Shown here one piece after another: positions 1-64,000 of a stretch of DNA of 64,000 nucleotides. The stretch spans positions 278-64,277 of the forward strand of contig PHCJ01000015.1 of NCBI GenBank assembly GCA_002842285.1. Reading direction: 5' to 3'. Position 1 is the first letter of the stretch; each line of letters begins with the position of its first letter. The translations under genes and the position numbers were made by a program. Origin of the DNA: Betaproteobacteria bacterium HGW-Betaproteobacteria-22. Its GTDB lineage: Bacteria; Pseudomonadota; Gammaproteobacteria; Burkholderiales; Methylophilaceae. The notes under the pieces are model-generated. The model worked only from the letters and a program-made list of their open reading frames with translations, was not told the origin of the DNA and searched no databases.

Positions 1-118
1 AGCCAGAAGAGTTATCAAACTAATTATTGGATAAGTTTTAACAAAAAAATCCTATTCCTAACGGTTTTAGTCGCTGGAAAATGTCACTAATCATCTAAGA
101 TGCGCACCTTTTTGGATA

Positions 119-194
119 GGGTGCTTAGCTCAGTTGGTAGAGCGTCGCCCTTACAAGGCGAATGTCAGCGGTTCGACCCCGTTAGCGCCCACCA
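119..194 (+). tRNA. tRNA-Val (anticodon TAC)
   Basis: 76 nt; acceptor stem GGGTGCT/AGCGCCC, D-arm AGCTCAGTTGGTAGAGC, anticodon arm TCGCC-CTTACAA-GGCGA, T-loop GGTTCGAC, encoded 3' CCA. Confidence 0.97.
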
Positions 195-310
195 AAAATT
201 CAACGTTTTTTGATTCTTAAAAATTTTCTTTAAGGAACTATTAACGTGTAATGATTTCCTATAATCGTTAAATACTGCAAACAGCTAACCTCTATCATTT
301 AAAGAAAATT

Positions 311-1369
311 ATGCAATTCACTGCTTTAGCCATTCAGTTGGCAGAAAATAGTCTAATTCCTGATTGCCTGATACGTTTCGGGATTCGTCAGTTATCAAAA
401 AAACGACTGCAAGAGATAGGTGCCGACAACTGCGACGATAGTGCTGAACATTTCAGTGCTTTTGTATCATCCATGAATAGTGCGCCTATTGCGTTAATGC
501 CTGAGCTCGCAAATGCGCAGCATTATGAATTGCCAACAGAGTTCTTCCTCAAGTGTCTGGGTGAACATAGAAAATATAGCAGCTGTTTCTGGCTACCCGA
601 AACCAAAACGCTAAGCGATGCTGAGTCAAATGCATTGCAACTCAGCTGCGAGCACGCAGATTTAAAGAATGGGCAAAACGTACTAGAGCTTGGCTGTGGC
701 TGGGGATCTCTCACTTTATGGATGGCTAAACATTATCCCCAAAGCAATATTACAGCTGTCTCAAATTCTAACTCGCAACGCGAGTTCATTATGGGTGAGG
801 CGAAGTCACTGGGGCTTAGTAATGTCAATGTGATTACTTGCGACATGAACAAGTTTGACCCTTCAGACTACGGCATCAAACAACCATTCGACCGCGTTGT
901 CTCGGTAGAGATGTTCGAGCACATGCGTAACCACAAATTGCTGTTTAAGAAAATTCACTCTTGGCTAGTCCCTGGTGGCAAGTTCTTCATGCATATTTTT
1001 GTGCACCGTAATACACCTTACCTGTTTGAAGTACAAGGTGAAGACGACTGGATGAGTCAGTTTTTCTTCTCAGGCGGCATGATGCCCAGCGACGACTTGC
1101 CTTTGAATTTCCAAGAAGACTTAAAAATTGTCAGACGTTGGCGTTGGGATGGAACCCATTATGAAAAAACAGCGAATGCATGGCTTAAGAACATGGATCA
1201 AAACCGTGATGTGCTCGATACAATTCTTAAAGACACCTATGGCGCAGAAAATGTTGATAAGTGGCGTAATCGCTGGCGTATTTTCTATATGGCATGCGCT
1301 GAACTATTTGGATACAACAACGGACAAGAATGGTGGGTATCTCACTACCAATTTGAAAGACCGCTATAA
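311..1369 (+). CDS. SAM-dependent methyltransferase, cyclopropane-fatty-acyl-phospholipid synthase-like (CMAS family)
   Basis: VLELGCGWG SAM motif, HYE/YSSC and VSVEMFEH CMAS motifs; 352 aa. Confidence 0.85.
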   Translation: MQFTALAIQLAENSLIPDCLIRFGIRQLSKKRLQEIGADNCDDSAEHFSAFVSSMNSAPIALMPELANAQHYELPTEFFLKCLGEHRKYSSCFWLPETKTLSDAESNALQLSCEHADLKNGQNVLELGCGWGSLTLWMAKHYPQSNITAVSNSNSQREFIMGEAKSLGLSNVNVITCDMNKFDPSDYGIKQPFDRVVSVEMFEHMRNHKLLFKKIHSWLVPGGKFFMHIFVHRNTPYLFEVQGEDDWMSQFFFSGGMMPSDDLPLNFQEDLKIVRRWRWDGTHYEKTANAWLKNMDQNRDVLDTILKDTYGAENVDKWRNRWRIFYMACAELFGYNNGQEWWVSHYQFERPL

Positions 1370-1371
1370 CA

Positions 1372-1893
1372 ATGTTAATTGCCAACTTTCTTTTTTTTCA
1401 ATTAGCGTGGTTCTCATGTGTATTAGGTGCTGCCTATGGCATGCCCTGGCTTGGCGTTGCAATTACAATAGCCACCATTGGCTGGCACCTATCAAAAGCA
1501 AAACAGGTCAAGCCCGAGGTGCTTCTCTTACTGCTGACGCTCATCATTGGTGCAGGTTTTGATCAACTGATGCTCATCTTGCAATGGGTAGGGTACCAAC
1601 ACCACGGCTGGAGTAATGCACTAGTGCCAGTATGGATCTTGGCGCTGTGGGCCGCATTTGCTTGCACACTGAATGTAAGCCTTGCCTGGCTAAAAGAGCG
1701 ATATTTCATTGCCATGTTATTCGGCGCGGCGGGTGGCCCAATTGCCTATCTCGGTGCCGAAAAGATTGGCGCGGTAAATCTGCACGGGAATATTGCTTAT
1801 ATTGCCCTATCTATTGGGTGGGCAGTCATAACGCCTTTACTCTTTTATTTCGCGAAACATCTGAATGGATTTAAGGTCAAGCATCGTTCATGA
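1372..1893 (+). CDS. DUF2878-like membrane protein
   Basis: N-terminal NFLFFQLAWF, hydrophobic 173 aa, GGPIAY motif; usual neighbour of cfa clusters. Confidence 0.75.
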   Translation: MLIANFLFFQLAWFSCVLGAAYGMPWLGVAITIATIGWHLSKAKQVKPEVLLLLLTLIIGAGFDQLMLILQWVGYQHHGWSNALVPVWILALWAAFACTLNVSLAWLKERYFIAMLFGAAGGPIAYLGAEKIGAVNLHGNIAYIALSIGWAVITPLLFYFAKHLNGFKVKHRS

Positions 1894-2666
1894 ATTGGAA
1901 TATTTATCTACAGGGTTTATATGTAATGCTTGCCTTTGCGTTTGCAGGCTGGCTAATCAGTTTATATCGCAGGAATGTCACGCATGTGGACAGCATGTGG
2001 AGCCTATTCTTTGTATTGGCAGCAATTGCCTATGCAAATAAGATGGATGCATTGACCGATAGATCATTGATTGTACTTTTGCTCGTCGGTATATGGGCCA
2101 CTCGCTTATGCCTCTATCTTACTTGGCGAAACTGGGGAACGCATGAAGATCATCGTTATGCCGAGATTCGTCAAAACAACGCTCCTTATTTTGGTTTAAA
2201 AAGCCTTTACATCGTGTTTGTCCTGCAAGCGCTGCTGGCATGGGTAATATCGCTATCTATCTTAGGGGCGATTATCTCTGCCAAAACCATGAACATTGTT
2301 GATATTGCGGGCATTTTCCTTGTGAGTTTTGGACTTATTTGGGAAACGGTAGCCGACTGGCAATTGAGTATATTTAAAGCGAACCCTGATAATAATGGCA
2401 AGGTTTTAGATAGTGGCGTTTGGCGCTACAGTCGGCATCCCAATTACTTTGGCGAATGTTGTATTTGGTGGGGATTCTTTTTAATCGCATTGGCAGCAGG
2501 TGCCTGGTGGGCATTACCTTCGGCTTTATTGATGACTTTCCTGTTGCTTAAATTCAGTGGCGTAGCACTCTTAGAGAAAGATATCGACACTCGCCGCCCT
2601 GCATACGCTGCGTATATTCAGTCAACCAATGCTTTGATTCCAGGTTGCAAAAGGGCTCAAAAATAA
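1890..2666 (+). CDS. DUF1295 family membrane protein (steroid 5-alpha-reductase-like)
   Basis: EDHRY, ETVADWQL, WRYSRHPNYFGE motifs; ATGA overlap with upstream gene. Confidence 0.85.
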   Translation: MNWNIYLQGLYVMLAFAFAGWLISLYRRNVTHVDSMWSLFFVLAAIAYANKMDALTDRSLIVLLLVGIWATRLCLYLTWRNWGTHEDHRYAEIRQNNAPYFGLKSLYIVFVLQALLAWVISLSILGAIISAKTMNIVDIAGIFLVSFGLIWETVADWQLSIFKANPDNNGKVLDSGVWRYSRHPNYFGECCIWWGFFLIALAAGAWWALPSALLMTFLLLKFSGVALLEKDIDTRRPAYAAYIQSTNALIPGCKRAQK

Positions 2667-3295
2667 TGCTAAAGCCATTGCTGATCATAATAGCTTGTCT
2701 GATTCCCACTATTGGGTTCGCCAAACAGTGGGATTTTGATGTTTATCTTGACCAGTCAAAAATTGGTCAGCATACGTTCAGATTAAACGACAGTAATGAA
2801 CTGGTCAGTCAGGCAAAATTCAATGTGAAAGTGTTATTTATCAATGCCTACAGTTACGACCACACTGCAGTCGAGCGTTGGCAAGAGGGTTGTTTGACAA
2901 GCCTGGACGCCAACACCTTAGAAAACAGCGCCCCAACAAAAGTCAGCGGCAGGCGCTCTGATGCCGGTTTCGAAGTGGATGATGGTAAGACAAAACAAAT
3001 TTTGCCTGAATGCCCGATGACTTTTGCTTATTGGTCTCAGAAGATGTTGATGCAACCAAAGTTACTTAATCCTCAAAATGGCGAATGGCTAGATATAAAA
3101 ATTACAAGGGTCGGTAAAGAGATTTTAGAAGTCAAAGGTGAAGCGGTCGAGGCTTTACGCTATAAGCTGAATGCGAGCCTTGCCGGCAAGCCCAAGCTCA
3201 ATATTGACCTGTGGTACAAGGTTGAAAACAATGACTGGGTCGCACTGAAATCAATTACGCCAGAAGGTTACACCATCAACTACAAACTGAAATAA
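2666..3295 (+). CDS. Secreted protein, DUF6134-like
   Basis: Signal peptide from ATG 2666 (TAATG overlap); FDVYLD..IGQH, CPMTFAYW, LNPQNG. Confidence 0.6.
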   Translation: MLKPLLIIIACLIPTIGFAKQWDFDVYLDQSKIGQHTFRLNDSNELVSQAKFNVKVLFINAYSYDHTAVERWQEGCLTSLDANTLENSAPTKVSGRRSDAGFEVDDGKTKQILPECPMTFAYWSQKMLMQPKLLNPQNGEWLDIKITRVGKEILEVKGEAVEALRYKLNASLAGKPKLNIDLWYKVENNDWVALKSITPEGYTINYKLK

Positions 3296-3300
3296 TACAG

Positions 3301-3840
3301 ATGAATATTTTAAAGAAACTTTTTATCATGACAATATTAGCAAGCCTATTAGGCGCATGTGCATCCAAGCAACCTCAAATCAATACGGTTTCGCAAGTGG
3401 ATATCAAAAAATTCATGGGCGCATGGTATGTCATCGCCGCCATTCCCACCGCTATTGAAACGCAGGCATACAACGCAATTGAAACCTATCAACTAAATGA
3501 TGATGGTACCGTACATACCACATTCACTTTTAACAAAGGCAGTCTTGATGGGCAGGTGAAAACCTACAACCCTCGCGGCTTCATAGTGGAAGGAACAGGG
3601 AATGCGCGCTGGGGTATGCAATTCATTTGGCCAATCAAAGCTGAATTTCTGATTGCGCACCTGGATGAAAACTATTCTGAAACTATCATTGCCCGTAATG
3701 CAAGAGACTACGTCTGGATTATGGCAAGAAAGCCAGACATCAGTGAAGCATCCTACACATCGCTAGTACAGAAAGTGAGCGACATGGGTTACGATATCAC
3801 CAAGCTACGCCGTGTTCCCCATAACAAGACCAGCCGGTAG
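3301..3840 (+). CDS. blc: Lipocalin lipoprotein (Blc family)
   Basis: Lipobox LLGAC; KFMGAWYVIA and WIMARKP lipocalin motifs. Confidence 0.85.
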   Translation: MNILKKLFIMTILASLLGACASKQPQINTVSQVDIKKFMGAWYVIAAIPTAIETQAYNAIETYQLNDDGTVHTTFTFNKGSLDGQVKTYNPRGFIVEGTGNARWGMQFIWPIKAEFLIAHLDENYSETIIARNARDYVWIMARKPDISEASYTSLVQKVSDMGYDITKLRRVPHNKTSR

Positions 3841-3843
3841 AGT

Positions 3844-4776
3844 ATGACGATGTTCACAAAAATAATTACATGGTTTGACAACGAGGCTGTATCAGTTAAC
3901 CCTTCTCTAACAGAAGGCAACTGGAGCGACATCGATTGGGTACGTGTCATCCCTTTTATAGTATTGCATTTAGCCTGTCTTGCCGTATTCTGGGTGGGAT
4001 TTAGTTGGTTCGCCTTTTATTTTGCGATAGCGCTCTATGTGATTCGCATGTTTGCGGTAACAGGGTTTTATCATCGATATTTTTCGCATAAAGCCTTTCG
4101 CACATCGCGCTTCACCCAGTTTATCATGGCCTTGGCAGGCGCAACGGCCGTTCAGCGCGGCCCTCTCTGGTGGGCATCGCACCATAGGCATCATCACGCA
4201 TATTCCGATAATCATAAAGACTCACATTCACCTTTGCAGCATGGCTTCATATGGAGCCACCTCGGTTGGTTCTTGGCCTCAAGAAACTTCGCAACGCAAA
4301 CCCACCGCGTCAAAGAACTGGCCTCATTCATCGAGTTACGCATACTTGACCGATTTGACATTGTTGTGCCAACGCTGCTTGGCATCGCAATATATCTATT
4401 GGGTGAATGGATGTCTATTTCACATCCTGAGTTTGGCACCAATGGTCTACAACTGTTTATTTGGGGCTTTGTCATCTCCACCGCATTTCTCTATCACGGA
4501 ACGTTTACCGTAAATTCGTTAGCCCATGTATGGGGCAAACGCCGCTATGCAACGAAAGACCAAAGTAGAAATAATTTTTTTATTGCTTTACTCACGCTAG
4601 GAGAAGGCTGGCATAACAACCACCATCATTACCCAGCCGCAGCAAGTCAAGGCTTTTACTGGTGGGAAATTGACTTTACCTATTACGGATTAAAGCTACT
4701 TGCCGCACTCGGCATTATCTGGGACTTAAAAAAAGTACCCGTAAAAACGCGTGAATCTAGGAAGATTCTTAATTAA
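3844..4776 (+). CDS. Membrane fatty acid (acyl-CoA delta-9-type) desaturase
   Basis: Three His boxes HRYFSH, HRHHH, HNNHH. Confidence 0.9.
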   Translation: MTMFTKIITWFDNEAVSVNPSLTEGNWSDIDWVRVIPFIVLHLACLAVFWVGFSWFAFYFAIALYVIRMFAVTGFYHRYFSHKAFRTSRFTQFIMALAGATAVQRGPLWWASHHRHHHAYSDNHKDSHSPLQHGFIWSHLGWFLASRNFATQTHRVKELASFIELRILDRFDIVVPTLLGIAIYLLGEWMSISHPEFGTNGLQLFIWGFVISTAFLYHGTFTVNSLAHVWGKRRYATKDQSRNNFFIALLTLGEGWHNNHHHYPAAASQGFYWWEIDFTYYGLKLLAALGIIWDLKKVPVKTRESRKILN

Positions 4777-4798
4777 CTCCATCTTAGAGCATACTAAA

Positions 4799-6049
4799 TT
4801 GAAGATTGCGATTATTGGTAGTGGCATTGCAGGCAATACGATTGCCTACTATCTGCATAAAAAACACGACATCACTGTATTCGAGTCTGAAAACCGTATC
4901 GGTGGACATACACATACGCATCATATTCAGCATGAGGGTCAAGAGGTTGCTGTCGACACAGGGTTTATCGTGTTTAATAACCGCACTTACCCTCACTTCA
5001 TTGCGTTACTGGAAGAGCTGAACGTTGCCTGGCGCCCCAGCAGCATGAGCTTTAGTGTGCGCTGCGAGGATACGGGTCTTGAATATAACGGGACTACGCT
5101 GAACAGCCTGTTTGCGCAGCGACTGAATCTTTTCCGTCCTGCATTCCTTAAGATGATTCGTGACATTCTGCGCTTCAACAAAAACGCATTGGAATTATTG
5201 CAGGACGGAAACGAGATAAAACTTGGCGAATACTTGAAACTAGGGGGGTACAGTCAGCAGTTCATCGACTATTACATCATCCCGATGGGTTCTGCAATAT
5301 GGTCGACAGATGCTAAGCAGATGCTCGACTTTCCGGCACGCTTTTTTGTAAGGTTTTTTCATCATCATGGGATGCTATCGATTGATGACAGGCCTGAATG
5401 GAGAACTATTATTGGCGGTTCAGCAAGTTACCTCAATGAACTCACCAAGCCTTTTAGTCAATCGATACGCCTCAACACCCCTGTTGAAAGCGTACGCCGT
5501 CTGAAAAAATCCGTACGTATAAAACCCAAAAATGGGCCAGAAGAAAAGTTTGATTATGTATTTTTTGCCTGCCACAGTGATCAGGCCTTGCATATTTTAA
5601 GTGACCCAAGCAACACCGAGTCCGAAGTTCTCGGAGCGATTCCTTATCAGAAAAACACCATATTCCTGCATCATGATCAAAAGCTCATGCCTAAAAAAAG
5701 ACTCGCCTGGGCCGCATGGAACTATCATGTCACTACGCCTGCGCCCGATTACGTAGCCGTCACATATGATATGAACATATTGCAGGGCATCACATCACAA
5801 GAGCACCTGTTGGTCACACTGAATCACACAAAAGATATTGACCCTCAAAAGATTATTAAACGTATCGACTATATGCATCCCGTTTACACGTTGAAAGGTG
5901 CAGCCGCACAAGCTAGGCATGCTGAAATTAGTGGCGTGAATAGAACTGGTTTCGCAGGCGCCTACTGGCGCAACGGTTTTCATGAAGATGGCGTTGTAAG
6001 CGCGCTTGAAGCTATTAAACATTTCGAGCGATTCTGTCATGGCGGTTAA
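4799..6049 (+). CDS. FAD-dependent oxidoreductase (amine-oxidase fold; UfaD-like)
   Basis: [11 protein letters not shown] Rossmann motif, [22 protein letters not shown]. Probable TTG start at 4799; ORF track starts at 4751. Confidence 0.85.
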
Positions 6050-6812
6050 CAGCGCAATTTATAGCGGTTGGGTTTCGCATCTGCGACTGAGTCCAAAAAT
6101 GCATCATTTCAACTATAAGGTATTTATGATGTACCTGGATTTGGACGAACTGCCAACCCTTTTTAACGGATTTAAATTTTGGTCGTATTCAACACCTAAC
6201 ATTGCCTGGTTTAACCGCAAAGATTATTACGGTCATGCCAGTACTTCACTCAAAGAATCTATTCTCAATTTAGTTGAAGATAAAACCGGCAATCGACCTG
6301 ATGGCCGCGTATGCATGCTGACCAATATGCGTTACTTTGGCTATTGTTTTAATCCTGTGACCTTTTATTACTGTTTTGAAAAAAACAGTAATAAACTAAA
6401 AGCCATGGTAAGCCATATTACCAACACGCCATGGCATGAGGATTTTGCATACGTCCATGATTTTGATCATCCTTTATCAGAGTGCAAACAAAATAACGCC
6501 TCCTTCAAATTCAAGAAAACCTTTCATGTTTCACCGTTTATGCCGATGGAGATAGAGTATGACTGGTCTTTTCGGATGCAAGACAAAAATCTACTTGTTC
6601 ACATGGTGAGCCATGAAAACAATCAAAAAATATTCAATGCAACGATGTCGCTTAGCCGTTCTGAAATCAATGCGCTAAATCTTAACAAGCTACTCTTTAC
6701 TTATCCGTTGATGACACTTAAGGTCGTTGCAGGTATTTATTGGAATGCATTGATTTTGAAACTAAAACGCATCCCATTCCACCCTCACCCTAAATCAGCA
6801 GAGAACTCGTAA
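6039..6812 (+). CDS. DUF1365 family protein (UfaO-like)
   Basis: [36 protein letters not shown] motifs. Confidence 0.85.
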
Positions 6813-8086
6813 TGTCGAATGTAATGACAAGGCAAGAAACATTAACCACCAGCCTAAAGCAAAAAAGCCGCTCTAAGTGGGTAGCACGTTTTGCTAAATC
6901 ACAAATATTGGCGCACCTGAATGATATTAAAATTGGCAGCTTAACGCTGATTGATGGCAAGGATACGCATTTCCATGGCGACCAAACACACGAATTAAGT
7001 GCAGTCATTCATGTGCATGACCCTAGATTCTATGGTGAGATTGCCTTTGGCGGCAGTATTGGCGCAGGAGAAGCATACATGCTGGGTTATTGGACTGCTG
7101 ATAACCTCACTAACATTGTGCGACTCATGTGCCTTAATCAATCTGTCATGGATAACCTCGAAGGTGGTTATCAGTGGTTAACCAAACCCCTCATGCGTTT
7201 ACTGCATTGGCTTAACAGCAACACAACAGAAGGCAGTCGCAAGAATATAGCAGCACATTACGATCTTGGTAACGAAATGTTCCAGTTATTTCTGGACCCG
7301 ACCATGATGTATTCAAGTGCCATGTTCAACGAGCAAACGACTACCTTACAACAGGCCTCAGAGTTAAAGCTCATGACCATATGCAATAAACTCGACCTGA
7401 AACCTGATGATCACGTCATTGAAATAGGCACAGGGTGGGGCGGATTTGCCATTTACGCAGCTAGCCATTATGGATGCAAAGTCACCACAACAACCATCTC
7501 CAAAGCGCAGTATCAACTGGCAAAAGCACGTGTAGAGGCTGCTGGACTCAATGACAAAGTAACACTGCTGCTAGAGGACTACCGCCACCTAACAGGGCAA
7601 TACGACAAACTCGTATCGATTGAGATGATAGAGGCGGTAGGTTACCAGTTTTACAATACCTATTTTGCTAAAGTAAGCGCATTACTAAAGCCAGATGGTC
7701 TTGCATTGATTCAAGCCATCACAATCACAGACCAGCGCTACGAACGTGCCAAAAAATCGGTTGATTTTATACAGCGCTATATTTTTCCAGGGTCTTGCAT
7801 TCCCTCAAATACTGCCATGCTCAACAGCATTACCCAGAATACCGATTTACGGCTTTATGATCTTGAAGATATCGGGCCACACTACGCTACCACGCTACGG
7901 ATGTGGCGCGAAAATTTCTTTGCCAATATTACGCAAGTACGTCATTTAAATTACTCTGAGGAATTCATCAGAATGTGGGAATTTTACCTTTGTTACTGCG
8001 AAGGAGGGTTTCTGGAGCGCGCACTGGGTGATGTTCACATGTTGCTGGCCAAACCCGACAATAGGCGGCCACCTTTAACAGCCTAA
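6812..8086 (+). CDS. cfa: Cyclopropane-fatty-acyl-phospholipid synthase family methyltransferase (Cfa/UfaM-like)
   Basis: HYDLGNE, MYSSA, IEIGTGWGG, IQRYIFPG, WEFYLCYCEGGF; TAATG overlap. Confidence 0.9.
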   Translation: MSNVMTRQETLTTSLKQKSRSKWVARFAKSQILAHLNDIKIGSLTLIDGKDTHFHGDQTHELSAVIHVHDPRFYGEIAFGGSIGAGEAYMLGYWTADNLTNIVRLMCLNQSVMDNLEGGYQWLTKPLMRLLHWLNSNTTEGSRKNIAAHYDLGNEMFQLFLDPTMMYSSAMFNEQTTTLQQASELKLMTICNKLDLKPDDHVIEIGTGWGGFAIYAASHYGCKVTTTTISKAQYQLAKARVEAAGLNDKVTLLLEDYRHLTGQYDKLVSIEMIEAVGYQFYNTYFAKVSALLKPDGLALIQAITITDQRYERAKKSVDFIQRYIFPGSCIPSNTAMLNSITQNTDLRLYDLEDIGPHYATTLRMWRENFFANITQVRHLNYSEEFIRMWEFYLCYCEGGFLERALGDVHMLLAKPDNRRPPLTA

Positions 8087-8231
8087 AAAGGTGGTCTGGC
8101 CCTTATGATTCTATGACTATTATTTCTAAAATTCAGGACACCCTCCTGACTCCAATTATTTCTGGGCTCGTGAATTAAAAAACGGACTTGTTCCGCGAGT
8201 CCTATACTTAAATCTAGTACACTTGCGTAAT

Positions 8232-9689
8232 ATGAAGTGGCCATTTCTTTTTTATATCTTATGTCTGATAAATTTAGCAGCTTGTGATCGGCAGGTGTTG
8301 CCTGATAATGATGTACAGAATGCTGCGATTAAATTTGCAATTGCACAGTCACCGTTAAATTTGGATCCTCGTTATGCCACAGATGCCAGTTCAGAGCGGA
8401 TATGCCGTTTAATTTATCAGTCACTTGTGGATTTTGATGCGTCCATGCGGCCTATCCCGCAATTAGCTACCTGGAATGCAGTCAGCGCTCAGGCGTATCA
8501 GTTTAACTTAATACTTTCGCGAAATGTTTTTCATCATCATGAGCCGCTAACGGCTGATGATGTGAAAGCCACCTATGATTCATTGGTGGGCCTTAAAGAC
8601 TCTCCGCATGCGTCTGAATTTGCCAACATTCATCATATAGCCGTGCAGAATCAGGATACTTTAACGTTTTACTTAAAACAGCCAGATGCGCACTTTGCTG
8701 AAAAGTTAATCATAGGCATATTACCTAAACGTTTGATTGAAGCAGGGCATGATTTTTCGCGTCAGCCAGTCGGTAACGGCGCTTTAGCTTTCGAGCACTG
8801 GCAGAATCAGCTACGTTTGAAGCGAGTGGCAGATGGTCAGGAGGTGGTGTTTCATGAGGTGAAGGATTCTACTGTAAGGGTGTTGAAGTTAATCAAAGGT
8901 GAGGTGGACTTGATTCAAGGTGATTTGCCGCCAGAGCTGGTGAAGTATCTGCAATCCCAACCTGATATCAAAGTACTGAGCACAACGGGGTCTAATTTTT
9001 CTTACTTAGGGTTGAATGTTCAACATCCTGTGCTAAGCCGTCTTAAAGTGCGTCAGGCACTTGCGCATGCAATAGACCGTGAGGCCTTGATTCGTCAGGT
9101 GATGGTGCCTGATACACGTGTGGCTGGTGCGATTTTACCCCCCGAACATTATGCGGGGAATGCTGATTTGCGGGCATATACCTATAATCCGCGCATGGCG
9201 CGACAGTTGTTAATAGAGGCGGGTATTCAGTTGCCGCTGAAGCTGGTTTATAAGACATCGACCGATGCCCAGCGCGTGCGTTTTGCGACTATTTTGCAGG
9301 CCCAGATGCGTCCTGCAGGAATTGATTTGCAAATTAATAGTTTGGACTGGGGCACGTTTTTTAGTGATATAAAACATGGCAATTTTGAGCTATACGGACT
9401 TACCTGGGTAGGAATTAAGACGCCGGAAATCTATGAAAAAGCGTTTGGGAGCGAATATTTCACTCCCAGGGGGGTGAATCGCGGGCGTTACAGAGATGCT
9501 ACACTAGACGCGTTTTTGTTGGAGAAAGACTGGCGCTCGGTAACGTTACGCATCCATCAGCAACTGCCATATATCCCTTTATGGTACGAAGGGCAATTTG
9601 TGGCATTTAATAGACACATTAAAAATTATGCACCAAAATCTGATGGTAACTGGGATGATTTAGCTACAATAAGCCATGATGCACATTGA
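8232..9689 (+). CDS. Peptide/nickel ABC transporter substrate-binding lipoprotein (family 5)
   Basis: Lipobox NLAAC; NLDPR, VRQALAHAIDR family-5 motifs. Confidence 0.85.
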   Translation: MKWPFLFYILCLINLAACDRQVLPDNDVQNAAIKFAIAQSPLNLDPRYATDASSERICRLIYQSLVDFDASMRPIPQLATWNAVSAQAYQFNLILSRNVFHHHEPLTADDVKATYDSLVGLKDSPHASEFANIHHIAVQNQDTLTFYLKQPDAHFAEKLIIGILPKRLIEAGHDFSRQPVGNGALAFEHWQNQLRLKRVADGQEVVFHEVKDSTVRVLKLIKGEVDLIQGDLPPELVKYLQSQPDIKVLSTTGSNFSYLGLNVQHPVLSRLKVRQALAHAIDREALIRQVMVPDTRVAGAILPPEHYAGNADLRAYTYNPRMARQLLIEAGIQLPLKLVYKTSTDAQRVRFATILQAQMRPAGIDLQINSLDWGTFFSDIKHGNFELYGLTWVGIKTPEIYEKAFGSEYFTPRGVNRGRYRDATLDAFLLEKDWRSVTLRIHQQLPYIPLWYEGQFVAFNRHIKNYAPKSDGNWDDLATISHDAH

Positions 9690-10170
9690 AATTTCCATAA
9701 AGCAGCAAACGCTGACGCTATTTGAGCATGCTCACCACGTGAAAGCTAAATATAATATTTCAACAGCGGCCAATGGCGCAGGTTGTGAAAAAAACAGCGG
9801 TTGTACCCCGTTAGGTGTGCACGTCATTCGCGCAAAGATAGGCGATGGTGCGCAGCCTAACACGGTATTCGTTGGACGCAGACCCACAGGCGAGGTGCTA
9901 ACGCCTGAGCTAATGACAGCATTCCCCGGCCGAGACTGGATATTGACGCGTATTCTGTGGCTGTCAGGTACGGAGCCGGGTAAGAACCGCCTGGGCAATG
10001 TCGATACCATGCAGCGTTATATTTATATTCATGGCACACCAGACAACGTTGTATTAGGCAAAGCAGGTTCGCATGGCTGTATCCGCATGCGTAATACAGA
10101 TATTATTGCGCTGTTTGATGCCGTGTGCGTGGGCACCCTGGTATTTATATCGGCAGATGAACATAAATGA
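9676..10170 (+). CDS. L,D-transpeptidase (YkuD family), catalytic domain only
   Basis: YIYIHGT...SHGCIRM catalytic motif. Confidence 0.9.
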   Translation: MMHIEISIKQQTLTLFEHAHHVKAKYNISTAANGAGCEKNSGCTPLGVHVIRAKIGDGAQPNTVFVGRRPTGEVLTPELMTAFPGRDWILTRILWLSGTEPGKNRLGNVDTMQRYIYIHGTPDNVVLGKAGSHGCIRMRNTDIIALFDAVCVGTLVFISADEHK

Positions 10171-11081
10171 TTCTATTGTATCGTTTAACGCGTTTTATCT
10201 CCGTCATTTTTGGGGTTTTACTCCTCACGTTCCTGTTAATTCACCTTGTACCAGGTGACCCGATAGAGGTGATGCTGGGCGAGTCTGCCAGCACTGTAGA
10301 CCGTGCTGAGTTGCGCAGGGATCTGGGCCTTGATAAGCCCCTGATTTATCAATTTGGGCATTACCTTAATCAATTGGCGCATGGTGACTTAGGTCGGTCT
10401 ATTCATACTAAAGAATCCATTACCAGCCTGATTGCAGCACGCTACCCTGCAACCGTGAAACTTGCGTTTGTATCTTTGCTCATCGCTCTGATTGTGGGTG
10501 TGCCGCTGGGCGTTTATGCCGCATTGAGGGCAAATCGCTGGCAGGACTTTATTGTGACCATCATTTCGGTACGTTTTGCTGCGATGCCGGTCTTTTGGCT
10601 AGGCCCGGTATTGATGTTGTTTTTTGCAGTCTGGCTTGGCTGGCTACCTGTGAGTGGTATGGATAATCATGGTGCTATTGTGCTGCCGGCCATTACATTG
10701 GGATTAGGTTTAAGTGCCATTCTCACACGCATGACACGCACCAGTTTGCTGGAGGTGCTCAACGATGATTACATCCGCACCGCACGTGCCAAAGGCCTGA
10801 GTGCGCGCACGGTCGTTTTGCGTCATGCCTTGCGTGCGGCAATATTGCCGATTATCACCATTGTCGGTTTGCAGATGGGCAGCTTGCTGGCCGGCACGGT
10901 CATTACCGAAACGATATTCAGTTGGGATGGCATTGGGCGCCTCTTGGTGGAGAGTATTGAAAAACGTGATTATCCAGTTACACAGGCCTGTGTGCTTGTT
11001 GTGGCGTTGAGTTATGTCATTGTGAATCTGGCGACTGATATTTTGTATCAGCTGGCAGACCCCAGAATGAGAAGCTATTAA
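10167..11081 (+). CDS. Peptide ABC permease (DppB/NikB-like)
   Basis: EAA loop TARAKGLS; ATGA overlap with the transpeptidase gene. Confidence 0.9.
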   Translation: MILLYRLTRFISVIFGVLLLTFLLIHLVPGDPIEVMLGESASTVDRAELRRDLGLDKPLIYQFGHYLNQLAHGDLGRSIHTKESITSLIAARYPATVKLAFVSLLIALIVGVPLGVYAALRANRWQDFIVTIISVRFAAMPVFWLGPVLMLFFAVWLGWLPVSGMDNHGAIVLPAITLGLGLSAILTRMTRTSLLEVLNDDYIRTARAKGLSARTVVLRHALRAAILPIITIVGLQMGSLLAGTVITETIFSWDGIGRLLVESIEKRDYPVTQACVLVVALSYVIVNLATDILYQLADPRMRSY

Positions 11082-11154
11082 GACCTTTCATTGATGAATA
11101 CGTCAGGTTAACCTTGAAAATCCTCACTTAAATCCTCTCTCGTGAATTAACGGA

Positions 11155-11952
11155 ATGAAAAATTTTTCATATGCGATATTAGGTGTATGGCTAATTGCAG
11201 TGCTTGCAGGCCATGTCATGCATCTTGACCCCAATGCAATAGATTTAAATGTGGTGTTGCATGGGCCAAGTGCCCTGCATTGGTTGGGTGCGGATGATTT
11301 GGGGCGTGACTTATTAGCGCGCATTTTAAGCGGGGTGCAGGTCTCTTTTATGGTTGCAATGGTGGTTACTGCTGTCACTATGGTTGTCGGTGTGTTTGTG
11401 GGTTTGCTGGCAGGGTTTTATGGTGGCAGGGTTGATCAGATATTAATGCAGATTACTGACATTTTCTTGGCTTTTCCTGGAATTTTGCTTGCGATTGCAT
11501 TTGCCGCAGTGTTGGGGCCGGGGTTAGATAATTTAATTTTTGCCTTGTGTTTAACAGGCTGGGTCAGCTACGCACGCTTAACGCGCGGACAAACCATGAG
11601 TTTGCGAAATCGTCAGCACGTGCTGGCCGCACAATCACTCGGTGCCACTGTACCGCGACTTCTGCTCCTGCATATTTTGCCATTGATAGCCTCTCTGCTG
11701 GTGGTGGAGGCGACCTACAGCCTGGCGAGTGTGATGATTGCCGAGGCGAGTTTGTCATTTTTAGGACTGGGCATTCAGGCGCCACATGCCTCTTGGGGTG
11801 CCATGCTACGTGATGCCGTACGCTATATGCTGGTTGCGCCGCATTATGTGTTAATCGTGGGCGCTTGCATGATGAGCCTTATTTTGGCGATTAACTTGTG
11901 TGGCGACTATTTGCGGGATTCGCTTGACGTAAGGACTGAGAAACAAATCTGA
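11155..11952 (+). CDS. Peptide ABC permease (DppC/NikC-like)
   Basis: LGADDLGRD, AAQSLGAT, EASLSFLGLG. Confidence 0.9.
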   Translation: MKNFSYAILGVWLIAVLAGHVMHLDPNAIDLNVVLHGPSALHWLGADDLGRDLLARILSGVQVSFMVAMVVTAVTMVVGVFVGLLAGFYGGRVDQILMQITDIFLAFPGILLAIAFAAVLGPGLDNLIFALCLTGWVSYARLTRGQTMSLRNRQHVLAAQSLGATVPRLLLLHILPLIASLLVVEATYSLASVMIAEASLSFLGLGIQAPHASWGAMLRDAVRYMLVAPHYVLIVGACMMSLILAINLCGDYLRDSLDVRTEKQI

Positions 11953-12130
11953 TTGCTTGATTGGACACTGAAAAAACCTTACATTTGCAAAAAACCTTTC
12001 AAAAGCCGTTGAGTATCAAACCGATCGACTAAGGAGGGAGGATAAACCGGTCGCAATCAGGCTTGGCGACATGGTTGCAATTTCACTGCCTTTTATAGAG
12101 TAAATTATGAGTGGATCAATCGGTTTTGGA

Positions 12131-12170
12131 TTTATCCGCACTCATCTGTGTTCATCCGTGTTTATCTATG
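12131..12170. repeat. Four degenerate 10-bp tandem units (TTTATCCGCA/CTCATCTGTG/TTCATCCGTG/TTTATCTATG)
   Basis: Read directly in the intergenic sequence; inverted partner ATGAGTGGAT at 12107-12116. Confidence 0.6.
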
Positions 12171-12213
12171 GCTAAATAACGGCTTGTTATTATTTGAATT
12201 TAAAGGATTTTAT

Positions 12214-13260
12214 ATGTCACTAGGTCCGGTTATGCTGGATGTCGTCGGTACCGAGCTCACAGCCGACGATATCCGCCGAATACGGCATCCACTGGTAGGT
12301 GGTGTAATTTTATTTAAGCGCAATTATGAAAATAATGCGCAATTAAAGGCGCTTACAGCGAGCATACATGCCGTGCGTCAGCCGCCTTTGCTGATTGCAG
12401 TTGATCATGAAGGTGGCCGCGTGCAACGCTTCAGGGAAGGCTTTACCAAGATTCCACCTATGCGTGAATTAGGCAAAGTATGGGATAAAAACCCCAAAAA
12501 GGCCAAGGCGCTTGCCAAAGATACAGGCTGGGTGCTGGCAGCAGAGTTGCGTGCGCATGGTATTGATTTTAGCTTTACGCCCGTGCTGGATATGGATTAC
12601 GGCGATAGTCTGGTGATAAGCGACCGCGCCTTTCATTTAAACGCACACGCCATTAATGATTTGGCCTTTGCGCTGATGCAGGGTTTGAAAAAAGGGGGAA
12701 TGGCAGCCGTGGGTAAGCACTTTCCCGGGCACGGCTTTGTGGTGGCAGATTCACACGTGAGCATGCCTGTGGATGAGCGAGCATTTGACCAGATTGCCCA
12801 GCATGATATGCAGCCGTTTAGAATGCTGATAGACGAGGGTATACAGGCCATTATGCCAGCCCATGTGATTTACCCTGATGTGGATGATAAACCTGCTGGG
12901 TTTTCAAGTCGCTGGTTACAGAAAATATTACGTGAGCGATTGGGCTTTAATGGTGTGGTATTCAGTGATGATCTGAGCATGGAGGCTGCCACAGTTGGCG
13001 GTGATGTGACTACCCGTGCGCTGGCAGCTTTGAATGCCGGATGTGATATGGTGCTGCTCTGCAATCAGCCTGCCTTGGCGGATGAGTTGCTGGAAAATTT
13101 AAAATGGACAATATCCGCGCAAAGTTTAAGTCGTCTGGCGCGGATGCACGGACACAAGCACCCACCTACAATGGATCAATTACATGAAAGTGCTGAGTTT
13201 GTGGACGCTGTGCACCAGGTGGCGCAAGTGGGGATGGCTGAAGGGGAGTTATTTACCTAA
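12214..13260 (+). CDS. nagZ: Beta-N-acetylhexosaminidase (GH3)
   Basis: DHEGGRVQRF and KHFPGHG motifs; AAAGGA RBS before ATG 12214. Confidence 0.95.
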   Translation: MSLGPVMLDVVGTELTADDIRRIRHPLVGGVILFKRNYENNAQLKALTASIHAVRQPPLLIAVDHEGGRVQRFREGFTKIPPMRELGKVWDKNPKKAKALAKDTGWVLAAELRAHGIDFSFTPVLDMDYGDSLVISDRAFHLNAHAINDLAFALMQGLKKGGMAAVGKHFPGHGFVVADSHVSMPVDERAFDQIAQHDMQPFRMLIDEGIQAIMPAHVIYPDVDDKPAGFSSRWLQKILRERLGFNGVVFSDDLSMEAATVGGDVTTRALAALNAGCDMVLLCNQPALADELLENLKWTISAQSLSRLARMHGHKHPPTMDQLHESAEFVDAVHQVAQVGMAEGELFT

Positions 13261-13330
13261 TTTACTTGAAACTTCTAGTGTAAAACGTTATCTTACTCCG
13301 TGTAGTGTTTAATTTTTTGAGGAAACAACA

Positions 13331-14020
13331 ATGATGGATGATATTCAAGTTTTAGGTCGTGAAGGTACACTCTCTGTGCAAAACAAGGTATTACGTAATA
13401 CCTATGCGATGCTGGGTATGACCATGATACCTACCGTTATCGGTGCATTCGTAGGGATTAACACGAATTTTTCCTGGATGATGGCTGCAAGCCCGATTAT
13501 GTTGTTTGTGGGTGTTTTAGCCACCGTTTATGGCATGACATGGTTGATTGCCAAGAACGCCAACAATGCCTCAGGCGTTTGGCTGTTATTTGGCTTTACT
13601 TTTATTATGGGCCTATTGCTGGGACCAATTTTACAGCATGCCTTGCATCTGAGTAATGGCGCGCAGCTGATTGGTCTGGCAGCAGGCGGTACTGCGATTT
13701 CTTTCCTGACCCTTTCTGCGGTTGCCACTAATGCAAAACGTGACTTCAGTTTTCTGGGTAAATTTTTAACCATAGGCTTTGTATTGGTGATTTTGGCGAT
13801 TCTGGCAAATTTCTTTTTCCAGATTCCTGCGTTGTCACTGACCATCTCAGCGGTCGTGGTGATGCTGATGGCAGGTTTTATTTTGTATGAAATCAACCAG
13901 GTGGTGCGTGGTGGCCAAACCAACTACATTATGGCAACCTTGAGCATTTATATCAGTTTGCATAACATGTTTACGCACTTGCTGCATTTGCTGATGGCTC
14001 TGATGGGTAATGACGATTAA
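13331..14020 (+). CDS. yccA: Bax inhibitor-1/YccA family membrane protein
   Basis: NKVLRNTY, about 7 TM helices, YISLHNMF. Confidence 0.9.
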   Translation: MMDDIQVLGREGTLSVQNKVLRNTYAMLGMTMIPTVIGAFVGINTNFSWMMAASPIMLFVGVLATVYGMTWLIAKNANNASGVWLLFGFTFIMGLLLGPILQHALHLSNGAQLIGLAAGGTAISFLTLSAVATNAKRDFSFLGKFLTIGFVLVILAILANFFFQIPALSLTISAVVVMLMAGFILYEINQVVRGGQTNYIMATLSIYISLHNMFTHLLHLLMALMGNDD

Positions 14021-14041
14021 CTACATATAGTGTTGAGAATC

Positions 14042-14070
14042 AAAAAACCGGCCCAATGGTCGGTTTTTTT
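14042..14070. terminator. Bidirectional intrinsic terminator between convergent yccA and tadA
   Basis: AAAAAACCGGCC-CAAT-GGTCGGTTTTTTT hairpin. Confidence 0.8.
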
Positions 14071-14080
14071 ATGAGACGGC

Positions 14081-14575
<495 letters not shown>

Positions 14576-14643
14576 TTAAATTAAATGCGTTGATAGCGAC
14601 TGCCTTATTTTACACGCTCACCATACAAAGGACTTGGTAAAAT

Positions 14644-15546
14644 TTAAAGCAGAATATCACTGAATACCAATTCCTGAAGTGCCTTGGTCAGCCATTGCTG
14701 TGCTTTGCCGCCATGGCTGCGCCAAGCTAAAAAGAAAGTCACTTCTGGCCTGGGTTCGGCAACCTGCTTAATCACAAGCTGCCCTTTTGCCGCGTATTTA
14801 ACGGCCAGATTTTTGGGGATAAAGCCTGCACCTAGGCCTGCAATCTGTGCAGCTAACTTGGTACGCATATCCGGCACGGTTAGCACATCCTGGCCGTTTA
14901 AAATTCCTGAGGTGCGGGGTGATAGGCTACGCGAGCTATCTGCGGCTGAGATTGAGCGGTGTAGCATGATGTCCTGATTTTGCAGAGGTTCATCCAGCAT
15001 GGCAAGAGGGTGGTGTGGTGCTACAGCATAGCAGAACGCTAACGCGCCAATAGGTTTTGCGATGTAGCCGCCACCCGGTGGGGCGTCACCAGGCGCGCCG
15101 AACGAAATGTCAGCGCGGCCGCTAATAAGCGCATCCCAATTGCCACCGTATACTTCCTGTATGAGCTTGATGCGTGTACCAAAATTTTGTTGATAAAACC
15201 GTTGAAGTAAGGGGTAAATTTTTTCTATATCCAGTAAATCGCTGATGGCAATGGTGAGTTCTGTTTCTACGCCTAACGCAACACGCTTTACCCTTGATTC
15301 CAGTTCATTGGCGGCATTGAGCAGATTTCGGCCTTCCTTTAATAGCTCGGCGCCCGCTAAAGTCAGTTCTGCACGGTGTCCGCTGCGATTAAACAGACTG
15401 ACATTGAGATCCTGCTCGAGCTTGCGCACGGTGTAAGTGATTGCAGAGGGAACGCGAAATAAAGACTCAGCCGCCGCCGCAAAGCTGCCTTTGCGCGCGA
15501 TGGCATCTAGTACTTCAAGTGATTCCAATGATAGTTTGGATGCCAT
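14644..15546 (-). CDS. LysR-family regulator, YhaJ-like
   Basis: LSLESLEVLDAIARKGSFAAAA...RVPSAITY...LFNRSGHR closely resembles the E. coli YhaJ N-terminus as recalled. Confidence 0.85.
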   Translation of the reverse strand: MASKLSLESLEVLDAIARKGSFAAAAESLFRVPSAITYTVRKLEQDLNVSLFNRSGHRAELTLAGAELLKEGRNLLNAANELESRVKRVALGVETELTIAISDLLDIEKIYPLLQRFYQQNFGTRIKLIQEVYGGNWDALISGRADISFGAPGDAPPGGGYIAKPIGALAFCYAVAPHHPLAMLDEPLQNQDIMLHRSISAADSSRSLSPRTSGILNGQDVLTVPDMRTKLAAQIAGLGAGFIPKNLAVKYAAKGQLVIKQVAEPRPEVTFFLAWRSHGGKAQQWLTKALQELVFSDILL

Positions 15547-15565
15547 TAGGTGCGCCTGAAAATAT

Positions 15566-15582
15566 ATTCAAAAAATATGAAT
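15566..15582. promoter_or_regulatory. Putative LysR recognition site ATTCA-N7-TGAAT (T-N11-A)
   Basis: Perfect dyad with T-N11-A core, 20 bp upstream of the LysR start in the divergent intergenic region. Confidence 0.65.
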
Positions 15583-15800
15583 GAGATATGCAAAATTATT
15601 TAATATTTATCTATAACTATTAAGTTTATCATGTGTTTTTAAATTCAATAAACTTGAATTAATTACTCATTCTAGTCTGAAATGAAACTTAAGCAATGGT
15701 AGGGTATCTGATAGTAGGCGTCATCTTCTAGCAGGTAATTGCCTGTTTTATTGCTTAAACTGATTAGGATGTTAACGAAATTTTTTCTTAAGGAACAAGA

Positions 15801-16412
15801 ATGCGCACATTTAATATTAAACCTTCAGTATTGCTATTATCTACATTGCTCTTTGGGGTAAACTCGGCAATAGCTGCACCTGTCACCTATCAAATTGATA
15901 GCGCACACAGCTTTGTGAACTGGACAGTCCGTCACGTTGTAGCCAAAACGTCGGGTGCATTTCATGATGTCAGCGGTCATGTGGTGGTGGATACGGAGAA
16001 TCTTGCAAACTCTTCAGTCAATGCAAAAATCAACCTGCTCAGTGTCAATAGCGGTCACGCCAAGCGTGATGCCCACATTAAGGAAAAAGATTATTTAGAT
16101 ACCGCCAGCTTTGCAGAAGCGCATTTTGTGAGCACCAAAGTAAGTGCTACCAGTGCGAGCGAAGGTGTGCTTACAGGCAATTTCACGTTGCATGGCATCA
16201 CAAAAGAAATCACACTGCCTTTTAATGTGCTGGGTTTTGGTAAGGATCCATGGGGCGGTGAGCGTAGCGGTTTTGAGGCAAAGACGACAATCAAGGCATC
16301 GGATTATGGTCTTGGCTGGGGCACAAAACCCAATGGCCCAGTGGGTGATGAAGTGGAAATTACTTTGCTAATAGAGGGTGTGAAGCCTTCTGCGGAAAAA
16401 ACAAAAAAATAA
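15801..16412 (+). CDS. YceI family periplasmic protein
   Basis: Signal peptide; YQIDSAHS, RDAHIK, DPWGGERSGF. Confidence 0.9.
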   Translation: MRTFNIKPSVLLLSTLLFGVNSAIAAPVTYQIDSAHSFVNWTVRHVVAKTSGAFHDVSGHVVVDTENLANSSVNAKINLLSVNSGHAKRDAHIKEKDYLDTASFAEAHFVSTKVSATSASEGVLTGNFTLHGITKEITLPFNVLGFGKDPWGGERSGFEAKTTIKASDYGLGWGTKPNGPVGDEVEITLLIEGVKPSAEKTKK

Positions 16413-16443
16413 CTGCAAAAAATTATCAGTGATTGGAGTAGGT

Positions 16444-17526
16444 ATGGCATTGGATTTATTTAATTCTGTTAAATTAGGCACAATTCAACTGGCGAATCGC
16501 ATAGTGATGGCGCCACTTACCCGTAACAGAGCGGGCGAGGGTGGCGTGCCGCAAGAGATTAACGCCAAATATTATGCACAGCGCGCCTCTGCGGGTTTGA
16601 TTATCAGCGAAGCAACGCCTATTTCTGCCATGGCGCATGGTTATCCTGCGCTACCCGGTATTTATACTGAAGCGCAAATTGCCGGCTGGAAGAAAGTGAC
16701 CGACGCAGTGCATGCACAAGACGGGAAGATCGTCATGCAGTTATGGCATGTCGGCCGCATTTCACATCCAAGTTTGTTACCGAATAACGCATTGCCCATT
16801 GCCCCTTCAGCTTTAAAACCGGCAGGTCAGGCGTTTACCTATCAGGGCTTGGTCGACTTTGTCACGCCACGTGCTTTAGAAATTGGTGAGCTGCCTGGTA
16901 TTGTGGCTGATTATGTACATGCGACGAAAAATGCGCTTGCTGCAGGTTTTGATGGGGTTGAGGTCCATGCGGCCAATGGCTATTTGCTGGATCAGTTTTT
17001 ACGAGATGGTAGCAACAAGCGCACAGATCAATACGGTGGCACATTTGAAAACCGCGCCCGTTTGTTGTTGGAGGTAGTGCAGGCGGTTGCGGCTGTGGCT
17101 GGTGCAGATAAGGTGGGTGTACGCTTATCACCGGTGAACCCCTTTAATGATATGAAAGACAGCCGGCCACAGGCGCTGTTTAATTTTGTCGCGGAGGCGC
17201 TCAATCCATTTAATCTTGCCTATCTGCATGTGGTTGAAGGCGGGATTCATGGCGCTGGTATTGCCGCCCCCTTTGATTTTGATGATTTGCGAGGTCGCTT
17301 TAAAGGGGCTTATATTGCCAACCTTGCTTATGATAAAGCGCGTGGAAACGCTGCCATTGCCAGCGGGCATGCCGATGCGGTTGCCTACGGCGTGCCTTTT
17401 ATTGCCAATCCCGATTTGGTCGCACGCTTTAAAGTGGATGCCCCTTTGAATCAAGCTGACTCAGCCTCATTCTACGGTGGTGGCGAAAAAGGTTATACTG
17501 ATTATCCGTTTCTACAGGTGAAATAA
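16444..17526 (+). CDS. Old yellow enzyme / alkene reductase (NemA/XenB-like)
   Basis: MAPLTRNRA, EVHAANGYL, FYGGGEKGYTDYP; GGAG RBS before ATG 16444. Confidence 0.92.
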   Translation: MALDLFNSVKLGTIQLANRIVMAPLTRNRAGEGGVPQEINAKYYAQRASAGLIISEATPISAMAHGYPALPGIYTEAQIAGWKKVTDAVHAQDGKIVMQLWHVGRISHPSLLPNNALPIAPSALKPAGQAFTYQGLVDFVTPRALEIGELPGIVADYVHATKNALAAGFDGVEVHAANGYLLDQFLRDGSNKRTDQYGGTFENRARLLLEVVQAVAAVAGADKVGVRLSPVNPFNDMKDSRPQALFNFVAEALNPFNLAYLHVVEGGIHGAGIAAPFDFDDLRGRFKGAYIANLAYDKARGNAAIASGHADAVAYGVPFIANPDLVARFKVDAPLNQADSASFYGGGEKGYTDYPFLQVK

Positions 17527-17529
17527 ACC

Positions 17530-18129
17530 ATGCAAAAACTTGCCATTACCCAAGTGCCGATTGATGCTACGATTGCCGCTCGCTGGAGCGGCCGCGCTTA
17601 TGATGCCACAAAGGTGGTTGAGCATGCACAGATCATCGCTTTGTTAGAGGCGGCGCGCTGGGCGCCTTCCTGCTTTGGTGACCAACCATGGCGCTTTATT
17701 GTATGGGATAAAAACACTGATGCAGAGCGCTGGCAACAGGCTCTGGACTGCCTGGTAACGGGCAATCAGGCCTGGGCTAAAGATGCCCCTGTGCTGCTGC
17801 TGGTGTGTGCAGACACTTTGTTTAGTCATAATCAGCAGGCTAACCGCTGGGCGCAATACGACACAGGTGCAGCCGCCGAAAACTTATGTTTGCAGGCCGG
17901 TAGCATGGGGTTGATGGCGCATCAGATGGGTGGCTTTAATTCAGATATGGTGCGTGAACTGTTTGCGATTCCGTTACAGTACACGCCTATGGCGATGATT
18001 TCTGTTGGTTATCCTGCCGACATTGCGAGTCTGGAGGGTGATGTGTTGAGTCGAGAAGTCGCAGAGCGAAAACGTCATCCGCTTAATGCGCTGTTTTTTG
18101 CGAATGATTGGGGTAAACCTGTGGTTTAG
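17530..18129 (+). CDS. Nitroreductase family protein
   Basis: RWSGRAY, ARWAPSCFGDQPWRF, QMGGF. Confidence 0.9.
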   Translation: MQKLAITQVPIDATIAARWSGRAYDATKVVEHAQIIALLEAARWAPSCFGDQPWRFIVWDKNTDAERWQQALDCLVTGNQAWAKDAPVLLLVCADTLFSHNQQANRWAQYDTGAAAENLCLQAGSMGLMAHQMGGFNSDMVRELFAIPLQYTPMAMISVGYPADIASLEGDVLSREVAERKRHPLNALFFANDWGKPVV

Positions 18130-18209
18130 TCACTTCTAACTTAACTTAATCTGCCAGCTCTGCTAAACTCTCGAAAGTTTATATTTTCATTATGGATTAG
18201 GATGTTGTC

Positions 18210-18581
18210 ATGGCGGTGCTGTCACTTAATAAACAAAATTTCAAAGAAACAATCGAGAGCAACAATTTTGTGATTGTTGATTTTTGGGCGCCTTGGTGTG
18301 ATCCATGTGTTGCATTCACGCCAACATTTGAAGCTGCAGCAGTTAATAACCCTGACATTGTATTTGGGATGGTTAACACAGAAACAGACCCTGAAATTGC
18401 TGAATATTTTGAAGTGAACCAAATCCCTGGGGTTTTGGTAATACGCGAGCAAGCGGGTATTCATGCGCAAGTGGGTGAGATTGGCGCACCTGCTTTTGAT
18501 GAAATTATCAAATGGGCGCGTGAGTTTGATATGACACCGGTGCGCGAGTACTATAAGCAGCAGAATAGTAAAGCAAATTAG
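18210..18581 (+). CDS. Thioredoxin family protein (WCDPC active site)
   Basis: VDFWAPWCDPC and cis-Pro loop QIP. Confidence 0.85.
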   Translation: MAVLSLNKQNFKETIESNNFVIVDFWAPWCDPCVAFTPTFEAAAVNNPDIVFGMVNTETDPEIAEYFEVNQIPGVLVIREQAGIHAQVGEIGAPAFDEIIKWAREFDMTPVREYYKQQNSKAN

Positions 18582-18604
18582 CTGACTATCTGTTTGCGTA
18601 ATTT

Positions 18605-18629
18605 AAAAGCGGCTTGAAGCCGCTTTTTT
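18605..18629. terminator. Intrinsic terminator, probably bidirectional
   Basis: AAAAGCGGCT-TGA-AGCCGCTTTTTT. Confidence 0.8.
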
Positions 18630-18707
18630 CATTTCCAAGAATTTTATATCTAAGAACGCGCTGATTTTCTCAGGGAAAAAGAAATAAAAGCAGATGTTGC
18701 CTGACAG

Positions 18708-19064
18708 CTAGAATGACCCTGTCGTATATAGCCTGTATATATAATATGCGCCTATCACCATCATGATGTACATGGGCAGATCACCGCTTCTTTTTGTCTC
18801 TGATTTATTGGGAGAGCTGAACCAGCGGTTAAGTAGCCACAGCACAAAAATAATGACAGGAATCCAAAGCATGGTGGTGGTGGATTCAAATAGCTTGTTC
18901 ATGATTTTGGAAAATAAGCCATTATCTTTAAAGAGCTCAACAGCAAGACCAGCAATGCCTACCAGCATGAATCCAAAGCGGATGATAGCAGCCAGCACAC
19001 TGAGCTTGCTTTCGGCTTTGATGTCTTTATTTTTAAGGTATTTGTTGGGTTCTATTTGTGCCAT
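18708..19064 (-). CDS. Hypothetical membrane protein (about 3 TM)
   Basis: 118-aa hydrophobic ORF with GGAG RBS, downstream of nlpD. Confidence 0.65.
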   Translation of the reverse strand: MAQIEPNKYLKNKDIKAESKLSVLAAIIRFGFMLVGIAGLAVELFKDNGLFSKIMNKLFESTTTMLWIPVIIFVLWLLNRWFSSPNKSETKRSGDLPMYIMMVIGAYYIYRLYTTGSF

Positions 19065-19112
19065 CGTGGCGCTCCTTGACGTGGGTAAAGCAATCGTAGA
19101 AACCGTGACTGA

Positions 19113-20147
19113 CTAGTTGCCATTTTCAGATAAAAATTTCATGGGATCAACCGATTTACCTTGCTGCCGTATCTCAAAATGTAATTTCACGCTGTTGCTG
19201 TCGCTATCACCCATTTCAGCAATCTTTTGCCCTTGTTTAACTTGTTGGCCTTCTTTGACCAGAATCTTGCTGTTGTTGGCATAGACTGAAAGATAGGTGG
19301 CATTGTGCTTCACAATCACCAGTTTGCCATATCCTCGTAGGTCTGAGCCGCTGTAAATGACTTTTCCTGCTGCAGTTGATTGAATTTCCTGCCCCATTTT
19401 ACCTGCAATATCAATGCCTTTGTTGCCGGCATCATTAAATTTGGCAATCACCCTGCCTTTGGCCGGCCATATCCAGTTAAGGTTTGCATTGGTTGCAGTA
19501 CTGTTTTGATTGTCAGCTTTTACTTCTGTTTTTGTTTCAGCTTTGGGCTCGAGTGCAGGTTTTTCTGCTACTGGTTTTTTGGTATTTTCCGCTGCACCAT
19601 TTTTTGCACTATTGGCAATAGTGTCTGGCTTTGTTGCTTTGCTTGCAGGCAGGGGTGTATTGTAAGCTTTATCGCTGTATGGCTCACGTATGGCTTTGGG
19701 TTCGCTGATGTGTGCAGGTTCTGCCGGTTTGACGTTGGTTGTAATGGCCGCAATCGCGCTGTCCTGCTGTATCGGGTAGGTGGTGACGCCTGATTCGTCC
19801 CCGAAAGGCTTTTGTGGACCGTTTTCTGCTGCAATGGCAGGTTCATTCAGTGTGCTGAACTTGAGAATTTGGCCAATTCTGATGAGGTAGGGTGGGCTAA
19901 TCTGATTGGCAGCGGCGATTTCTTTGTAGTCGTAACCATATTCAAGGCCAATGCTATATAGAGTGTCGCCCTTTTTAACCATGTAAGTTTGCGGGCGCCA
20001 ATCATTGCCGGCTTTGCTGGCGGTAGTTTGTAATTGTTTTACCTTGCCTGCCGGCAGGCGGTCAATTACCGGGGCGGGTGTGGTGCTGCAGGCTGCAAGC
20101 TGCCATATAATAGTGAGTAATAAGCAAAAAAGCCGTATTCCACGCAT
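19113..20147 (-). CDS. nlpD: LysM/M23 lipoprotein NlpD
   Basis: Lipobox LAAC, LysM (YMVKKGDTLYSI), M23 domain (NKGIDIAG...LHFEIR); follows surE-pcm. Confidence 0.92.
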   Translation of the reverse strand: MRGIRLFCLLLTIIWQLAACSTTPAPVIDRLPAGKVKQLQTTASKAGNDWRPQTYMVKKGDTLYSIGLEYGYDYKEIAAANQISPPYLIRIGQILKFSTLNEPAIAAENGPQKPFGDESGVTTYPIQQDSAIAAITTNVKPAEPAHISEPKAIREPYSDKAYNTPLPASKATKPDTIANSAKNGAAENTKKPVAEKPALEPKAETKTEVKADNQNSTATNANLNWIWPAKGRVIAKFNDAGNKGIDIAGKMGQEIQSTAAGKVIYSGSDLRGYGKLVIVKHNATYLSVYANNSKILVKEGQQVKQGQKIAEMGDSDSNSVKLHFEIRQQGKSVDPMKFLSENGN

Positions 20148-20149
20148 TG

Positions 20150-20818
20150 TCAGCTGGTACCACCTAGTAATGGAACAAATCTGACTGCTTCCAGTTTTGT
20201 TTGTCGATAATCATTGGCTGACAGGCGTTCAACCAAATAGAGGGTCTGCTCATCAGTGCCGACAGGAATGACCATGCGACCGCCAACCGCCAATTGATCC
20301 AGCAGGTCCTGCGGGATATGACTGCCGGCAGCAGTCACAATGATGGCATCAAATGGTGCAAGCTGCGGCAGGCCAAGCGTGCCATCTGCATGATCCAGCT
20401 TGACATTGACGCATTTGAGTTCGCGCAGGTGTCCGCGTGCCTTCATTACCAGCGGTCTAATGCGCTCTACCGAGTATACTTCTTTAGCTATGCGTGAGAG
20501 TACAGCAGTTTGATAGCCGCAGCCGGTGCCGATTTCAAGCACTTTTTGCAGTGGTTGGCCATTGCGCAACAACTCTGACATGCGCGCCACAATGTAGGGT
20601 TGGGAGATAGTCTGACCAAAGCCTATGGGCAGGGACACATCCTCATAAGCGCGGATAGAGAGTGCTTCATCTACAAAAATATGCCGGGGTATGCTACCTA
20701 TGGCGGAGAGTACAACCTCGTCCTTAATGCCTTGCTCACGTAAACGATTTAGCATGCGTTCACGTGTCCGCTGTGAAGTCATGCCTATTCCGTTCTGTGT
20801 TGATCTAATGAGTGCCAC
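20150..20818 (-). CDS. pcm: Protein-L-isoaspartate O-methyltransferase
   Basis: [27 protein letters not shown]. Confidence 0.95.
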
Positions 20819-20821
20819 GAT

Positions 20822-21580
20822 TTAATTCCATTGTGATGCGTTTGAGAGCCATTCTCTGATGTCATTTAATTGTGTATGGCTGGTTAAATCTACCTGTATT
20901 GGTGAAATGGAAATTTTGTTATTGGCTATGGCGTAAAAGTCGGTGCCTTCACCACCGTCGTTTGGCTGTCCTGCCGCACCTACCCAGTAAACGGTTTCAT
21001 TGCGCGGCGTTTTAAGCTGCACCACTGGTTCGGCCTTGTGGCGCTTACCTAAACGTGTGATGCTTCGGCCCTGCAATTCTTCATAGGGGATGTCAGGCAC
21101 ATTTACATTCAGTAATGTGGATGACTTGAATCCCTGCTGCTGGTAATGCTGGACCAGTTCGACTGCCACGCGTGCCGCTGTTTCAAAATGCGTGGAATTG
21201 TGCTGTGACATTGAGACTGCGATAGAGGGGATGCCTAGTAAATAACCTTCCATCGCCGCGGCTACAGTGCCCGAGTAAATAGTGTCATCGCCCATATTGG
21301 CGCCATCGTTAATGCCGCTGATAACCATGTCTGGCATTTTATCCATTAAGCCTGTGAGTGCAATATGTACGCAATCTGTGGGTGTGCCATTCACATAAAA
21401 AAAGCCATTACCGGCTTTTCTTACGCTTAACGGGCGATCCAGTGTCAGTGAATTGCTCGCGCCACTGCGGTTTCTTTCAGGTGCTACTACGGTGATATCG
21501 GCTATTTTAGCGATATGCTCAGCCAGCACTGCCAGACCTGGTGCAAAATAGCCATCATCATTAGAGAGCAGTATTTTCAT
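20822..21580 (-). CDS. surE: 5'/3'-nucleotidase SurE
   Basis: LLSNDDG, GTPTDCV, SGTVAAA. Confidence 0.97.
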
Positions 21581-21760
21581 AAATCACTTTAATTATTATG
21601 TCTTATTGCCTAGATTATAGTAGAAGAAGGCTGGTTTGGTGCGGCGTTGACCAGAAAAACTTGGGCTAAACATGCATTTTGTGATGTTAGTGCTTCAGAT
21701 TTTTTTCTAAACTGATGTGTCTAAACCGGTGTGTGTAGTGCCTTGGACGGAACTGGTGTA

Positions 21761-22114
21761 TTAGGGGCTGCGGGTTAGGCGTGCATAAGTGATTGCACAG
21801 GTAAAAAAAATCACTGTCAGCAATATTTCAACCATAGCCAGTTGCGATGAAACGCCTCCGTCAGACCATGCCCGTACGATGCCTTCGGTAAAGTAGAGCA
21901 ATATGAACATGCTTGCCCATTTATAGGTGTAGCGTTTACCGTGCAGTATGCCAAACAAAGGCAATAGCAGTGGTACGGCTTTAAGCACAAGTAGCGAGCC
22001 ACCTGGCCGCAGTGGGGCAAGCAGGGTTTCCCATGCGAGTACAAGCATGATCAGTGCAAGCAGGCTGGCTGAAGCACCAAATTTAAGTTTTCTGATAATT
22101 AGGCTGGTCTGCAT
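21761..22114 (-). CDS. DUF2069-like membrane protein
   Basis: WETLLAPLRPGGS, RYTYKWASM, YFTEG. Confidence 0.75.
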   Translation of the reverse strand: MQTSLIIRKLKFGASASLLALIMLVLAWETLLAPLRPGGSLLVLKAVPLLLPLFGILHGKRYTYKWASMFILLYFTEGIVRAWSDGGVSSQLAMVEILLTVIFFTCAITYARLTRSP

Positions 22115-22123
22115 ATTGGTTTT

Positions 22124-22849
22124 CTAGTTGGTTTGGCAGCACCTGGATAAGCTCACAAGCGCCGCTCTTGCTGAGGCAGCATCATGGATTGGCTGTTCAA
22201 AATTAAAGCGTAAAAGCGTGCTGCTATCATGCTGTTTTGCGCAGACATCAAAGCCGTCACAGTCTATGCCTAACATTTGTGCATCCATTGCCTCTACAGC
22301 ATGGATGTGTTTGCAATAGCTAATCAGGCTGTCAGTGTGATCCGCATTCATGTGGGCAATGATTGCAGCCTCCTGGCTTGCCAGCGGCGTGCCAATATCA
22401 AGATCGGCGGTGAGTGCATTCTCTGAAACCCAGCTCATTTTGCCAAAGCCGCCAATGTAGCGCAATTGGCTGATTTCTATGCGATAAAAGGAAAAATCAT
22501 GCATGTCAAAGTAACTGCTGGTTTGCGGCAAATAACGCAAATAACGCGCACGTAATTCGGCATCTTCATCTTTGTTGATTGTGTAGGCTTCACCCAGCAA
22601 CGTTAGTCTTGCGTTGGCTTGTAAGTCACCGTCTCCTGCAAAAACCAGCAATGATACTTTAGGGTTGGCCGCGATGTTTTTGGTGTGCTCGGCCAGGGTG
22701 CTGATTAAAATGACCGGTTGGCACGCATGGCTCAGCACAAATGGCGTTACCGAGCCAAAGGGATAGCCCGCAAACTTTGCAGAATGTGTAGAAAGTATTC
22801 CGTTGCGTGTGCTGCGTAGAAATAAACGTGCTTCTTTATTTAAGCTCAT
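22124..22849 (-). CDS. HugZ-like split-barrel heme/flavin-binding protein (PNPOx-like plus DUF2470)
   Basis: GYPFGS, LAEHTKNI, IGGFG and C-terminal HMNADH. Confidence 0.8.
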   Translation of the reverse strand: MSLNKEARLFLRSTRNGILSTHSAKFAGYPFGSVTPFVLSHACQPVILISTLAEHTKNIAANPKVSLLVFAGDGDLQANARLTLLGEAYTINKDEDAELRARYLRYLPQTSSYFDMHDFSFYRIEISQLRYIGGFGKMSWVSENALTADLDIGTPLASQEAAIIAHMNADHTDSLISYCKHIHAVEAMDAQMLGIDCDGFDVCAKQHDSSTLLRFNFEQPIHDAASARAALVSLSRCCQTN

Positions 22850-22857
22850 GGTCGAAG

Positions 22858-24278
<1,421 letters not shown>

Positions 24279-24299
24279 TAGTGTTTGTCCGTGACTGGT

Positions 24300-27200
24300 T
24301 TACTTAAAACTGAAAGTATATAACACATCTACTGCACTTTCAGTGCCGGCTTCGGCACGCAGCAACCAGCGCGGGGTGATGTTAAAAGTAAGTCTTGCAA
24401 CGTCGAGCAGGCCGCTCACGCTTTTTTCATAGCTCAGATAGAGTTTTGAACTCAGACGCTTGCCAAAGACTAGGGCAGCACTTTCTGCGTCCCCTCCTGA
24501 AAAACTGAACTCATCCAGACCGGCAGCGCGGGCAAGTTGGGTTTGCAAGGGGATGGACTGCCCCTGCGATAGCAGTGCGCCAGCGGCCAACGATAGCATT
24601 GCATAATCATTCTTTCCAGCATTGTCCATGCCGTGGCCGAGTACCAGCCAGGATAGTTTTTCACTTTCCGGAACGTCCGGAGTGGACACTAATTTGGTGA
24701 CCGGCATGATGGCGTTCCCTGTGATTTCCACACCTGCATTGATTGGTTTGCTATTGCGCATTGCGCGGATATTGATACCCGGGTTGTCCATGGGGCCACT
24801 AAAGTTAAAAATGCCACGCTCTATGTTTAGCACTTGCCCATACGCCATATAAGTGCCCTGAGTGATCTTGATGCTGCCTTCGGTGTGCGGGCGATATTGC
24901 GTGAGCCCTGTGAGAATGACTGCGCCTGAAAGTATGGTATCTAAGCCTTGCCCACGTAATGTAGTGTCTTTGCCAAGGTCGATGCGTAATCCATTAAGCA
25001 GGATGCGTAGCGGTGCTTCCTTGTTGTAGATGTTTGTGCCAACGATTTCTACATCATCACTCAGGGTGGGGGTGTTGCTGTCGTCGAGTGCTATCAGGCC
25101 TTTTTTGACCTCTATATTGCCTGAAATAGTGAGCAGGTCATTTTCCAGTGTGGATTTTCCCTTGCCATTCAGTGTTAACAGGCGGTCTGTTCTGGATATG
25201 GCGGTGAAGTCCTGTGCAGCCCACTCAAGATCGATGCTTGGGTTTTTGGATTCAAATAACATGAAGCCATTGATATTCACCTTGCCATTACCCCCGTCGA
25301 ATGAAGCTTGCTGAATCAGCAGTTTGTTTTTTTCAAAAATGGCATTTAATTTGCCATTTGATAGTGCCAGTCCTTCAGAAATCAGGGTGATTGCGAGGTG
25401 TTCAGCATTTGCGTGACCTGTCAGGTTGGGGGCATCGAGCGTGCCATTAGCCTGCATTGCCAGATCAACTTTTCCTTGTAGATGAGCATGTTTTAATGTA
25501 GCCGGCAATGGTAGCCATGCCAGTGAATTTAGCTTGAGTGTGGCGTTCATGATCAGAGGGGCGTTGCTCAACAGGCTGTAACCGGTTGCCGTTTCGCTGA
25601 TTTCAGTGCGCAGTGCAATGCGCGCCTGACCTAAATCCTCTGCATCCAGTTCAGCACTCAATTCAATCTGATTGTTGTTAGCCGTGACGGTGGCCTGCGC
25701 ATTGTTCAGCATAATGGGCTGAGTTTCACCTGATTGGTTGGTTAGCGTGAGGTTGTTACCGTGATGTTGTATTTTGAGCTTTCCGTTCAGACGGTTATGC
25801 TGATGGTTGATATTCCAATTACCTGAAAATAAAGCTTCACCAGTGACGTTGTCTGGTCGCCAGTAGGGGGAGATGAGTGTGTTGAAAAGGGAAATGGCTT
25901 CAAACTCGCCGCGGCTAATGAGCCCGGTCTGGTCTAATTGCAGGTGCGCAATGGAAATTTTGCCCTGGGGGAGTTGAAGGGCACCATTTTGCAACGATAT
26001 CATTTGTCCGGTTAAACTAAGCTGTGCCGGAGCGATGAGTTGTATGCTGCTGACGGCTTCAGGATTAGTGGTGTCTATGTTTTTTCGGTAGTTAAATGAT
26101 TGCAAAACGCCTTGCCACGCAGTGTAGCCTGTCAAGCCGCCTTGTAATGCACTTTCAACTTGATGTTGGGCATTGCTTGCAGAGAGCTTAATGAGGTGGG
26201 CGGCACGTGTGCCCGTAATGGCGACTTGTGCATTCGAGGCGGGGTGTGCGTTTAATTGCAAATCTTCTATGTTGAAGCCGGCAACAGTGTTGCCGTTGGC
26301 ATCGGGTGAAATGTCAGCTTCGCCACGCATGGAGGCAAAGCTAAGTGTATTGCCATGTTTTATGTCTTTGGCGAGTAGTTTTAAATTGAGTCCCAAGTGT
26401 TCAACTTCGCCAAAGATGTTGCCATCTGCGGTTAATTTTCCTGAAAAATCTGGATTGAGTAGTTGCAAGTCGTTGAGTGTCAATTGCCATGCCAGGTTGT
26501 TTGACTGTGGCCCTAGCGTGCCGTCTGCCTGCAAGTGGTTGTCGCCTATGCTGGTGTGCATGGTGATGTGATTTAAGTTGTCATGCGTGATATTGAGTTG
26601 ACCGTTTATGGCTAAGGGGGCGTTTTGCCATAGGCTGTCGTGCGTTTTAAATGTTATATCGAAAGCGGGGCTGGGGTTTAGCCTGCCTTGCACTAGCAGA
26701 TCCAGGTTAATGATGCCTTGTGGTGGCATCAGTTTGGAAAACCCTGTCAGTGCGTTGGTTTGCAGTCCTGAGATGCTGGTATTGATGGTGATGGCGTAAT
26801 CGTGATGTAGTGCAACTGTGCCTTCGGCTTTAATTTGAGCGATGCTGCTTAAGGTTGTGCTTGTGTTTTGTACAATGCTGAATTTTTCTTGTTCCAGTGT
26901 CAAGAGGCTTATACTGTTGAAATGGATTGTATTTAAATTGCCTGAAATTGTAGTTTTAATGTCAAATGGCAACGGTTTGTTATGTTGCTTTAAAGATCCC
27001 CAGCCATCAATTGCATAGGGCTGTTGGGTTTGCAGGTTCAAACTTGCCTGTGCTTGCCCCCAATCGGTATCTGCCTGTACTAAATTAAGATTTAAGGTTT
27101 TTTTATCACCTCTGAAGTTGAATGACACATGGTGAAACACCTGTTGCTTCTCAGCCTGAACTATCAGGATTTCCTCAATCACAGCCTGTTTGATGTTTAA

Positions 27201-27491
27201 ATCAAGCGGTAAAACAATGCGGTCTGGCAAGGTTGCGTTACCATTCTGATCTTCAGTGATGGTGATTTTCAGGCGTTTGGCCTTGAGCTCTTCGATGTCG
27301 AGTTTTTCAGGTGCGGTTGGTGAGAGCTGCCAGCGAGCGCTGACTTTCTCGAGTTTGAGGTGAATATGGTCGATGTCGTAGCTGAATTTATCCAGGCTGG
27401 AGCTCGCACTGATAGTCATTTCGCTGTAAGCGGGTGTGAACAGCACGAGCGTGCAGCATAGTAATATAAACGGAAAGATACGTTGCCACAT
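24300..27491 (-). CDS. tamB: Translocation/assembly module TamB
   Basis: 1063 aa with N-terminal anchor and DUF490-like C-terminus (GKRLSSKLYLSYE...DVLYTFSFK); follows tamA. Confidence 0.85.
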   Translation of the reverse strand: MWQRIFPFILLCCTLVLFTPAYSEMTISASSSLDKFSYDIDHIHLKLEKVSARWQLSPTAPEKLDIEELKAKRLKITITEDQNGNATLPDRIVLPLDLNIKQAVIEEILIVQAEKQQVFHHVSFNFRGDKKTLNLNLVQADTDWGQAQASLNLQTQQPYAIDGWGSLKQHNKPLPFDIKTTISGNLNTIHFNSISLLTLEQEKFSIVQNTSTTLSSIAQIKAEGTVALHHDYAITINTSISGLQTNALTGFSKLMPPQGIINLDLLVQGRLNPSPAFDITFKTHDSLWQNAPLAINGQLNITHDNLNHITMHTSIGDNHLQADGTLGPQSNNLAWQLTLNDLQLLNPDFSGKLTADGNIFGEVEHLGLNLKLLAKDIKHGNTLSFASMRGEADISPDANGNTVAGFNIEDLQLNAHPASNAQVAITGTRAAHLIKLSASNAQHQVESALQGGLTGYTAWQGVLQSFNYRKNIDTTNPEAVSSIQLIAPAQLSLTGQMISLQNGALQLPQGKISIAHLQLDQTGLISRGEFEAISLFNTLISPYWRPDNVTGEALFSGNWNINHQHNRLNGKLKIQHHGNNLTLTNQSGETQPIMLNNAQATVTANNNQIELSAELDAEDLGQARIALRTEISETATGYSLLSNAPLIMNATLKLNSLAWLPLPATLKHAHLQGKVDLAMQANGTLDAPNLTGHANAEHLAITLISEGLALSNGKLNAIFEKNKLLIQQASFDGGNGKVNINGFMLFESKNPSIDLEWAAQDFTAISRTDRLLTLNGKGKSTLENDLLTISGNIEVKKGLIALDDSNTPTLSDDVEIVGTNIYNKEAPLRILLNGLRIDLGKDTTLRGQGLDTILSGAVILTGLTQYRPHTEGSIKITQGTYMAYGQVLNIERGIFNFSGPMDNPGINIRAMRNSKPINAGVEITGNAIMPVTKLVSTPDVPESEKLSWLVLGHGMDNAGKNDYAMLSLAAGALLSQGQSIPLQTQLARAAGLDEFSFSGGDAESAALVFGKRLSSKLYLSYEKSVSGLLDVARLTFNITPRWLLRAEAGTESAVDVLYTFSFK

Positions 27492-29260
27492 TAAAAAGCT
27501 ACTCCAATATTAAAGTGCATACGGTATTCGTCGGTTCTCTGTCCGTAGGCAATGTCGGCGCCAATGGGGCCGATAGGGCTTTTCCAGCGTGCACCCAGCC
27601 CATAGCCCGTAGCGGGATTAAGCGTTTGTGTAGTGTTTGCGGCATCACCAAAATCAAAAAATACTGCTGCACCCCAGCTTGGCGTGAGCCATTGAATCAT
27701 TTCCAGACTACCCGTCACCAGGTAGCGGCCACCTACAATGGCATCGCCTTGTTCTACCCCCAAGCTTTGGTAAGCGTAACCACGCACGGACTGATCACCC
27801 CCTGCACGAAATAAAAATGCCGCAGGGGCGCTGTTTTTGCCGTTGACCAAGCCCAGCTCTGCGCGTGCAATCAGTTGCGTGCTGGCAGTAATGGGATAAT
27901 AAGTCTGACCTTTAAGGTAAGTCTGTAAAAACCGCCCGCTAGAGAGTTGTTCAATCGGTGCGCCTTCAAATTGCACATTGAGTAAATAGCCGCGCGTAGG
28001 TGATAAATCATGATCGGTACGCCTGAGTGTGATGCCGTAGCCAATGGTGGCAGAGTAGTTTGAAGAAGATGGCGCACCGTCAAGGTTCACATGCTCGGTG
28101 AGCAGGTTAGCGCCTACATATTGCTCGCGTTTGCGGCCGCCCCAGGCGCGCTTGGCACCTACTTTGGAACTGGTGGTGGCCTGACCCTCAATGCTAGCAT
28201 GGTCGACTGCAGCGCTTAGACTGTCCCTGTAGCCTTCCGCTGTTGTGGGGAGGCGAATCTGAGAGCTGATCGACTGGGCTTTTTGCTCAACTTTCAGGCT
28301 GTTACTCATGCGCCAGCCACGATTGAATAGATTTAAAATGCTCAGCGTGGCAGTTGTTCTGGCACCGGTATTGGTGCTAAATCCAGCGCCAAGCCCCAGT
28401 TTGATCGATTGATTTTCCTTTACAGTTACCAAAATAGGTGCGCTCGTGATGCGTTGACCTTTGTCGTCTGTCGCTGATGTGTTGGCGCGCACTTCAACAC
28501 TGCTAAAATAGCCGCTTTCCTGTAGCCGTGACTGAAAAGTGAGTAAAGCTGATTGGTTATACTCACTGCCGGGTTTGATCGGGTTAAGGTTTTCAACCAC
28601 ACTGGCGGGGTATCGCTCTAGCCCCTGAATGGATAAGGAACCAAATTGAACTGGTGCGCCGCTATCCACTTCTATCAGCAGGCTGGCACTGCTATCTGCC
28701 GGGTTGATGGTGGCTTTGCTGTTGCTGATGGCGGCATTTGGGTAGCGCGAGATCAGCAAACTCACTAGCAATTGTCGTTTTGCCTCATCCCAAGCATCTT
28801 GCGTGAACTGCTCCCCTTGCTTGAGTGCCCAGTTTTCCTGCAGGCTTTGCATGCTGGGAGGTGCGTGTGTTGCTGGTTGTGTGATGCCCCCTGCGAATTG
28901 AATGTCAATTTTATTAACTTTTGTAGGCGCACCTAACAATACTTTGAATTTGGCCAGACTCACACCGTTTTGTATGGACATGGCAGGCAGGATTTGGGGT
29001 GAAAAATAGCCCTCTGTTGCCAGTAAGTTTTGGATTTCCTGGGGCGTAATCGCGTATAAACGCCGCCATTCAGTTGCTGTGGTGCGTGGATTGTCGCGTG
29101 ATTTAACTATGGACAAGTGTTTGTTTAGTAGCTCGCTCACTGAGCTGGGGGAGTCTATTTCAAGCTGAAAGTTATTATCCGCCGCAACCGTATTGCCTGA
29201 AAAAATGGAGAGACATAGGTAAATCAGCAGGTGTTTGGCGTAGGCTAAACAGTCCTGCAT
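27491..29260 (-). CDS. tamA: Omp85-family TamA
   Basis: POTRA region, FRAGGDQSVRGY, C-terminal HFNIGVAF; probable ATG at 29260. Confidence 0.88.
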   Translation of the reverse strand: MQDCLAYAKHLLIYLCLSIFSGNTVAADNNFQLEIDSPSSVSELLNKHLSIVKSRDNPRTTATEWRRLYAITPQEIQNLLATEGYFSPQILPAMSIQNGVSLAKFKVLLGAPTKVNKIDIQFAGGITQPATHAPPSMQSLQENWALKQGEQFTQDAWDEAKRQLLVSLLISRYPNAAISNSKATINPADSSASLLIEVDSGAPVQFGSLSIQGLERYPASVVENLNPIKPGSEYNQSALLTFQSRLQESGYFSSVEVRANTSATDDKGQRITSAPILVTVKENQSIKLGLGAGFSTNTGARTTATLSILNLFNRGWRMSNSLKVEQKAQSISSQIRLPTTAEGYRDSLSAAVDHASIEGQATTSSKVGAKRAWGGRKREQYVGANLLTEHVNLDGAPSSSNYSATIGYGITLRRTDHDLSPTRGYLLNVQFEGAPIEQLSSGRFLQTYLKGQTYYPITASTQLIARAELGLVNGKNSAPAAFLFRAGGDQSVRGYAYQSLGVEQGDAIVGGRYLVTGSLEMIQWLTPSWGAAVFFDFGDAANTTQTLNPATGYGLGARWKSPIGPIGADIAYGQRTDEYRMHFNIGVAF

Positions 29261-29279
29261 GATTGACCTGTGATGAATC

Positions 29280-30656
<1,377 letters not shown>

Positions 30657-30727
30657 TCAAACGGTTGGTTCGGTAAGATGCTATTTTACCCGAAATGTGG
30701 TGGTCATGTCAGCCGTGACTTAAGTAG

Positions 30728-30758
30728 TAACAGGCGCAGAAAGTGGCTGCGCCTGTTA
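30728..30758. terminator. 12-bp stem hairpin downstream of the CmpX-like gene
   Basis: TAACAGGCGCAG-AAAGTGG-CTGCGCCTGTTA; weak U tract. Confidence 0.55.
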
Positions 30759-30769
30759 AGGCTCATGGA

Positions 30770-32230
30770 TTATTTCTTATTGATTAAATGACTTAGCCAA
30801 TGATCCATCAACTTGCCCGCAGCTTCTCTGCCACCAAGACCAAAGGATAAAGCAACGGCGACGGCAATCGCACCCAGTGTTAAACCAAACGCAAGGTTGA
30901 CAATGTCATCTGCAATGCCCATTGCTCGCAAGCCCATGGCAATTACCAATGCAAGAATTGCATAACGCGCAAGGCTTGCTAGCCCTTTGCTATTTGCGCC
31001 ACTAGCCCGGTCAATGGCATTGTAGGCAACGTTGGCAAGCCAGAAGCCAATCACCAAAATGGCAGAACCCAATGCGACACTGCCACCAAAGTTAATGAAT
31101 GTGCTGACAATTTCACTGACTTGATAAAACCCAAGTTGATTAGCCGCTTCAACTGAAGCGAACAGCATGGCAAAAAACAAGGCTATTTTTCCGGCAACTG
31201 CTGAGGCGCTGGTGTTTTTAAAGGCATATTTAAGACCAATATGATTTGGTATGGTATTAAATCCTATCGTTTCCAATAGACTCGCTAGAAATTTCGCTGC
31301 AAATGAGGCCACAATCCAGGTCACAATCAGTATTAAGGCGGCGGCAATAATGTGGGGAACTGAAGACATCAGCATGCCAAGCATGTCTGTCGCTGGTTTA
31401 GATATTGCTTCAATTTTTAAAGCATCCAATGCGGCAATCAGTGAAGGAACAAACACCACTAAAAAGACTAATATTCCGGCTATTTCAGAGAGATGCATGT
31501 TTTTAGTCGTGCCTGATTGAGTGATAAAATTATCCGCACCAAACGAACGTAATAAATTCACAGATAAACTACGTAATACGGTTGCAATTATCCAGCCTAC
31601 GCCGCCAATCACCACTGCAGCAAACACATTTGGAACAATTTCTAAAGATTTAGTCACCATATCACGCAAAGGGTCCAGTAAACCTTGCATTTCCAGAGCG
31701 CCTAGAATGGCGGGCACAAAAAGCAAAATAATGATCCAGTACATGGCGTTGCCTAAGCTTTGACTGATGGGTGCCATGCCGGCATGTTCGGACAGTTTTT
31801 CATCCAGCGTGGTGGCGCCTAATGCTTTATTTGCACTGATTCTTACAACACTTGCCAGCAACCACGCTGCCAATGCTAAGAATAAGCCAGCAAACAGTCG
31901 TGGCGCAAAGGCAAAAACCTGGTTGGTTAGCTCGGAAACCGGACCTGATACGGTACCCAGGTTTAAGGAGCTGAATACCGCAATTAAGGTGAGTAGCAAT
32001 ACAATCCAGAACAAAATAATGGCAAAAATATTTTCCAGATGAAGCTTTTGCCCTGTAAGGCCGTAGATTTTTTCGTTGAGCTTTAAAAGCCCTAAGCCTC
32101 GACGTGCCGCCGCCCGAACGATTACGGCAAGTATCCAGCCGATGAATAATATTGCGGCGGCACTCAGCCACTGCGGAAAGCTGCCGCCGACATTGCTAAT
32201 GGCCGATGACCATGCTGTATTCAAATCCAT
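30770..32230 (-). CDS. CmpX/mechanosensitive-channel-like membrane protein with repeated TM-helix units
   Basis: About five P..AA..IL..GW..A repeats; C-terminal ALSFGLGGREAA. Confidence 0.75.
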   Translation of the reverse strand: MDLNTAWSSAISNVGGSFPQWLSAAAILFIGWILAVIVRAAARRGLGLLKLNEKIYGLTGQKLHLENIFAIILFWIVLLLTLIAVFSSLNLGTVSGPVSELTNQVFAFAPRLFAGLFLALAAWLLASVVRISANKALGATTLDEKLSEHAGMAPISQSLGNAMYWIIILLFVPAILGALEMQGLLDPLRDMVTKSLEIVPNVFAAVVIGGVGWIIATVLRSLSVNLLRSFGADNFITQSGTTKNMHLSEIAGILVFLVVFVPSLIAALDALKIEAISKPATDMLGMLMSSVPHIIAAALILIVTWIVASFAAKFLASLLETIGFNTIPNHIGLKYAFKNTSASAVAGKIALFFAMLFASVEAANQLGFYQVSEIVSTFINFGGSVALGSAILVIGFWLANVAYNAIDRASGANSKGLASLARYAILALVIAMGLRAMGIADDIVNLAFGLTLGAIAVAVALSFGLGGREAAGKLMDHWLSHLINKK

Positions 32231-32361
32231 TTGTTTCTCCCTATTTTGTACTGATGAAATACTTTTAGTTGTTAGTACTGTCGTGATGGCGTTGAAGGGT
32301 AAATCAGAACACGTCAGATTTACCCTTCAGGTTTTACAGTGCTGGCTTTTGATTGCTCTTT

Positions 32362-33411
32362 TTATTTCGCATCTAAAATGACAATCTCAACCCGGCGGTT
32401 CTGCTGTTTACCTAAAGCTGTATCGTTACTGGCAACAGGCACTGTTTCTCCGAAACCACGTGCTGAGACACGGTTGAGATCAATGCCTTTTTCAATCAAG
32501 ACATTTTTTACGGCAATTGCACGACGCTCTGACAACACTTGGTTGTACTGATCTGCACCCGTTGAGTCAGTATGACCTTCAATTGAAATTGAGCGGTCAG
32601 GGTTGGCTTGCAAAAATGCCACGAGTTTATCCAGTGAGCTATTTGCGCGCGGATTCAGTTTGGCTTTGCCGGTGGCAAACAAGACATCACCTAGCGTCAA
32701 TACCATGCCGCGATCAGTTTTCTTGGCATTCAGTTCAGCGAGTTGATCTTCCATAGATTTGGCACGGGCACGCTCAGCTGCGGCCTGATCTTCCATTTCT
32801 TTTGCACGGGCACGATCTAGTGCGGCTTGTGCTTCAACTTCATCTGCTCGCGCTTTATCTAAAGCGGCTTGTTCTGCTGCAGATTTAGCTTGGGCGCTTG
32901 CTTTATCTGCTTTGGCATTTGCCGCCTGCGTTTCTGCCAGGCGTGCTTCAGCAAGCTTGCGTGCTGCTTCAGCTTGATTACGTTGATCCTCTGCATTTAA
33001 TCCGGCTTTCTCAGCCAATGTCCTCTGCTCTTCTGCCTCGCGTGTACGCGCCTCGATTAAAATGCCATCACGTTGACGCGATGCATTATTAACAGCCAGC
33101 TCGGCCTGCGCAACCTTCCCCGCTTGTAGCGCAGTTTCACTGCGTTGCTTAGCCAGATAGCTGTAATGTTCAACTGCCGCGTCTTTGCCCGCTTTTTGTG
33201 CGGCTTCGGCTTGTTGTAGGGCTTGTTGTGCGTTGCGCAATTCAACTGGAGCACTGCGTGCGACAGAAACGTCGTTAGACGCCTGTTCATAAGAGGCTTT
33301 TGCTTCATCAAGCGCAGCATATTGGTGACCTGATGTTGCACAGGCAGCCAGTGTTGCCGTGCCTAGCACAATCAGAGCGTTTTGCATAATTGATTTACGA
33401 GGTAGATTCAT
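32362..33411 (-). CDS. OmpA-family lipoprotein with DUF4398-like N-terminus and Ala-rich coiled coil
   Basis: Lipobox LAAC; TLGDVLF, IEGHTDSTG, LSERRA, NRRVEI. Confidence 0.9.
   Translation of the reverse strand: MNLPRKSIMQNALIVLGTATLAACATSGHQYAALDEAKASYEQASNDVSVARSAPVELRNAQQALQQAEAAQKAGKDAAVEHYSYLAKQRSETALQAGKVAQAELAVNNASRQRDGILIEARTREAEEQRTLAEKAGLNAEDQRNQAEAARKLAEARLAETQAANAKADKASAQAKSAAEQAALDKARADEVEAQAALDRARAKEMEDQAAAERARAKSMEDQLAELNAKKTDRGMVLTLGDVLFATGKAKLNPRANSSLDKLVAFLQANPDRSISIEGHTDSTGADQYNQVLSERRAIAVKNVLIEKGIDLNRVSARGFGETVPVASNDTALGKQQNRRVEIVILDAK
32745..32870. repeat. Three 42-bp (14-aa) tandem coding repeats in the OmpA-family gene
   Basis: GATCTTCCAT...GCACGGGCACG recurs at 32745 and 32787; protein units QAALDKARADEVEA/QAALDRARAKEMED/QAAAERARAKSMED. 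Confidence 0.8.
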
Positions 33412-33472
33412 AGTGTTATATCCTTAATAATTAAGTACTTATTTTTTCAGGTGAGCAGGTGTTTATTGCGTA

Positions 33473-33859
33473 CTACTTCACTTTGCGATTGATTTCCTTG
33501 CGTAGCAATTCATTGCTGCGAGCTAACTCATCTGCGGCAGTTTGCGCCTTGGCTGCACGTGCTTTACGTTCAGCCAGCTCTGCATCAGCCTGTGCCTTAG
33601 CTGCGAGCTGTTGCGCAGTTTCATAGTTTTTTTCTTGCGATGCTGCTTCGGCCTTGCTGAGCTTGTCACGTGCAGATAACAAATCTACCGGTGCTAGATC
33701 TAATGCGCCCGCACTTTCAGCCTGCGTGATTGAAGCGCGCGCCGCTGCCATTTCTGAAATTGGCGCAGTGCCAGTGCTGGCGCACGCACCAAGCAGCAGT
33801 GCCAATGTAGTGACGGCAACGATTTTGTACGTTTGGTGAGTTTTAAAAATTTGATTCAT
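33473..33859 (-). CDS. DUF4398-like lipoprotein
   Basis: Lipobox LGAC; Ala-rich helical protein paired with the OmpA-family gene. Confidence 0.8.
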   Translation of the reverse strand: MNQIFKTHQTYKIVAVTTLALLLGACASTGTAPISEMAAARASITQAESAGALDLAPVDLLSARDKLSKAEAASQEKNYETAQQLAAKAQADAELAERKARAAKAQTAADELARSNELLRKEINRKVK

Positions 33860-33947
33860 ATTGTTTCTCCTAGATAATTCATTACATACGATTTGATTTG
33901 AAACTGATTTGTGAGTGGCTTTGCTAGTGATTCATTAGAGCAGTCAT

Positions 33948-34397
33948 TCACGCGCGCTCATGGTGCGTCATGATTTCGGTAAGTGATAATGGCTTACCTT
34001 CTTGGTCATAGCTGTGTGCAGAGTTGGATAAAGGCTTTGCATCTGCAATTAAATCTAAACGTTCATTGAGTAAGCGAAACTCTGTAGCAACTAACTGATG
34101 CAGATTTTCTGAGCGCGAAGCTTCCGCTTTGTCAGCGATATCTTGCACGCGTTGTATTTCTTTCAGTAATCTGCGTGTTTCTAGCAACGAGCCAATCTGG
34201 CTTTTTAGGTATGCGACAAAAAACAATGCGACAATGACGGCCGCGATGCCTAACATGACTACACCCAGTGGCGCCTGTACCTGTGCAACAATTAAATTCA
34301 ATGGCGCATCGGCAATCAGTGTTGACCAGTTCAATACAATCAGAACAACAATGATGGCCGTAGCGCTTAAAGCTAATAAACTGGCGATTTGTTTCAC
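33948..34397 (-). CDS. LapA/DUF1049-like membrane protein
   Basis: Two TM segments (VLNW...APLGVVMLG) followed by a coiled coil; GTG start. Confidence 0.6.
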   Translation of the reverse strand: MKQIASLLALSATAIIVVLIVLNWSTLIADAPLNLIVAQVQAPLGVVMLGIAAVIVALFFVAYLKSQIGSLLETRRLLKEIQRVQDIADKAEASRSENLHQLVATEFRLLNERLDLIADAKPLSNSAHSYDQEGKPLSLTEIMTHHERA

Positions 34398-34498
34398 GAT
34401 TATTTACATGCCTCTTTAAAAATGGTTCTAATAGCAACGATTATGGATTTTTAAAAATATAAAGTAAAATCTATATTTTGTAATAGTGGTTTGCAAAA

Positions 34499-35440
34499 AT
34501 GAAAATTAAGACTGAATCTGTGATGCCGGTAAACGATACTTTCGGGCTGTATTCTTCTCAGCCTCATCTTGACTGGACTGATTTCTACACGGTGTTTATG
34601 GTCGCCCAGCAAGGTAGTGTAGCCAAAGCATGCATACCACTCGCGATGACACATTCAACGTTACTACGTAAGCTCGATTTAATAGAAACGCGTTTGAAGA
34701 CAAGGCTGTTTGAGCGGGTGCGCGGCAACTACACGCTCACGCCAGCCGGTGATGAAATTATGCAAGCAGCCCGCACTTTTGAACCAATAGCACGTGCTGC
34801 CGAGTTGCGTGTGCTGGGGCAAGATTTGCAACCAAGCGGAGAAGTGCGCATCAGCGTGGCTTCTATCGTGATAGAACACTTATTGCCACCCGTGTTGATT
34901 CGCTTATCTTTGGACTACCCCGAAATCCAGATCGAATTAACGGCATCACCCGATAACGTCAGCTTGCGGCGGCGTGAAGCGGATGTGGCAATCCGCATGG
35001 TGGATACCGTGCCGGATTGGCTGGTTGGACGCAAGATTGCAGATGTCCAGTTCAAGGTGTATGCGCTTCGGCAGGAGGGGGTAGATATCACGTTAAGCCC
35101 AGTCAATAAACTTGTCTGTGAGCGCCGCTGGATAGGTTTTGAGCACTATGTGCGTGACCTTAAAGTAGATCGCTGGCTGACTGAAGAGGTGCCTGACGAG
35201 AGTGTGGTGCTTCGAGTAGATAACTTTACACATGCATTGACAATGGTGCGCGCGGGCATTGGCATCGCATTGCTACCTACCTTTCTTGAGGCAAGCGAAC
35301 CGTATTTACAACCTTTAACTGAATCTATAGCGAGGTTAAAGACACCGTTATGGTTGGTGACTCATCCGGAATTAAGAAATATTGCCCGTATTCAGGTGGT
35401 CACGCGTACTATTACTTCTTCAATTCAAAATATGTTGTAA
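34499..35440 (+). CDS. LysR-family transcriptional regulator
   Basis: HTH (LDWTDF...HSTLLRKL...RLFER) and LRRREADVAIR. Confidence 0.9.
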   Translation: MKIKTESVMPVNDTFGLYSSQPHLDWTDFYTVFMVAQQGSVAKACIPLAMTHSTLLRKLDLIETRLKTRLFERVRGNYTLTPAGDEIMQAARTFEPIARAAELRVLGQDLQPSGEVRISVASIVIEHLLPPVLIRLSLDYPEIQIELTASPDNVSLRRREADVAIRMVDTVPDWLVGRKIADVQFKVYALRQEGVDITLSPVNKLVCERRWIGFEHYVRDLKVDRWLTEEVPDESVVLRVDNFTHALTMVRAGIGIALLPTFLEASEPYLQPLTESIARLKTPLWLVTHPELRNIARIQVVTRTITSSIQNML

Positions 35441-35551
35441 TTTAAAATATGTTGCCCGTTGTGCGAAGTCAGGATGGGCAAGTTTTATGTTGGGATAAAA
35501 AACCATAGTATTACTCCACACGAATTATGTTTGTAGCTAAGAAAAACCTAA

Positions 35552-35923
35552 ATGCAACATAGGCCAAAAAGTTTGAATCTGTTTCAGGTACGATTATCAA
35601 TTAATGCGATAGTGTCTATATTGCATCGTATCAGCGGCATGATATTGTTTTTAATATTGCCTTTTCTTTTATTGGCAATGTATGTTTCCTTGGAAAGTGA
35701 GTCAGGTTTTATATGTGTTGTGGCTCTAATGAAACATTGGTTATTTAAGATGTTTTTGATTGGGGTTTCGTGGGTTTTTTTTCATCATTTTTATGCGGGG
35801 CTCCGCCATCTGTGTCAGGATATGAACTGGATGACAAACTTGCGCGAAGCTAGTTATTCTGGACGGATAGTACTTTTCTTAGATTTGGTTTCTGTTATGT
35901 TATTTGCGCGCATGGTTTGGTAG
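35552..35923 (+). CDS. sdhC: Succinate dehydrogenase cytochrome b556 subunit
   Basis: RPKSLNL, SILHRISG, HHFYAGLRHL. Confidence 0.93.
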   Translation: MQHRPKSLNLFQVRLSINAIVSILHRISGMILFLILPFLLLAMYVSLESESGFICVVALMKHWLFKMFLIGVSWVFFHHFYAGLRHLCQDMNWMTNLREASYSGRIVLFLDLVSVMLFARMVW

Positions 35924-35934
35924 TGTAATAGCCC

Positions 35935-36127
35935 ATGTTAATAGCCCTTCTTACAAAAAAATACCCAGGTATGCGTTTATGGCTGGCGCAGCGTATCTCA
36001 GCCGTTGTGATGGCTGTTTATGTGTTGATTTTTATTGCTGCCGTTGCGATTATGCAGCCAGATGGATATGACACTTGGTTGCGCCTGATGTCACCATGGT
36101 GGTGGCGGACATTAACACTGATATTTT
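35935..36127 (+). pseudogene. sdhD: sdhD 5' part (codons 1-64), interrupted by the ISL3 element
   Basis: WLAQRISAVVMA motif; the frame reads 5 codons into the left TIR and stops at 36144. Confidence 0.92.
36120..36127 (+). repeat. Target-site duplication, left copy (GATATTTT)
   Basis: Identical to 51621-51628 and abuts the TIR. Confidence 0.93.
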
Positions 36128-36152
36128 GGGTCTTCGTAAAATAATGTGTATT
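36128..36152 (+). repeat. Terminal inverted repeat, transposase-distal end (GGGTCTTCGTAAAATAATGTGTATT)
   Basis: Matches the reverse complement of 51596-51620 at 22/25 positions. Confidence 0.92.
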
Positions 36153-36570
36153 TGAATTTTAAAACAATTTTTTATCTAACCTCAATATTGTGTATTTACT
36201 GCTTTTACTTATCTTACGTTTTAGTTTTAATTTTGTATAAAACTGCTTACTCTAAGATTAATTGACCACTAGTTCTTATTCATGCATATTTCACTATGGT
36301 CGCTTTGATGCATACTGATTTAGAGGTCAAATTAAACCTCAGTCAGTAACTTATTGATCATCAAAATTTATACAATGTCTGACCAAAATCATGCTTCCTG
36401 TACCTTAAAGTGAAGTGGCTGAGGGTGTCGAACAGGACTAACTGTTCGCTGGTGCGTCGTGTCAAGGCATGCCGCCGAATCCCTGGTCGTGATCCCTTCA
36501 GCCATTGGCAATGCGCCCATCGAACCGTTCGCGGGCGGCGACGACCTCGGGCTGGCAGTGCTCGGCCCAG

Positions 36571-37065
36571 GTCACTTACATCCGCACCAGTCAAGGCTGG
36601 TTATATTTAGCCATCGTACTGGATTTGTACTCAAGGCGTGTCGTGAGTTGGGCGTTTTCCAATCAACCTAATAGTGAATTAAGCGTACGTGCATTAGAAG
36701 TGGCTGTGCAACATCGCAGACCAAACCAGTCTGTTTTATTTCACAGTGACCAGGGTGTGCAATATTCCAGTGATACCTTTAGGAATGCGCTCAGCAAACA
36801 CAACATCACGGCGAGCATGAGCCGACGTGGTAATTGCCATGATAATGCGGTGACGGAGCGTTTCTTTAGAAGCTTGAAATCAGAAAGGGTTAACTATACA
36901 ATATAAAACACGAGATGAGGCGATGAAAGACATTGCTGAATATATTGAGCCGTTTTACAATCAAAGGCGTCGACACTCCACTTTAGGCAACATATCGCCT
37001 GCGGAGTACGAACAAAAGTATCAACAAAAACCTTAGCTTGTGTGGCAGATTGTTAGACCATTACA
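36571..37065 (+). pseudogene. IS3-family remnant: 3' part of OrfB integrase (frameshifted) plus right IR
   Basis: VTYIRTSQGWLYLA...FHSDQG...NAVTERFF; frameshift near 36900 to YKTRDEA...FYNQRRRHSTLG; IR 37040-37065 ending in CA. Confidence 0.88.
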
Positions 37066-37128
37066 AAAGACGTATGAGTATCATTTTTTTCTCTTTATCT
37101 CAACCTATTTCAACAGGAGTGACACATC

Positions 37129-38160
37129 ATGCATTACCGCCCACTTGGCAAATCCGGTCTGCTCGTTTCCGAGCTGTGTTTTGGCACTATGAGCTTTGGC
37201 CAGCAGGGCTACTGGGAGAAAATCGGCGGGCTTGACCAGTCTGCCGCCCAGCGCCTGGTCGATATCGCGCTGGATGCCGGCATCAATTTTTTCGACAGCG
37301 CCGATGTCTATTCCTACGGCCAGTCTGAGGAGATCCTCGGCAAGACGCTCAAGAGCAAGCGCGACAAGGTGGTGTTGGCCACCAAAGTGCGCGGACGCAT
37401 GAGCCAAGAGATCAACGACGTGGGCTTGAGTCGCCGCCACATCATTCAGAGCTGCGAGAACAGCCTCAGGCGTCTGGGCACAGATTATCTCGATCTCTAC
37501 ATAGTGCACAGCTTTGACTTCATGACGCCGTTGGAGGAAACGCTCTCGGCGCTGAACGACCTGGTGCATTCTGGCAAGGTGCGCTACTTGGGTTGTTCGA
37601 ACTACTTTGCGTGGCAACTGATGAAGGCGTTGTCCATCTCTGAGAGACACCATTGGGAGAAGTTCATTTCGCTGCAGGCTTATTACTCGCTGGTGTCGCG
37701 TGACGTGGAGATCGAACTCGCCCCGCTGTGCCGGGACCAGGGGCTGGGTATTACGCCGTGGTCGCCGCTGGGGGCGGGTTTTCTCACCGGCAAATACCCC
37801 CGTGGCGGCAAGGGCCCGCAGGACGCCCGGCGCAGTAAGGAGGATCACAATTTCATCCAGCTCGACGAGGACAAGGCCTACGCCATCCTGGACGAGGTGC
37901 AGCGCATCGCCAAGGCACGCGGCGTGAGTGCGGCGCAGGTCTCGCTCAACTATCTGCTGCGCAAGTCGCCAGTCAGCTCGGTGATCATCGGCGCCACCAA
38001 GCCCGAGCAGTTGCAGGACAACCTGAAGACTGTCGAGTGGCAGCTCTCGGCTGAGGAAGTCGCCGCACTTGATGAGATCAGCACACCGCCGCGACTGTAT
38101 CCACACTGGATGCTCGAGTTCACCCGCCTCGACCGCGACAACCCGGCCATGATCATGTAA
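37129..38160 (+). CDS. Aldo/keto reductase
   Basis: LCFGTMSFG, FFDSADVYS, LGTDYLDLY, WSPLGAGFL; AGGAG RBS; high GC. Confidence 0.93.
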   Translation: MHYRPLGKSGLLVSELCFGTMSFGQQGYWEKIGGLDQSAAQRLVDIALDAGINFFDSADVYSYGQSEEILGKTLKSKRDKVVLATKVRGRMSQEINDVGLSRRHIIQSCENSLRRLGTDYLDLYIVHSFDFMTPLEETLSALNDLVHSGKVRYLGCSNYFAWQLMKALSISERHHWEKFISLQAYYSLVSRDVEIELAPLCRDQGLGITPWSPLGAGFLTGKYPRGGKGPQDARRSKEDHNFIQLDEDKAYAILDEVQRIAKARGVSAAQVSLNYLLRKSPVSSVIIGATKPEQLQDNLKTVEWQLSAEEVAALDEISTPPRLYPHWMLEFTRLDRDNPAMIM

Positions 38161-38211
38161 TTGATCGGCGCCACTGTGGTGCAGATTGATGCACCCATCG
38201 AAGCGGATGCG

Positions 38212-38326
38212 GGCGGATTCGACTTTCAGCTTGAGCGTCGTCAATCTGCAAGGCGCCGAGACCGAAACCGGCGCCGATTACAACTCCATCAACCCCGGCG
38301 CCTATGTCTCTGCTTTGCAATTCGAT
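38212..38326 (+). pseudogene. Internal fragment of a glutathione S-transferase N-terminal domain (frameshifted)
   Basis: GFDFQLER then, after a 1-nt shift, VNLQGAETETGADYNSINPGAYVSALQFD; resembles the beta-class GST NPKGxVPAL region. Confidence 0.6.
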
Positions 38327-38345
38327 CGGCACAATAAGGAGAACG

Positions 38346-39143
38346 CTGCGCCAGCCCGCGCTGTTCATTCCCCACGGTGGCGGGCCCTGCTTCTTCATGG
38401 ACCGGGTCCCGCCCGACGCCTGGGCGCGGCATCGCACCTTTCTGGAAGGGCTGCCGGCCACCCTGCCCGAACGACCGCGCGCCCTGCTGGTGGTCTTGGC
38501 CAACTTGGAAGCGCCGCGGTTCACCGTGCAGAAGCAGGCCGCGCCGCCGCTGCTTTTTGACTATTCCGGGTTTCCGCCGCATACCTACGAGCTCACCTGG
38601 CCCGCGCCCTGCGTGCCCGAACTCTATGAGCGGGTGGCCGCACTGCTGGGCGCAGCGGGGCTGCCCTGCGGCTTCGATGCGGCGCGCGGCTTCGATCACG
38701 GCGTGTTCGTGTCGCTCAAGGTCGCCTTTCCGGCCGCCGACATCCCCTGCGTGCAGTTGTCGTTGCGAAGCGATCTCGACCCGGCCGCCCATCTGGCGGC
38801 GGGGCAGGCCCTGGCCCCGCTGCGCGACGAAGGTGTGCTGCTCGTCGGCTCCGGCAACAGCTACCACAACCTGGGGGTGATGATGCGCGCTTGGCGCATG
38901 GGTTCAACCGAGGCGCATGGTCTCGATTTCGACGCCTGGCTGAGCGAGGCGGTCAGCCATCCCGGCCCGACCGAGCGCAACCGGCGCCTGCTGGACTGGC
39001 TCCGCGCCCCCGGTGCTCGTGAGGCCGCGCCGCGCGAAGAGCACCTGATCCCGCTCCTGGTCGCTGCCGGCAGCGATAGCGGGGCGAAGATTTTCGAGGA
39101 CCGTGTGCTGGGCGCGGTGCAAAGCGCATTTCGCTTCGGCTGA
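38346..39143 (+). CDS. Extradiol ring-cleavage dioxygenase, LigB/DODA (YgiD)-like
   Basis: PALFIPHGGGP, RGFDHGVF, GSGNSYHNL, PREEHLIPL. AAGGAG points to CTG 38346; ORF track starts at ATG 38304. Confidence 0.85.
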   Translation: MRQPALFIPHGGGPCFFMDRVPPDAWARHRTFLEGLPATLPERPRALLVVLANLEAPRFTVQKQAAPPLLFDYSGFPPHTYELTWPAPCVPELYERVAALLGAAGLPCGFDAARGFDHGVFVSLKVAFPAADIPCVQLSLRSDLDPAAHLAAGQALAPLRDEGVLLVGSGNSYHNLGVMMRAWRMGSTEAHGLDFDAWLSEAVSHPGPTERNRRLLDWLRAPGAREAAPREEHLIPLLVAAGSDSGAKIFEDRVLGAVQSAFRFG

Positions 39144-39198
39144 ACGCAAGGGCGGCGCACCCTTTCGCCTTGCCATCCACACCACGGCGTGGCAGCGC

Positions 39199-40353
39199 TC
39201 AGCGCCGCACTACCAGCCCTGCCAGCGCAACCAGTGAGAACGCGGCGCCGGCGTAGAACGTCATCGAAGGACCTACCCACGTCCACAATCCGCCGGCAAT
39301 AACGCTGGCGGCGAGCAAGGCTGCGCCGCTCACCAGGTTGAACACGCCGAAGGCCGTGCCGCGAAGATCGGCCGGTGCGGCATCGGCGACCAGCGCCGAG
39401 AGCAGCCCTTGCGTTGCGCCCATGTGCAGGCCCCAGATCGCGGCACCCAGGCCGACCGCCCAGACGTTGGCGGCGAGCGCGAGAGTGATGTCGGCGGCGA
39501 TCAGAAACAGCACGCCCCAGACGAGCAGGCTGCGGCGGCTGCCGTTGTCGGAGAATTTGCCGAAGGGATAGGCGCTGGCCGCATAGACAACGTTCATCAC
39601 GATCAGGATCAGCGGCACCCAGGTCGCGGCGAGGCCCATGTTCTCGGCGCGCAGCAGCAGAAAGGCCTCGGAGAAGCGCGCCAGCGTCAGCACCGCGGCA
39701 AAGGCCACCACCCACCAGAAACGGCGGTCAAGCCGCGCGAGGCTGGCGCGGCTGATGGGAAACTGAGCCTTGGCTGCGGGGCGCGTGGCTTCGGGCTCCT
39801 CGACGCCGAACGCGATCAAGAGCACGCAAATGACGGCGGGCAGCACCGCAACCCAGAACACCAGGCGGAAATCGTCGTGGCTCGCCGCCATCAGACCCAT
39901 GGCGGCGAGCGGCCCGGCGAAGGCGCCCACAGTGTCCAGCGCCTGGCGCAGGCCGTAGGCCGCGCCGCGCTGCGCCTCAGGCGTCAAATCGGCGATCAGC
40001 GCATCGCGCGGGGCGCCGCGGATGCCCTTGCCGATGCGGTCGAGAAAGCGCGCCGCGAGCACCGCCGTGATCCCGGTGGCGAGCGGGAACAGCGGCTTGG
40101 TCAGCGCCGCCAGGCCATAGCCCAGCAGCAGCAGCGGTTTTCTGCGTCCGATCCAGTCGGAAATCACGCCGGAGAAGACCTTGGCAATCGAAGCCGTCGC
40201 CTCGGCGATGCCTTCGATGAAGCCGACCGACATCGCGGAAGCCCCCAGCACCGTCACCAGGAACACCGGCAGCAGGCTGTGGATCATCTCGGAGGAGAGG
40301 TCCATCGTCAGCGAGACGAGCCCCAGGGCGACGACACCGCGGGGAAGTTTCAT
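39199..40353 (-). CDS. MFS transporter
   Basis: SDWIGRRK and DRIGKGIRGAPRDALIAD motifs; about 12 TM helices. Confidence 0.9.
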   Translation of the reverse strand: MKLPRGVVALGLVSLTMDLSSEMIHSLLPVFLVTVLGASAMSVGFIEGIAEATASIAKVFSGVISDWIGRRKPLLLLGYGLAALTKPLFPLATGITAVLAARFLDRIGKGIRGAPRDALIADLTPEAQRGAAYGLRQALDTVGAFAGPLAAMGLMAASHDDFRLVFWVAVLPAVICVLLIAFGVEEPEATRPAAKAQFPISRASLARLDRRFWWVVAFAAVLTLARFSEAFLLLRAENMGLAATWVPLILIVMNVVYAASAYPFGKFSDNGSRRSLLVWGVLFLIAADITLALAANVWAVGLGAAIWGLHMGATQGLLSALVADAAPADLRGTAFGVFNLVSGAALLAASVIAGGLWTWVGPSMTFYAGAAFSLVALAGLVVRR

Positions 40354-40384
40354 GGGTCATTTCTCCTTGTTGTTGACCGTTGCC

Positions 40385-41515
40385 TCATGCCATCTGGCTG
40401 ATGCTCTTGCGGAAATGCAGCAGGGCACCCACGAAGAACACCAGGCCGATGACGGCCAGCGCCAGGAAATGCGGCCACACTACGTCGAAGCCCGCGCCGC
40501 GATAGAGGATGGCCTGGGCGGCGGCTACGAAATGGGTGGTGGGGGCGACCTCCATCACCTGCTGGGCGAGCAGCGGCATGCTCTCACGTGGTGTGGTGCC
40601 GCCGGAGAGCATTTGCATCGGCAGTAGCACCAGCATCATCAACAGGCCGAACTGCGGCATGCTGCGCGCCAGCGTCGCCATGAAAATGCCCATGGATGTG
40701 GTGGCGACGATGTGCAGGACCGCCATGGCGAGGAACAGCGCCACCGAGCCTTCGATCGGCACGGCGAGCGCCCCCTGCACGATGAAGTGCAGCGACAACG
40801 CCGTGGCCAGGAACACCACCAGCCCCATCGACCAGATCTTGCCCAGCATGATCTCGCCCGGAGTGACGGGCATCACCAGTAGGTGCTCGATGGTGCCGTG
40901 CTCGCGCTCGCGGATCACGGCCGCGCCAGCCAGGATGATGGAGATCATGGTGACCATGTTCATGATCTCCATCACCGAACCGAACCAGGTCTGGGTCAGG
41001 GCCGGGTTGAAGCGCATCCGCAGGGCAAGATCGACCGGCAGCGACGCACTGCTGCGGTAACGCTGCACGAATTCGTTGACCTCGCCGAGCACGATCTGCT
41101 GGGTATAGCCGCTGCCGGTGAAGGCCTGGCTCATGCGGGTGGCATCGACATTGAGCTGGATGATCGGGTTGCGTCCGGCCAGCACGTCGCGCTGGAAATT
41201 GGGCGGGATGTCGAGGGCAAAGGTGTACTCCCCCGCATCCAGCCCGGCATCGACCTCCGACAGCGTCACGCGAGCTGGTGGCATGAATTGGGGGGGATGG
41301 AAGGCCGAGATGATGCGGGCCGACAGGGGCGAGTCATCCTCATCGACAATGGCGATGGGCACCTTGTGCAAGGAGTCTGGCATGGCCGTGGCCGCCACGT
41401 AGATCATGAATGTGAAGCCCCAGACGATGAGCATCAGCATGATCGGATCGCGCGCCAGGCTCCACAGTTCCTTGATACCGAGGCGGTAGACGTTGGAGAG
41501 ATGGCGCATGGTCAC
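40385..41515 (-). CDS. yhhJ: ABC-2 permease, YhhJ-like
   Basis: [27 protein letters not shown]. Confidence 0.85.
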
Positions 41516-44307
41516 TTCTCCTGCTTTTTGAGTAAGGCGATGGAAACCCCCAGCATGACCAGCGCGCCCAAGCCGATCGGCAGCAGATAGCCGGCCAGAT
41601 CGGACAGCCCCAGGGCCTTGTTGAAGACCCCCCGGCTGACGATGATGTAGTAGGTGGTGGGGTTGATCTCCCCGATCACCCGGCCCATGCCTTCGAGCGC
41701 CGAGACCGGGTTGATCATACCGGCGAACTGAATGGCGGGCAGCATCGAGCCCATGGCGGCAAAGAACATGGCCGCGATCTGGCTGCGCGTGAAAATCGAT
41801 GCCAGCAGGCCGAAGCCCGTGGCGTAAGTGACATACAGCAGCGTGGCCAGCAGCAGCGCGATAAAGCTGCCTTTGATCGGCACTTCGAACAGGGTCACGG
41901 CCAAGAGGCTCATCAGCAGGAAATTCAGCAGCGCCAGCACGATATAAGGCAGTTGCTTGCCGATCATGAATTCGGCGCGGGTGACCGGGGTGACATAGAG
42001 GTTGATGATCGACCCCAGCTCTTTTTCTCGTACCACCGACAAGGCGGATAGGATGGCTGGGATCATCAGCAGCAGCATGGGAATGACGGCCGGCACCATG
42101 GAGGGCAGGCTTTTGACATCGGGGTTGTAGCGAAAGCGCGTCTCAACGGTGGCGGAGCCGGTCGACAGGTCACGACCATAACGAGTCTTGGCGATGTCCT
42201 GCAGCCACCCCTGATGCATGCCCTGCACATAGCCTTTCACCGTTTCGGCACGCTGCGGCATGGCCCCGTCGATCCAGGCGCCGATCTGAACCGGCTTGCC
42301 GCGCGCCACGTCTCGCGCGAACCCGGACGGGATCTCGATGGCCAGGCTGAGCTCGCCGCTTCGCATGCGCCGGTCGAGGTCCGCATAGTCGGCAATGGGC
42401 GGGCGTTCGACGAAATAGCGCGAACCCGAGAGATTGAGGGCATAGTTCTGGCTCAGGCCGGTTTGGTCGCGGTCGAGCACGGCATAGGAGAGATCGTTGA
42501 CATCCATGGTGATGCCGTAGCCCATGATGAGCATCAGGAGCAGGCTGCCGAACAGCGCCATCACCAGACGTACCGGGTCGCGACGCAGTTCCTTGCCTTC
42601 GCGCAGGGTGTAGCTGAGGGTGCGCGCTAAGCTGAACGGGCTGCGCCGTACAGGCGTCGAAGGCCTGCCCATCGGCAGGCTCGGCGGCGGCTCCGCCCGA
42701 GCCACCAGTGCCGTCTCGCCAGCGCCGACTTTGACGGCTTCGCCATCGGCCTCCTGCAGATAGGCGATGAACGCCTCTTCCAGGGTGCTTACCCCGCGCT
42801 TTTCGATCAACGCGCCTGGCGCATCGCTGGCCAGCACCCGCCCCTCGTGCATCAGGGAAATGCGGTCGCAGCGCTCGGCCTCGTTCATGAAGTGGGTCGA
42901 AACGAAGATCGTCACCTTGTCCTGGCGCGACAGATCGATCAGCAATCGCCAGAAGGCGTCGCGCGCCACCGGGTCCACGCCCGAGGTCGGCTCATCGAGG
43001 ATCAGCAACTCCGGCCCATGCACCAGCGCCACCGCCAGCGACAGGCGCTGGCGCATGCCCAGCGGCAGCCGCTCGGGCAGTGCATCGGACACGCCGTCCA
43101 GCCCGAAACGCGCCAGCAGCTCGCGCACCCGTGCGGGAATCGCGGCCTGCGGCACGCCAAAGAGGCGCGCATGCAGCACCAGGTTCTGTTCGACGGTCAG
43201 CTCCGTATAGAGCGAGAACGCCTGCGACATGTAGCCGACCCGCCGCCGTGTGGCGATGTCGCGCGCATCCACCTTGTGGCCGAACAGCCAGGCCTCGCCC
43301 GCCGAGGGCGGCAAGAGACCGGTGAGCATCTTCATGGTGGTGGTCTTGCCGCTGCCGTTGGAGCCGAGAAAGCCGAAGATCTCGCCGCGGTGGATGCGGA
43401 AATCCACATGATCGACGGCCGTGAAATCGCCGAAACGCATGGTCAGCCCGCGCGCCTCGATGGCGATGTCCTCGCCATCGACAAACGGCGGAACCACGAC
43501 GGCATGGTGGCCGCGCCGCTTCTCTTCCGGCAGCAGGGCGATGAAGGCGGCCTCCAGCGTGGCGGTGCCGGTGCGCGCGTGCAGCTGCGCGGGCGAGCCG
43601 GTGGCGAGCACCCGGCCCGCGTCCATCGCCACCAGCCAGTCGAAGCGTTCGGCCTCCTCCATGTACGCGGTGGCCACGATCACGCTCATGCCGGGGCGGT
43701 TTTGGCGAATGCGGTTGATCAGCGACCAGAACTGCAGGCGCGCCAGCGGATCGACGCCGGTGGTGGGCTCGTCCAGAATCAAGAGCTCCGGGTCGTGGAT
43801 CAGGGCGCAGCACAGGCCGAGCTTTTGTTTCATGCCGCCGGAGAGCTTGCCCGCAGGACGGTCGAGGAAGGGGTACAAGCCGGTGGCCCGGGTCAGCTCG
43901 TCGATGCGCCGGCGACGCTCGACCGCGTTGTGGCCGAACAACCGGGCAAAGAACTGCAGGTTATCCTCCACCGACAGCGCCGGATAGAGGTTCTTGCCCA
44001 GACCCTGCGGCATGTAGGCGATCGCCGGACACACCTGGTTGCGGTGTGCTGCTCGGCGCATGTCGCCGCCGAGTACCTGCACCTGCCCCTGTTGCACCGC
44101 GCGCGCACCAGCCATCAGCGCCAGCAAGCTGGACTTGCCGACGCCATCCGGGCCGATCAGTCCGACCATGCAGCCGGCGGGAATGTCAAGGGTAATACCG
44201 TCCAGCGCCACGGTCTTGCCGTAGCGCAAACTAAGGTCTGCAAGGCGGGCGATTGGCACGGCAATGGCCTGGGCACTGATCGAGGCGCCCTGTGCGGCCG
44301 GTGTCAT
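41512..44307 (-). CDS. rbbA: RbbA-like ABC protein (two NBDs plus ABC-2 permease)
   Basis: [20 protein letters not shown] and [15 protein letters not shown]; C-terminal permease REKELGS. Confidence 0.88.
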
Positions 44308-45377
44308 TCAGGCACCTTCACCGCCAGATGCTGCGGCCACTGCGCCTGCGGGTCAATTTTAAGCCAGGCCACACCGGGCAGGCCGGTCTTGACCTGCTTC
44401 AGATGCTTTTGCAGCAGTTCTGGGTCGATGCGGGCCTTCACCCGGAACATCAGCTTTTGCCGCTCGCTGGCGGTCTCCACCGTCTTGGGCGTGAACTGCG
44501 CCACGCTGGCGACGAACGACACCTTCGCCGGAATCACATACTGGGGCGCAGCATCGAGCACGATGCGCACCTCGCCGCTCAGCGCCACCTTTCCGACCGC
44601 CGTCTCCGGCAGGAAGAAGGTCATGTAGACGTCGGAAAGGTCGATCATGTTGAGCACCTTGCCGCCGCCGCCGAGAACTTCGCCAGGCTGTGCCACACGG
44701 TACTGCACACGGCCATCGCGCGGCGCCTTGAGTTGGCTGTCCTGAATGTCCGCCTCGATGCGGGCGATGGTGGCGGCCAGGGCCGTGACGGTGGACTGGG
44801 CGCCGGTGACTTGGGCCTTCGCTGCGGCGATGGCCGACCGGCTGGCTGCCACCTGAGCCCGCGCCGCGGCCAGCGCGGCCTCCATATTGCGCACCGCCGC
44901 CCGGTCGTCATCGAGCTGCTGGGCGGAGGCCGCACCCTCCTTGGTCAGGGTCTCGGAGCGCGCCAAGCGCCGCCGGGCGTTCTCCAGCTCGCTTTCGCGC
45001 TGCACCACCACGGCCTGGACCACGGCCAGATCGCTCTCGCGCATCTTGACCTGCGCCTCGGCGCCGGCTACCGCATGTAGCGCCTGCTGCTGCTGGGCTC
45101 GCGCCTCGTCGCGCTGGGCATTGAGCACGTCGGTCTGCATGCGCGCCAGCACCTGGCCGACGGTGACGAAGTCGCCCTCCTGCACCAGGATTTCGGTGAC
45201 CCGTCCGGCATATTTGGTGGCCACGTCAATCTCGGTGGCTTCGATGCGGCCATTGCCGCTGATCAGGCCCGCATCCTGGCCGTTGGCGCGGAGATTATCC
45301 CACGCGGTCCAGGCAGCTATGGCGATGAGGAGGCCTGCCGCGGCAAAAATCAACATCTTCTTGAGGTTCGTTGTCAT
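44304..45377 (-). CDS. yhiI: HlyD-family periplasmic adaptor, YhiI-like
   Basis: [19 protein letters not shown]; probable ATG at 45377 (MTTNLKK). Confidence 0.85.
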
Positions 45378-45385
45378 CTTTTTTC

Positions 45386-46891
45386 TCACTTTCCATGATT
45401 CGGTCGAACGGGCGACGCCGGCGATGCGGCAATGTCCTGGCTGCCCCCGCCCAACGCGGCGTACAGGCGCACCTGGCTGGAGAGCAGGGCACGGCGCGCC
45501 TGCACCCACTGCTGCTCGGCGCTGAGCAGGTCGCGCTGCGCGTCCAGCCATTCGAAATAGGGGGCGCTGCCGTTGTCGTAGCGCAGCTTTACCAGGCGCG
45601 CGCGTTCGGCCTGCGCCTTGAGGGTGGCCTCGGCAATGCGCACCTGCTCGGCGAGCCACTGGCGCGCCGACATGGCGTCGGACACGTCGCGGAAGGCCGC
45701 CTGCACGCTCTTTTCGTAATTCACCACGGCCAGATTCCGGCGCACCTCGGCCAGTTCCAACGCGGCCTGGTTGCGTCCGGCATCGAAGATCGGCAGTGTG
45801 AGGCTGGGCGCAAAGCGCCAGGCCTTGCTTCCGGCATCAAACAGGCCGGACAGCTCGGTGCTGGCGGTGCCGAAGGAGCCGGTCAGCGTGATGCGCGGAA
45901 AGAAAGCGGCGCGCGCTGCGCCGATATTGGCGCCGGCCGCGCGCAACTGATGTTCGCTGGCCACGATGTCGGGGCGCTGCAGCAGCACCTCGGCAGGCAG
46001 GCCGACGGGCAGGTCCTGCGGCACGGCCCGGTCGTCAAGCTTTGCCGTTTGCAGGCCTTCGGGCAGCGGCGCGCCCAGGAGCAACGTCAGCGCATGGGCC
46101 TGCGCGGCGCGCGCCTGTTCGAGCTGGGACACCAGCGCACGGGCCTGTTGCAGCAGCGTCTCCACCTGCACCACTTCCATGCGGGCAATCGCCCCCACTT
46201 CGAAGCGCCGGGTGAAGATGCGCAAGGATTCCTCGCGGCTGGCGACGGTCTGGCGCGCCAGTGCGAGGCGCTCGTCCAGTTCCAGCAGACCGAACCAGGC
46301 ATCCGCCACCTGGGCGATCAGGCTCACCGTGACAGCGCGCCGTGCCTCGTCGGTGGCGAGATAATTTTCCAGCGCCGCCTCCTTGAGGTTCTTCACCCGC
46401 CCCCAGAAATCGAGCTCCCAGGCGGCCAGCCCCACACCGACCTGATACTGTTCAGCGGTCAGCGCCCGGCCAGTCGGGCTGAGGTCGGCCGGCGTGCGCG
46501 AGCGGCTGCCATCGGCGCCCACCGCCACGGTCGGGAACTGGTCGGCGCGCTGGATGCCATAGGCCGCCCGCGCTTCCTCAACGCGCAGCACCGCCGTCTG
46601 CAAATCGCGGTTGTTGGCCAAGGCCTGCGCAATCAGCGCCTTGAGTTGCGGATCGGCGAAGTAGTCGCGCCAGGCGATCTCCGGCGCAAGGCGTCCCACA
46701 GACGCCCCACCGGGCGACACCCCGGTATCGACCGGGTAGTTCGCGGGGATCGGTAGCGGCGGGGTTTCATGGCGGGGTGCCAGCGAGCAGCCGCTCACGG
46801 CCAGGACGCCGGCAAGCGCGCATAGGGCCACCCTGTCGAGCCGTCGATACGCGCGTGGCGCGCCGCCTACCCTGTTGGAAGCCTTCCTCAT
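45386..46891 (-). CDS. Outer-membrane efflux factor lipoprotein (NodT/OprM family)
   Basis: Lipobox VSGC; [33 protein letters not shown]. Confidence 0.92.
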
Positions 46892-46930
46892 GTCGTTATC
46901 CTCATATTTCCATTTTTCCATTCTAATTCA

Positions 46931-48124
46931 TCAGCGAACGATTGAAAACCCGATCCGCACCTGTGTGCCACGGTCCAGGTTGTAATCGACTAAAGTCTCG
47001 CCATACCCCTTGAACAGCTGGAAATGCAGGAAGCCGCCAGTGCGGGCGAACAACGGGCGGCGCAAGGGCCAAGACAGGTCGAGCTGTGCGCTGCCCTTGC
47101 CGGACGTGCCGGTGCGCAGCTGTGCCAACGCTACCATGCCGTCCTCCCGGCCATAGCGCAGTTTCCAGTCCGCGTAGCCCCGATAGCGCTGGATGTCCGG
47201 ATTGTCTGCCTTGTCCAGGTAGCCATAGAAATTGGGCGCGAAGATCAAACTGCGTCCGTCGCCGAATTCCGTGCTCCAGACCGGCTGCACGAACAGCGTG
47301 TTGATGCTGCGCGAATTGGCGCCGTCCTTGCCGTTCGATTCGTGCTCGTAGCCGCCGCGCAACAGGTCGGGCATCAGCCCCTGGTCAGGCATCGCGCCCT
47401 GCCAGAACAGACTCGGCCGGTAGCTGGTGTCGCGAAACGGCGCCGAGTCCGCCCCCAGATCCCAGAGCGAAGTCTGCGTATAGCCGAAATGCAACCCGGC
47501 CAGGGGCGTAAACCACTCGACGGGCAGGCTGTCCGGATCGAACAGCCGATACTTGAAGCTGAACTGAAAGCGGGCGGTGGTATGGCTGCCGACGACGAAA
47601 TACATCGGCTCGTTGGCCGACAGCGCCGGTTCGTTCGGCGGGAACAGCAACGCACGGCCGGGAGCGGGCTGAGCCGCCGCTGTCTCGGCCTCGGCCGAGC
47701 GCATGCGTTCAATCGCATCCGGGGCGCCGACCAGCAAGGCCAGCCGGTTCGATGCGGCGCCGGCCAGTACCGCTCGCACCAGCCCGGAGAGATCGACCGG
47801 CAACACGCCGTGATAGGTCCGGCGCGTGTCCTCTGGCGTGGTCGGGCTGGCTGCGGCCAGCGTCACTTCCTGCGTCCTGCCATCGCGCGATAGCTTCAGT
47901 TGGAATGTTTCCGGCCAATCCGCCTGCGCGGCGGGTTTGACGATATCGAGCTGGAGCGTCGCGCCGGCCTGCGCCGTCTCGTCGGGGGTGGCGATCAGCC
48001 AGTTTGGTGCCGCCGCGGCGGGCGGCGCGGCAAACCACAGCAGGATGCCCAGCACCACCGCTGCCATCGCGCAAAAGCCAACCTGCAGCGTCTTGATCAA
48101 TCGCTCGAATGTCATGTTACGCAT
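46931..48124 (-). CDS. pldA: Outer-membrane phospholipase A with N-terminal extension
   Basis: FQFSFK, GYTQTSLW, GYEHESNG catalytic motif, GYGETLVDYN. Confidence 0.85.
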   Translation of the reverse strand: MRNMTFERLIKTLQVGFCAMAAVVLGILLWFAAPPAAAAPNWLIATPDETAQAGATLQLDIVKPAAQADWPETFQLKLSRDGRTQEVTLAAASPTTPEDTRRTYHGVLPVDLSGLVRAVLAGAASNRLALLVGAPDAIERMRSAEAETAAAQPAPGRALLFPPNEPALSANEPMYFVVGSHTTARFQFSFKYRLFDPDSLPVEWFTPLAGLHFGYTQTSLWDLGADSAPFRDTSYRPSLFWQGAMPDQGLMPDLLRGGYEHESNGKDGANSRSINTLFVQPVWSTEFGDGRSLIFAPNFYGYLDKADNPDIQRYRGYADWKLRYGREDGMVALAQLRTGTSGKGSAQLDLSWPLRRPLFARTGGFLHFQLFKGYGETLVDYNLDRGTQVRIGFSIVR

Positions 48125-48605
48125 CCGCAGGCGTTCCTGTCCAGCCGGTCGGCTGCCCGGCCGCGCTGCGGTAGCCGATCTCGATGATTTCCTCGGCGCG
48201 GTCGAATTCCATGAAGCGCACCGCGCCCAACGGCGGCTGGATGAGGATGTCCGGCTTGTCGTGGCGCAGGGTGGCCTGGGTGATGCGCGCCTGCATGATG
48301 TAGAGCGAAGCCAGCAGCACGCCGATGATGCCCGGCAGCGGTTCCTGGTGCGGCCATGCGCTGACCTGGGCCAGGGCTGTCATTCGTTGAAAATCGACGT
48401 ATGGCAAAATCTTCGCTTCGACCAAGTCCAGCACGCGTTTTTGGTTGCCGGTTTGAATTTCCTTGTCAGCTTTGGCAAAATCCAGCGCTTCTTGACTGAT
48501 CCGCTTTACCAACGCGTCTGGAGCCTCCTGTGCGACGGAATGCTGCGCAAGTGCCATTCCCCCGAACATCAAAATAAGCACAAATATTTTTCGCAGAATG
48601 TTCAT
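48117..48605 (-). pseudogene. In-frame chimera: MlaC/Ttg2D N-terminal fragment fused to a patatin (RssA-like) C-terminal fragment
   Basis: APDALVKRIS...ILPYVDFQRMTALA joined near 48369 to ...KPDILIQPPLG...FMEFDRAEEIIEIG; GC rises across the junction. Confidence 0.7.
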
Positions 48606-48706
48606 TTTTTGTCTTTCTGGATAAGGATTAAGGAGCGCCCATGTTGATTTCTCAACAAACGAATCCGCTGGTGTCGGCATGGCGCACGTAGATTAGTCCA
48701 TCGCCG

Positions 48707-48844
48707 CAGGCGCGCTGTCAGAAAACCGGTCAGGGGCATGAAGATCGCCGCCGCGACGATATAGGAGGTCAATACCCAGGAAATCTGATCCTGGGTCGCG
48801 CCCATTCTCCCCTGCATGTGCGGCAACGCCACGTTGGTGATGGT
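48707..48844 (-). pseudogene. Fragment of a DHA2 (EmrB/QacA) efflux MFS gene
   Basis: TITNVALPHMQG...QDQISWVLTSYIVAAAIFMPLTGFL. Confidence 0.8.
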
Positions 48845-49110
48845 GGCTTGCCGGTCGTTAGCATAGGGCCGGCGTTCCACCAATTCCGCTTCGCCAACTC
48901 GTCGATTAGGCGGGCGAGCGTTATGGGCTGAACTTCCGGCATGTCTGCCAAATCGGCCTGGCGGACGCCCTCATTGCGAGAGACGTAAACGAGCGCACGC
49001 GCCTGAGTTAGTGTGAGAGAACTTCCTTCCAGTCGCTGCTTGAAGGCCTTCCGCATCAACCGGGAAACATCCGCCACGAGAAAACCGAGACTGTCTTGCC
49101 GCAATTCCAT
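48845..49110 (-). pseudogene. MarR-family regulator, frameshifted and 3'-truncated
   Basis: LGFLVADVSRLMR...QPITLARLIDEL; frameshift near 48885 to LVERRPYANDRQA, then joined to the emrB fragment. Confidence 0.8.
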
Positions 49111-49125
49111 AGCGCGCCATCAATG

Positions 49126-49170
49126 TAATAAGCATTGCTTATTATAAGTCTAGTTTACCAAAACTATCAA
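49126..49170 (-). promoter_or_regulatory. marR promoter (TTGATA-18-TATAAT) overlapped by a 19-bp palindromic operator TAATAAGCA-T-TGCTTATTA (49126-49144)
   Basis: Perfect 9-1-9 dyad 16 bp upstream of the marR start, overlapping the -10 box. Confidence 0.7.
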
Positions 49171-49195
49171 GAGGGCAGCGTGTAGAAGGTGTCTG

Positions 49196-49255
49196 TCAGA
49201 ATGAGCTATACCTCTCACCAATCATGGCATCGTCTTCTACTAACAGTAGTCTCAT
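49196..49255 (-). pseudogene. First 14 codons of an OmpR/QseB-type response regulator (MRLLLVEDDAMIGE), then stop
   Basis: Manual translation of the minus strand; classic receiver-domain N-terminus, too short for the ORF track. Confidence 0.65.
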
Positions 49256-49447
49256 AAATCTTTTTTATCCGTAAACAAATGAAGTAATTTCAACGTCGAA
49301 AACTAAACTAGCCGTTGGTTCATCTGATATATAATCAGGGTATTATATAAAGACTTAACAAAAACTTAAGAATAGAGGTGCCCAATAGTTTAAATGGTCT
49401 GTATCCATTAGAATCAATAGTCAGTTTAAATAATAATTGGCTGTCAA

Positions 49448-49475
49448 CTAGCTATATTAATACTCGTATAGCTAG
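49448..49475 (-). terminator. Hairpin at the transposase stop codon
   Basis: CTAGCTATA-N10-TATAGCTAG; no clear U tract. Confidence 0.4.
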
Positions 49476-50812
49476 ATCTCACCACGTTCGATCATCGCTA
49501 CTAATTTATCAATATCCACACCATAGTTCTTAGGTTCTTCTTTTGGTTGTGCTGATGGGGGTAAATCATTCAACGTTGCATATCCCATAAATGCAACGTC
49601 ATATTGAGCCTCACGACGATCAAACTTCGGTCTATTCTGTACGATCTTATGTGAGCCTCTGGAGAACAATATTTTTGCTCGCAACGCTTCAAATGAATAA
49701 CCTCGGCCAAGACGGTTTAGCACCCTGATGAGGCTATTCAATGATTCGGTATAAGCATTGGTGATTGGGTGATTAAAGTATTCCAGAATGTATGGCTGCC
49801 AATTAGACCATGCAGTGATGATAGGCTCATAATGTCCACGCAACTCTGCTGGAATGCTCTTTAGCCATTGTTCATAGAGCATTTGAGCCTGTTGTTTGGA
49901 TGGCGCCTGATAGATGTTAAAGAATTCTTCCTTTAATCTGTACCCTTCACCAAGTAATGGGTAATTCTTAGTCCATCCGTCCAGATTGAAATTCTCCTGG
50001 TCAGTCAATTGACTTTGACGGCGTAGCAATACAAAACGATCATGCATCAGGCCACGACGTTGCTTAGGTGACAGTTCCGCACGCAATGACTTTCTAACAC
50101 TTTCCATCGCGACATTCGCCATACGCACGACATGGAACTTGTCCACTACGACTTTAGCATCTGGTATTACTTCATTCACAGCTTCACGATAAGGGCGCCA
50201 CATGTCCATTGCCACATATTGCACAGTATCTCGATCTTTTAGACTAGATAGATAGGTGGCAATAGTTTTCTTGTTTCTGTTCGGTAATAGATTAATCGCA
50301 GTGTTGTTATGCAGATTAGAGATCACAGCACGAGGCTTCTTTATGATGTGAATTTCATCAATGCCCATCCACTTCGGTGTTTCAAACTTGACGGTGCGCT
50401 CCAGTTCGTTCACGTAATCGCTGAACACGTTACGAATAGTTCCTTCAGTGACACCAATTTCTTCAGCAATGCCCGTGAAGGTATTGGTCATCGAGCGTTG
50501 GCCAATCCATTTCACTAAACGCTCAGTCATCCAGCGACTGGCATTAACCTCTGGTAAATGTTCCATGAAGGTTTTACCGCAGGATTTGCATTTAAAGCGT
50601 CTGGCATCGACGTAGATGCCCACGCGCTTGCCGTGCATGGGGAGATCATGCACCAGCACTTCTACACGGCCATATCCGACAACCTCACGACTACGGCAAT
50701 TAGAACATATCGTTACAGGTACTGCAGTCTCAGCCTTAATGTGGTAGTCATGCTCAGATTCATTACTGCCAAGGACCTTATAGGCAGTCAGGTTCAGTAC
50801 ATTGCGATGCAT
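49472..50812 (-). CDS. ISL3-family transposase (intact)
   Basis: Zn finger CSNC/CKSC, VHDLP, GIDE, AMDMW, DKFH, TNAYTESLN; 446 aa. Confidence 0.93.
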   Translation of the reverse strand: MHRNVLNLTAYKVLGSNESEHDYHIKAETAVPVTICSNCRSREVVGYGRVEVLVHDLPMHGKRVGIYVDARRFKCKSCGKTFMEHLPEVNASRWMTERLVKWIGQRSMTNTFTGIAEEIGVTEGTIRNVFSDYVNELERTVKFETPKWMGIDEIHIIKKPRAVISNLHNNTAINLLPNRNKKTIATYLSSLKDRDTVQYVAMDMWRPYREAVNEVIPDAKVVVDKFHVVRMANVAMESVRKSLRAELSPKQRRGLMHDRFVLLRRQSQLTDQENFNLDGWTKNYPLLGEGYRLKEEFFNIYQAPSKQQAQMLYEQWLKSIPAELRGHYEPIITAWSNWQPYILEYFNHPITNAYTESLNSLIRVLNRLGRGYSFEALRAKILFSRGSHKIVQNRPKFDRREAQYDVAFMGYATLNDLPPSAQPKEEPKNYGVDIDKLVAMIERGEI

Positions 50813-51198
50813 TACGATTTAAACTGAGAGCTGGATTGTTGAACAAGTTGTTGTAGAACATCCTTGGTTTGTTGTTCTAATTCAGGCAGATCGTACTTTA
50901 TTGTTTTCCAGACGATTTCCAAGTCCACTTTAAAGTACCCGTGGGCAACGGCATTACGCATTTCGTAAGCAAAAACTAACGGTAACTCTGGGTGTAATTG
51001 AGCGAAGTCTTGATAGTATTTATCTATGTTGTTACTGGCTTCACCAATGACCTCGATATTGCGAATTACTGCATCTTGCACCAACTCATTGTTCAAAAAT
51101 CCCACTTCATCTATGTCTTCGGTGTAGTGATGAATGCGTTGAGTAGCTTGAATGATGTGCGCTAGATAATCCTGTAATCTTTGTTGATCACGGCTCAT
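50812..51198 (-). CDS. HEPN/DUF86 (HepT-like) toxin RNase
   Basis: QDAVIRNIEVIGEA and R-X4-H motif RNAVAH followed by GY. Confidence 0.9.
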   Translation of the reverse strand: MSRDQQRLQDYLAHIIQATQRIHHYTEDIDEVGFLNNELVQDAVIRNIEVIGEASNNIDKYYQDFAQLHPELPLVFAYEMRNAVAHGYFKVDLEIVWKTIKYDLPELEQQTKDVLQQLVQQSSSQFKS

Positions 51199-51485
51199 AT
51201 GGGGATTGCCTCGGCTAGTACACTGTTGCGGAATGAATCTGGCAGCGCTTTGGGAGTTAGTACATCTACTGGCACACCCAGCAATACACGTAGTTTGTAT
51301 CGAATTGCGCCAATATCCATCAGTGTAGTGTCTTGCGTAGGGTCAATCAGAATGTCGAGGTCACTGGTTTCAGTATCGTCACCATGAAGTACCGAGCCAA
51401 ATACACGTGCATTTAAGGCGCGGTGTGACTTAACCACTTGGCGGATAGCTTCTCGGTTGGAATTTAAGGCGTCAGAGGGCTTCAT
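51195..51485 (-). CDS. Minimal nucleotidyltransferase (MNT/MntA-like) antitoxin
   Basis: VFGSVLHGDDTETSDLDIL (GS-x10-DxD), VDVLT; 96 aa. Confidence 0.9.
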   Translation of the reverse strand: MKPSDALNSNREAIRQVVKSHRALNARVFGSVLHGDDTETSDLDILIDPTQDTTLMDIGAIRYKLRVLLGVPVDVLTPKALPDSFRNSVLAEAIPI

Positions 51486-51517
51486 TTATTTTACTCGTCC
51501 ACACAACTTTACGAATT

Positions 51518-51546
51518 ATAATATAGTTAGCAACATTGTATGTCAA
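51518..51546 (-). promoter_or_regulatory. Sigma70 promoter of the MNT-HEPN-transposase operon (TTGACA-17-TATTAT)
   Basis: Plus-strand TGTCAA at 51541-51546 and ATAATA at 51518-51523, 17-bp spacer. Confidence 0.75.
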
Positions 51547-51595
51547 CATGATTTTACGAATTTTAACTATTGAGCAATGTTACGTAAAATTAGAC

Positions 51596-51620
51596 AATAC
51601 ACAAAATTTTACGAATACCC
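51596..51620 (-). repeat. Terminal inverted repeat, transposase-proximal end (GGGTATTCGTAAAATTTTGTGTATT on the minus strand)
   Basis: 22/25 match to 36128-36152. Confidence 0.92.
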
Positions 51621-51628
51621 GATATTTT
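51621..51628 (+). repeat. Target-site duplication, right copy (GATATTTT)
   Basis: Identical to 36120-36127. Confidence 0.93.
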
Positions 51629-51783
51629 TTATCAGCCTGATCATGCACGCGTGGATAGGCGTGAGAAATGTATTTAGAGATTATATAGTTAATATTAAAT
51701 TACGTGAGTCGCTGCAAATGGCAGTCGACCTGTTGTTGGTTGCATATCTGTGCTTGGTTTTTTATATTTTGTGGGGTATTTGA
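51629..51783 (+). pseudogene. sdhD: sdhD 3' part (codons 65-115)
   Basis: FISLIMHAWIGVRNVFRDY retains the heme His and the Asp-Tyr pair; directly upstream of sdhA. Confidence 0.92.
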
Positions 51784-51786
51784 ATT

Positions 51787-53553
51787 TTGATAGAAAAGCA
51801 TCAATTTGACGCAGTGGTCGTTGGCGGTGGCGGGGCGGGGCTTCGTGCTGCGCTCCAGCTAGCGGAGGCAGGTACGAAAGTTGCTGTGTTATCAAAGGTG
51901 TTCCCTACACGATCACATACGGTTGCTGCGCAAGGTGGAATTGCTGCCGCACTTGGCAATGTTTCTGGCGACAACTGGCTTTGGCATATGTATGACACCG
52001 TTAAGGGTTCTGATTATCTGGGCGATCAGGATGCGATTGAATTTATGTGTAAAAATGCCGCAAAGGCAATTATTGAACTTGAGCATTTTGGCATGCCGTT
52101 TGACCGCCTGGAAAATGGAAAGATCTTTCAGCGTCCCTTTGGTGGCATGACGCAAAGCTTTGGTGAAAAGCCGATTTCGCGTACTTGCGCGGTTGCAGAT
52201 AGAACGGGTCATGCCATGCTGCATACGCTGTATCAGCGTAATATTCAAGCTAATACAAAATTCCTTGTTGAATGGTTTGCACTTGATTTGATTCGTGATA
52301 GTGATGGCAATATATTAGGCGTTGTCGCTCTGGAAATTGAAACAGGTAATATTCATATTCTGCAGGCAAAAACAACACTGCTTGCAACAGGTGGTGCGGG
52401 TCGTATTTTTCAAGCCAGTACCAATGCTTATATTAATACCGGTGATGGGCTAGGCATGGCGTTACGTGCCGGGCTGCCATTGCAGGATATGGAGTTTTGG
52501 CAATTTCACCCAACAGGCGTGCTCAATGCGGGGGTGTTGATTACCGAGGGCGTTCGAGGTGAGGGCGGGTATCTGGTAAATTCTGAAGGTGAGCGTTTTA
52601 TGGAGCGCTATGCGCCTCAAGCGAAAGACTTGGCCAGCCGCGATGTGATTTCACGCGCAATCGCTACTGAAATCAAGGCCGGCCGCGGGGTAGGTAAACA
52701 TAAAGATGCGATTTATTTAAAACTGGACCATTTGGGTGGGGGTTTAATTAATCAGCGTTTACCGGGTATCCGTGAAATTGCCAAAACTTTTGCTAATGTT
52801 GATCCTGTTGTTGCGCCTATCCCTATTGCGCCAACCGCACATTACATGATGGGTGGGTTGCCAACAAACCTGGATGGTCAGGTAGTTGAGCCATCAGAAA
52901 ATGGCGAGAAAGCGGTTAAAGGTTTGTATGCAGTGGGTGAGTGTGCGTGCGTTTCAGTGCATGGTGCGAATCGTTTAGGGTCCAATTCCTTGCTTGATCT
53001 GGTTGTATTTGGTAAGGCAGCTGGCGATAAAATGGTCAGCGAGATCGCCTTAAGTCAAGTACATAAGCCATTGCCAGAAAATGTAGCAGAGATGACGCTG
53101 GCTCGTATCAACAGATTGGAAAGCAAGCAATCTGGCTTTCCAGGTGAGAGTGTGGCTGAAGTGGGGGCTGCTATGCGTAAAACCATGCAATCGCATTGCG
53201 GCGTGTTCAGATTCCCGGATTTGCTGGAAGCCGGGGTGCGCGCAATTGATGAAATTGCCGACCGTGCCAAATTCATTCAGATTAAAGATAAAAGCAAAGT
53301 ATTCAATACTGCACGTGTTGAAGCGCTGGAACTCGACAACTTGATAGAAGTTGCCGTAGCCACCATGCGTACAGCACATCATCGAAAAGAAAGCCGTGGT
53401 GCCCATGCAAGGCAAGATTTTCCTGAACGAGACGATGACAACTGGTTAAAGCATTCTCTTTACTATAAAAAAGACCATAAGCTAGTTTATAAGCCAGTGA
53501 GGCTGAAACCACAGACTGTGGATTCATTTATGCCGAAAGCCAGGATATATTGA
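51787..53553 (+). CDS. sdhA: Succinate dehydrogenase flavoprotein subunit
   Basis: [41 protein letters not shown]. Confidence 0.97.
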
Positions 53554-54293
53554 TGATGAGGTTCTCTATTTACCGTTTCAACCCCGATGTGGATAAAAAG
53601 CCTTACATGCAAGATTATGAGGTTGAACTGCAGGAGGAAGATCAGATGTTGCTGGATGCACTGATTCGCATAAAAGAGCTAGATGATACGCTTTCGTTGC
53701 GCAAGTCATGCCGCGAGGGGGTCTGCGGTAGTGACGTCATGAATATCAATGGTAAAAATGGTTTAGCCTGTGTCACCAAGCTGGCTGATTTAAAGGAGCC
53801 AGTCGTGCTACGGCCCATGCGTGGGTTGCCCGTGATTCGTGATTTGGTTGTCGATATGACGCAGTTTTTTGAGCATTACAACTCGGTAAAACCTTATCTG
53901 ATCAATGATGACCCGTTGCCTGAAACTGAGAGGTTGCAGAGCCCGGAAGACCGCGCAAAGCTTGATGGTTTGTATGAATGTATCTTGTGTGGTGCATGCA
54001 CAACGGCTTGCCCTAGTTTCTGGTGGAATCCAGACACATTTGTTGGACCTGCGGGTTTGTTGCAGGCTTACCGATTTATAGTGGATTCACGAGATCAGGC
54101 AGAGACTGAGCGACTAGAAAATTTAGAAGATCCGGAGCGCCTGTATCGTTGCCACAATATTATGAGTTGTGTAGAAGCTTGCCCTAAAAAACTTAACCCC
54201 CAGGCCGCAATTGTGAAGATTAAGAAATTGAAAATTGAACGTGCAAAAGAGGGTAAGGCGGCAAAGAGCTTATTTTCAATCAAGGCACAGTGA
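53550..54293 (+). CDS. sdhB: Succinate dehydrogenase iron-sulfur subunit
   Basis: [34 protein letters not shown]. Confidence 0.97.
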
Positions 54294-54595
54294 AAGACTT
54301 TAATTTGATAGATGCTGATGATTTTCGAAAAGCAGAGCAAAGGCGCTTAGCTTGGCGTTGCAGAAGAGGCATGCTGGAGCTTGATATTGTGCTGCAAGCT
54401 TTTGTTAGGCAGCATTTTGATACGCTTGATATGGAGCAGTTGCATGTATTTGATGCAATGTTAGCATTAGCGGATAATGATTTTTGGGCATTAATTAACA
54501 AGTCTGATAATATCGAAAGCGGTGGGGAGCTCAACATGGATGCAACGATCGCGTTGATTGAAAAAATCAAATCTTTTCGACTTATAGGTGGGTAA
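54290..54595 (+). CDS. sdhE: FAD assembly factor SdhE
   Basis: RLAWRCRRGMLELD motif. Confidence 0.92.
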   Translation: MKDFNLIDADDFRKAEQRRLAWRCRRGMLELDIVLQAFVRQHFDTLDMEQLHVFDAMLALADNDFWALINKSDNIESGGELNMDATIALIEKIKSFRLIGG

Positions 54596-54887
54596 TTATC
54601 TTATTGAAAAGCGGAATAAGTAGTAGCGCGGAATGAAGTGCTCCCATATTGAGCATATCAGTGGAATATGTGATTTACAAAAAACGCGCAACGATGCACT
54701 CCGTCCATACAGGTAAGCATGAACTCAGATTTTTCATTAGGCGATTTTACATCTGCTTGAGTGCCAACTTGTTAGCTTTAGTGTTGATTGTCAGCCGCTG
54801 GCAAGTCCTAATGAAAAATCTTGAAAATCTTGGATGAAGTGTTTTATTAATATTTTAAGTGTGGTAATCATCAGTCAATTCAACATA

Positions 54888-56411
54888 ATGAACATCATCA
54901 AACAACAAGATTTTATCCAAAGCATTGCAGATGCCTTACAGTATATTTCCTATTACCATCCTGTAGATTATATAAAAGCATTGGGTGAGGCTTATCAGCT
55001 TGAGGCGTCACCTGCGGCAAAAGACGCCATCGCGCAGATTTTAACCAACTCGCGCATGTGTGCGGAGGGTAAGCGCCCGCTCTGTCAGGATACAGGGATT
55101 GTGGTCGCTTTTGTCAAAGTGGGTATGCAGGTGCAGTTTGAGGCAGAGCTTGGTCTGGAAGAAATGGTAAACGAAGGCGTCAGACGAGCCTATTCGCTAC
55201 CGGAAAACAAATTACGCGCCTCAATTGTGAGCGATCCTGCAGGCAGGCGTTTAAACACCCGGGATAACACACCTGCCGTGGTGCATGTTTCTCTTGTGCC
55301 GGGTGACAAAGTTGAAGTGAGCATTGCCGCAAAGGGCGGCGGTTCTGAAAATAAAGCCAAGCTTGCAATGCTGAACCCGAATGACAGTATCGTTGATTGG
55401 ATACTTGAAGTTGTACCTACCATGGGCGCTGGCTGGTGTCCGCCAGGGATGCTGGGTATTGGCATAGGTGGCACGGCTGAAAAAGCCGTGTTGCTGGCAA
55501 AGGAGTCATTGATGGCGCCGATTGATATACAGACACTCAGGCAGCGCGGTACGCAAAACCGGCTTGAAGAGTTACGGCTTGAAATCTACGAAAAAGTTAA
55601 TCGTCTTGGCATTGGTGCGCAGGGTCTGGGTGGCTTGGCAACCGTGCTGGATGTAAAGATTCTCGACTACCCCACACATGCTGCAAGCTTGCCTGTAGCT
55701 GTTATCCCAAACTGTGCGGCTACGCGTCATGTGCATTTTGAGCTCTGTGGTGCTGGTGCTGCAACGTTCGAGGCGCCTGATTTAAAAGACTGGCCGGATG
55801 TGCATTGGGCGCCTGATGCGCAGTCGTTAAGTGTGAACCTGAATACTCTTACGCAAAAAGACATTCAGTTCTGGCAGCCGGGCCAGACCTTGCTGTTGAG
55901 TGGCAAGTTGCTGACGGGGCGCGATGCTGCGCATAAGCGCATGGCAGCCATGCTGCAAAAAGGTGAAAAACTGCCGATTGACTTCACCAACCGTTTTATT
56001 TACTACGTTGGTCCTGTAGATGCAGTGGGCAGTGAAGCTGTTGGTCCGGCCGGGCCTACCACCGCAACGCGCATGGATGACTACACTGAGCTGATGTTAA
56101 GTCAAACGGGTCTGCTTGGGATGATAGGCAAAGCAGAACGTGGTGACGCCACAATCAGCAGTATCGCCAGGCATCACTCGGTGTATTTGACGGCCGTCGG
56201 TGGCGCGGCTTATTTAGTCAGTAAAGCCATAAAAAAAGCAGAAGTAGTCGCTTTTGCAGATTTAGGCATGGAGGCTATTTATGAATTCACGGTCGAGAAT
56301 ATGCCTGTTACCGTTGCGGTTGATAGCCGTGGTCACTCGGTGCACCAATCCGGGCCTGTCGAATGGAAGCAGAAAATCGCCCAAACAATATTGTTGCGCT
56401 CTGTGCCTTAG
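54888..56411 (+). CDS. fumA: Class I fumarate hydratase
   Basis: RPLCQDTG, KGGGSEN, GPTTATRMD; ATG at 54888. Confidence 0.92.
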   Translation: MNIIKQQDFIQSIADALQYISYYHPVDYIKALGEAYQLEASPAAKDAIAQILTNSRMCAEGKRPLCQDTGIVVAFVKVGMQVQFEAELGLEEMVNEGVRRAYSLPENKLRASIVSDPAGRRLNTRDNTPAVVHVSLVPGDKVEVSIAAKGGGSENKAKLAMLNPNDSIVDWILEVVPTMGAGWCPPGMLGIGIGGTAEKAVLLAKESLMAPIDIQTLRQRGTQNRLEELRLEIYEKVNRLGIGAQGLGGLATVLDVKILDYPTHAASLPVAVIPNCAATRHVHFELCGAGAATFEAPDLKDWPDVHWAPDAQSLSVNLNTLTQKDIQFWQPGQTLLLSGKLLTGRDAAHKRMAAMLQKGEKLPIDFTNRFIYYVGPVDAVGSEAVGPAGPTTATRMDDYTELMLSQTGLLGMIGKAERGDATISSIARHHSVYLTAVGGAAYLVSKAIKKAEVVAFADLGMEAIYEFTVENMPVTVAVDSRGHSVHQSGPVEWKQKIAQTILLRSVP

Positions 56412-56494
56412 GTCACATAATAGTTGAATTTTTTACTATACTATTATTTAAACAGTTAATTAGCTGATTAGGTGCATTGCAAAGGGCTGAAATA

Positions 56495-56797
56495 ATGAAT
56501 ATTTTGAAAGCGTTAAAATTTTCACTGCCGCTATTCATGCTGATGGGCGCACATGCGCATGCGCTTACGGTGCTGGATGTGTTAACCGACGCACAGGGAA
56601 AATACACAGGCCCCAGCGTCGAAGAGAATATCGTGAGTATGGACACCGATAAAAACGGCTTTGCAGATGCTAGTGAGGTGCGTGCATTTTTAGAGCAAAA
56701 GCACGGTAAAGGCTACGAAAGCGCATTGCTGGAAAAGTTTGAAGCCTCAGTAAATGGCACTAGCTGCAATACGCCTTTTGCCAATAAACTCTATTAG
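56495..56797 (+). CDS. Small secreted EF-hand protein
   Basis: Signal peptide ending AHA; canonical loop DTDKNGFADASE. Confidence 0.7.
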   Translation: MNILKALKFSLPLFMLMGAHAHALTVLDVLTDAQGKYTGPSVEENIVSMDTDKNGFADASEVRAFLEQKHGKGYESALLEKFEASVNGTSCNTPFANKLY

Positions 56798-57048
56798 TTT
56801 ATGTGAGTAATTTACTAGGGAAATATGGAGGTTAGTCTTCGAGCGGGATGGAGCAGACCTTGTAGTGGGCATGTCACTGGAATATATGACCTTGGTTGTT
56901 AAGCTGATATATTAGCGGGGTTGTTCAGCAACAGTTCTAGGTGATGCCGTAACCAAAAAGCCCCACGTAACCTAGCAATTCACTCGCATATGTACTTATT
57001 CCGTGTTTTTCTTTGGTAATTATCGGTAATAGTTTATCGCCTTCAGTG

Positions 57049-57077
57049 TTAAGCGCTTGGTCTAGCTGGTTTATAAT
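57049..57077 (+). promoter_or_regulatory. Possible acnB promoter (TTAAGC-17-TATAAT)
   Basis: Perfect -10 and weak -35, 44 bp upstream of the acnB start. Confidence 0.45.
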
Positions 57078-57121
57078 AGCAATTATTTATTTAAAACTCT
57101 TTTAGAAGACCAGATTCCGTT

Positions 57122-59716
57122 ATGCTAAATGCTTATGCCAAACACGTAGAAGAACGTGCATCACTTCAACTTCCCCCATTGCCTTTAACCGCCGAGCAAG
57201 TCGCGCAGTTGGTAGAGTTATTTAAAAATCCGCCAGCAGGCGAAGAGGCAACAATACTTAATTTGCTTGAAAATCGTGTGCCTGCAGGGGTGGATCAGGC
57301 GGCCTATGTTAAGGCCGCGTTTTTATCTGATATCGCCAACGGTAAGGCAAGTTCACCTTTGTTAAGTGCAGAAAAAGCCGTGCAGTTACTTGGCACGATG
57401 CTGGGTGGTTACAATGTGCAGGCTTTGGTGGCACTGCTGGACTTGTCTGAGTTACACCCTTCGGTAGCTGATGCAGCTGTTGTTGCATTATCACGCACCA
57501 TTCTGATGTTTGACGCATTTCATGATGTAGACGAAAAGATGAAAGCGGGCAACCTGCACGCAAAAAAACTGATGGCATCATGGGCGAATGCAGAGTGGTT
57601 TACCAATGCACCTGTGCTGGCTGATGAAATTAAAGTGGTGGTGTTTAAGGTAGATGGTGAAACCAACACTGACGATTTAAGCCCTGCACAAGAAGCCTGG
57701 AGCCGTCCAGATATCCCGCAACATGCCAAGGCGATGCTGGTAAGTAAAATACCGCATGGGTTGGAAACCATCGAAACCCTGAAACAAAAAGGCCTGCCAC
57801 TGGCTTATGTAGGAGATGTGGTGGGCACCGGCTCATCACGCAAATCAGCCATTAATTCAGTGCAGTGGCATATGGGTAATGATATTCCCAACATCCCCAA
57901 CAAACGTACAGGCGGCGTGATTTTAGGCACCAAAATTGCACCTATCTTTTTTAACACCGCAGAAGACTCAGGCGCATTGCCGATTCAATGTGACGTATCC
58001 GGAATGCACACGGGTGATGTGATTACAATTAAACCTTATGCGGGCGAGGTGCTCAACGAGCAGGGCGAGGTGATTGCCAAATTTGATCTGGCGCCCTTGA
58101 CCATTCCTGATGAAGTGCGCGCGGGTGGGCGTATTCCTTTGATTATCGGGCGTGGCTTGACTGCCAACGCACGTAATGCATTAGGCCTGCCTGCTACTGA
58201 TTTGTTTATTAAAGCGGCTGTGCCAAAAGAAACAGGCCGTGGCTATACACTGGCACAGAAAATGGTAGGCAAAGCTTGTGGTGTTGCGGGTGTACGTCCT
58301 GGCACATACTGTGAGCCCAAAGCCACCACCGTTGGATCTCAGGATACCACTGGCGGTATGACGCGAGACGAGCTCAAAGAATTGGCCTGTCTGGGCTTCA
58401 GCGCAGATTTAGTGATGCAGAGTTTTTGTCACACTGCGGCATATCCCAAGCCTGTGGATATTAAATTGCAGCACACATTGCCTGAATTCATATCAAGCCG
58501 TGGCGGTGTAAGTTTACGCCCGGGTGATGGTGTTATTCACTCATGGTTAAACCGCATGGTATTACCTGATACCGTAGGTACAGGTGGTGATTCACATACC
58601 CGTTTCCCGATTGGCATCTCTTTTCCTGCCGGCTCAGGCCTGGTGGCATTTGCCGCAGCTATGGGCGTGATGCCGCTGGATATGCCTGAATCAGTATTGG
58701 TGCGCTTCAAAGGCACTATGCAGCCTGGCATTACATTACGTGATTTGGTGAACGCGATTCCTTATGCGGCAATTCAGGAAGGCACGCTCACGGTGGGCAA
58801 GCAGGGCAAGAAAAACGTATTTAACGGCCGCATTCTTGAAATCGAAGGCTTGCCGGACTTGAAAGTAGAACAGGCATTTGAGTTTGCCGATGCTTCGGCT
58901 GAGCGTTCAGCCAATGGCTGCACGGTGAAGCTGAATAAAGAACCTGTAATTGAGTTTTTGAATTCCAACATTGTGCTCTTGCAAAACATGATCGATAACG
59001 GCTATCAGGATGCGCGCACCTTGCAGCGCCGGATTGAAAACATGCAGGCCTGGCTGGCTAAACCTGAACTGCTTGAAGCCGATGTGGATGCAGAATATGC
59101 ACATGTGATTGAGATCAATCTCAATACCATTACAGAGCCATTGGTGGCGTGCCCGAATGATCCGGACGACATCAAGCCGCTTTCAGCCGTGGTGGGTGAC
59201 AAAATAGATGAGGTCTTTATCGGTAGTTGCATGACCAATATCGGTCACTACCGCGCAGCAGCTAAAGTGCTGGAGGGCTCAGGTAATATCCCAACCCGTT
59301 TGTGGATTGCCCCGCCAACGCGCATGGATGAAGCGCAATTGCGTGATGAAGGCGTGTATTCAACGTTTGGCGTGGCGGGTGCGCGCACTGAAATTCCGGG
59401 TTGTTCGCTGTGCATGGGCAATCAGGCGCGTGTGGCGGATAAAGCCACCGTGTTTTCAACCAGTACGCGTAACTTTGATAACCGTATGGGTAAAGATGCG
59501 CGCGTGTATTTGGGTTCTGCAGAATTGGCGGCGGTGTGTGCAAAGTTGGGTCGTATGCCAACGCATACTGAATACCTGGAAACTGTTGGCAATAAACTGG
59601 CTAATACAGCAGAGATTTATAAATATCTGAATTTTGATCAAATGACTGAATATCAATCAGCGTTGGATGCGCTCAGCAGCGGTAAGAAAGTGATTCCTAT
59701 CGCAGAGGTGCTTTAA
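57122..59716 (+). CDS. acnB: Aconitate hydratase 2 / 2-methylisocitrate dehydratase
   Basis: [49 protein letters not shown]. Confidence 0.97.
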
Positions 59717-59725
59717 GCAAGCCTG

Positions 59726-60148
59726 ATGCCGACTAGCGCACCAGAACGCCAGGTTGAACTTTTTACTGAGCATGACATGCAGCCGCCTATGCGCGGCGCT
59801 TGGAAGCTGATGTTACCCTTGGTCATCGTGTTGCTGGCTGTGTTTTATGCAGCCTGGCATTTTGGCTGGCATACGGAGGCAGTGGGGGCAGGTGTCATAT
59901 TGTTGGCGTTTGTCACTAAGTTATTTATCTGGCTGTTAGGCGTGATTGCGCTGGTGCCCGTGATCGGTCCGATCATTGTGAAAGTGCTGAGCCTCTCGGT
60001 GATTTGGCTGCTGAATGCTGTAGGCTATATTGTGTCCATCGTTGCCATCAAGCGCGGTTATTCTAAGGATGTGCTGACCTATCGCGGACTGACGCTGGCG
60101 TTGATTATTGGTATTGTCATCGGCTATGTCATTGGGCATTTTGTGTAA
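59726..60148 (+). CDS. Hypothetical membrane protein
   Basis: 140-aa hydrophobic ORF tightly linked to acnB and the next gene. Confidence 0.65.
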   Translation: MPTSAPERQVELFTEHDMQPPMRGAWKLMLPLVIVLLAVFYAAWHFGWHTEAVGAGVILLAFVTKLFIWLLGVIALVPVIGPIIVKVLSLSVIWLLNAVGYIVSIVAIKRGYSKDVLTYRGLTLALIIGIVIGYVIGHFV

Positions 60149-60154
60149 CTGGGT

Positions 60155-61255
60155 ATGACCAAGTTGCAGTTGGATCAAATTTCATGGTTGGAAAAATGCA
60201 CGCATCACGTGCGTAAAGCTGGAGATTACTTACCTGCAGTTTTCTTTTTTTCCGGTTTTATATGGGACGCTCTGACCATAGGCCGCAATGTCAACGGCTT
60301 GGACTTGTTGATTTTTGCGGTCTATCTGCTGCTCGCCGCACTCATTTTGTTTTTTATTGCGCGACCCATACCGCTTGAAAATAACACCAATAAGCTAGTT
60401 GTTCTTTTTAGAAAACACTATGCGCCGCGTTTTCCTTATTTTGTACTGCAATTTCTGTTTGGCAGCTTGTTCAGCGCGCTGTTCATTCTGTATTTCAAGA
60501 GCTCCAGCCACTGGCTGGCATGGCTGATGTCACTGGGTTTGGGTGTGCTGCTGGTGGCCAATGAGTTTTTAGAAAGCCAGTATAAGCGCTTTACCCTAAG
60601 CTGGGCCATGTTCGGCTTGTGTGCCATGCTGTTGTTTAACTTTGCCTTGCCTTTTTTAATCGGCAGCATACACGCAGTATGGTTTTACCTGAGCACGCTG
60701 ATGGGGGCGGCGCTGGCTTACTGGCTATATAAAAACACGCCGCAACATTTTGGCAGCATTCAGCCTGTGGGCTGGCTGGCAGGGTTGTTAATGCTGGCGT
60801 ATCTCGTGGATATGATTCCGCCCGTGCCACTTGTCAAACGCGAGGTGACAGTGGCTTACACGATTGATAAAGTAGGGCGCGATTATTTGCTTACGCAACA
60901 AGCGGCAGAGTGGTGGCGCTTTTGGCGTGCAAGCAGTGATGCGTTAAAACTATTGCCTGGTCAGCGTGCCTATTGTTTTTCTTCCGTATTTGCGCCTGCT
61001 GGCCTAAAAACCAGGCTTTATCATCGTTGGGAGCACTATGAGCAAAAGCAGGGCTGGAAAACGCAATCCAGAATCGGGTTTGATGTGTCCGGCGGGCGTA
61101 ACGATGGTTTTAGAGGCTACACTTATAAACAGAATCTGACGGTAGGGGACTGGCGCGTGCGCGTGGAAACTGAAAACGAGAAAACCATAACGGTGTACAG
61201 ATTTTCTGTAGCGCAAGCAAACGTAGCACCTGTCACGGTGCTGCGTCATTACTAA
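60155..61255 (+). CDS. Membrane protein with C-terminal DUF2914-like domain
   Basis: Multi-TM N-terminus; VFAPAGL...YHRW...GGRNDGFRGYTYK...GDWRVRVET. Confidence 0.75.
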   Translation: MTKLQLDQISWLEKCTHHVRKAGDYLPAVFFFSGFIWDALTIGRNVNGLDLLIFAVYLLLAALILFFIARPIPLENNTNKLVVLFRKHYAPRFPYFVLQFLFGSLFSALFILYFKSSSHWLAWLMSLGLGVLLVANEFLESQYKRFTLSWAMFGLCAMLLFNFALPFLIGSIHAVWFYLSTLMGAALAYWLYKNTPQHFGSIQPVGWLAGLLMLAYLVDMIPPVPLVKREVTVAYTIDKVGRDYLLTQQAAEWWRFWRASSDALKLLPGQRAYCFSSVFAPAGLKTRLYHRWEHYEQKQGWKTQSRIGFDVSGGRNDGFRGYTYKQNLTVGDWRVRVETENEKTITVYRFSVAQANVAPVTVLRHY

Positions 61256-61261
61256 AGTTAA

Positions 61262-61807
61262 TTAATGTTCTGCCTGTGTAGAATGCGACATGAGTTTGTC
61301 GATGTAAGCTATTGCAATCGCGGATAATACGAATGTCATGTGAATCACTGTTTGCCAAATCAGCACTTTATCAGAGAGGTTTTCCGCATTGATAAATGTC
61401 TTGAGCAGATGAATCGATGAAATGCCAATAATTGCAGTCGCGAGTTTTACTTTTAACAAGTTGGCATTCACATGGGAGAGCCAGTCGGGCTCGTCTGGGT
61501 GACCTTCCAGGTTCAGGCGTGAAACAAAGGTTTCATAGCCGCCCACAATCACCATAATCAGCAGGTTTGAAATCATCACCACATCAATCAGTCCCAACAC
61601 AATTAGCATGATGTCGGCTTCTTTGATGCTGCTGGCCGTGGTCACCAAATGCACCAACTCTACCCCGAAAAAGAATACATAAACCGCTTGGGCGACGATT
61701 AGGCCAAGGTAGAGGGGTAATTGTAGCCAGCGACTGCCAAACAGGATATTGGTCATGATGCTGCCTTGTTTGCGTTCTGAAACTGTCGTTTGTTTTTTTA
61801 CTGCCAT
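61262..61807 (-). CDS. UPF0114/TIGR00645 (YqhA-like) membrane protein
   Basis: SRWLQLPLYLGL, LIDVVMISNLL, GGYETFVS, SSIHLLKTF. Confidence 0.85.
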   Translation of the reverse strand: MAVKKQTTVSERKQGSIMTNILFGSRWLQLPLYLGLIVAQAVYVFFFGVELVHLVTTASSIKEADIMLIVLGLIDVVMISNLLIMVIVGGYETFVSRLNLEGHPDEPDWLSHVNANLLKVKLATAIIGISSIHLLKTFINAENLSDKVLIWQTVIHMTFVLSAIAIAYIDKLMSHSTQAEH

Positions 61808-61863
61808 TTTAAAAACCTTTTTGTAAATTTTGCGTATTGTATCAGCTAGACATGAGATTTTGC

Positions 61864-62706
61864 TTAGGCGATTTTATAATCCAGCGTAAAACTTGCCGTA
61901 TTGTCCAAAGCCAGAAAACGCGTCAATATCGGCATGGTTTCTGTCAGTGTTTTGGGTAGTGTCCAGGGCGGGTTGATAATAAACAAGCCGCTGCCATGCA
62001 TGCCAAAGCCTTCGGCAGAAGGGGCGTGGATGTTCAGGCTAACATGTAGCCAGTCCGGCACATTCAGGTGCATGAGATTTCCTATCATTTCCGCAGGTTC
62101 CGGGCGTTGCAGGATAGGGTACCACACGATATAAGTGCCGGTAGCAAAACGTTTTAAACTGTCTTTTATCATTTCAACCACATATTGATAGTCATGCTTG
62201 TCTTCGTATGGCGGGTCTATCAGTACTACTGCGCGCCGTGTAGGCGGCGGCAGGCAGGCCTTGATGCCATTAAAGCCATCCTGCATTTCAGTTTTAACCT
62301 GGCGACCATAACTTTCAAAGTTTGCGTGTAACAGTTTGCAGTCGTTAGGATGCAGCTCAAATAAACGCATTTTGTCATCATGGCGCAAATAATGCGCTGC
62401 AATCTTGGGGGAGCCTGGGTATAGGCTAAGCGATCCGTCATTAAAAGATTGAATCAGTGCGACATAATCTACTAATAATTCAGGTAAATTTTTAGCATGG
62501 ATGAGCTTGCTCACACCATTTTCAAACTCAGCATTCTGTGTGGCGTAGCCTTCGGTTAGCTGATACATGCCAGCCCCTGCATGGGTGTCGATATACCAAA
62601 ATGGTTTATTTTTTTGCACAGTGTGGGCGAGCACCTGGCTTAACACGTAGTGTTTCAGCACATCAGCATGGTTGCCCGCATGAAAAGCGTGACGATAACT
62701 CAACAT
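61864..62706 (-). CDS. rlmJ: 23S rRNA m6A2030 methyltransferase
   Basis: MLSYRHAFHAGNHADVLKH, DTHAGAG, IDPPYE. Confidence 0.95.
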   Translation of the reverse strand: MLSYRHAFHAGNHADVLKHYVLSQVLAHTVQKNKPFWYIDTHAGAGMYQLTEGYATQNAEFENGVSKLIHAKNLPELLVDYVALIQSFNDGSLSLYPGSPKIAAHYLRHDDKMRLFELHPNDCKLLHANFESYGRQVKTEMQDGFNGIKACLPPPTRRAVVLIDPPYEDKHDYQYVVEMIKDSLKRFATGTYIVWYPILQRPEPAEMIGNLMHLNVPDWLHVSLNIHAPSAEGFGMHGSGLFIINPPWTLPKTLTETMPILTRFLALDNTASFTLDYKIA

Positions 62707-62770
62707 AAAATCAGCATAAAAATAAATACAGGTGCACATTATCCTACATTTTTAGGTTAGCATTTCACCT

Positions 62771-63451
62771 ATGAGCTTAATACATGTCAATGCACCGCAC
62801 ACCAATCACGACCACGACCACGACAAAGATGATCACGATCACTATCTCATACCATTTTCACTGATTTTCATTTTTGCGATTGTTGAAGCTGTTGGCAGCT
62901 GGTACACCGGTTCGCTGGCACTATTAAGCGATGCAGGTCATATGTTCTCAGATGTGGCCGCGCTGGGCTTGGCCTGGATGGCGGTGGTGATGGCAAAAAA
63001 GCCGAATATCAAACGACATGCGTCTGGCGTGAGTTATGTGGAACTGACGGTTTCTATCATCAATGCTGCCACCATGCTGCTGGTGATTGTATTTGTAATG
63101 ATTGAAGCGCTTGACCGGTTTGCCCATCCGCATCATGTGCAGGGGCTGGGCTTGACGATTATTGCCACGTTAGGCCTGATTGTGAATCTGATTGTAGCTA
63201 AACAGTTACATCATCAGGCGGAACATCATGGCGAGAGCCTGAATAATCATGCGGCATTCCTGCACGTGTTGGGAGATCTGTTAGGGTCTGTTGCTGCGGT
63301 TGCTGCTGGCGTTATTATCTACTTTACAGGCTGGATGCTCATAGACCCGATACTTTCGCTTTTTATTTCGTTGCTGCTGCTGTTGCTGACCTTTAACCTG
63401 ATTCGGAAGATTTGGCACACCCTGCAACACAAGGACGTTGTAAAAATATAA
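62771..63451 (+). CDS. Cation diffusion facilitator (CzcD/ZitB-like), no cytosolic C-terminal domain
   Basis: His/Asp-rich N-terminus; SLALLSDAGHM and LHVLGDLLGS metal-site helices; ends just after the last TM. Confidence 0.85.
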   Translation: MSLIHVNAPHTNHDHDHDKDDHDHYLIPFSLIFIFAIVEAVGSWYTGSLALLSDAGHMFSDVAALGLAWMAVVMAKKPNIKRHASGVSYVELTVSIINAATMLLVIVFVMIEALDRFAHPHHVQGLGLTIIATLGLIVNLIVAKQLHHQAEHHGESLNNHAAFLHVLGDLLGSVAAVAAGVIIYFTGWMLIDPILSLFISLLLLLLTFNLIRKIWHTLQHKDVVKI

Positions 63452-63551
63452 CCGTTGTAAAGGCGTAGAGTATGGCGGTTATGGAGGTGCGGAATCAAGT
63501 GTCAGCGTTGCTGGCATGATGGTTGTGAATGTTAACTAAGGAGAATATAAA

Positions 63552-63734
63552 ATGCCGTATGTGAATATCAAATTAGCAGGTGAAGTGACGCGTGAACAGA
63601 AAGCGCAAATAGCAAAAGAAATTACTGAAACACTAGAGCGCGTGGCGCATAAGCCAAAATCTTATACATACATAACATTTGAAGAGGTTGCCTATGAAGA
63701 TTGGGCGATTGGCGGAAAGTTGCTGGATGAATGA
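63552..63734 (+). CDS. 4-oxalocrotonate tautomerase family protein
   Basis: N-terminal Pro (MPYVNIK), 60 aa, WAIGG; GGAG RBS. Confidence 0.9.
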   Translation: MPYVNIKLAGEVTREQKAQIAKEITETLERVAHKPKSYTYITFEEVAYEDWAIGGKLLDE

Positions 63735-63779
63735 TGGTGATACGGGTATGAATAACTTAGCTGATTGTTTTGATCAGAT

Positions 63780-64000
63780 ATGAGTGGCATGCAGCACTTT
63801 GATCATGAGCTCACCGAGCTGGATAGGCAAATTGTGCGTTTAGGCAATTTGTGTGGTTTGGATATGTTGCAGGATAAGACAGTGCTATCCATACTGGAAG
63901 ACAAGACAAAGCTAGAGCATTTTTCAAAGGAGCGGCAAAAACCTTTTCTGCTGTTAAAAGGCTTGCTGACGCTGCGCTACATGGTTGAGCAGCAATGTAT
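63780..64000 (+). CDS. Hypothetical protein, truncated by the window end
   Basis: Open frame MSGMQHFDHELTELDRQIVRL... to the end of the sequence. Confidence 0.5.
   Translation, partial: MSGMQHFDHELTELDRQIVRLGNLCGLDMLQDKTVLSILEDKTKLEHFSKERQKPFLLLKGLLTLRYMVEQQC

Follow-up and report, generated by a model that had tools for sequence, protein, structure and literature searches.

The sdhD gene in the DNA analysed here (a single stretch of 64,000 nucleotides, hereafter the window) does not exist as one continuous reading frame, as 15,493 bp of an ISL3-family cargo transposon sit after its codon 64, and this arrangement is most probably a recent, tolerated and otherwise ordinary insertional knock-out. 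The anatomy of the element (Table 1) and the identity of its host are clear, the latter being a Methylotenera-like member of the Methylophilaceae, a groundwater methylotroph, whose sdh locus adjoins fumA and acnB (2-methylisocitrate dehydratase) within the window. Alignments of SdhC, SdhA, SdhB and SdhE to their Methylotenera homologues cover practically the whole length of each protein, in agreement with the initial annotation of this DNA, in which these genes had been called intact.

The insertion is present in an abundant population: in X1, the sole sample with real depth (66-70x at the flank), read depth is even at 61-70x across flank and cargo, with contigs spanning both junctions, and one contig of a second sample, X2, spans the left junction. 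That foreign high-GC DNA was misjoined to a Methylotenera contig during assembly is almost certainly not the case, even if the abrupt GC rise inside the element (from 43% to 66%) is what such an artefact would look like: individual Logan contigs (35000-37055 and 48160-53000) connect the flank with the cargo across each terminus and show 0 mismatches, cargo contigs are covered at 61-66x, much like the flank, the JGI, ENA and Logan assemblies agree (100% identity over the parts compared), and inverted repeats together with a target duplication are a biological signature.

Table 1. Coordinates of the interrupted sdh operon and of the inserted element, given as positions of the window
Feature	Position	Strand	Remarks
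sdhC	35552..35923	+	123 aa, intact; Pfam Sdh_cyt E = 6e-23; full-length alignment to Methylotenera SdhC
sdhD 5' part	35935..36144	+	native codons 1-64 to 36127, then 5 element-encoded codons (WVFVK) and stop
Left target-site duplication copy	36120..36127	.	8 bp, GATATTTT
ISL3-family cargo transposon	36128..51620	.	15,493 bp; inverted repeats and 8-bp duplication; right terminus matches end of similarity in related copies
Left inverted repeat	36128..36152	+	25 bp, GGGTCTTCGTAAAATAATGTGTATT; includes one TTTACGAAK repeat
Conserved left-end segment of element family	36128..36422	.	X4 mine-drainage contig
IS3-type transposase fragment	36505..36906	+	rve domain only; Pfam rve E = 2e-22
Cargo aldo/keto reductase	37129..38160	+	Pfam
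Cargo LigB-type dioxygenase	38304..39143	+	Pfam
Cargo MFS transporter	39199..40353	-	Pfam
Cargo RbbA/YhhJ/YhiI-type ABC efflux set and outer-membrane factor	40385..46891	-	Pfam; gene calls in L001
Efflux permease	40385..41515	-	part of RbbA/YhhJ/YhiI-type set
Efflux fused ATPase-permease	41512..44307	-	part of RbbA/YhhJ/YhiI-type set
Efflux HlyD adaptor	44304..45377	-	part of RbbA/YhhJ/YhiI-type set
Efflux OMF	45386..46891	-	part of RbbA/YhhJ/YhiI-type set
Cargo phospholipase A1	46931..48124	-	Pfam
Gene remnants (MlaC-like, MFS N-terminus, MarR fragments)	48117..49110	-	partial Pfam matches
Response-regulator gene start	49212..49255	-	first ~14 codons; comparison with sister copies
ISL3 transposase	49472..50812	-	446 aa; Pfam DDE_Tnp_ISL3 E = 4.5e-60, Zn_ribbon_ISL3, HTH_Tnp_ISL3
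HepT-like (HEPN) toxin, predicted	50812..51198	-	Rx4H motif; Pfam HepT-like E = 6e-25; 1-nt overlap with transposase gene
MntA-like nucleotidyltransferase antitoxin, predicted	51195..51485	-	GSx10DxD motif; Pfam NTP_transf_2; 4-nt overlap with hepT
Promoter-like site, strong, facing mntA-hepT-tnp	51518..51546	-	TTGACA-17-TATTAT; consensus match only
sdhD 3' part	51577..51783	+	68 aa; ATG inside element; native residues 65-115 from 51629
Right inverted repeat	51596..51620	-	GGGTATTCGTAAAATTTTGTGTATT = reverse complement of 51596-51620
Right target-site duplication copy	51621..51628	.	GATATTTT; perfect match to left copy
sdhA	51787..53553	+	intact; TTG start 4 nt past sdhD stop; residues 2-588 align with relatives, 85% identity
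sdhB	53550..54293	+	intact; alignment to Methylotenera homologues
sdhE (flavinylation factor)	54290..54595	+	intact; Pfam Sdh5 and homologue alignment

The two parts of sdhD

Joining the two parts in silico at the duplication restores a DNA junction that reads ...ACACTGATATTTTTTATCAGCC... (TTAACACTGATATTTT to the left and TTATCAGCCTG to the right of the join) and yields a protein of 115 aa with H71, D82 and Y83, which aligns with E. coli SdhD (1NEK_D) gaplessly over residues 12-115 (E = 1.6e-11), so that both the length of the restored protein and the E. coli numbering of its ligands proposed by the initial annotation are borne out. The anchor features of a type C succinate:quinone reductase (Sdh_cyt fold, three TM helices, the haem His and the quinone-site Asp-Tyr) are all found in the restored sequence, which deviates at two family-conserved positions (D78N and W107L). 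Conservation reaches 90% or more in 32 columns of an alignment with 115 relatives, and the restored sequence agrees with 30 of them. These relatives, the full-length (112-120 aa) sequences among the protein-database matches listed, all have an uninterrupted SdhD, as do 57 of 57 related genome loci (115-aa sdhD, all Methylotenera or Methylophilaceae), which amounts to no split sdhD among some 170 relatives. In a search for an intact allele closer to the host, none of 5.8 billion protein clusters offered an intact SdhD more than 71% identical, and the collections searched contained no genome of the same species in which sdhD is whole; exact-protein look-ups for SdhA, SdhC and the C-terminal part gave no match either, probably since gene callers took other starts or skipped these ORFs. 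Runs X21-X25, which had shared 13-19% of flank words, were rejected as same-species carriers of an intact allele, as their identity reaches 93.6% only over 34000-35290 and is ~80% elsewhere, which makes them other species that give no information on the empty site.

The cut falls between SdhD residues 64 and 65, about 8 residues into the TM2 hydrophobic run (residues 56-77), and, being inside TM2, leaves the 69-aa N-terminal product (64 native residues and WVFVK) without TM2 and thus without a second hydrophobic segment, and the C-terminal part with a 17-residue remnant of TM2 instead of a whole helix, followed by the entire TM3 and including His71, Asp82 and Tyr83. The stop that the left inverted repeat was said to supply after five extra codons is indeed there, and so are the in-frame ATG at 51577, the 68-aa frame and the ligands of the C-terminal part; its description as carrying both remaining TM helices, however, does not hold given the truncation of TM2. 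The supply of these new ends by the transposon termini, presented as notable at the outset, is nothing beyond chance expectation: all three frames entering the left end hit a stop within 3-9 codons, and an in-frame ATG occurs in two of the three that exit on the right. Both ORFs, of 69 and 68 aa, are incidental by-products of the kind expected whenever an element inserts into a coding frame.

Polytopic membrane proteins, once split, are sometimes able to reassemble. Fragment complementation, in which the 69-aa and 68-aa parts would both be made, enter the membrane and form a functional haem b/quinone anchor together with SdhC, had been put forward but is highly improbable. Both ORFs are open, the C-terminal part does have the ligands, the TM2 remnant and TM3, and the position of the sdhA TTG, 4 nt past the sdhD stop, means that translation of this part could keep sdhA translationally coupled; against this, the cut lies within TM2 and deprives the N-terminal part of its second hydrophobic segment, and the element-encoded tail of the C-terminal part (MLRKIRQYTKFYEYP) would place four positive charges on the side due to face the periplasm, contrary to the positive-inside rule. 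The sole Shine-Dalgarno-like sequence for ATG 51577 is a GAG 3-5 nt upstream, which is not a proper ribosome-binding site (the start had rightly been described as poor in this respect), the best outward promoter-like site (51563-51590) would initiate transcription downstream of that very ATG, itself of a kind expected by chance in two of three frames, and the neighbouring element genes all face the opposite direction. A functional split gene would be marked by a conserved split and by each part having expression signals of its own, whereas the split seen here recurs in none of the 57 loci and 115 proteins compared, its ribosome-binding site is poor and its promoter doubtful, which leaves complementation with no positive support.

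An ISL3 backbone with exchangeable cargo

The element shows what is expected of the ISL3 family: a DDE transposase (PF01610, E = 4.5e-60, with PF14690 and PF13542), terminal repeats within the ~15-39 bp range, an 8-bp duplication and occurrence of the same element at different sites. Its inverted repeats are identical at 22 of 25 bases and have no further match in the 64 kb (none in 100 shuffles), and three TTTACGAAT subterminal repeats lie at the right end (51508, 51553 and 51608). The right terminus is fixed by related copies, similarity to which stops exactly at 51620, and, at the left end, the X4 mine-drainage contig matches 36127-36422 with 7 mismatches and diverges beyond. Two metagenome elements picked up by an inverted-repeat pattern scan proved to be unrelated, with only the repeat in common.

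Next to the transposase gene lies a predicted HepT/MntA (HEPN/MNT) toxin-antitoxin pair, suggested by the adjacency and overlap of the two genes and by the Rx4H and GSx10DxD motifs (MRNAVAH and GSVLHGDDTETSDLD, respectively, in the translations). This mntA-hepT-transposase right module recurs with 98.3-98.9% identity at no fewer than four other flanks, there with different efflux cargo; the backbone had no close relative among the plasmids searched, where the matches were limited to ISL3 and DUF86/NTase at 63-70%. The DNA of the efflux set in the window is 80.8% identical to a Thauera humireducens plasmid and has a GC content of 62-69% vs. ~46% in the host, and the response-regulator scar at 49212..49255 marks, by comparison with the sister copies, the spot where the usual cargo of the element family was swapped out. 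One ISL3 backbone (mntA-hepT-tnp, a single operon) thus circulates among communities of groundwater, mine drainage and wastewater, with efflux cargos of several genes that can be exchanged; the transposon is a more interesting object than the split sdhD per se.

A probable recent and tolerated loss

The whole 15.5-kb transposon would have moved as one unit into sdhD codon 64/65, bringing along mntA-hepT-tnp and the foreign high-GC efflux/redox cargo and truncating the SdhD membrane anchor, with SDH function presumably lost as a result. The insertion is probably also polar on sdhAB: sdhA, sdhB and sdhE are most likely severed from the operon promoter, because all the nearby element genes point away from sdhA, although the outward promoter-like sites at the right end, weak as they are (9/12 matches), mean that sdhAB may still be transcribed (a run search for RNA-seq runs containing sdhA found none). 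The event is regarded as recent on two grounds only, a perfect duplication and the lack of decay, the latter visible in the full-length neighbouring genes and in the 30 of 32 conserved SdhD columns that are kept.

Tolerance of such a knock-out would be explained by the metabolism of the Methylophilaceae, which rely on C1 oxidation and the RuMP cycle for their energy and carbon and already lack 2-oxoglutarate dehydrogenase, leaving SDH only in an accessory methylcitrate/oxaloacetate branch, so that SDH is presumably dispensable in this particular organism as well. The lack of 2-oxoglutarate dehydrogenase and the placement of sdhABCD in the methylcitric acid cycle cluster have been described (PMC4109929), Ca. 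Methylopumilus no longer has the methylcitric acid cycle (PMC6794327), and what SDH does in OM43 is unclear (PMC5120137). Fresh inactivation of SDH, one of the three outcomes initially envisaged, fits the perfect duplication, the undecayed flanks, a family with accessory SDH and an insertion found throughout an abundant population.

Fixation of the insertion by selection, with the loss of membrane SDH or the gain of efflux cargo at this site being advantageous in this groundwater, is unlikely. In its favour are the abundance of the carrier in X1 (66-70x), where no other allele was seen, the efflux and redox roles of the cargo and the loss of the methylcitrate/SDH branch in another Methylophilaceae lineage (PMC6794327), but a clonal bloom with a neutral insertion would give the same picture, and the organism has been found in one study only, with no comparison strain.

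The remaining outcome envisaged, a reversible switch in which precise excision restores sdhD in part of the population and thereby turns SDH on and off, is scarcely probable. Reversible IS-based switches exist in other bacteria and the perfect 8-bp duplication would permit exact restoration of the frame, yet no empty-site contig or joint was seen in X1, X2 or X3 at the level of contigs (where rare variants are dropped and contigs down to ~2x are kept), and the protein clusters contained no intact SdhD more than 71% identical. ISL3 is listed among the families with circular intermediates that presumably transpose by copy-out-paste-in, the donor copy being left in place (10.1101/2023.06.07.543989), so that excision would be no part of transposition. 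Furthermore, 15.5 kb bounded by short imperfect repeats would be a poor substrate for slippage-type excision, and the HepT/MntA pair should make losing the element costly; the switch, too, is left with no positive support. It is, taken together, very unlikely that either the split SdhD is functional (the C-terminal part, started from the element ATG and transcribed from an outward promoter of the ISL3 end, keeping sdhA coupled and assembling with SdhC, with or without the N-terminal part) or rare exact excision makes SDH phase-variable in the natural population.

With regard to SDH the finding is of little importance; a transposon hitting an accessory TCA/methylcitrate-branch enzyme fits the erosion that this branch is known to undergo in Methylophilaceae. 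It does, nevertheless, document how a mobile element brings about gene loss in groundwater bacteria that are uncultured and abundant.

Comparison with known systems

The probable recent knock-out resembles other cases in which an IS or transposon inactivates a dispensable metabolic gene (clean insertion, target duplication, truncated 5' ORF, incidental 3' ORF and intact downstream genes), differing in that it is seen in an uncultured, abundant natural population and not in a laboratory mutant. The restored protein shares with E. coli SdhD (PDB 1NEK chain D) its length, the numbering of His71 and Asp82-Tyr83 and the gapless alignment from residue 12, whereas the gene at hand is broken inside TM2 and departs from the family at residues 78 and 107. 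Among ISL3-family IS with passenger genes (e.g., ISPst2, which has two of them (PMC6305408), and ISPpu12), the DDE_Tnp_ISL3 transposase with an N-terminal zinc ribbon and HTH, the terminal inverted repeats beginning with GG, the 8-bp target duplication and the passengers between the ends are all familiar. The element described here is, however, far larger (15.5 kb, ~12 passenger genes and remnants), has the genes of the HepT/MntA pair and of the transposase overlapping in one operon and carries cargo swapped relative to its 98%-identical sister copies.

The reversible IS switches IS492/eps, IS1301/siaA and IS256/ica likewise involve a mobile element in a coding gene and a duplication allowing exact restoration, but no coexisting restored allele was detected here, the element is of another IS family and ten times their size. 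SdhB of Euglenozoa is naturally split, so that there, too, an SDH subunit is encoded by two ORFs; that split, however, is conserved across the lineage, with own expression signals for each half, whereas the split in sdhD is confined to a single population and is the work of a transposon.

The interrupted sdhD gene and its operon

Removing the element and one copy of its flanking repeat in silico joins the two sdhD ORFs, between which ~15.4 kb of other genes lie, into a 115-aa protein with H71, D82 and Y83 that aligns without gaps to E. coli SdhD (1NEK_D; residues 12-115, E = 1.6e-11) and, in the 32 columns where 115 relatives agree to ≥90%, matches them in 30 (the exceptions being D78N and W107L), which bears out the initial annotation of a transposon-split gene joinable across the target-site duplication. 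SdhC, SdhA, SdhB and SdhE, likewise claimed to be intact, do align nearly end to end with Methylotenera homologues, and, as the SdhA alignment begins at residue 2, the TTG start at 51787 is supported.

This is very probably a recent, tolerated insertional knock-out of sdhD. The perfect duplication and the undecayed neighbouring genes argue for a recent insertion and make fresh inactivation of succinate dehydrogenase (SDH) the best supported of the alternatives offered earlier, there being no positive evidence for functional halves or a switch. Expression of sdhAB after the insertion would need a new promoter; over 12 kb from sdhA into the element, every gene lies on the opposite strand, which makes read-through from the sdhC promoter unlikely. 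The outward promoter candidates are weak 9/12 matches only, and the better-placed one (51563-51590) has its predicted transcription start downstream of the ATG at 51577. As ISL3 members with outward promoters exist (e.g., IS1411; PMC9330008), some sdhAB transcription may nevertheless persist.

Reading inward from the left end of the element, a stop is encountered within 3, 5 and 9 codons in the three frames, and an in-frame ATG within an open stretch occurs in two of the three outward frames at the right end, so an insertion so oriented is expected to leave a short 5' ORF and an open 3' one. The new ends of the sdhD halves are, thus, not remarkable: both ORFs said to be completed by the transposon termini are present, but they match the expected by-products and are nothing special per se. 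Similarly, of “both remaining TM helices” attributed to the C-half, TM3 is whole, but the hydrophobic run of TM2 (residues ~56-77) is cut at 64|65, ~8 residues in, which leaves a 17-residue remnant in the C-part and no second hydrophobic segment in the N-part. That the two parts still form a working anchor is very improbable, given this cut within TM2, the four positive charges on the C-part tail (on what should be the periplasmic side), the poor translation signals of the C-part and the absence of a split sdhD from any relative (57 genome loci and a protein-cluster search), even though the sdhA TTG start lies 4 nt past the sdhD stop and C-part translation could, therefore, serve coupling.

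Features of the interrupted sdhD locus and of the inserted element
Feature	Position	Remarks
sdhC	35552-35923	upstream of interrupted sdhD
sdhD 5' ORF	35935-36144	MLIALL...RTLTLIFWVFVK*
Direct repeats	36120-36127, 51621-51628	GATATTTT, 8 bp, perfect
Inverted repeats	36128-36152, 51596-51620	25 bp, imperfect
TTTACGAAK copies	36132-36140, 51508-51516, 51553-51561, 51608-51616	right-end spacing 45 and 55 bp
IS3-type transposase fragment	36505-36906	cargo border
Truncated MlaC, MFS, MarR genes	48117-49110	cargo border
mntA-hepT-tnp	51485-49472	minus strand
Promoter-like site TTGACA-17-TATTAT	51546-51518	near-consensus, ahead of mntA-hepT-tnp
sdhD 3' ORF	51577-51783	MLRKIRQYTKFYEYPIFFISLIMHAW...ILWGI*; then sdhA, sdhB, sdhE

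The insertion in metagenomic data

The N-half matches Ga0246095_100142 (96,443 bp) of JGI metagenome 3300029818, from which the window probably derives, and the same DNA is found, identical, in ENA ERZ27239238 and Logan SRR3546452 (groundwater metagenome), although these assemblies possibly derive from the same or sibling samples and would then not represent independent populations. Metagenome run X1, which shares a 6,645-bp contig recorded for SRR3546452, contains single contigs without mismatches for 35000-37055 and 48160-53000, each spanning a junction into the cargo, at depths of 66-70x for the flanks and 61-66x for the cargo contigs; in another sample from the same study (X2), a 193-nt contig (36066-36258) spans the left junction. 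Misassembly of the element into a host contig is extremely improbable in view of such junction-spanning contigs, the equal flank and cargo depths and the concordance of three assemblies.

The restored allele, which precise excision in a subpopulation had been suggested to yield, was looked for at contig level only, and no empty-site contig, joint or loose end was seen in the metagenome contigs examined, including X1 and X2, where ~2x contigs are retained; contigs drop rare variants and could miss a small restored sub-population. A reversible switch is extremely improbable also because ISL3 appears in a list of families that form circular intermediates and presumably move by copy-out-paste-in (10.1101/2023.06.07.543989), so that transposition would not vacate the donor site; loss of the element should, moreover, be penalised by its HepT/MntA pair. 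No sdhA was found in the RNA runs. Selected, rather than neutral, loss of SDH is unlikely, and a clonal bloom would be indistinguishable from it with these data.

Runs X21-X25, with partial flank matches, were ruled out as same-species carriers (~80% identity over sdhA and acnB) and so have no bearing on the empty site. Contigs of X21-X24 (cave, biofilm, groundwater) are, in contrast, 93.6% identical to 34000-35290 (a LapA-like gene and the start of a LysR gene), so that the stretch directly preceding the sdh operon is locally much more conserved, or was recently exchanged. X21 (cave 2023) and X22 (biofilm 2024), labelled as different samples and studies, agree in every contig match, depth and mismatch list, as though one dataset had been deposited twice. 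Thin X1 contigs (~2x), ~87-89% identical to the sdhD start (35891-36013) and the sdhD/sdhA junction (51749-51833), show that this sample also contains another, related strain or species of Methylotenera, and are too short to reveal its sdhD state.

The host and its need for SDH

Searching 185,579 species-representative genomes with the restored SdhD gave 57 loci. The sdhD gene is uninterrupted in every one of them, and those with a genus or family name belong to Methylotenera, Methylophilus or Methylophilaceae. The best SdhD match is 68-69% identical (SdhA: ~85%); judging by these sequences, the host is a Methylotenera-like species without a representative genome. Above 71% identity, the 5.8 billion protein clusters searched contained only the two halves themselves and no intact SdhD.

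Methylophilaceae typically lack 2-oxoglutarate dehydrogenase, and sdhABCD is counted, together with fum and acn, in the methylcitric acid cycle cluster (PMC4109929); this cycle is wholly lost in Ca. Methylopumilus (PMC6794327), and OM43 has a branched TCA cycle and an SDH of uncertain role (PMC5120137). The order seen here, sdhCDAB-sdhE followed by class I fumarase and AcnB (2-methylisocitrate dehydratase), fits such a cluster. Loss of membrane SDH would plausibly be tolerable for a RuMP-cycle methylotroph, as we infer for this organism, and the sdhD split most likely amounts to no more than the inactivation of an accessory enzyme by a transposon, an ordinary event.

The ISL3 element and its relatives

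The element (15,493 bp, ISL3 family) is bounded by inverted repeats with 22 of 25 bases the same, a motif with only these two matches in the window and none in 100 shuffles. Its 446-aa transposase (DDE_Tnp_ISL3, Zn_ribbon_ISL3 and HTH_Tnp_ISL3 domains) is encoded last in an operon of overlapping genes (4 nt for mntA/hepT, 1 nt for hepT/tnp), in which MntA has the motif GSx10DxD and HepT Rx4H. With the toxin-antitoxin pair (50812-51485) in the same operon, transposase expression may be tied to its autoregulation. All four copies of TTTACGAAK in the 64 kb (0.75 expected by chance) fall within the element ends, the left inverted repeat having one and the right end the other three, and are likely subterminal transposase-binding sites.

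The middle of the element (~37.0-48.7 kb) has 56-69% GC, mostly 62-69%, versus ~46% for the host, and carries an aldo-keto reductase, a LigB-type dioxygenase, an MFS transporter, an RbbA/YhhJ/YhiI-type ABC efflux set with an outer-membrane factor, a phospholipase A1, and remnants of MlaC, MFS, MarR and IS3 genes. The fragments at its borders look like scars from earlier recombination or insertion events that assembled the cargo. The efflux block shares 80.8% identity with a Thauera humireducens plasmid.

The backbone module (49212-51620) was found at no fewer than four other insertion sites with 98.3-98.9% identity (NCBI, ENA and Logan assemblies, including GCA_001875625.1 and GCA_027310735.1; loci L064-L071), the similarity stopping exactly at 51620. 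At one of them (L068, ~653-661), it apparently extends 8 bases further into the flank, which could be the same target octamer, the end position being approximate. The sister copies carry different cargo (response regulator, histidine kinase, PepSY, OMF-MFP-RND pump); in the window, only the first ~14 codons of the response-regulator gene (49255-49212) are left before divergence into unrelated high-GC cargo, which indicates that cargo was exchanged while the backbone stayed the same. The left 295 bp of the element (36127-36422) also occur in a mine-drainage run, where other DNA follows.

The transposon, more noteworthy than the sdhD split, consists of an ISL3 backbone that bears a toxin-antitoxin pair, takes up interchangeable efflux cargos and is spread across metagenomes from the subsurface and from wastewater. 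Its kind is already known, as ISPst2 has two passenger genes (PMC6305408); the element described here is likewise an ISL3 member with passengers, but a large one.

What the first reader, a model, noticed from the sequence alone, without database searches (positions are those of the whole stretch)
49472..51485. MNT-HEPN toxin-antitoxin translationally coupled to the ISL3 transposase: a possible TA-gated transposon
Seen: MNT (51485-51195), HEPN (51198-50812) and transposase (50812-49472) form one operon reading inward from the TIR. The MNT stop overlaps the HEPN start (ATGA), and the HEPN stop shares a base with the transposase start (TAATG). The HEPN has R-X4-H (RNAVAH) followed by GY. Established: MntA-type antitoxins neutralise HepT-type RNases by AMPylating a Tyr next to this motif. 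Inference: the module could both addict the host to the element and tie transposase synthesis to TA expression or stress. I am not aware of a characterised ISL3 element with this architecture, but could not search.
Basis: partly seen in the sequence, partly recalled or inferred. Interest (0 to 1): 0.85.

Follow-up and report, generated by a model that had tools for sequence, protein, structure and literature searches.

The report
Toxin-antitoxin cargo in ISL3 transposon
The three overlapping genes are real and form the working end of a 15.5 kb jumping-gene element that carries a toxin-antitoxin pair, but related elements carry many other kinds of 'selfish' cargo in the same slot, so this is a new variant of a known kind of element.

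Summary
mntA (51485-51195), hepT (51198-50812) and an ISL3 transposase gene (50812-49472) lie on the minus strand with ATGA and TAATG overlaps. They follow a near-consensus promoter just inside an ISL3 terminal repeat.

The element is not a 2 kb IS. It is a 15,493 bp transposon (36128-51620) with an 8 bp target duplication (GATATTTT). It sits in sdhD, and removing it restores an intact sdhD.

The triplet is conserved, not a one-off. All three genes are under strong purifying selection (dN/dS 0.02-0.06 at dS about 1), and MNT-HEPN pairs from at least six separate branches sit upstream of ISL3 transposases.

The coupling is not specific to toxin-antitoxin cargo. In about 40 relatives with clear ends, a Fic, AbiEii, restriction-modification, PIN-like or other gene fills the same slot. 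Its stop codon usually abuts a transposase start that lacks a ribosome-binding site.

The left end has a conserved three-site layout. Two copies of the terminal-repeat core bracket the promoter and co-vary with the repeat, which suggests repression by the transposase.

Named ISL3 elements with upstream cargo already exist (ISPpu12, ISKpn25), as do toxin-antitoxin pairs in Tn3 transposons. I rate this a new variant of a known kind. "TA gating" is untested.

The parts
36120..36127 (.). Target-site duplication, copy 1 (GATATTTT), inside sdhD
   Evidence: Identical 8-mer at 51621-51628. Removing 36128-51628 restores an intact 115-aa SdhD ORF.
36128..36165 (+). IRR, the terminal inverted repeat distal to the transposase gene: GGGTCTTCGTAAAATAATGTGTATTTGAATTTTAAAAC
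   Evidence: 22 of the first 25 nt are identical to IRL. It is 94.7% identical over 38 nt to the IRR of the related element L081, which lies about 116 nt after that element's tnp stop.
36166..49211 (.). About 13 kb of foreign, mostly 63-70% GC mosaic cargo between tnp and IRR. It holds an IS3 rve fragment, an aldo-keto reductase, a LigB-type dioxygenase, an MFS transporter, an RbbA-type ABC efflux system with HlyD adaptor and OEP outer-membrane protein, phospholipase A1, and truncated MlaC, EmrB-like and MarR fragments.
   Evidence: Composition; Pfam. The best plasmid match is 80.8% identity to a Thauera humireducens plasmid.
49212..49471 (-). 260 nt downstream of tnp that is shared with Methylotenera locus L001. 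It includes the first ~17 codons of a response-regulator gene (ATG at 49255).
   Evidence: blastn of L001 against the window: 98.3% identity over 49212-51620; alignment.
49472..50812 (-). ISL3-family transposase gene (446 aa). Its ATG shares one base with the hepT stop (TAATG), and no Shine-Dalgarno sequence precedes it.
   Evidence: NCBIfam NF033550 scores 284 bits against a cut-off of 180.
50812..51198 (-). hepT-like HEPN RNase toxin gene (128 aa; R81, H86, Y88)
   Evidence: PF01934 at 6e-25. A profile of the family matches S. oneidensis HepT 5YEP_B at 5e-6 with the RNxxxHxY motif aligned. dN/dS is 0.047.
51195..51485 (-). mntA-like minimal nucleotidyltransferase antitoxin gene (96 aa; GSx10DxD). 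Its stop overlaps the hepT start (ATGA).
   Evidence: PF01909. Matches PDB 1WOT at 8e-16. Invariant motif columns. dN/dS is 0.015-0.06.
51496..51517 (-). Site 3: an internal copy of the IR core (AATTCGTAAAGTTGTGTGGACG) that starts immediately after the -10 hexamer
   Evidence: The same position (+100/+102 from the IR core) is occupied in 30 of 31 relatives.
51518..51546 (-). Sigma-70-type promoter TTGACA-17 nt-TATTAT (11 of 12 consensus positions), about 33 nt upstream of the mntA ATG
   Evidence: Both hexamers are conserved in L002 even though the spacer has several substitutions.
51541..51562 (-). Site 2: an internal copy of the IR core (AATTCGTAAAATCATGTTGACA). Its 3' end is the -35 hexamer.
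   Evidence: The same position (+55/+56) is occupied in 30 of 31 relatives.
51583..51620 (-). IRL, the terminal inverted repeat proximal to mntA (GGGTATTCGTAAAATTTTGTGTATTGTCTAATTTTACG). It contains site 1.
51621..51628 (.). Target-site duplication, copy 2 (GATATTTT)

Best explanation
The three genes are the left-end operon of an ISL3-family transposon that carries passenger genes (a 'transporter IS').

Shown by the sequence:
- The element spans 36128-51620 and is bounded by ISL3-type inverted repeats and an 8 bp target duplication in sdhD.
- Just inside IRL, a near-consensus promoter is bracketed by two further copies of the IR core motif.
- mntA, hepT and tnp follow with overlapping stop and start codons, and tnp has no ribosome-binding site of its own.

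Shown by comparison:
- This ISL3 subgroup has a conserved cargo slot between that promoter and tnp.
- The slot holds MNT-HEPN pairs of several origins, or Fic, AbiEii, restriction-modification, PIN-like and other genes.
- The last cargo ORF usually ends within a few bases of the tnp ATG.

Inferred mechanism:
1. One transcript from the IRL promoter encodes cargo plus transposase.
2. The transposase is translated mainly by termination-reinitiation at TAATG, so it is made at a low level relative to the TA proteins.
3. The transposase, which must recognise the IR core at the element's tip, also binds sites 2 and 3 and represses the promoter. Cargo and transposase would then share one negative feedback loop. 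MntA, a 96-aa nucleotidyltransferase with no DNA-binding domain detected, is unlikely to autoregulate.
4. MntA keeps HepT inactive by AMPylating Tyr88 next to the Rx4H catalytic motif.
5. The pair benefits the element as a stabilisation (addiction) and/or phage-defence module, like the other cargo types found in this slot. It is not a dedicated switch for transposition.
For: - Anatomy.
- Element ends, target duplication and restored sdhD.
- Two assemblies agree at 100% identity across both junctions.
- The triplet occurs in relatives with the same overlaps.
- Purifying selection on all three genes (dN/dS 0.015-0.06 at dS about 1).
- Complete elements with IRs enclosing MNT-HEPN, further ORFs and tnp: L046 and L058 and Aeromonas caviae IncP plasmid pKAM339_2, which has the 8-bp duplication GGAATTTC.
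- Cargo slot: IRL lies 0.4-3 kb upstream of tnp in all 40 relatives with clear IRs. 31 of the 40 carry a Fic, HEPN/MNT, AbiEii, DUF6036 NTase, RM, PIN-like or VapD/Cas2-like gene.
- Three-site left end: the two best matches to each element's own IR core lie at +56 and +102 in 30 of 31 relatives, 3-8 SD above shuffled sequence. The motif changes with the IR type (TTCGTAAA, CCGGATTT or CCGNTTT..GTGATTGA).
- tnp has no Shine-Dalgarno sequence in any clade, whereas the first cargo gene does in most elements shown (weak in the window's own mntA).
- HepT/MntA motifs align with the characterised S. oneidensis system. AMPylation chemistry: Songailiene et al. 2020, cited in PMC12548467.
Against: - No expression, binding or toxicity data exist. 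Transposase binding to sites 2 and 3 is inferred from sequence covariation only.
- The three sites could instead be an extended transposase-binding end needed for synapsis, with no regulatory role.
- NCBIfam equivalog models for MntA and HepT score below their cut-offs (32 and 43.5 bits against 60), so the biochemistry is extrapolated from distant relatives.
- Post-segregational killing is less obvious for a toxin that is covalently inactivated.
- In the window clade the junction sequence TTTAAATCGTAATG is more conserved than neighbouring synonymous sites. This could reflect a TA-specific constraint that I have not explained.
- The cargo census rests on one genome per species, and on IRs found by a simple blast heuristic.
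Confidence: 0.6

Rival explanations
1. TA-gated transposon. The TA module specifically controls transposition. Transposase is made only when hepT is translated, and activation of HepT RNase or stress-dependent TA expression switches transposition on or off.
For: The stop/start overlap and the missing Shine-Dalgarno sequence make tnp translation dependent on hepT translation. The junction TTTAAATCGTAATG is nearly invariant in the window clade despite dS of about 1. An IS lineage with 82-88% identical transposases carries an MNT-HEPN pair from a different branch (L003, L078), as if this kind of module were specifically retained.
Against: The same abutting junction occurs with Fic, RM, AbiEii, PIN-like and unknown cargo, so the coupling belongs to the IS subgroup and not to the TA. 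Elements such as L046, L058, L035 and pKAM339_2 have 1-5 other ORFs between hepT and tnp. Most homologous MNT-HEPN pairs are not next to an ISL3 transposase gene.
Confidence: 0.15
2. Host-beneficial defence cargo. The MNT-HEPN pair is mainly an abortive-infection or anti-phage module, and the IS spreads because it delivers defence. This is compatible with the best explanation as one of the two proposed benefits.
For: The MNT protein matches PADLOC candidate defence family PDC-S09 at 6e-28. Sister elements carry RM systems and AbiEii in the same slot.
Against: HepT has no PADLOC match. No phage data exist. Fic and PIN-like TA cargo are not established defence genes.
Confidence: 0.25
3. Chance adjacency or assembly artefact. 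An IS landed next to a resident chromosomal TA locus, or the contig is chimeric.
For: There is a sharp GC jump (about 43% to 65%) only 330 nt downstream of tnp, and several truncated gene fragments lie there.
Against: IRL lies upstream of mntA, not between hepT and tnp. The target duplication and the exact restoration of sdhD show the whole unit inserted as one piece. The same triplet occurs in other genomic contexts. Two assemblies are 100% identical across the junctions.
Confidence: 0.02
4. A programmed -1 frameshift at the conserved TTTAAAT just before the hepT stop makes a HepT-transposase fusion protein, as in IS1 and IS3 OrfAB.
For: A -1 slip at AAA (50820-50818) enters the tnp frame two codons before its ATG. 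The heptamer is conserved in WIN, L001, L002, L078 and L081.
Against: The heptamer is out of phase for a canonical X XXY YYZ slip. No stimulatory RNA structure was found (z = -1.0). Other clades lack the motif but keep the junction.
Confidence: 0.03

Closest known systems
ISL3-family insertion sequences with passenger genes (transporter IS): ISPpu12, ISKpn25, ISPst2
   Same: They have an ISL3 DDE transposase, GG(G/C)T-type terminal repeats and 8-bp AT-rich target duplications. Passenger genes lie inside the IRs, upstream of and co-directional with tnp. In ISPpu12 the order is czcD-lspA-tnp with a 21-nt gap. In ISKpn25 a type I restriction gene ends 4 nt before tnp. ISKpn25 (8,154 bp) has been caught transposing as a unit with 8-bp duplications (PMC8768599). 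ISPpu12 carries a promoter thought to be constitutive and forms composite transposons (PMC3735179). ISPst2 has the IR GGGTATCCGGAATTT... and two passenger genes (PMC6305408).
   Different: The cargo here is a type VII-like MNT-HEPN toxin-antitoxin pair. None of the named elements I could check carries one. The transposase is only 37-39% identical to those of ISPpu12 and ISKpn25. In addition, 13 kb of unrelated DNA lies between tnp and IRR, making a 15.5 kb unit.
Toxin-antitoxin pairs embedded in the transposition module of Tn3-family transposons (Lima-Mendez et al. 2020, PMC7157771), including the single HEPN-MNT case TnSod9
   Same: A TA pair sits next to the transposase gene rather than among ordinary passenger genes. 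It is proposed to be expressed from the transposon's own regulatory region and to stabilise the element. The TA pairs were acquired several times independently.
   Different: The transposon family and mechanism differ. Tn3 elements have a TnpA of about 1000 aa, a resolvase and a res site. Here there is a 446-aa ISL3 transposase and no resolvase. In Tn3 the TA lies next to res; here it lies between an IR-embedded promoter and tnp, with overlapping codons.
HepT/MntA type VII toxin-antitoxin system of Shewanella oneidensis (PDB 5YEP, 6M6U, 7AER) and Aphanizomenon HEPN/MNT (7AE9)
   Same: The antitoxin gene comes first in an overlapping two-gene operon. HepT has the Rx4HxY motif and MNT has GSx10DxD. 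A profile of the window's family aligns the motif to 5YEP_B at E = 5e-6.
   Different: The relationship is distant. phmmer finds no PDB hit for HepT alone, and both proteins score below the NCBIfam equivalog cut-offs. MntA here is a 96-aa minimal enzyme most similar to Thermus 1WOT. The operon has a third, transposase cistron, and its promoter belongs to the IS.

Membership tests
ISL3 family transposable element | DDE transposase of the ISL3 type with an N-terminal zinc ribbon and HTH | tested here: met
   PF01610 at 4.5e-60, PF14690 at 9.5e-12, PF13542 at 4.3e-8. NCBIfam NF033550 scores 284 bits against a cut-off of 180.
ISL3 family transposable element | Imperfect terminal inverted repeats | tested here: met
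   IRL at 51620 and IRR at 36128 share 22 of their first 25 nt. IRR is 94.7% identical to the IRR of relative L081.
ISL3 family transposable element | 8-bp target-site duplication, AT-rich target | tested here: met
   GATATTTT is present on both sides, and excision in silico restores sdhD. 8-bp duplications are reported for ISPpu12 and ISKpn25.
ISL3 family transposable element | Demonstrated transposition activity | not testable with these tools
   Only indirect evidence: intact ORFs, a perfect target duplication, and a 98-99% identical copy in a different flank (L001).
Transporter IS (IS carrying passenger genes within its IRs) | Non-transposition genes located between the two IRs and mobilised with the transposase gene | tested here: met
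   mntA, hepT and about 13 kb of further genes lie inside the IRs and target duplication. Complete relatives with IRs enclosing MNT-HEPN are shown.
Type VII HepT/MntA toxin-antitoxin | HepT-like HEPN toxin with the Rx4HxY catalytic/AMPylation motif | tested here: met
   PF01934 at 6e-25. R81, H86 and Y88 are conserved in all intact homologues. The motif aligns to 5YEP_B.
Type VII HepT/MntA toxin-antitoxin | MNT nucleotidyltransferase antitoxin with GSx10DxD, encoded upstream and overlapping the toxin gene | tested here: met
   PF01909. G30, S31, D42 and D44 are invariant. The ATGA overlap is conserved in the relatives whose ORFs are intact.
Type VII HepT/MntA toxin-antitoxin | Equivalog-level similarity to the characterised MntA and HepT (NCBIfam NF047752, NF047751) | tested here: not met
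   32.1 and 43.5 bits against cut-offs of 60. The pair is a family-level relative, not an equivalog.
Type VII HepT/MntA toxin-antitoxin | Toxicity of HepT and its neutralisation by MntA-catalysed AMPylation | not testable with these tools
   Needs expression and rescue assays plus mass spectrometry.
Tn3-family transposons with TA in the transposition module | Tn3-type TnpA (about 1000 aa), 38-40 bp IRs, resolvase and res site | tested here: not met
   The transposase is 446 aa and of ISL3 type. No resolvase domain was found among the main ORFs of the element that were scanned. The resemblance is an analogy only.

The most novel reading that the evidence does not exclude
A whole subgroup of ISL3 elements acts as a dedicated vehicle for addiction and defence modules (TA, Fic, AbiE, RM). 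These modules are plugged into a standard slot whose promoter is operated by the transposase itself through two IR-like operators. In the MNT-HEPN version the transposase would take over the missing autoregulatory role of the antitoxin. That would make a three-protein circuit (transposase repressor, enzyme antitoxin, RNase toxin) in which transposase level, toxin level and element retention are linked.
Probability: 0.25. Interest if true: 0.7.

Novelty: new variant of a known kind. Interest (0 to 1): 0.5.

Why it matters
If the inferred circuit is real, it extends the idea that toxin-antitoxin pairs are part of the transposition module. So far that idea rests on Tn3-family transposons. This would add a second, unrelated and very widespread transposon family with a different layout: an IR-embedded promoter, a cargo slot, and a translationally coupled transposase gene.

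It also gives a simple, testable model for how small IS elements pick up, express and exchange addiction and defence modules. Such elements occur on conjugative plasmids of clinical bacteria; examples are the Aeromonas caviae IncP plasmid found here and ISKpn25 in Klebsiella.

For genome annotation, it shows that MNT/DUF86 pairs next to ISL3 transposase genes should be annotated as part of the mobile element. Here the element has also captured 13 kb of high-GC efflux genes and has knocked out sdhD in a Methylotenera-like host.

Tried and rejected
- I first took GGGTATTATATAAAGAC at 49339 to be the right end of a 2.3 kb IS. I rejected this because it has no target duplication. L001 shares sequence 127 nt beyond it, and the true IRR at 36128 matches the IRR of L081.
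- Megablast of the 2.4 kb unit against PLSDB plasmids found nothing. Protein-level search was needed.
- An exact search for the IR motif in the first 80 loci found nothing, because the relatives' IRs differ by 1-2 bases.
- phmmer of HepT against PDB sequences found nothing. A profile of 8 homologues was needed.
- The RNA fold of the hepT-tnp junction showed no significant structure (z = -1.0), so I make no claim that the tnp start is sequestered.
- Rfam and tRNA scans found nothing in or near the element.
- Nine of the ten allowed full-text literature searches were run, seven of them aimed at TA, HEPN/MNT or passenger cargo in ISL3 elements. None found a description of this architecture. The original ISPpu12 paper (PMC135414) is not held.
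- I did not attempt structure prediction. Alignments built from fetched loci are not accepted by that tool, and a single-sequence model would add little beyond the profile match.
- I considered co-divergence of the TA pair and the transposase and rejected it. ISL3-linked TA pairs are scattered across the MNT-HEPN tree, and close transposases carry distant TA pairs. The tree is a quick neighbour-joining tree with no support values.
Full report
**Observation**

Pfam assigns them to NTP_transf_2 (4.5e-10), HepT-like (6e-25) and DDE_Tnp_ISL3 (4.5e-60), the last with the ISL3 zinc ribbon and HTH. NCBIfam's ISL3 transposase model is passed at 284 bits against a cut-off of 180.

The ATGA and TAATG overlaps can be read directly. 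HepT carries R81-x4-H86-x-Y88 and MNT carries G30-S31-x10-D42-x-D44. These columns are invariant in all intact homologues. A profile of the family aligns the motif to the characterised Shewanella oneidensis HepT (5YEP_B, E = 5e-6), and MNT matches the Thermus minimal nucleotidyltransferase 1WOT (8e-16). Both proteins fall below NCBIfam's equivalog cut-offs for MntA and HepT. They are therefore family members but not close orthologues of the studied system.

**What the element really is**

The window is about 45% GC, with a 63-70% GC block from about 37 to 49 kb. Upstream, sdhC is followed by an sdhD that breaks off at 36127. The rest of sdhD resumes at 51629, just before sdhA.

At 36128 the plus strand reads GGGTCTTCGTAAAATAATGTGTATT. 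At 51620 the minus strand reads GGGTATTCGTAAAATTTTGTGTATT. Both are flanked by GATATTTT. Deleting 36128-51628 in silico gives an uninterrupted 115-aa SdhD.

The repeat at 36128 is a genuine right end of this IS lineage. It is 94.7% identical to the repeat that lies about 116 nt after the tnp stop in a related metagenomic element whose transposase is 93% identical (L081). So the mntA-hepT-tnp unit is the left end of a 15,493 bp ISL3-bounded transposon.

About 13 kb of foreign DNA has accumulated between tnp and its IRR. It includes an RbbA-type ABC efflux cluster with adaptor and outer-membrane protein, phospholipase A1, an MFS transporter, a LigB-type dioxygenase, an aldo-keto reductase, an IS3 fragment and several truncated genes. 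Its best match is a Thauera plasmid at 80.8% identity.

The first 260 nt after tnp are shared with a Methylotenera MAG locus (L001; 98.3% identity over 49212-51620) that has a different left flank. Two public assemblies are 100% identical to the window across the junctions, so the structure is not an assembly chimera.

**Is the triplet conserved?**

A scan of one genome per species with the transposase returned 80 loci. The closest are from Methylotenera and other Methylophilaceae (82-99% identity). All of these carry MNT-HEPN immediately upstream of tnp. L001 and L002 have the identical ATGA and TAATG overlaps.

Two copies are decayed. L006 has broken hepT and tnp. L078 has the same defects and also a deletion between IR site 1 and site 3 that removes the promoter.

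More distant transposases (55-60% identity) also have MNT-HEPN upstream. In L011 and L073 it is directly adjacent. In L035, L046 and L058 it is followed by one to two further ORFs before tnp. L046 and L058 have clean IRs enclosing everything. A complete 4.6 kb example with the 8-bp duplication GGAATTTC sits on an Aeromonas caviae IncP plasmid, with the gene order nucleotidyltransferase, DUF86, five ORFs, tnp.

Between the window and L002 or L081, synonymous divergence is about 1. Over that distance dN/dS is 0.015-0.06 for mntA, 0.047 for hepT and 0.03-0.055 for tnp. All three genes have therefore been kept functional together.

**Is the link specific to the toxin-antitoxin pair?**

No. I scanned metagenomes with a HepT alignment. 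Of about 38 homologous MNT-HEPN loci with at least 1.5 kb of downstream sequence, only three had an ISL3 transposase gene downstream, plus a fourth, partial case (L160) on a shorter contig.

In a neighbour-joining tree of concatenated MNT+HEPN, the ISL3-linked pairs fall in at least six separate places. L003 and L078 have transposases 82-88% identical to the window's, yet they carry a pair from a different branch. This points to repeated capture or exchange.

Conversely, in the 40 relatives where I could find clear IRs, IRL always lies 0.4-3 kb upstream of tnp, and the interval is filled with co-directional ORFs. Pfam identifies the following:
- Fic family proteins, also annotated as such on Thauera plasmid pTX1
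- a second, unrelated MNT + HEPN (PF05168) pair
- AbiEii toxins
- DUF6036 nucleotidyltransferases
- two kinds of restriction-modification system
- a DUF433/PIN-like pair
- a VapD/Cas2-like protein

31 of the 40 loci carry at least one such gene. In about half of them the last cargo ORF ends within 0-8 nt of the tnp ATG. No clade shows a Shine-Dalgarno sequence before tnp, whereas the first cargo gene in most of the elements examined has one; the window's own mntA has only a weak match.

The named elements ISPpu12 (czcD-lspA-tnp) and ISKpn25 (type I restriction gene ending 4 nt before tnp) have the same general layout. ISKpn25 has been seen to transpose as an 8,154 bp unit with 8-bp duplications (PMC8768599).

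**A conserved three-site left end**

In the window the IR core TATTCGTAAAAT recurs twice further in. The first recurrence is at 51562-51541, where its 3' end forms the -35 hexamer TTGACA. The second is at 51517-51496, starting immediately after the -10 hexamer TATTAT.

The promoter matches the consensus at 11 of 12 positions. It is the only good promoter-like site on this strand upstream of tnp.

In 30 of 31 relatives, the two best matches to each element's own IR core lie at +56 and +102 from the IR core. The spacing is 46 nt, or 56 nt in one IR type. Scores are 3-8 SD above shuffled sequence. The repeated motif changes together with the terminal repeat: TTCGTAAA, CCGGATTT, or CCGNTTT...GTGATTGA.

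The simplest reading is that whatever binds the IR tip, presumably the transposase, also binds on either side of the promoter. This is an inference from covariation. It has not been shown.

**Most likely mechanism**

Shown:
- There is one promoter inside the left end.
- Three cistrons have overlapping stops and starts.
- tnp has no ribosome-binding site of its own.
- The transposon has an intact target duplication.

Inferred:
- Transposase is translated by reinitiation after hepT, and so at a low level.
- Transposase represses the shared promoter through sites 2 and 3.
- MntA AMPylates HepT Tyr88. The chemistry is established for relatives (Songailiene et al. 2020 and the S. oneidensis structures, cited in PMC12548467 and found).
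- The pair serves the element as an addiction and/or defence module, as do the other cargo types in the same slot.

The comparison does not support it, because unrelated cargo shows the same junction. It is not excluded either. The junction TTTAAATCGTAATG is unusually conserved in the window clade.

**Comparison with what is known, and novelty**

ISL3 elements with passenger genes are known: ISPpu12, ISPst2 and ISKpn25. Toxin-antitoxin pairs embedded in the transposition module are known for Tn3-family transposons, including one HEPN-MNT case (PMC7157771). TADB 3.0 reports type VII TA loci as associated with IS and transposons (via PMC12548467).

I found no paper describing an MNT-HEPN pair inside an ISL3 element. 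I also found none describing the cargo slot or the three-site promoter architecture. ISfinder and TnPedia could not be consulted.

I therefore rate the finding a new variant of a known kind. It is real, conserved and mechanistically suggestive, but it has clear conceptual precedents.

Noticed in passing
window 35935-36127 and 51629-51783: sdhD, the membrane anchor subunit of succinate dehydrogenase, is split by the 15.5 kb transposon. This separates sdhC and the 5' part of sdhD from sdhAB in what looks like a Methylotenera-like (Methylophilaceae) genome.
   Followed up: yes
window 36166-49211: A 13 kb, 63-70% GC mosaic sits inside the transposon in a 45% GC host. It holds an RbbA-type ABC efflux system with HlyD adaptor and OEP, phospholipase A1, an MFS transporter, a LigB-type dioxygenase and an aldo-keto reductase. 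The best plasmid match is 80.8% identity to Thauera humireducens.
   Followed up: partly
window 48117-49255: A chain of truncated gene fragments marks several recombination junctions. They are a low-GC MlaC N-terminus fused to high-GC sequence, an EmrB-like fragment, a MarR fragment, and the first ~17 codons of a response-regulator gene.
   Followed up: partly
window 36505-36906: An IS3-family integrase-core (rve) fragment with no intact transposase gene lies near the IRR end of the transposon.
   Followed up: no
window 50812-50825 (minus strand): The heptamer TTTAAAT just before the hepT stop is conserved in the window clade. A -1 slip there would enter the tnp frame and fuse HepT to the transposase. 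The heptamer is out of phase for a canonical slippery site, and no structure was found nearby.
   Followed up: partly
window 49339-49398 and 49448-49471: Two IR-like sequences lie downstream of tnp. GGGTATT plus a subterminal CAATAGTTTAAAT is at 49339. A 24-nt inverted match (79%) to the -10/site 3 region lies right after the tnp stop. They may be vestiges of earlier right ends. Neither has a target duplication.
   Followed up: partly
L078 3078-5142: In this decayed copy, IR site 1 is joined directly to site 3, which deletes the promoter. Both hepT and tnp carry frameshifts. This fits the idea that expression of the whole operon depends on that promoter.
   Followed up: partly
L011 3394-4019: In this copy mntA is intact, but in hepT the catalytic His is replaced by Gln and the C-terminus is scrambled. 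The toxin has decayed before the antitoxin.
   Followed up: no
L163 (NZ_AP024942.1, Aeromonas caviae IncP plasmid pKAM339_2) about 327-4953: A complete 4.6 kb ISL3 element with the duplication GGAATTTC. It carries a nucleotidyltransferase, a DUF86 (HepT) gene, five more ORFs and tnp as one co-directional block on a conjugative plasmid. The record annotates the genes individually and does not mark an element.
   Followed up: partly
L013/L015/L026 and L161 (Thauera pTX1): A recurrent 4.4 kb ISL3 element carries a Fic-family gene followed by DUF551 and five small phage-like ORFs, all upstream of tnp.
   Followed up: no
window 119-194: tRNA-Val (TAC). This is the only RNA gene detected in the window.
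   Followed up: no
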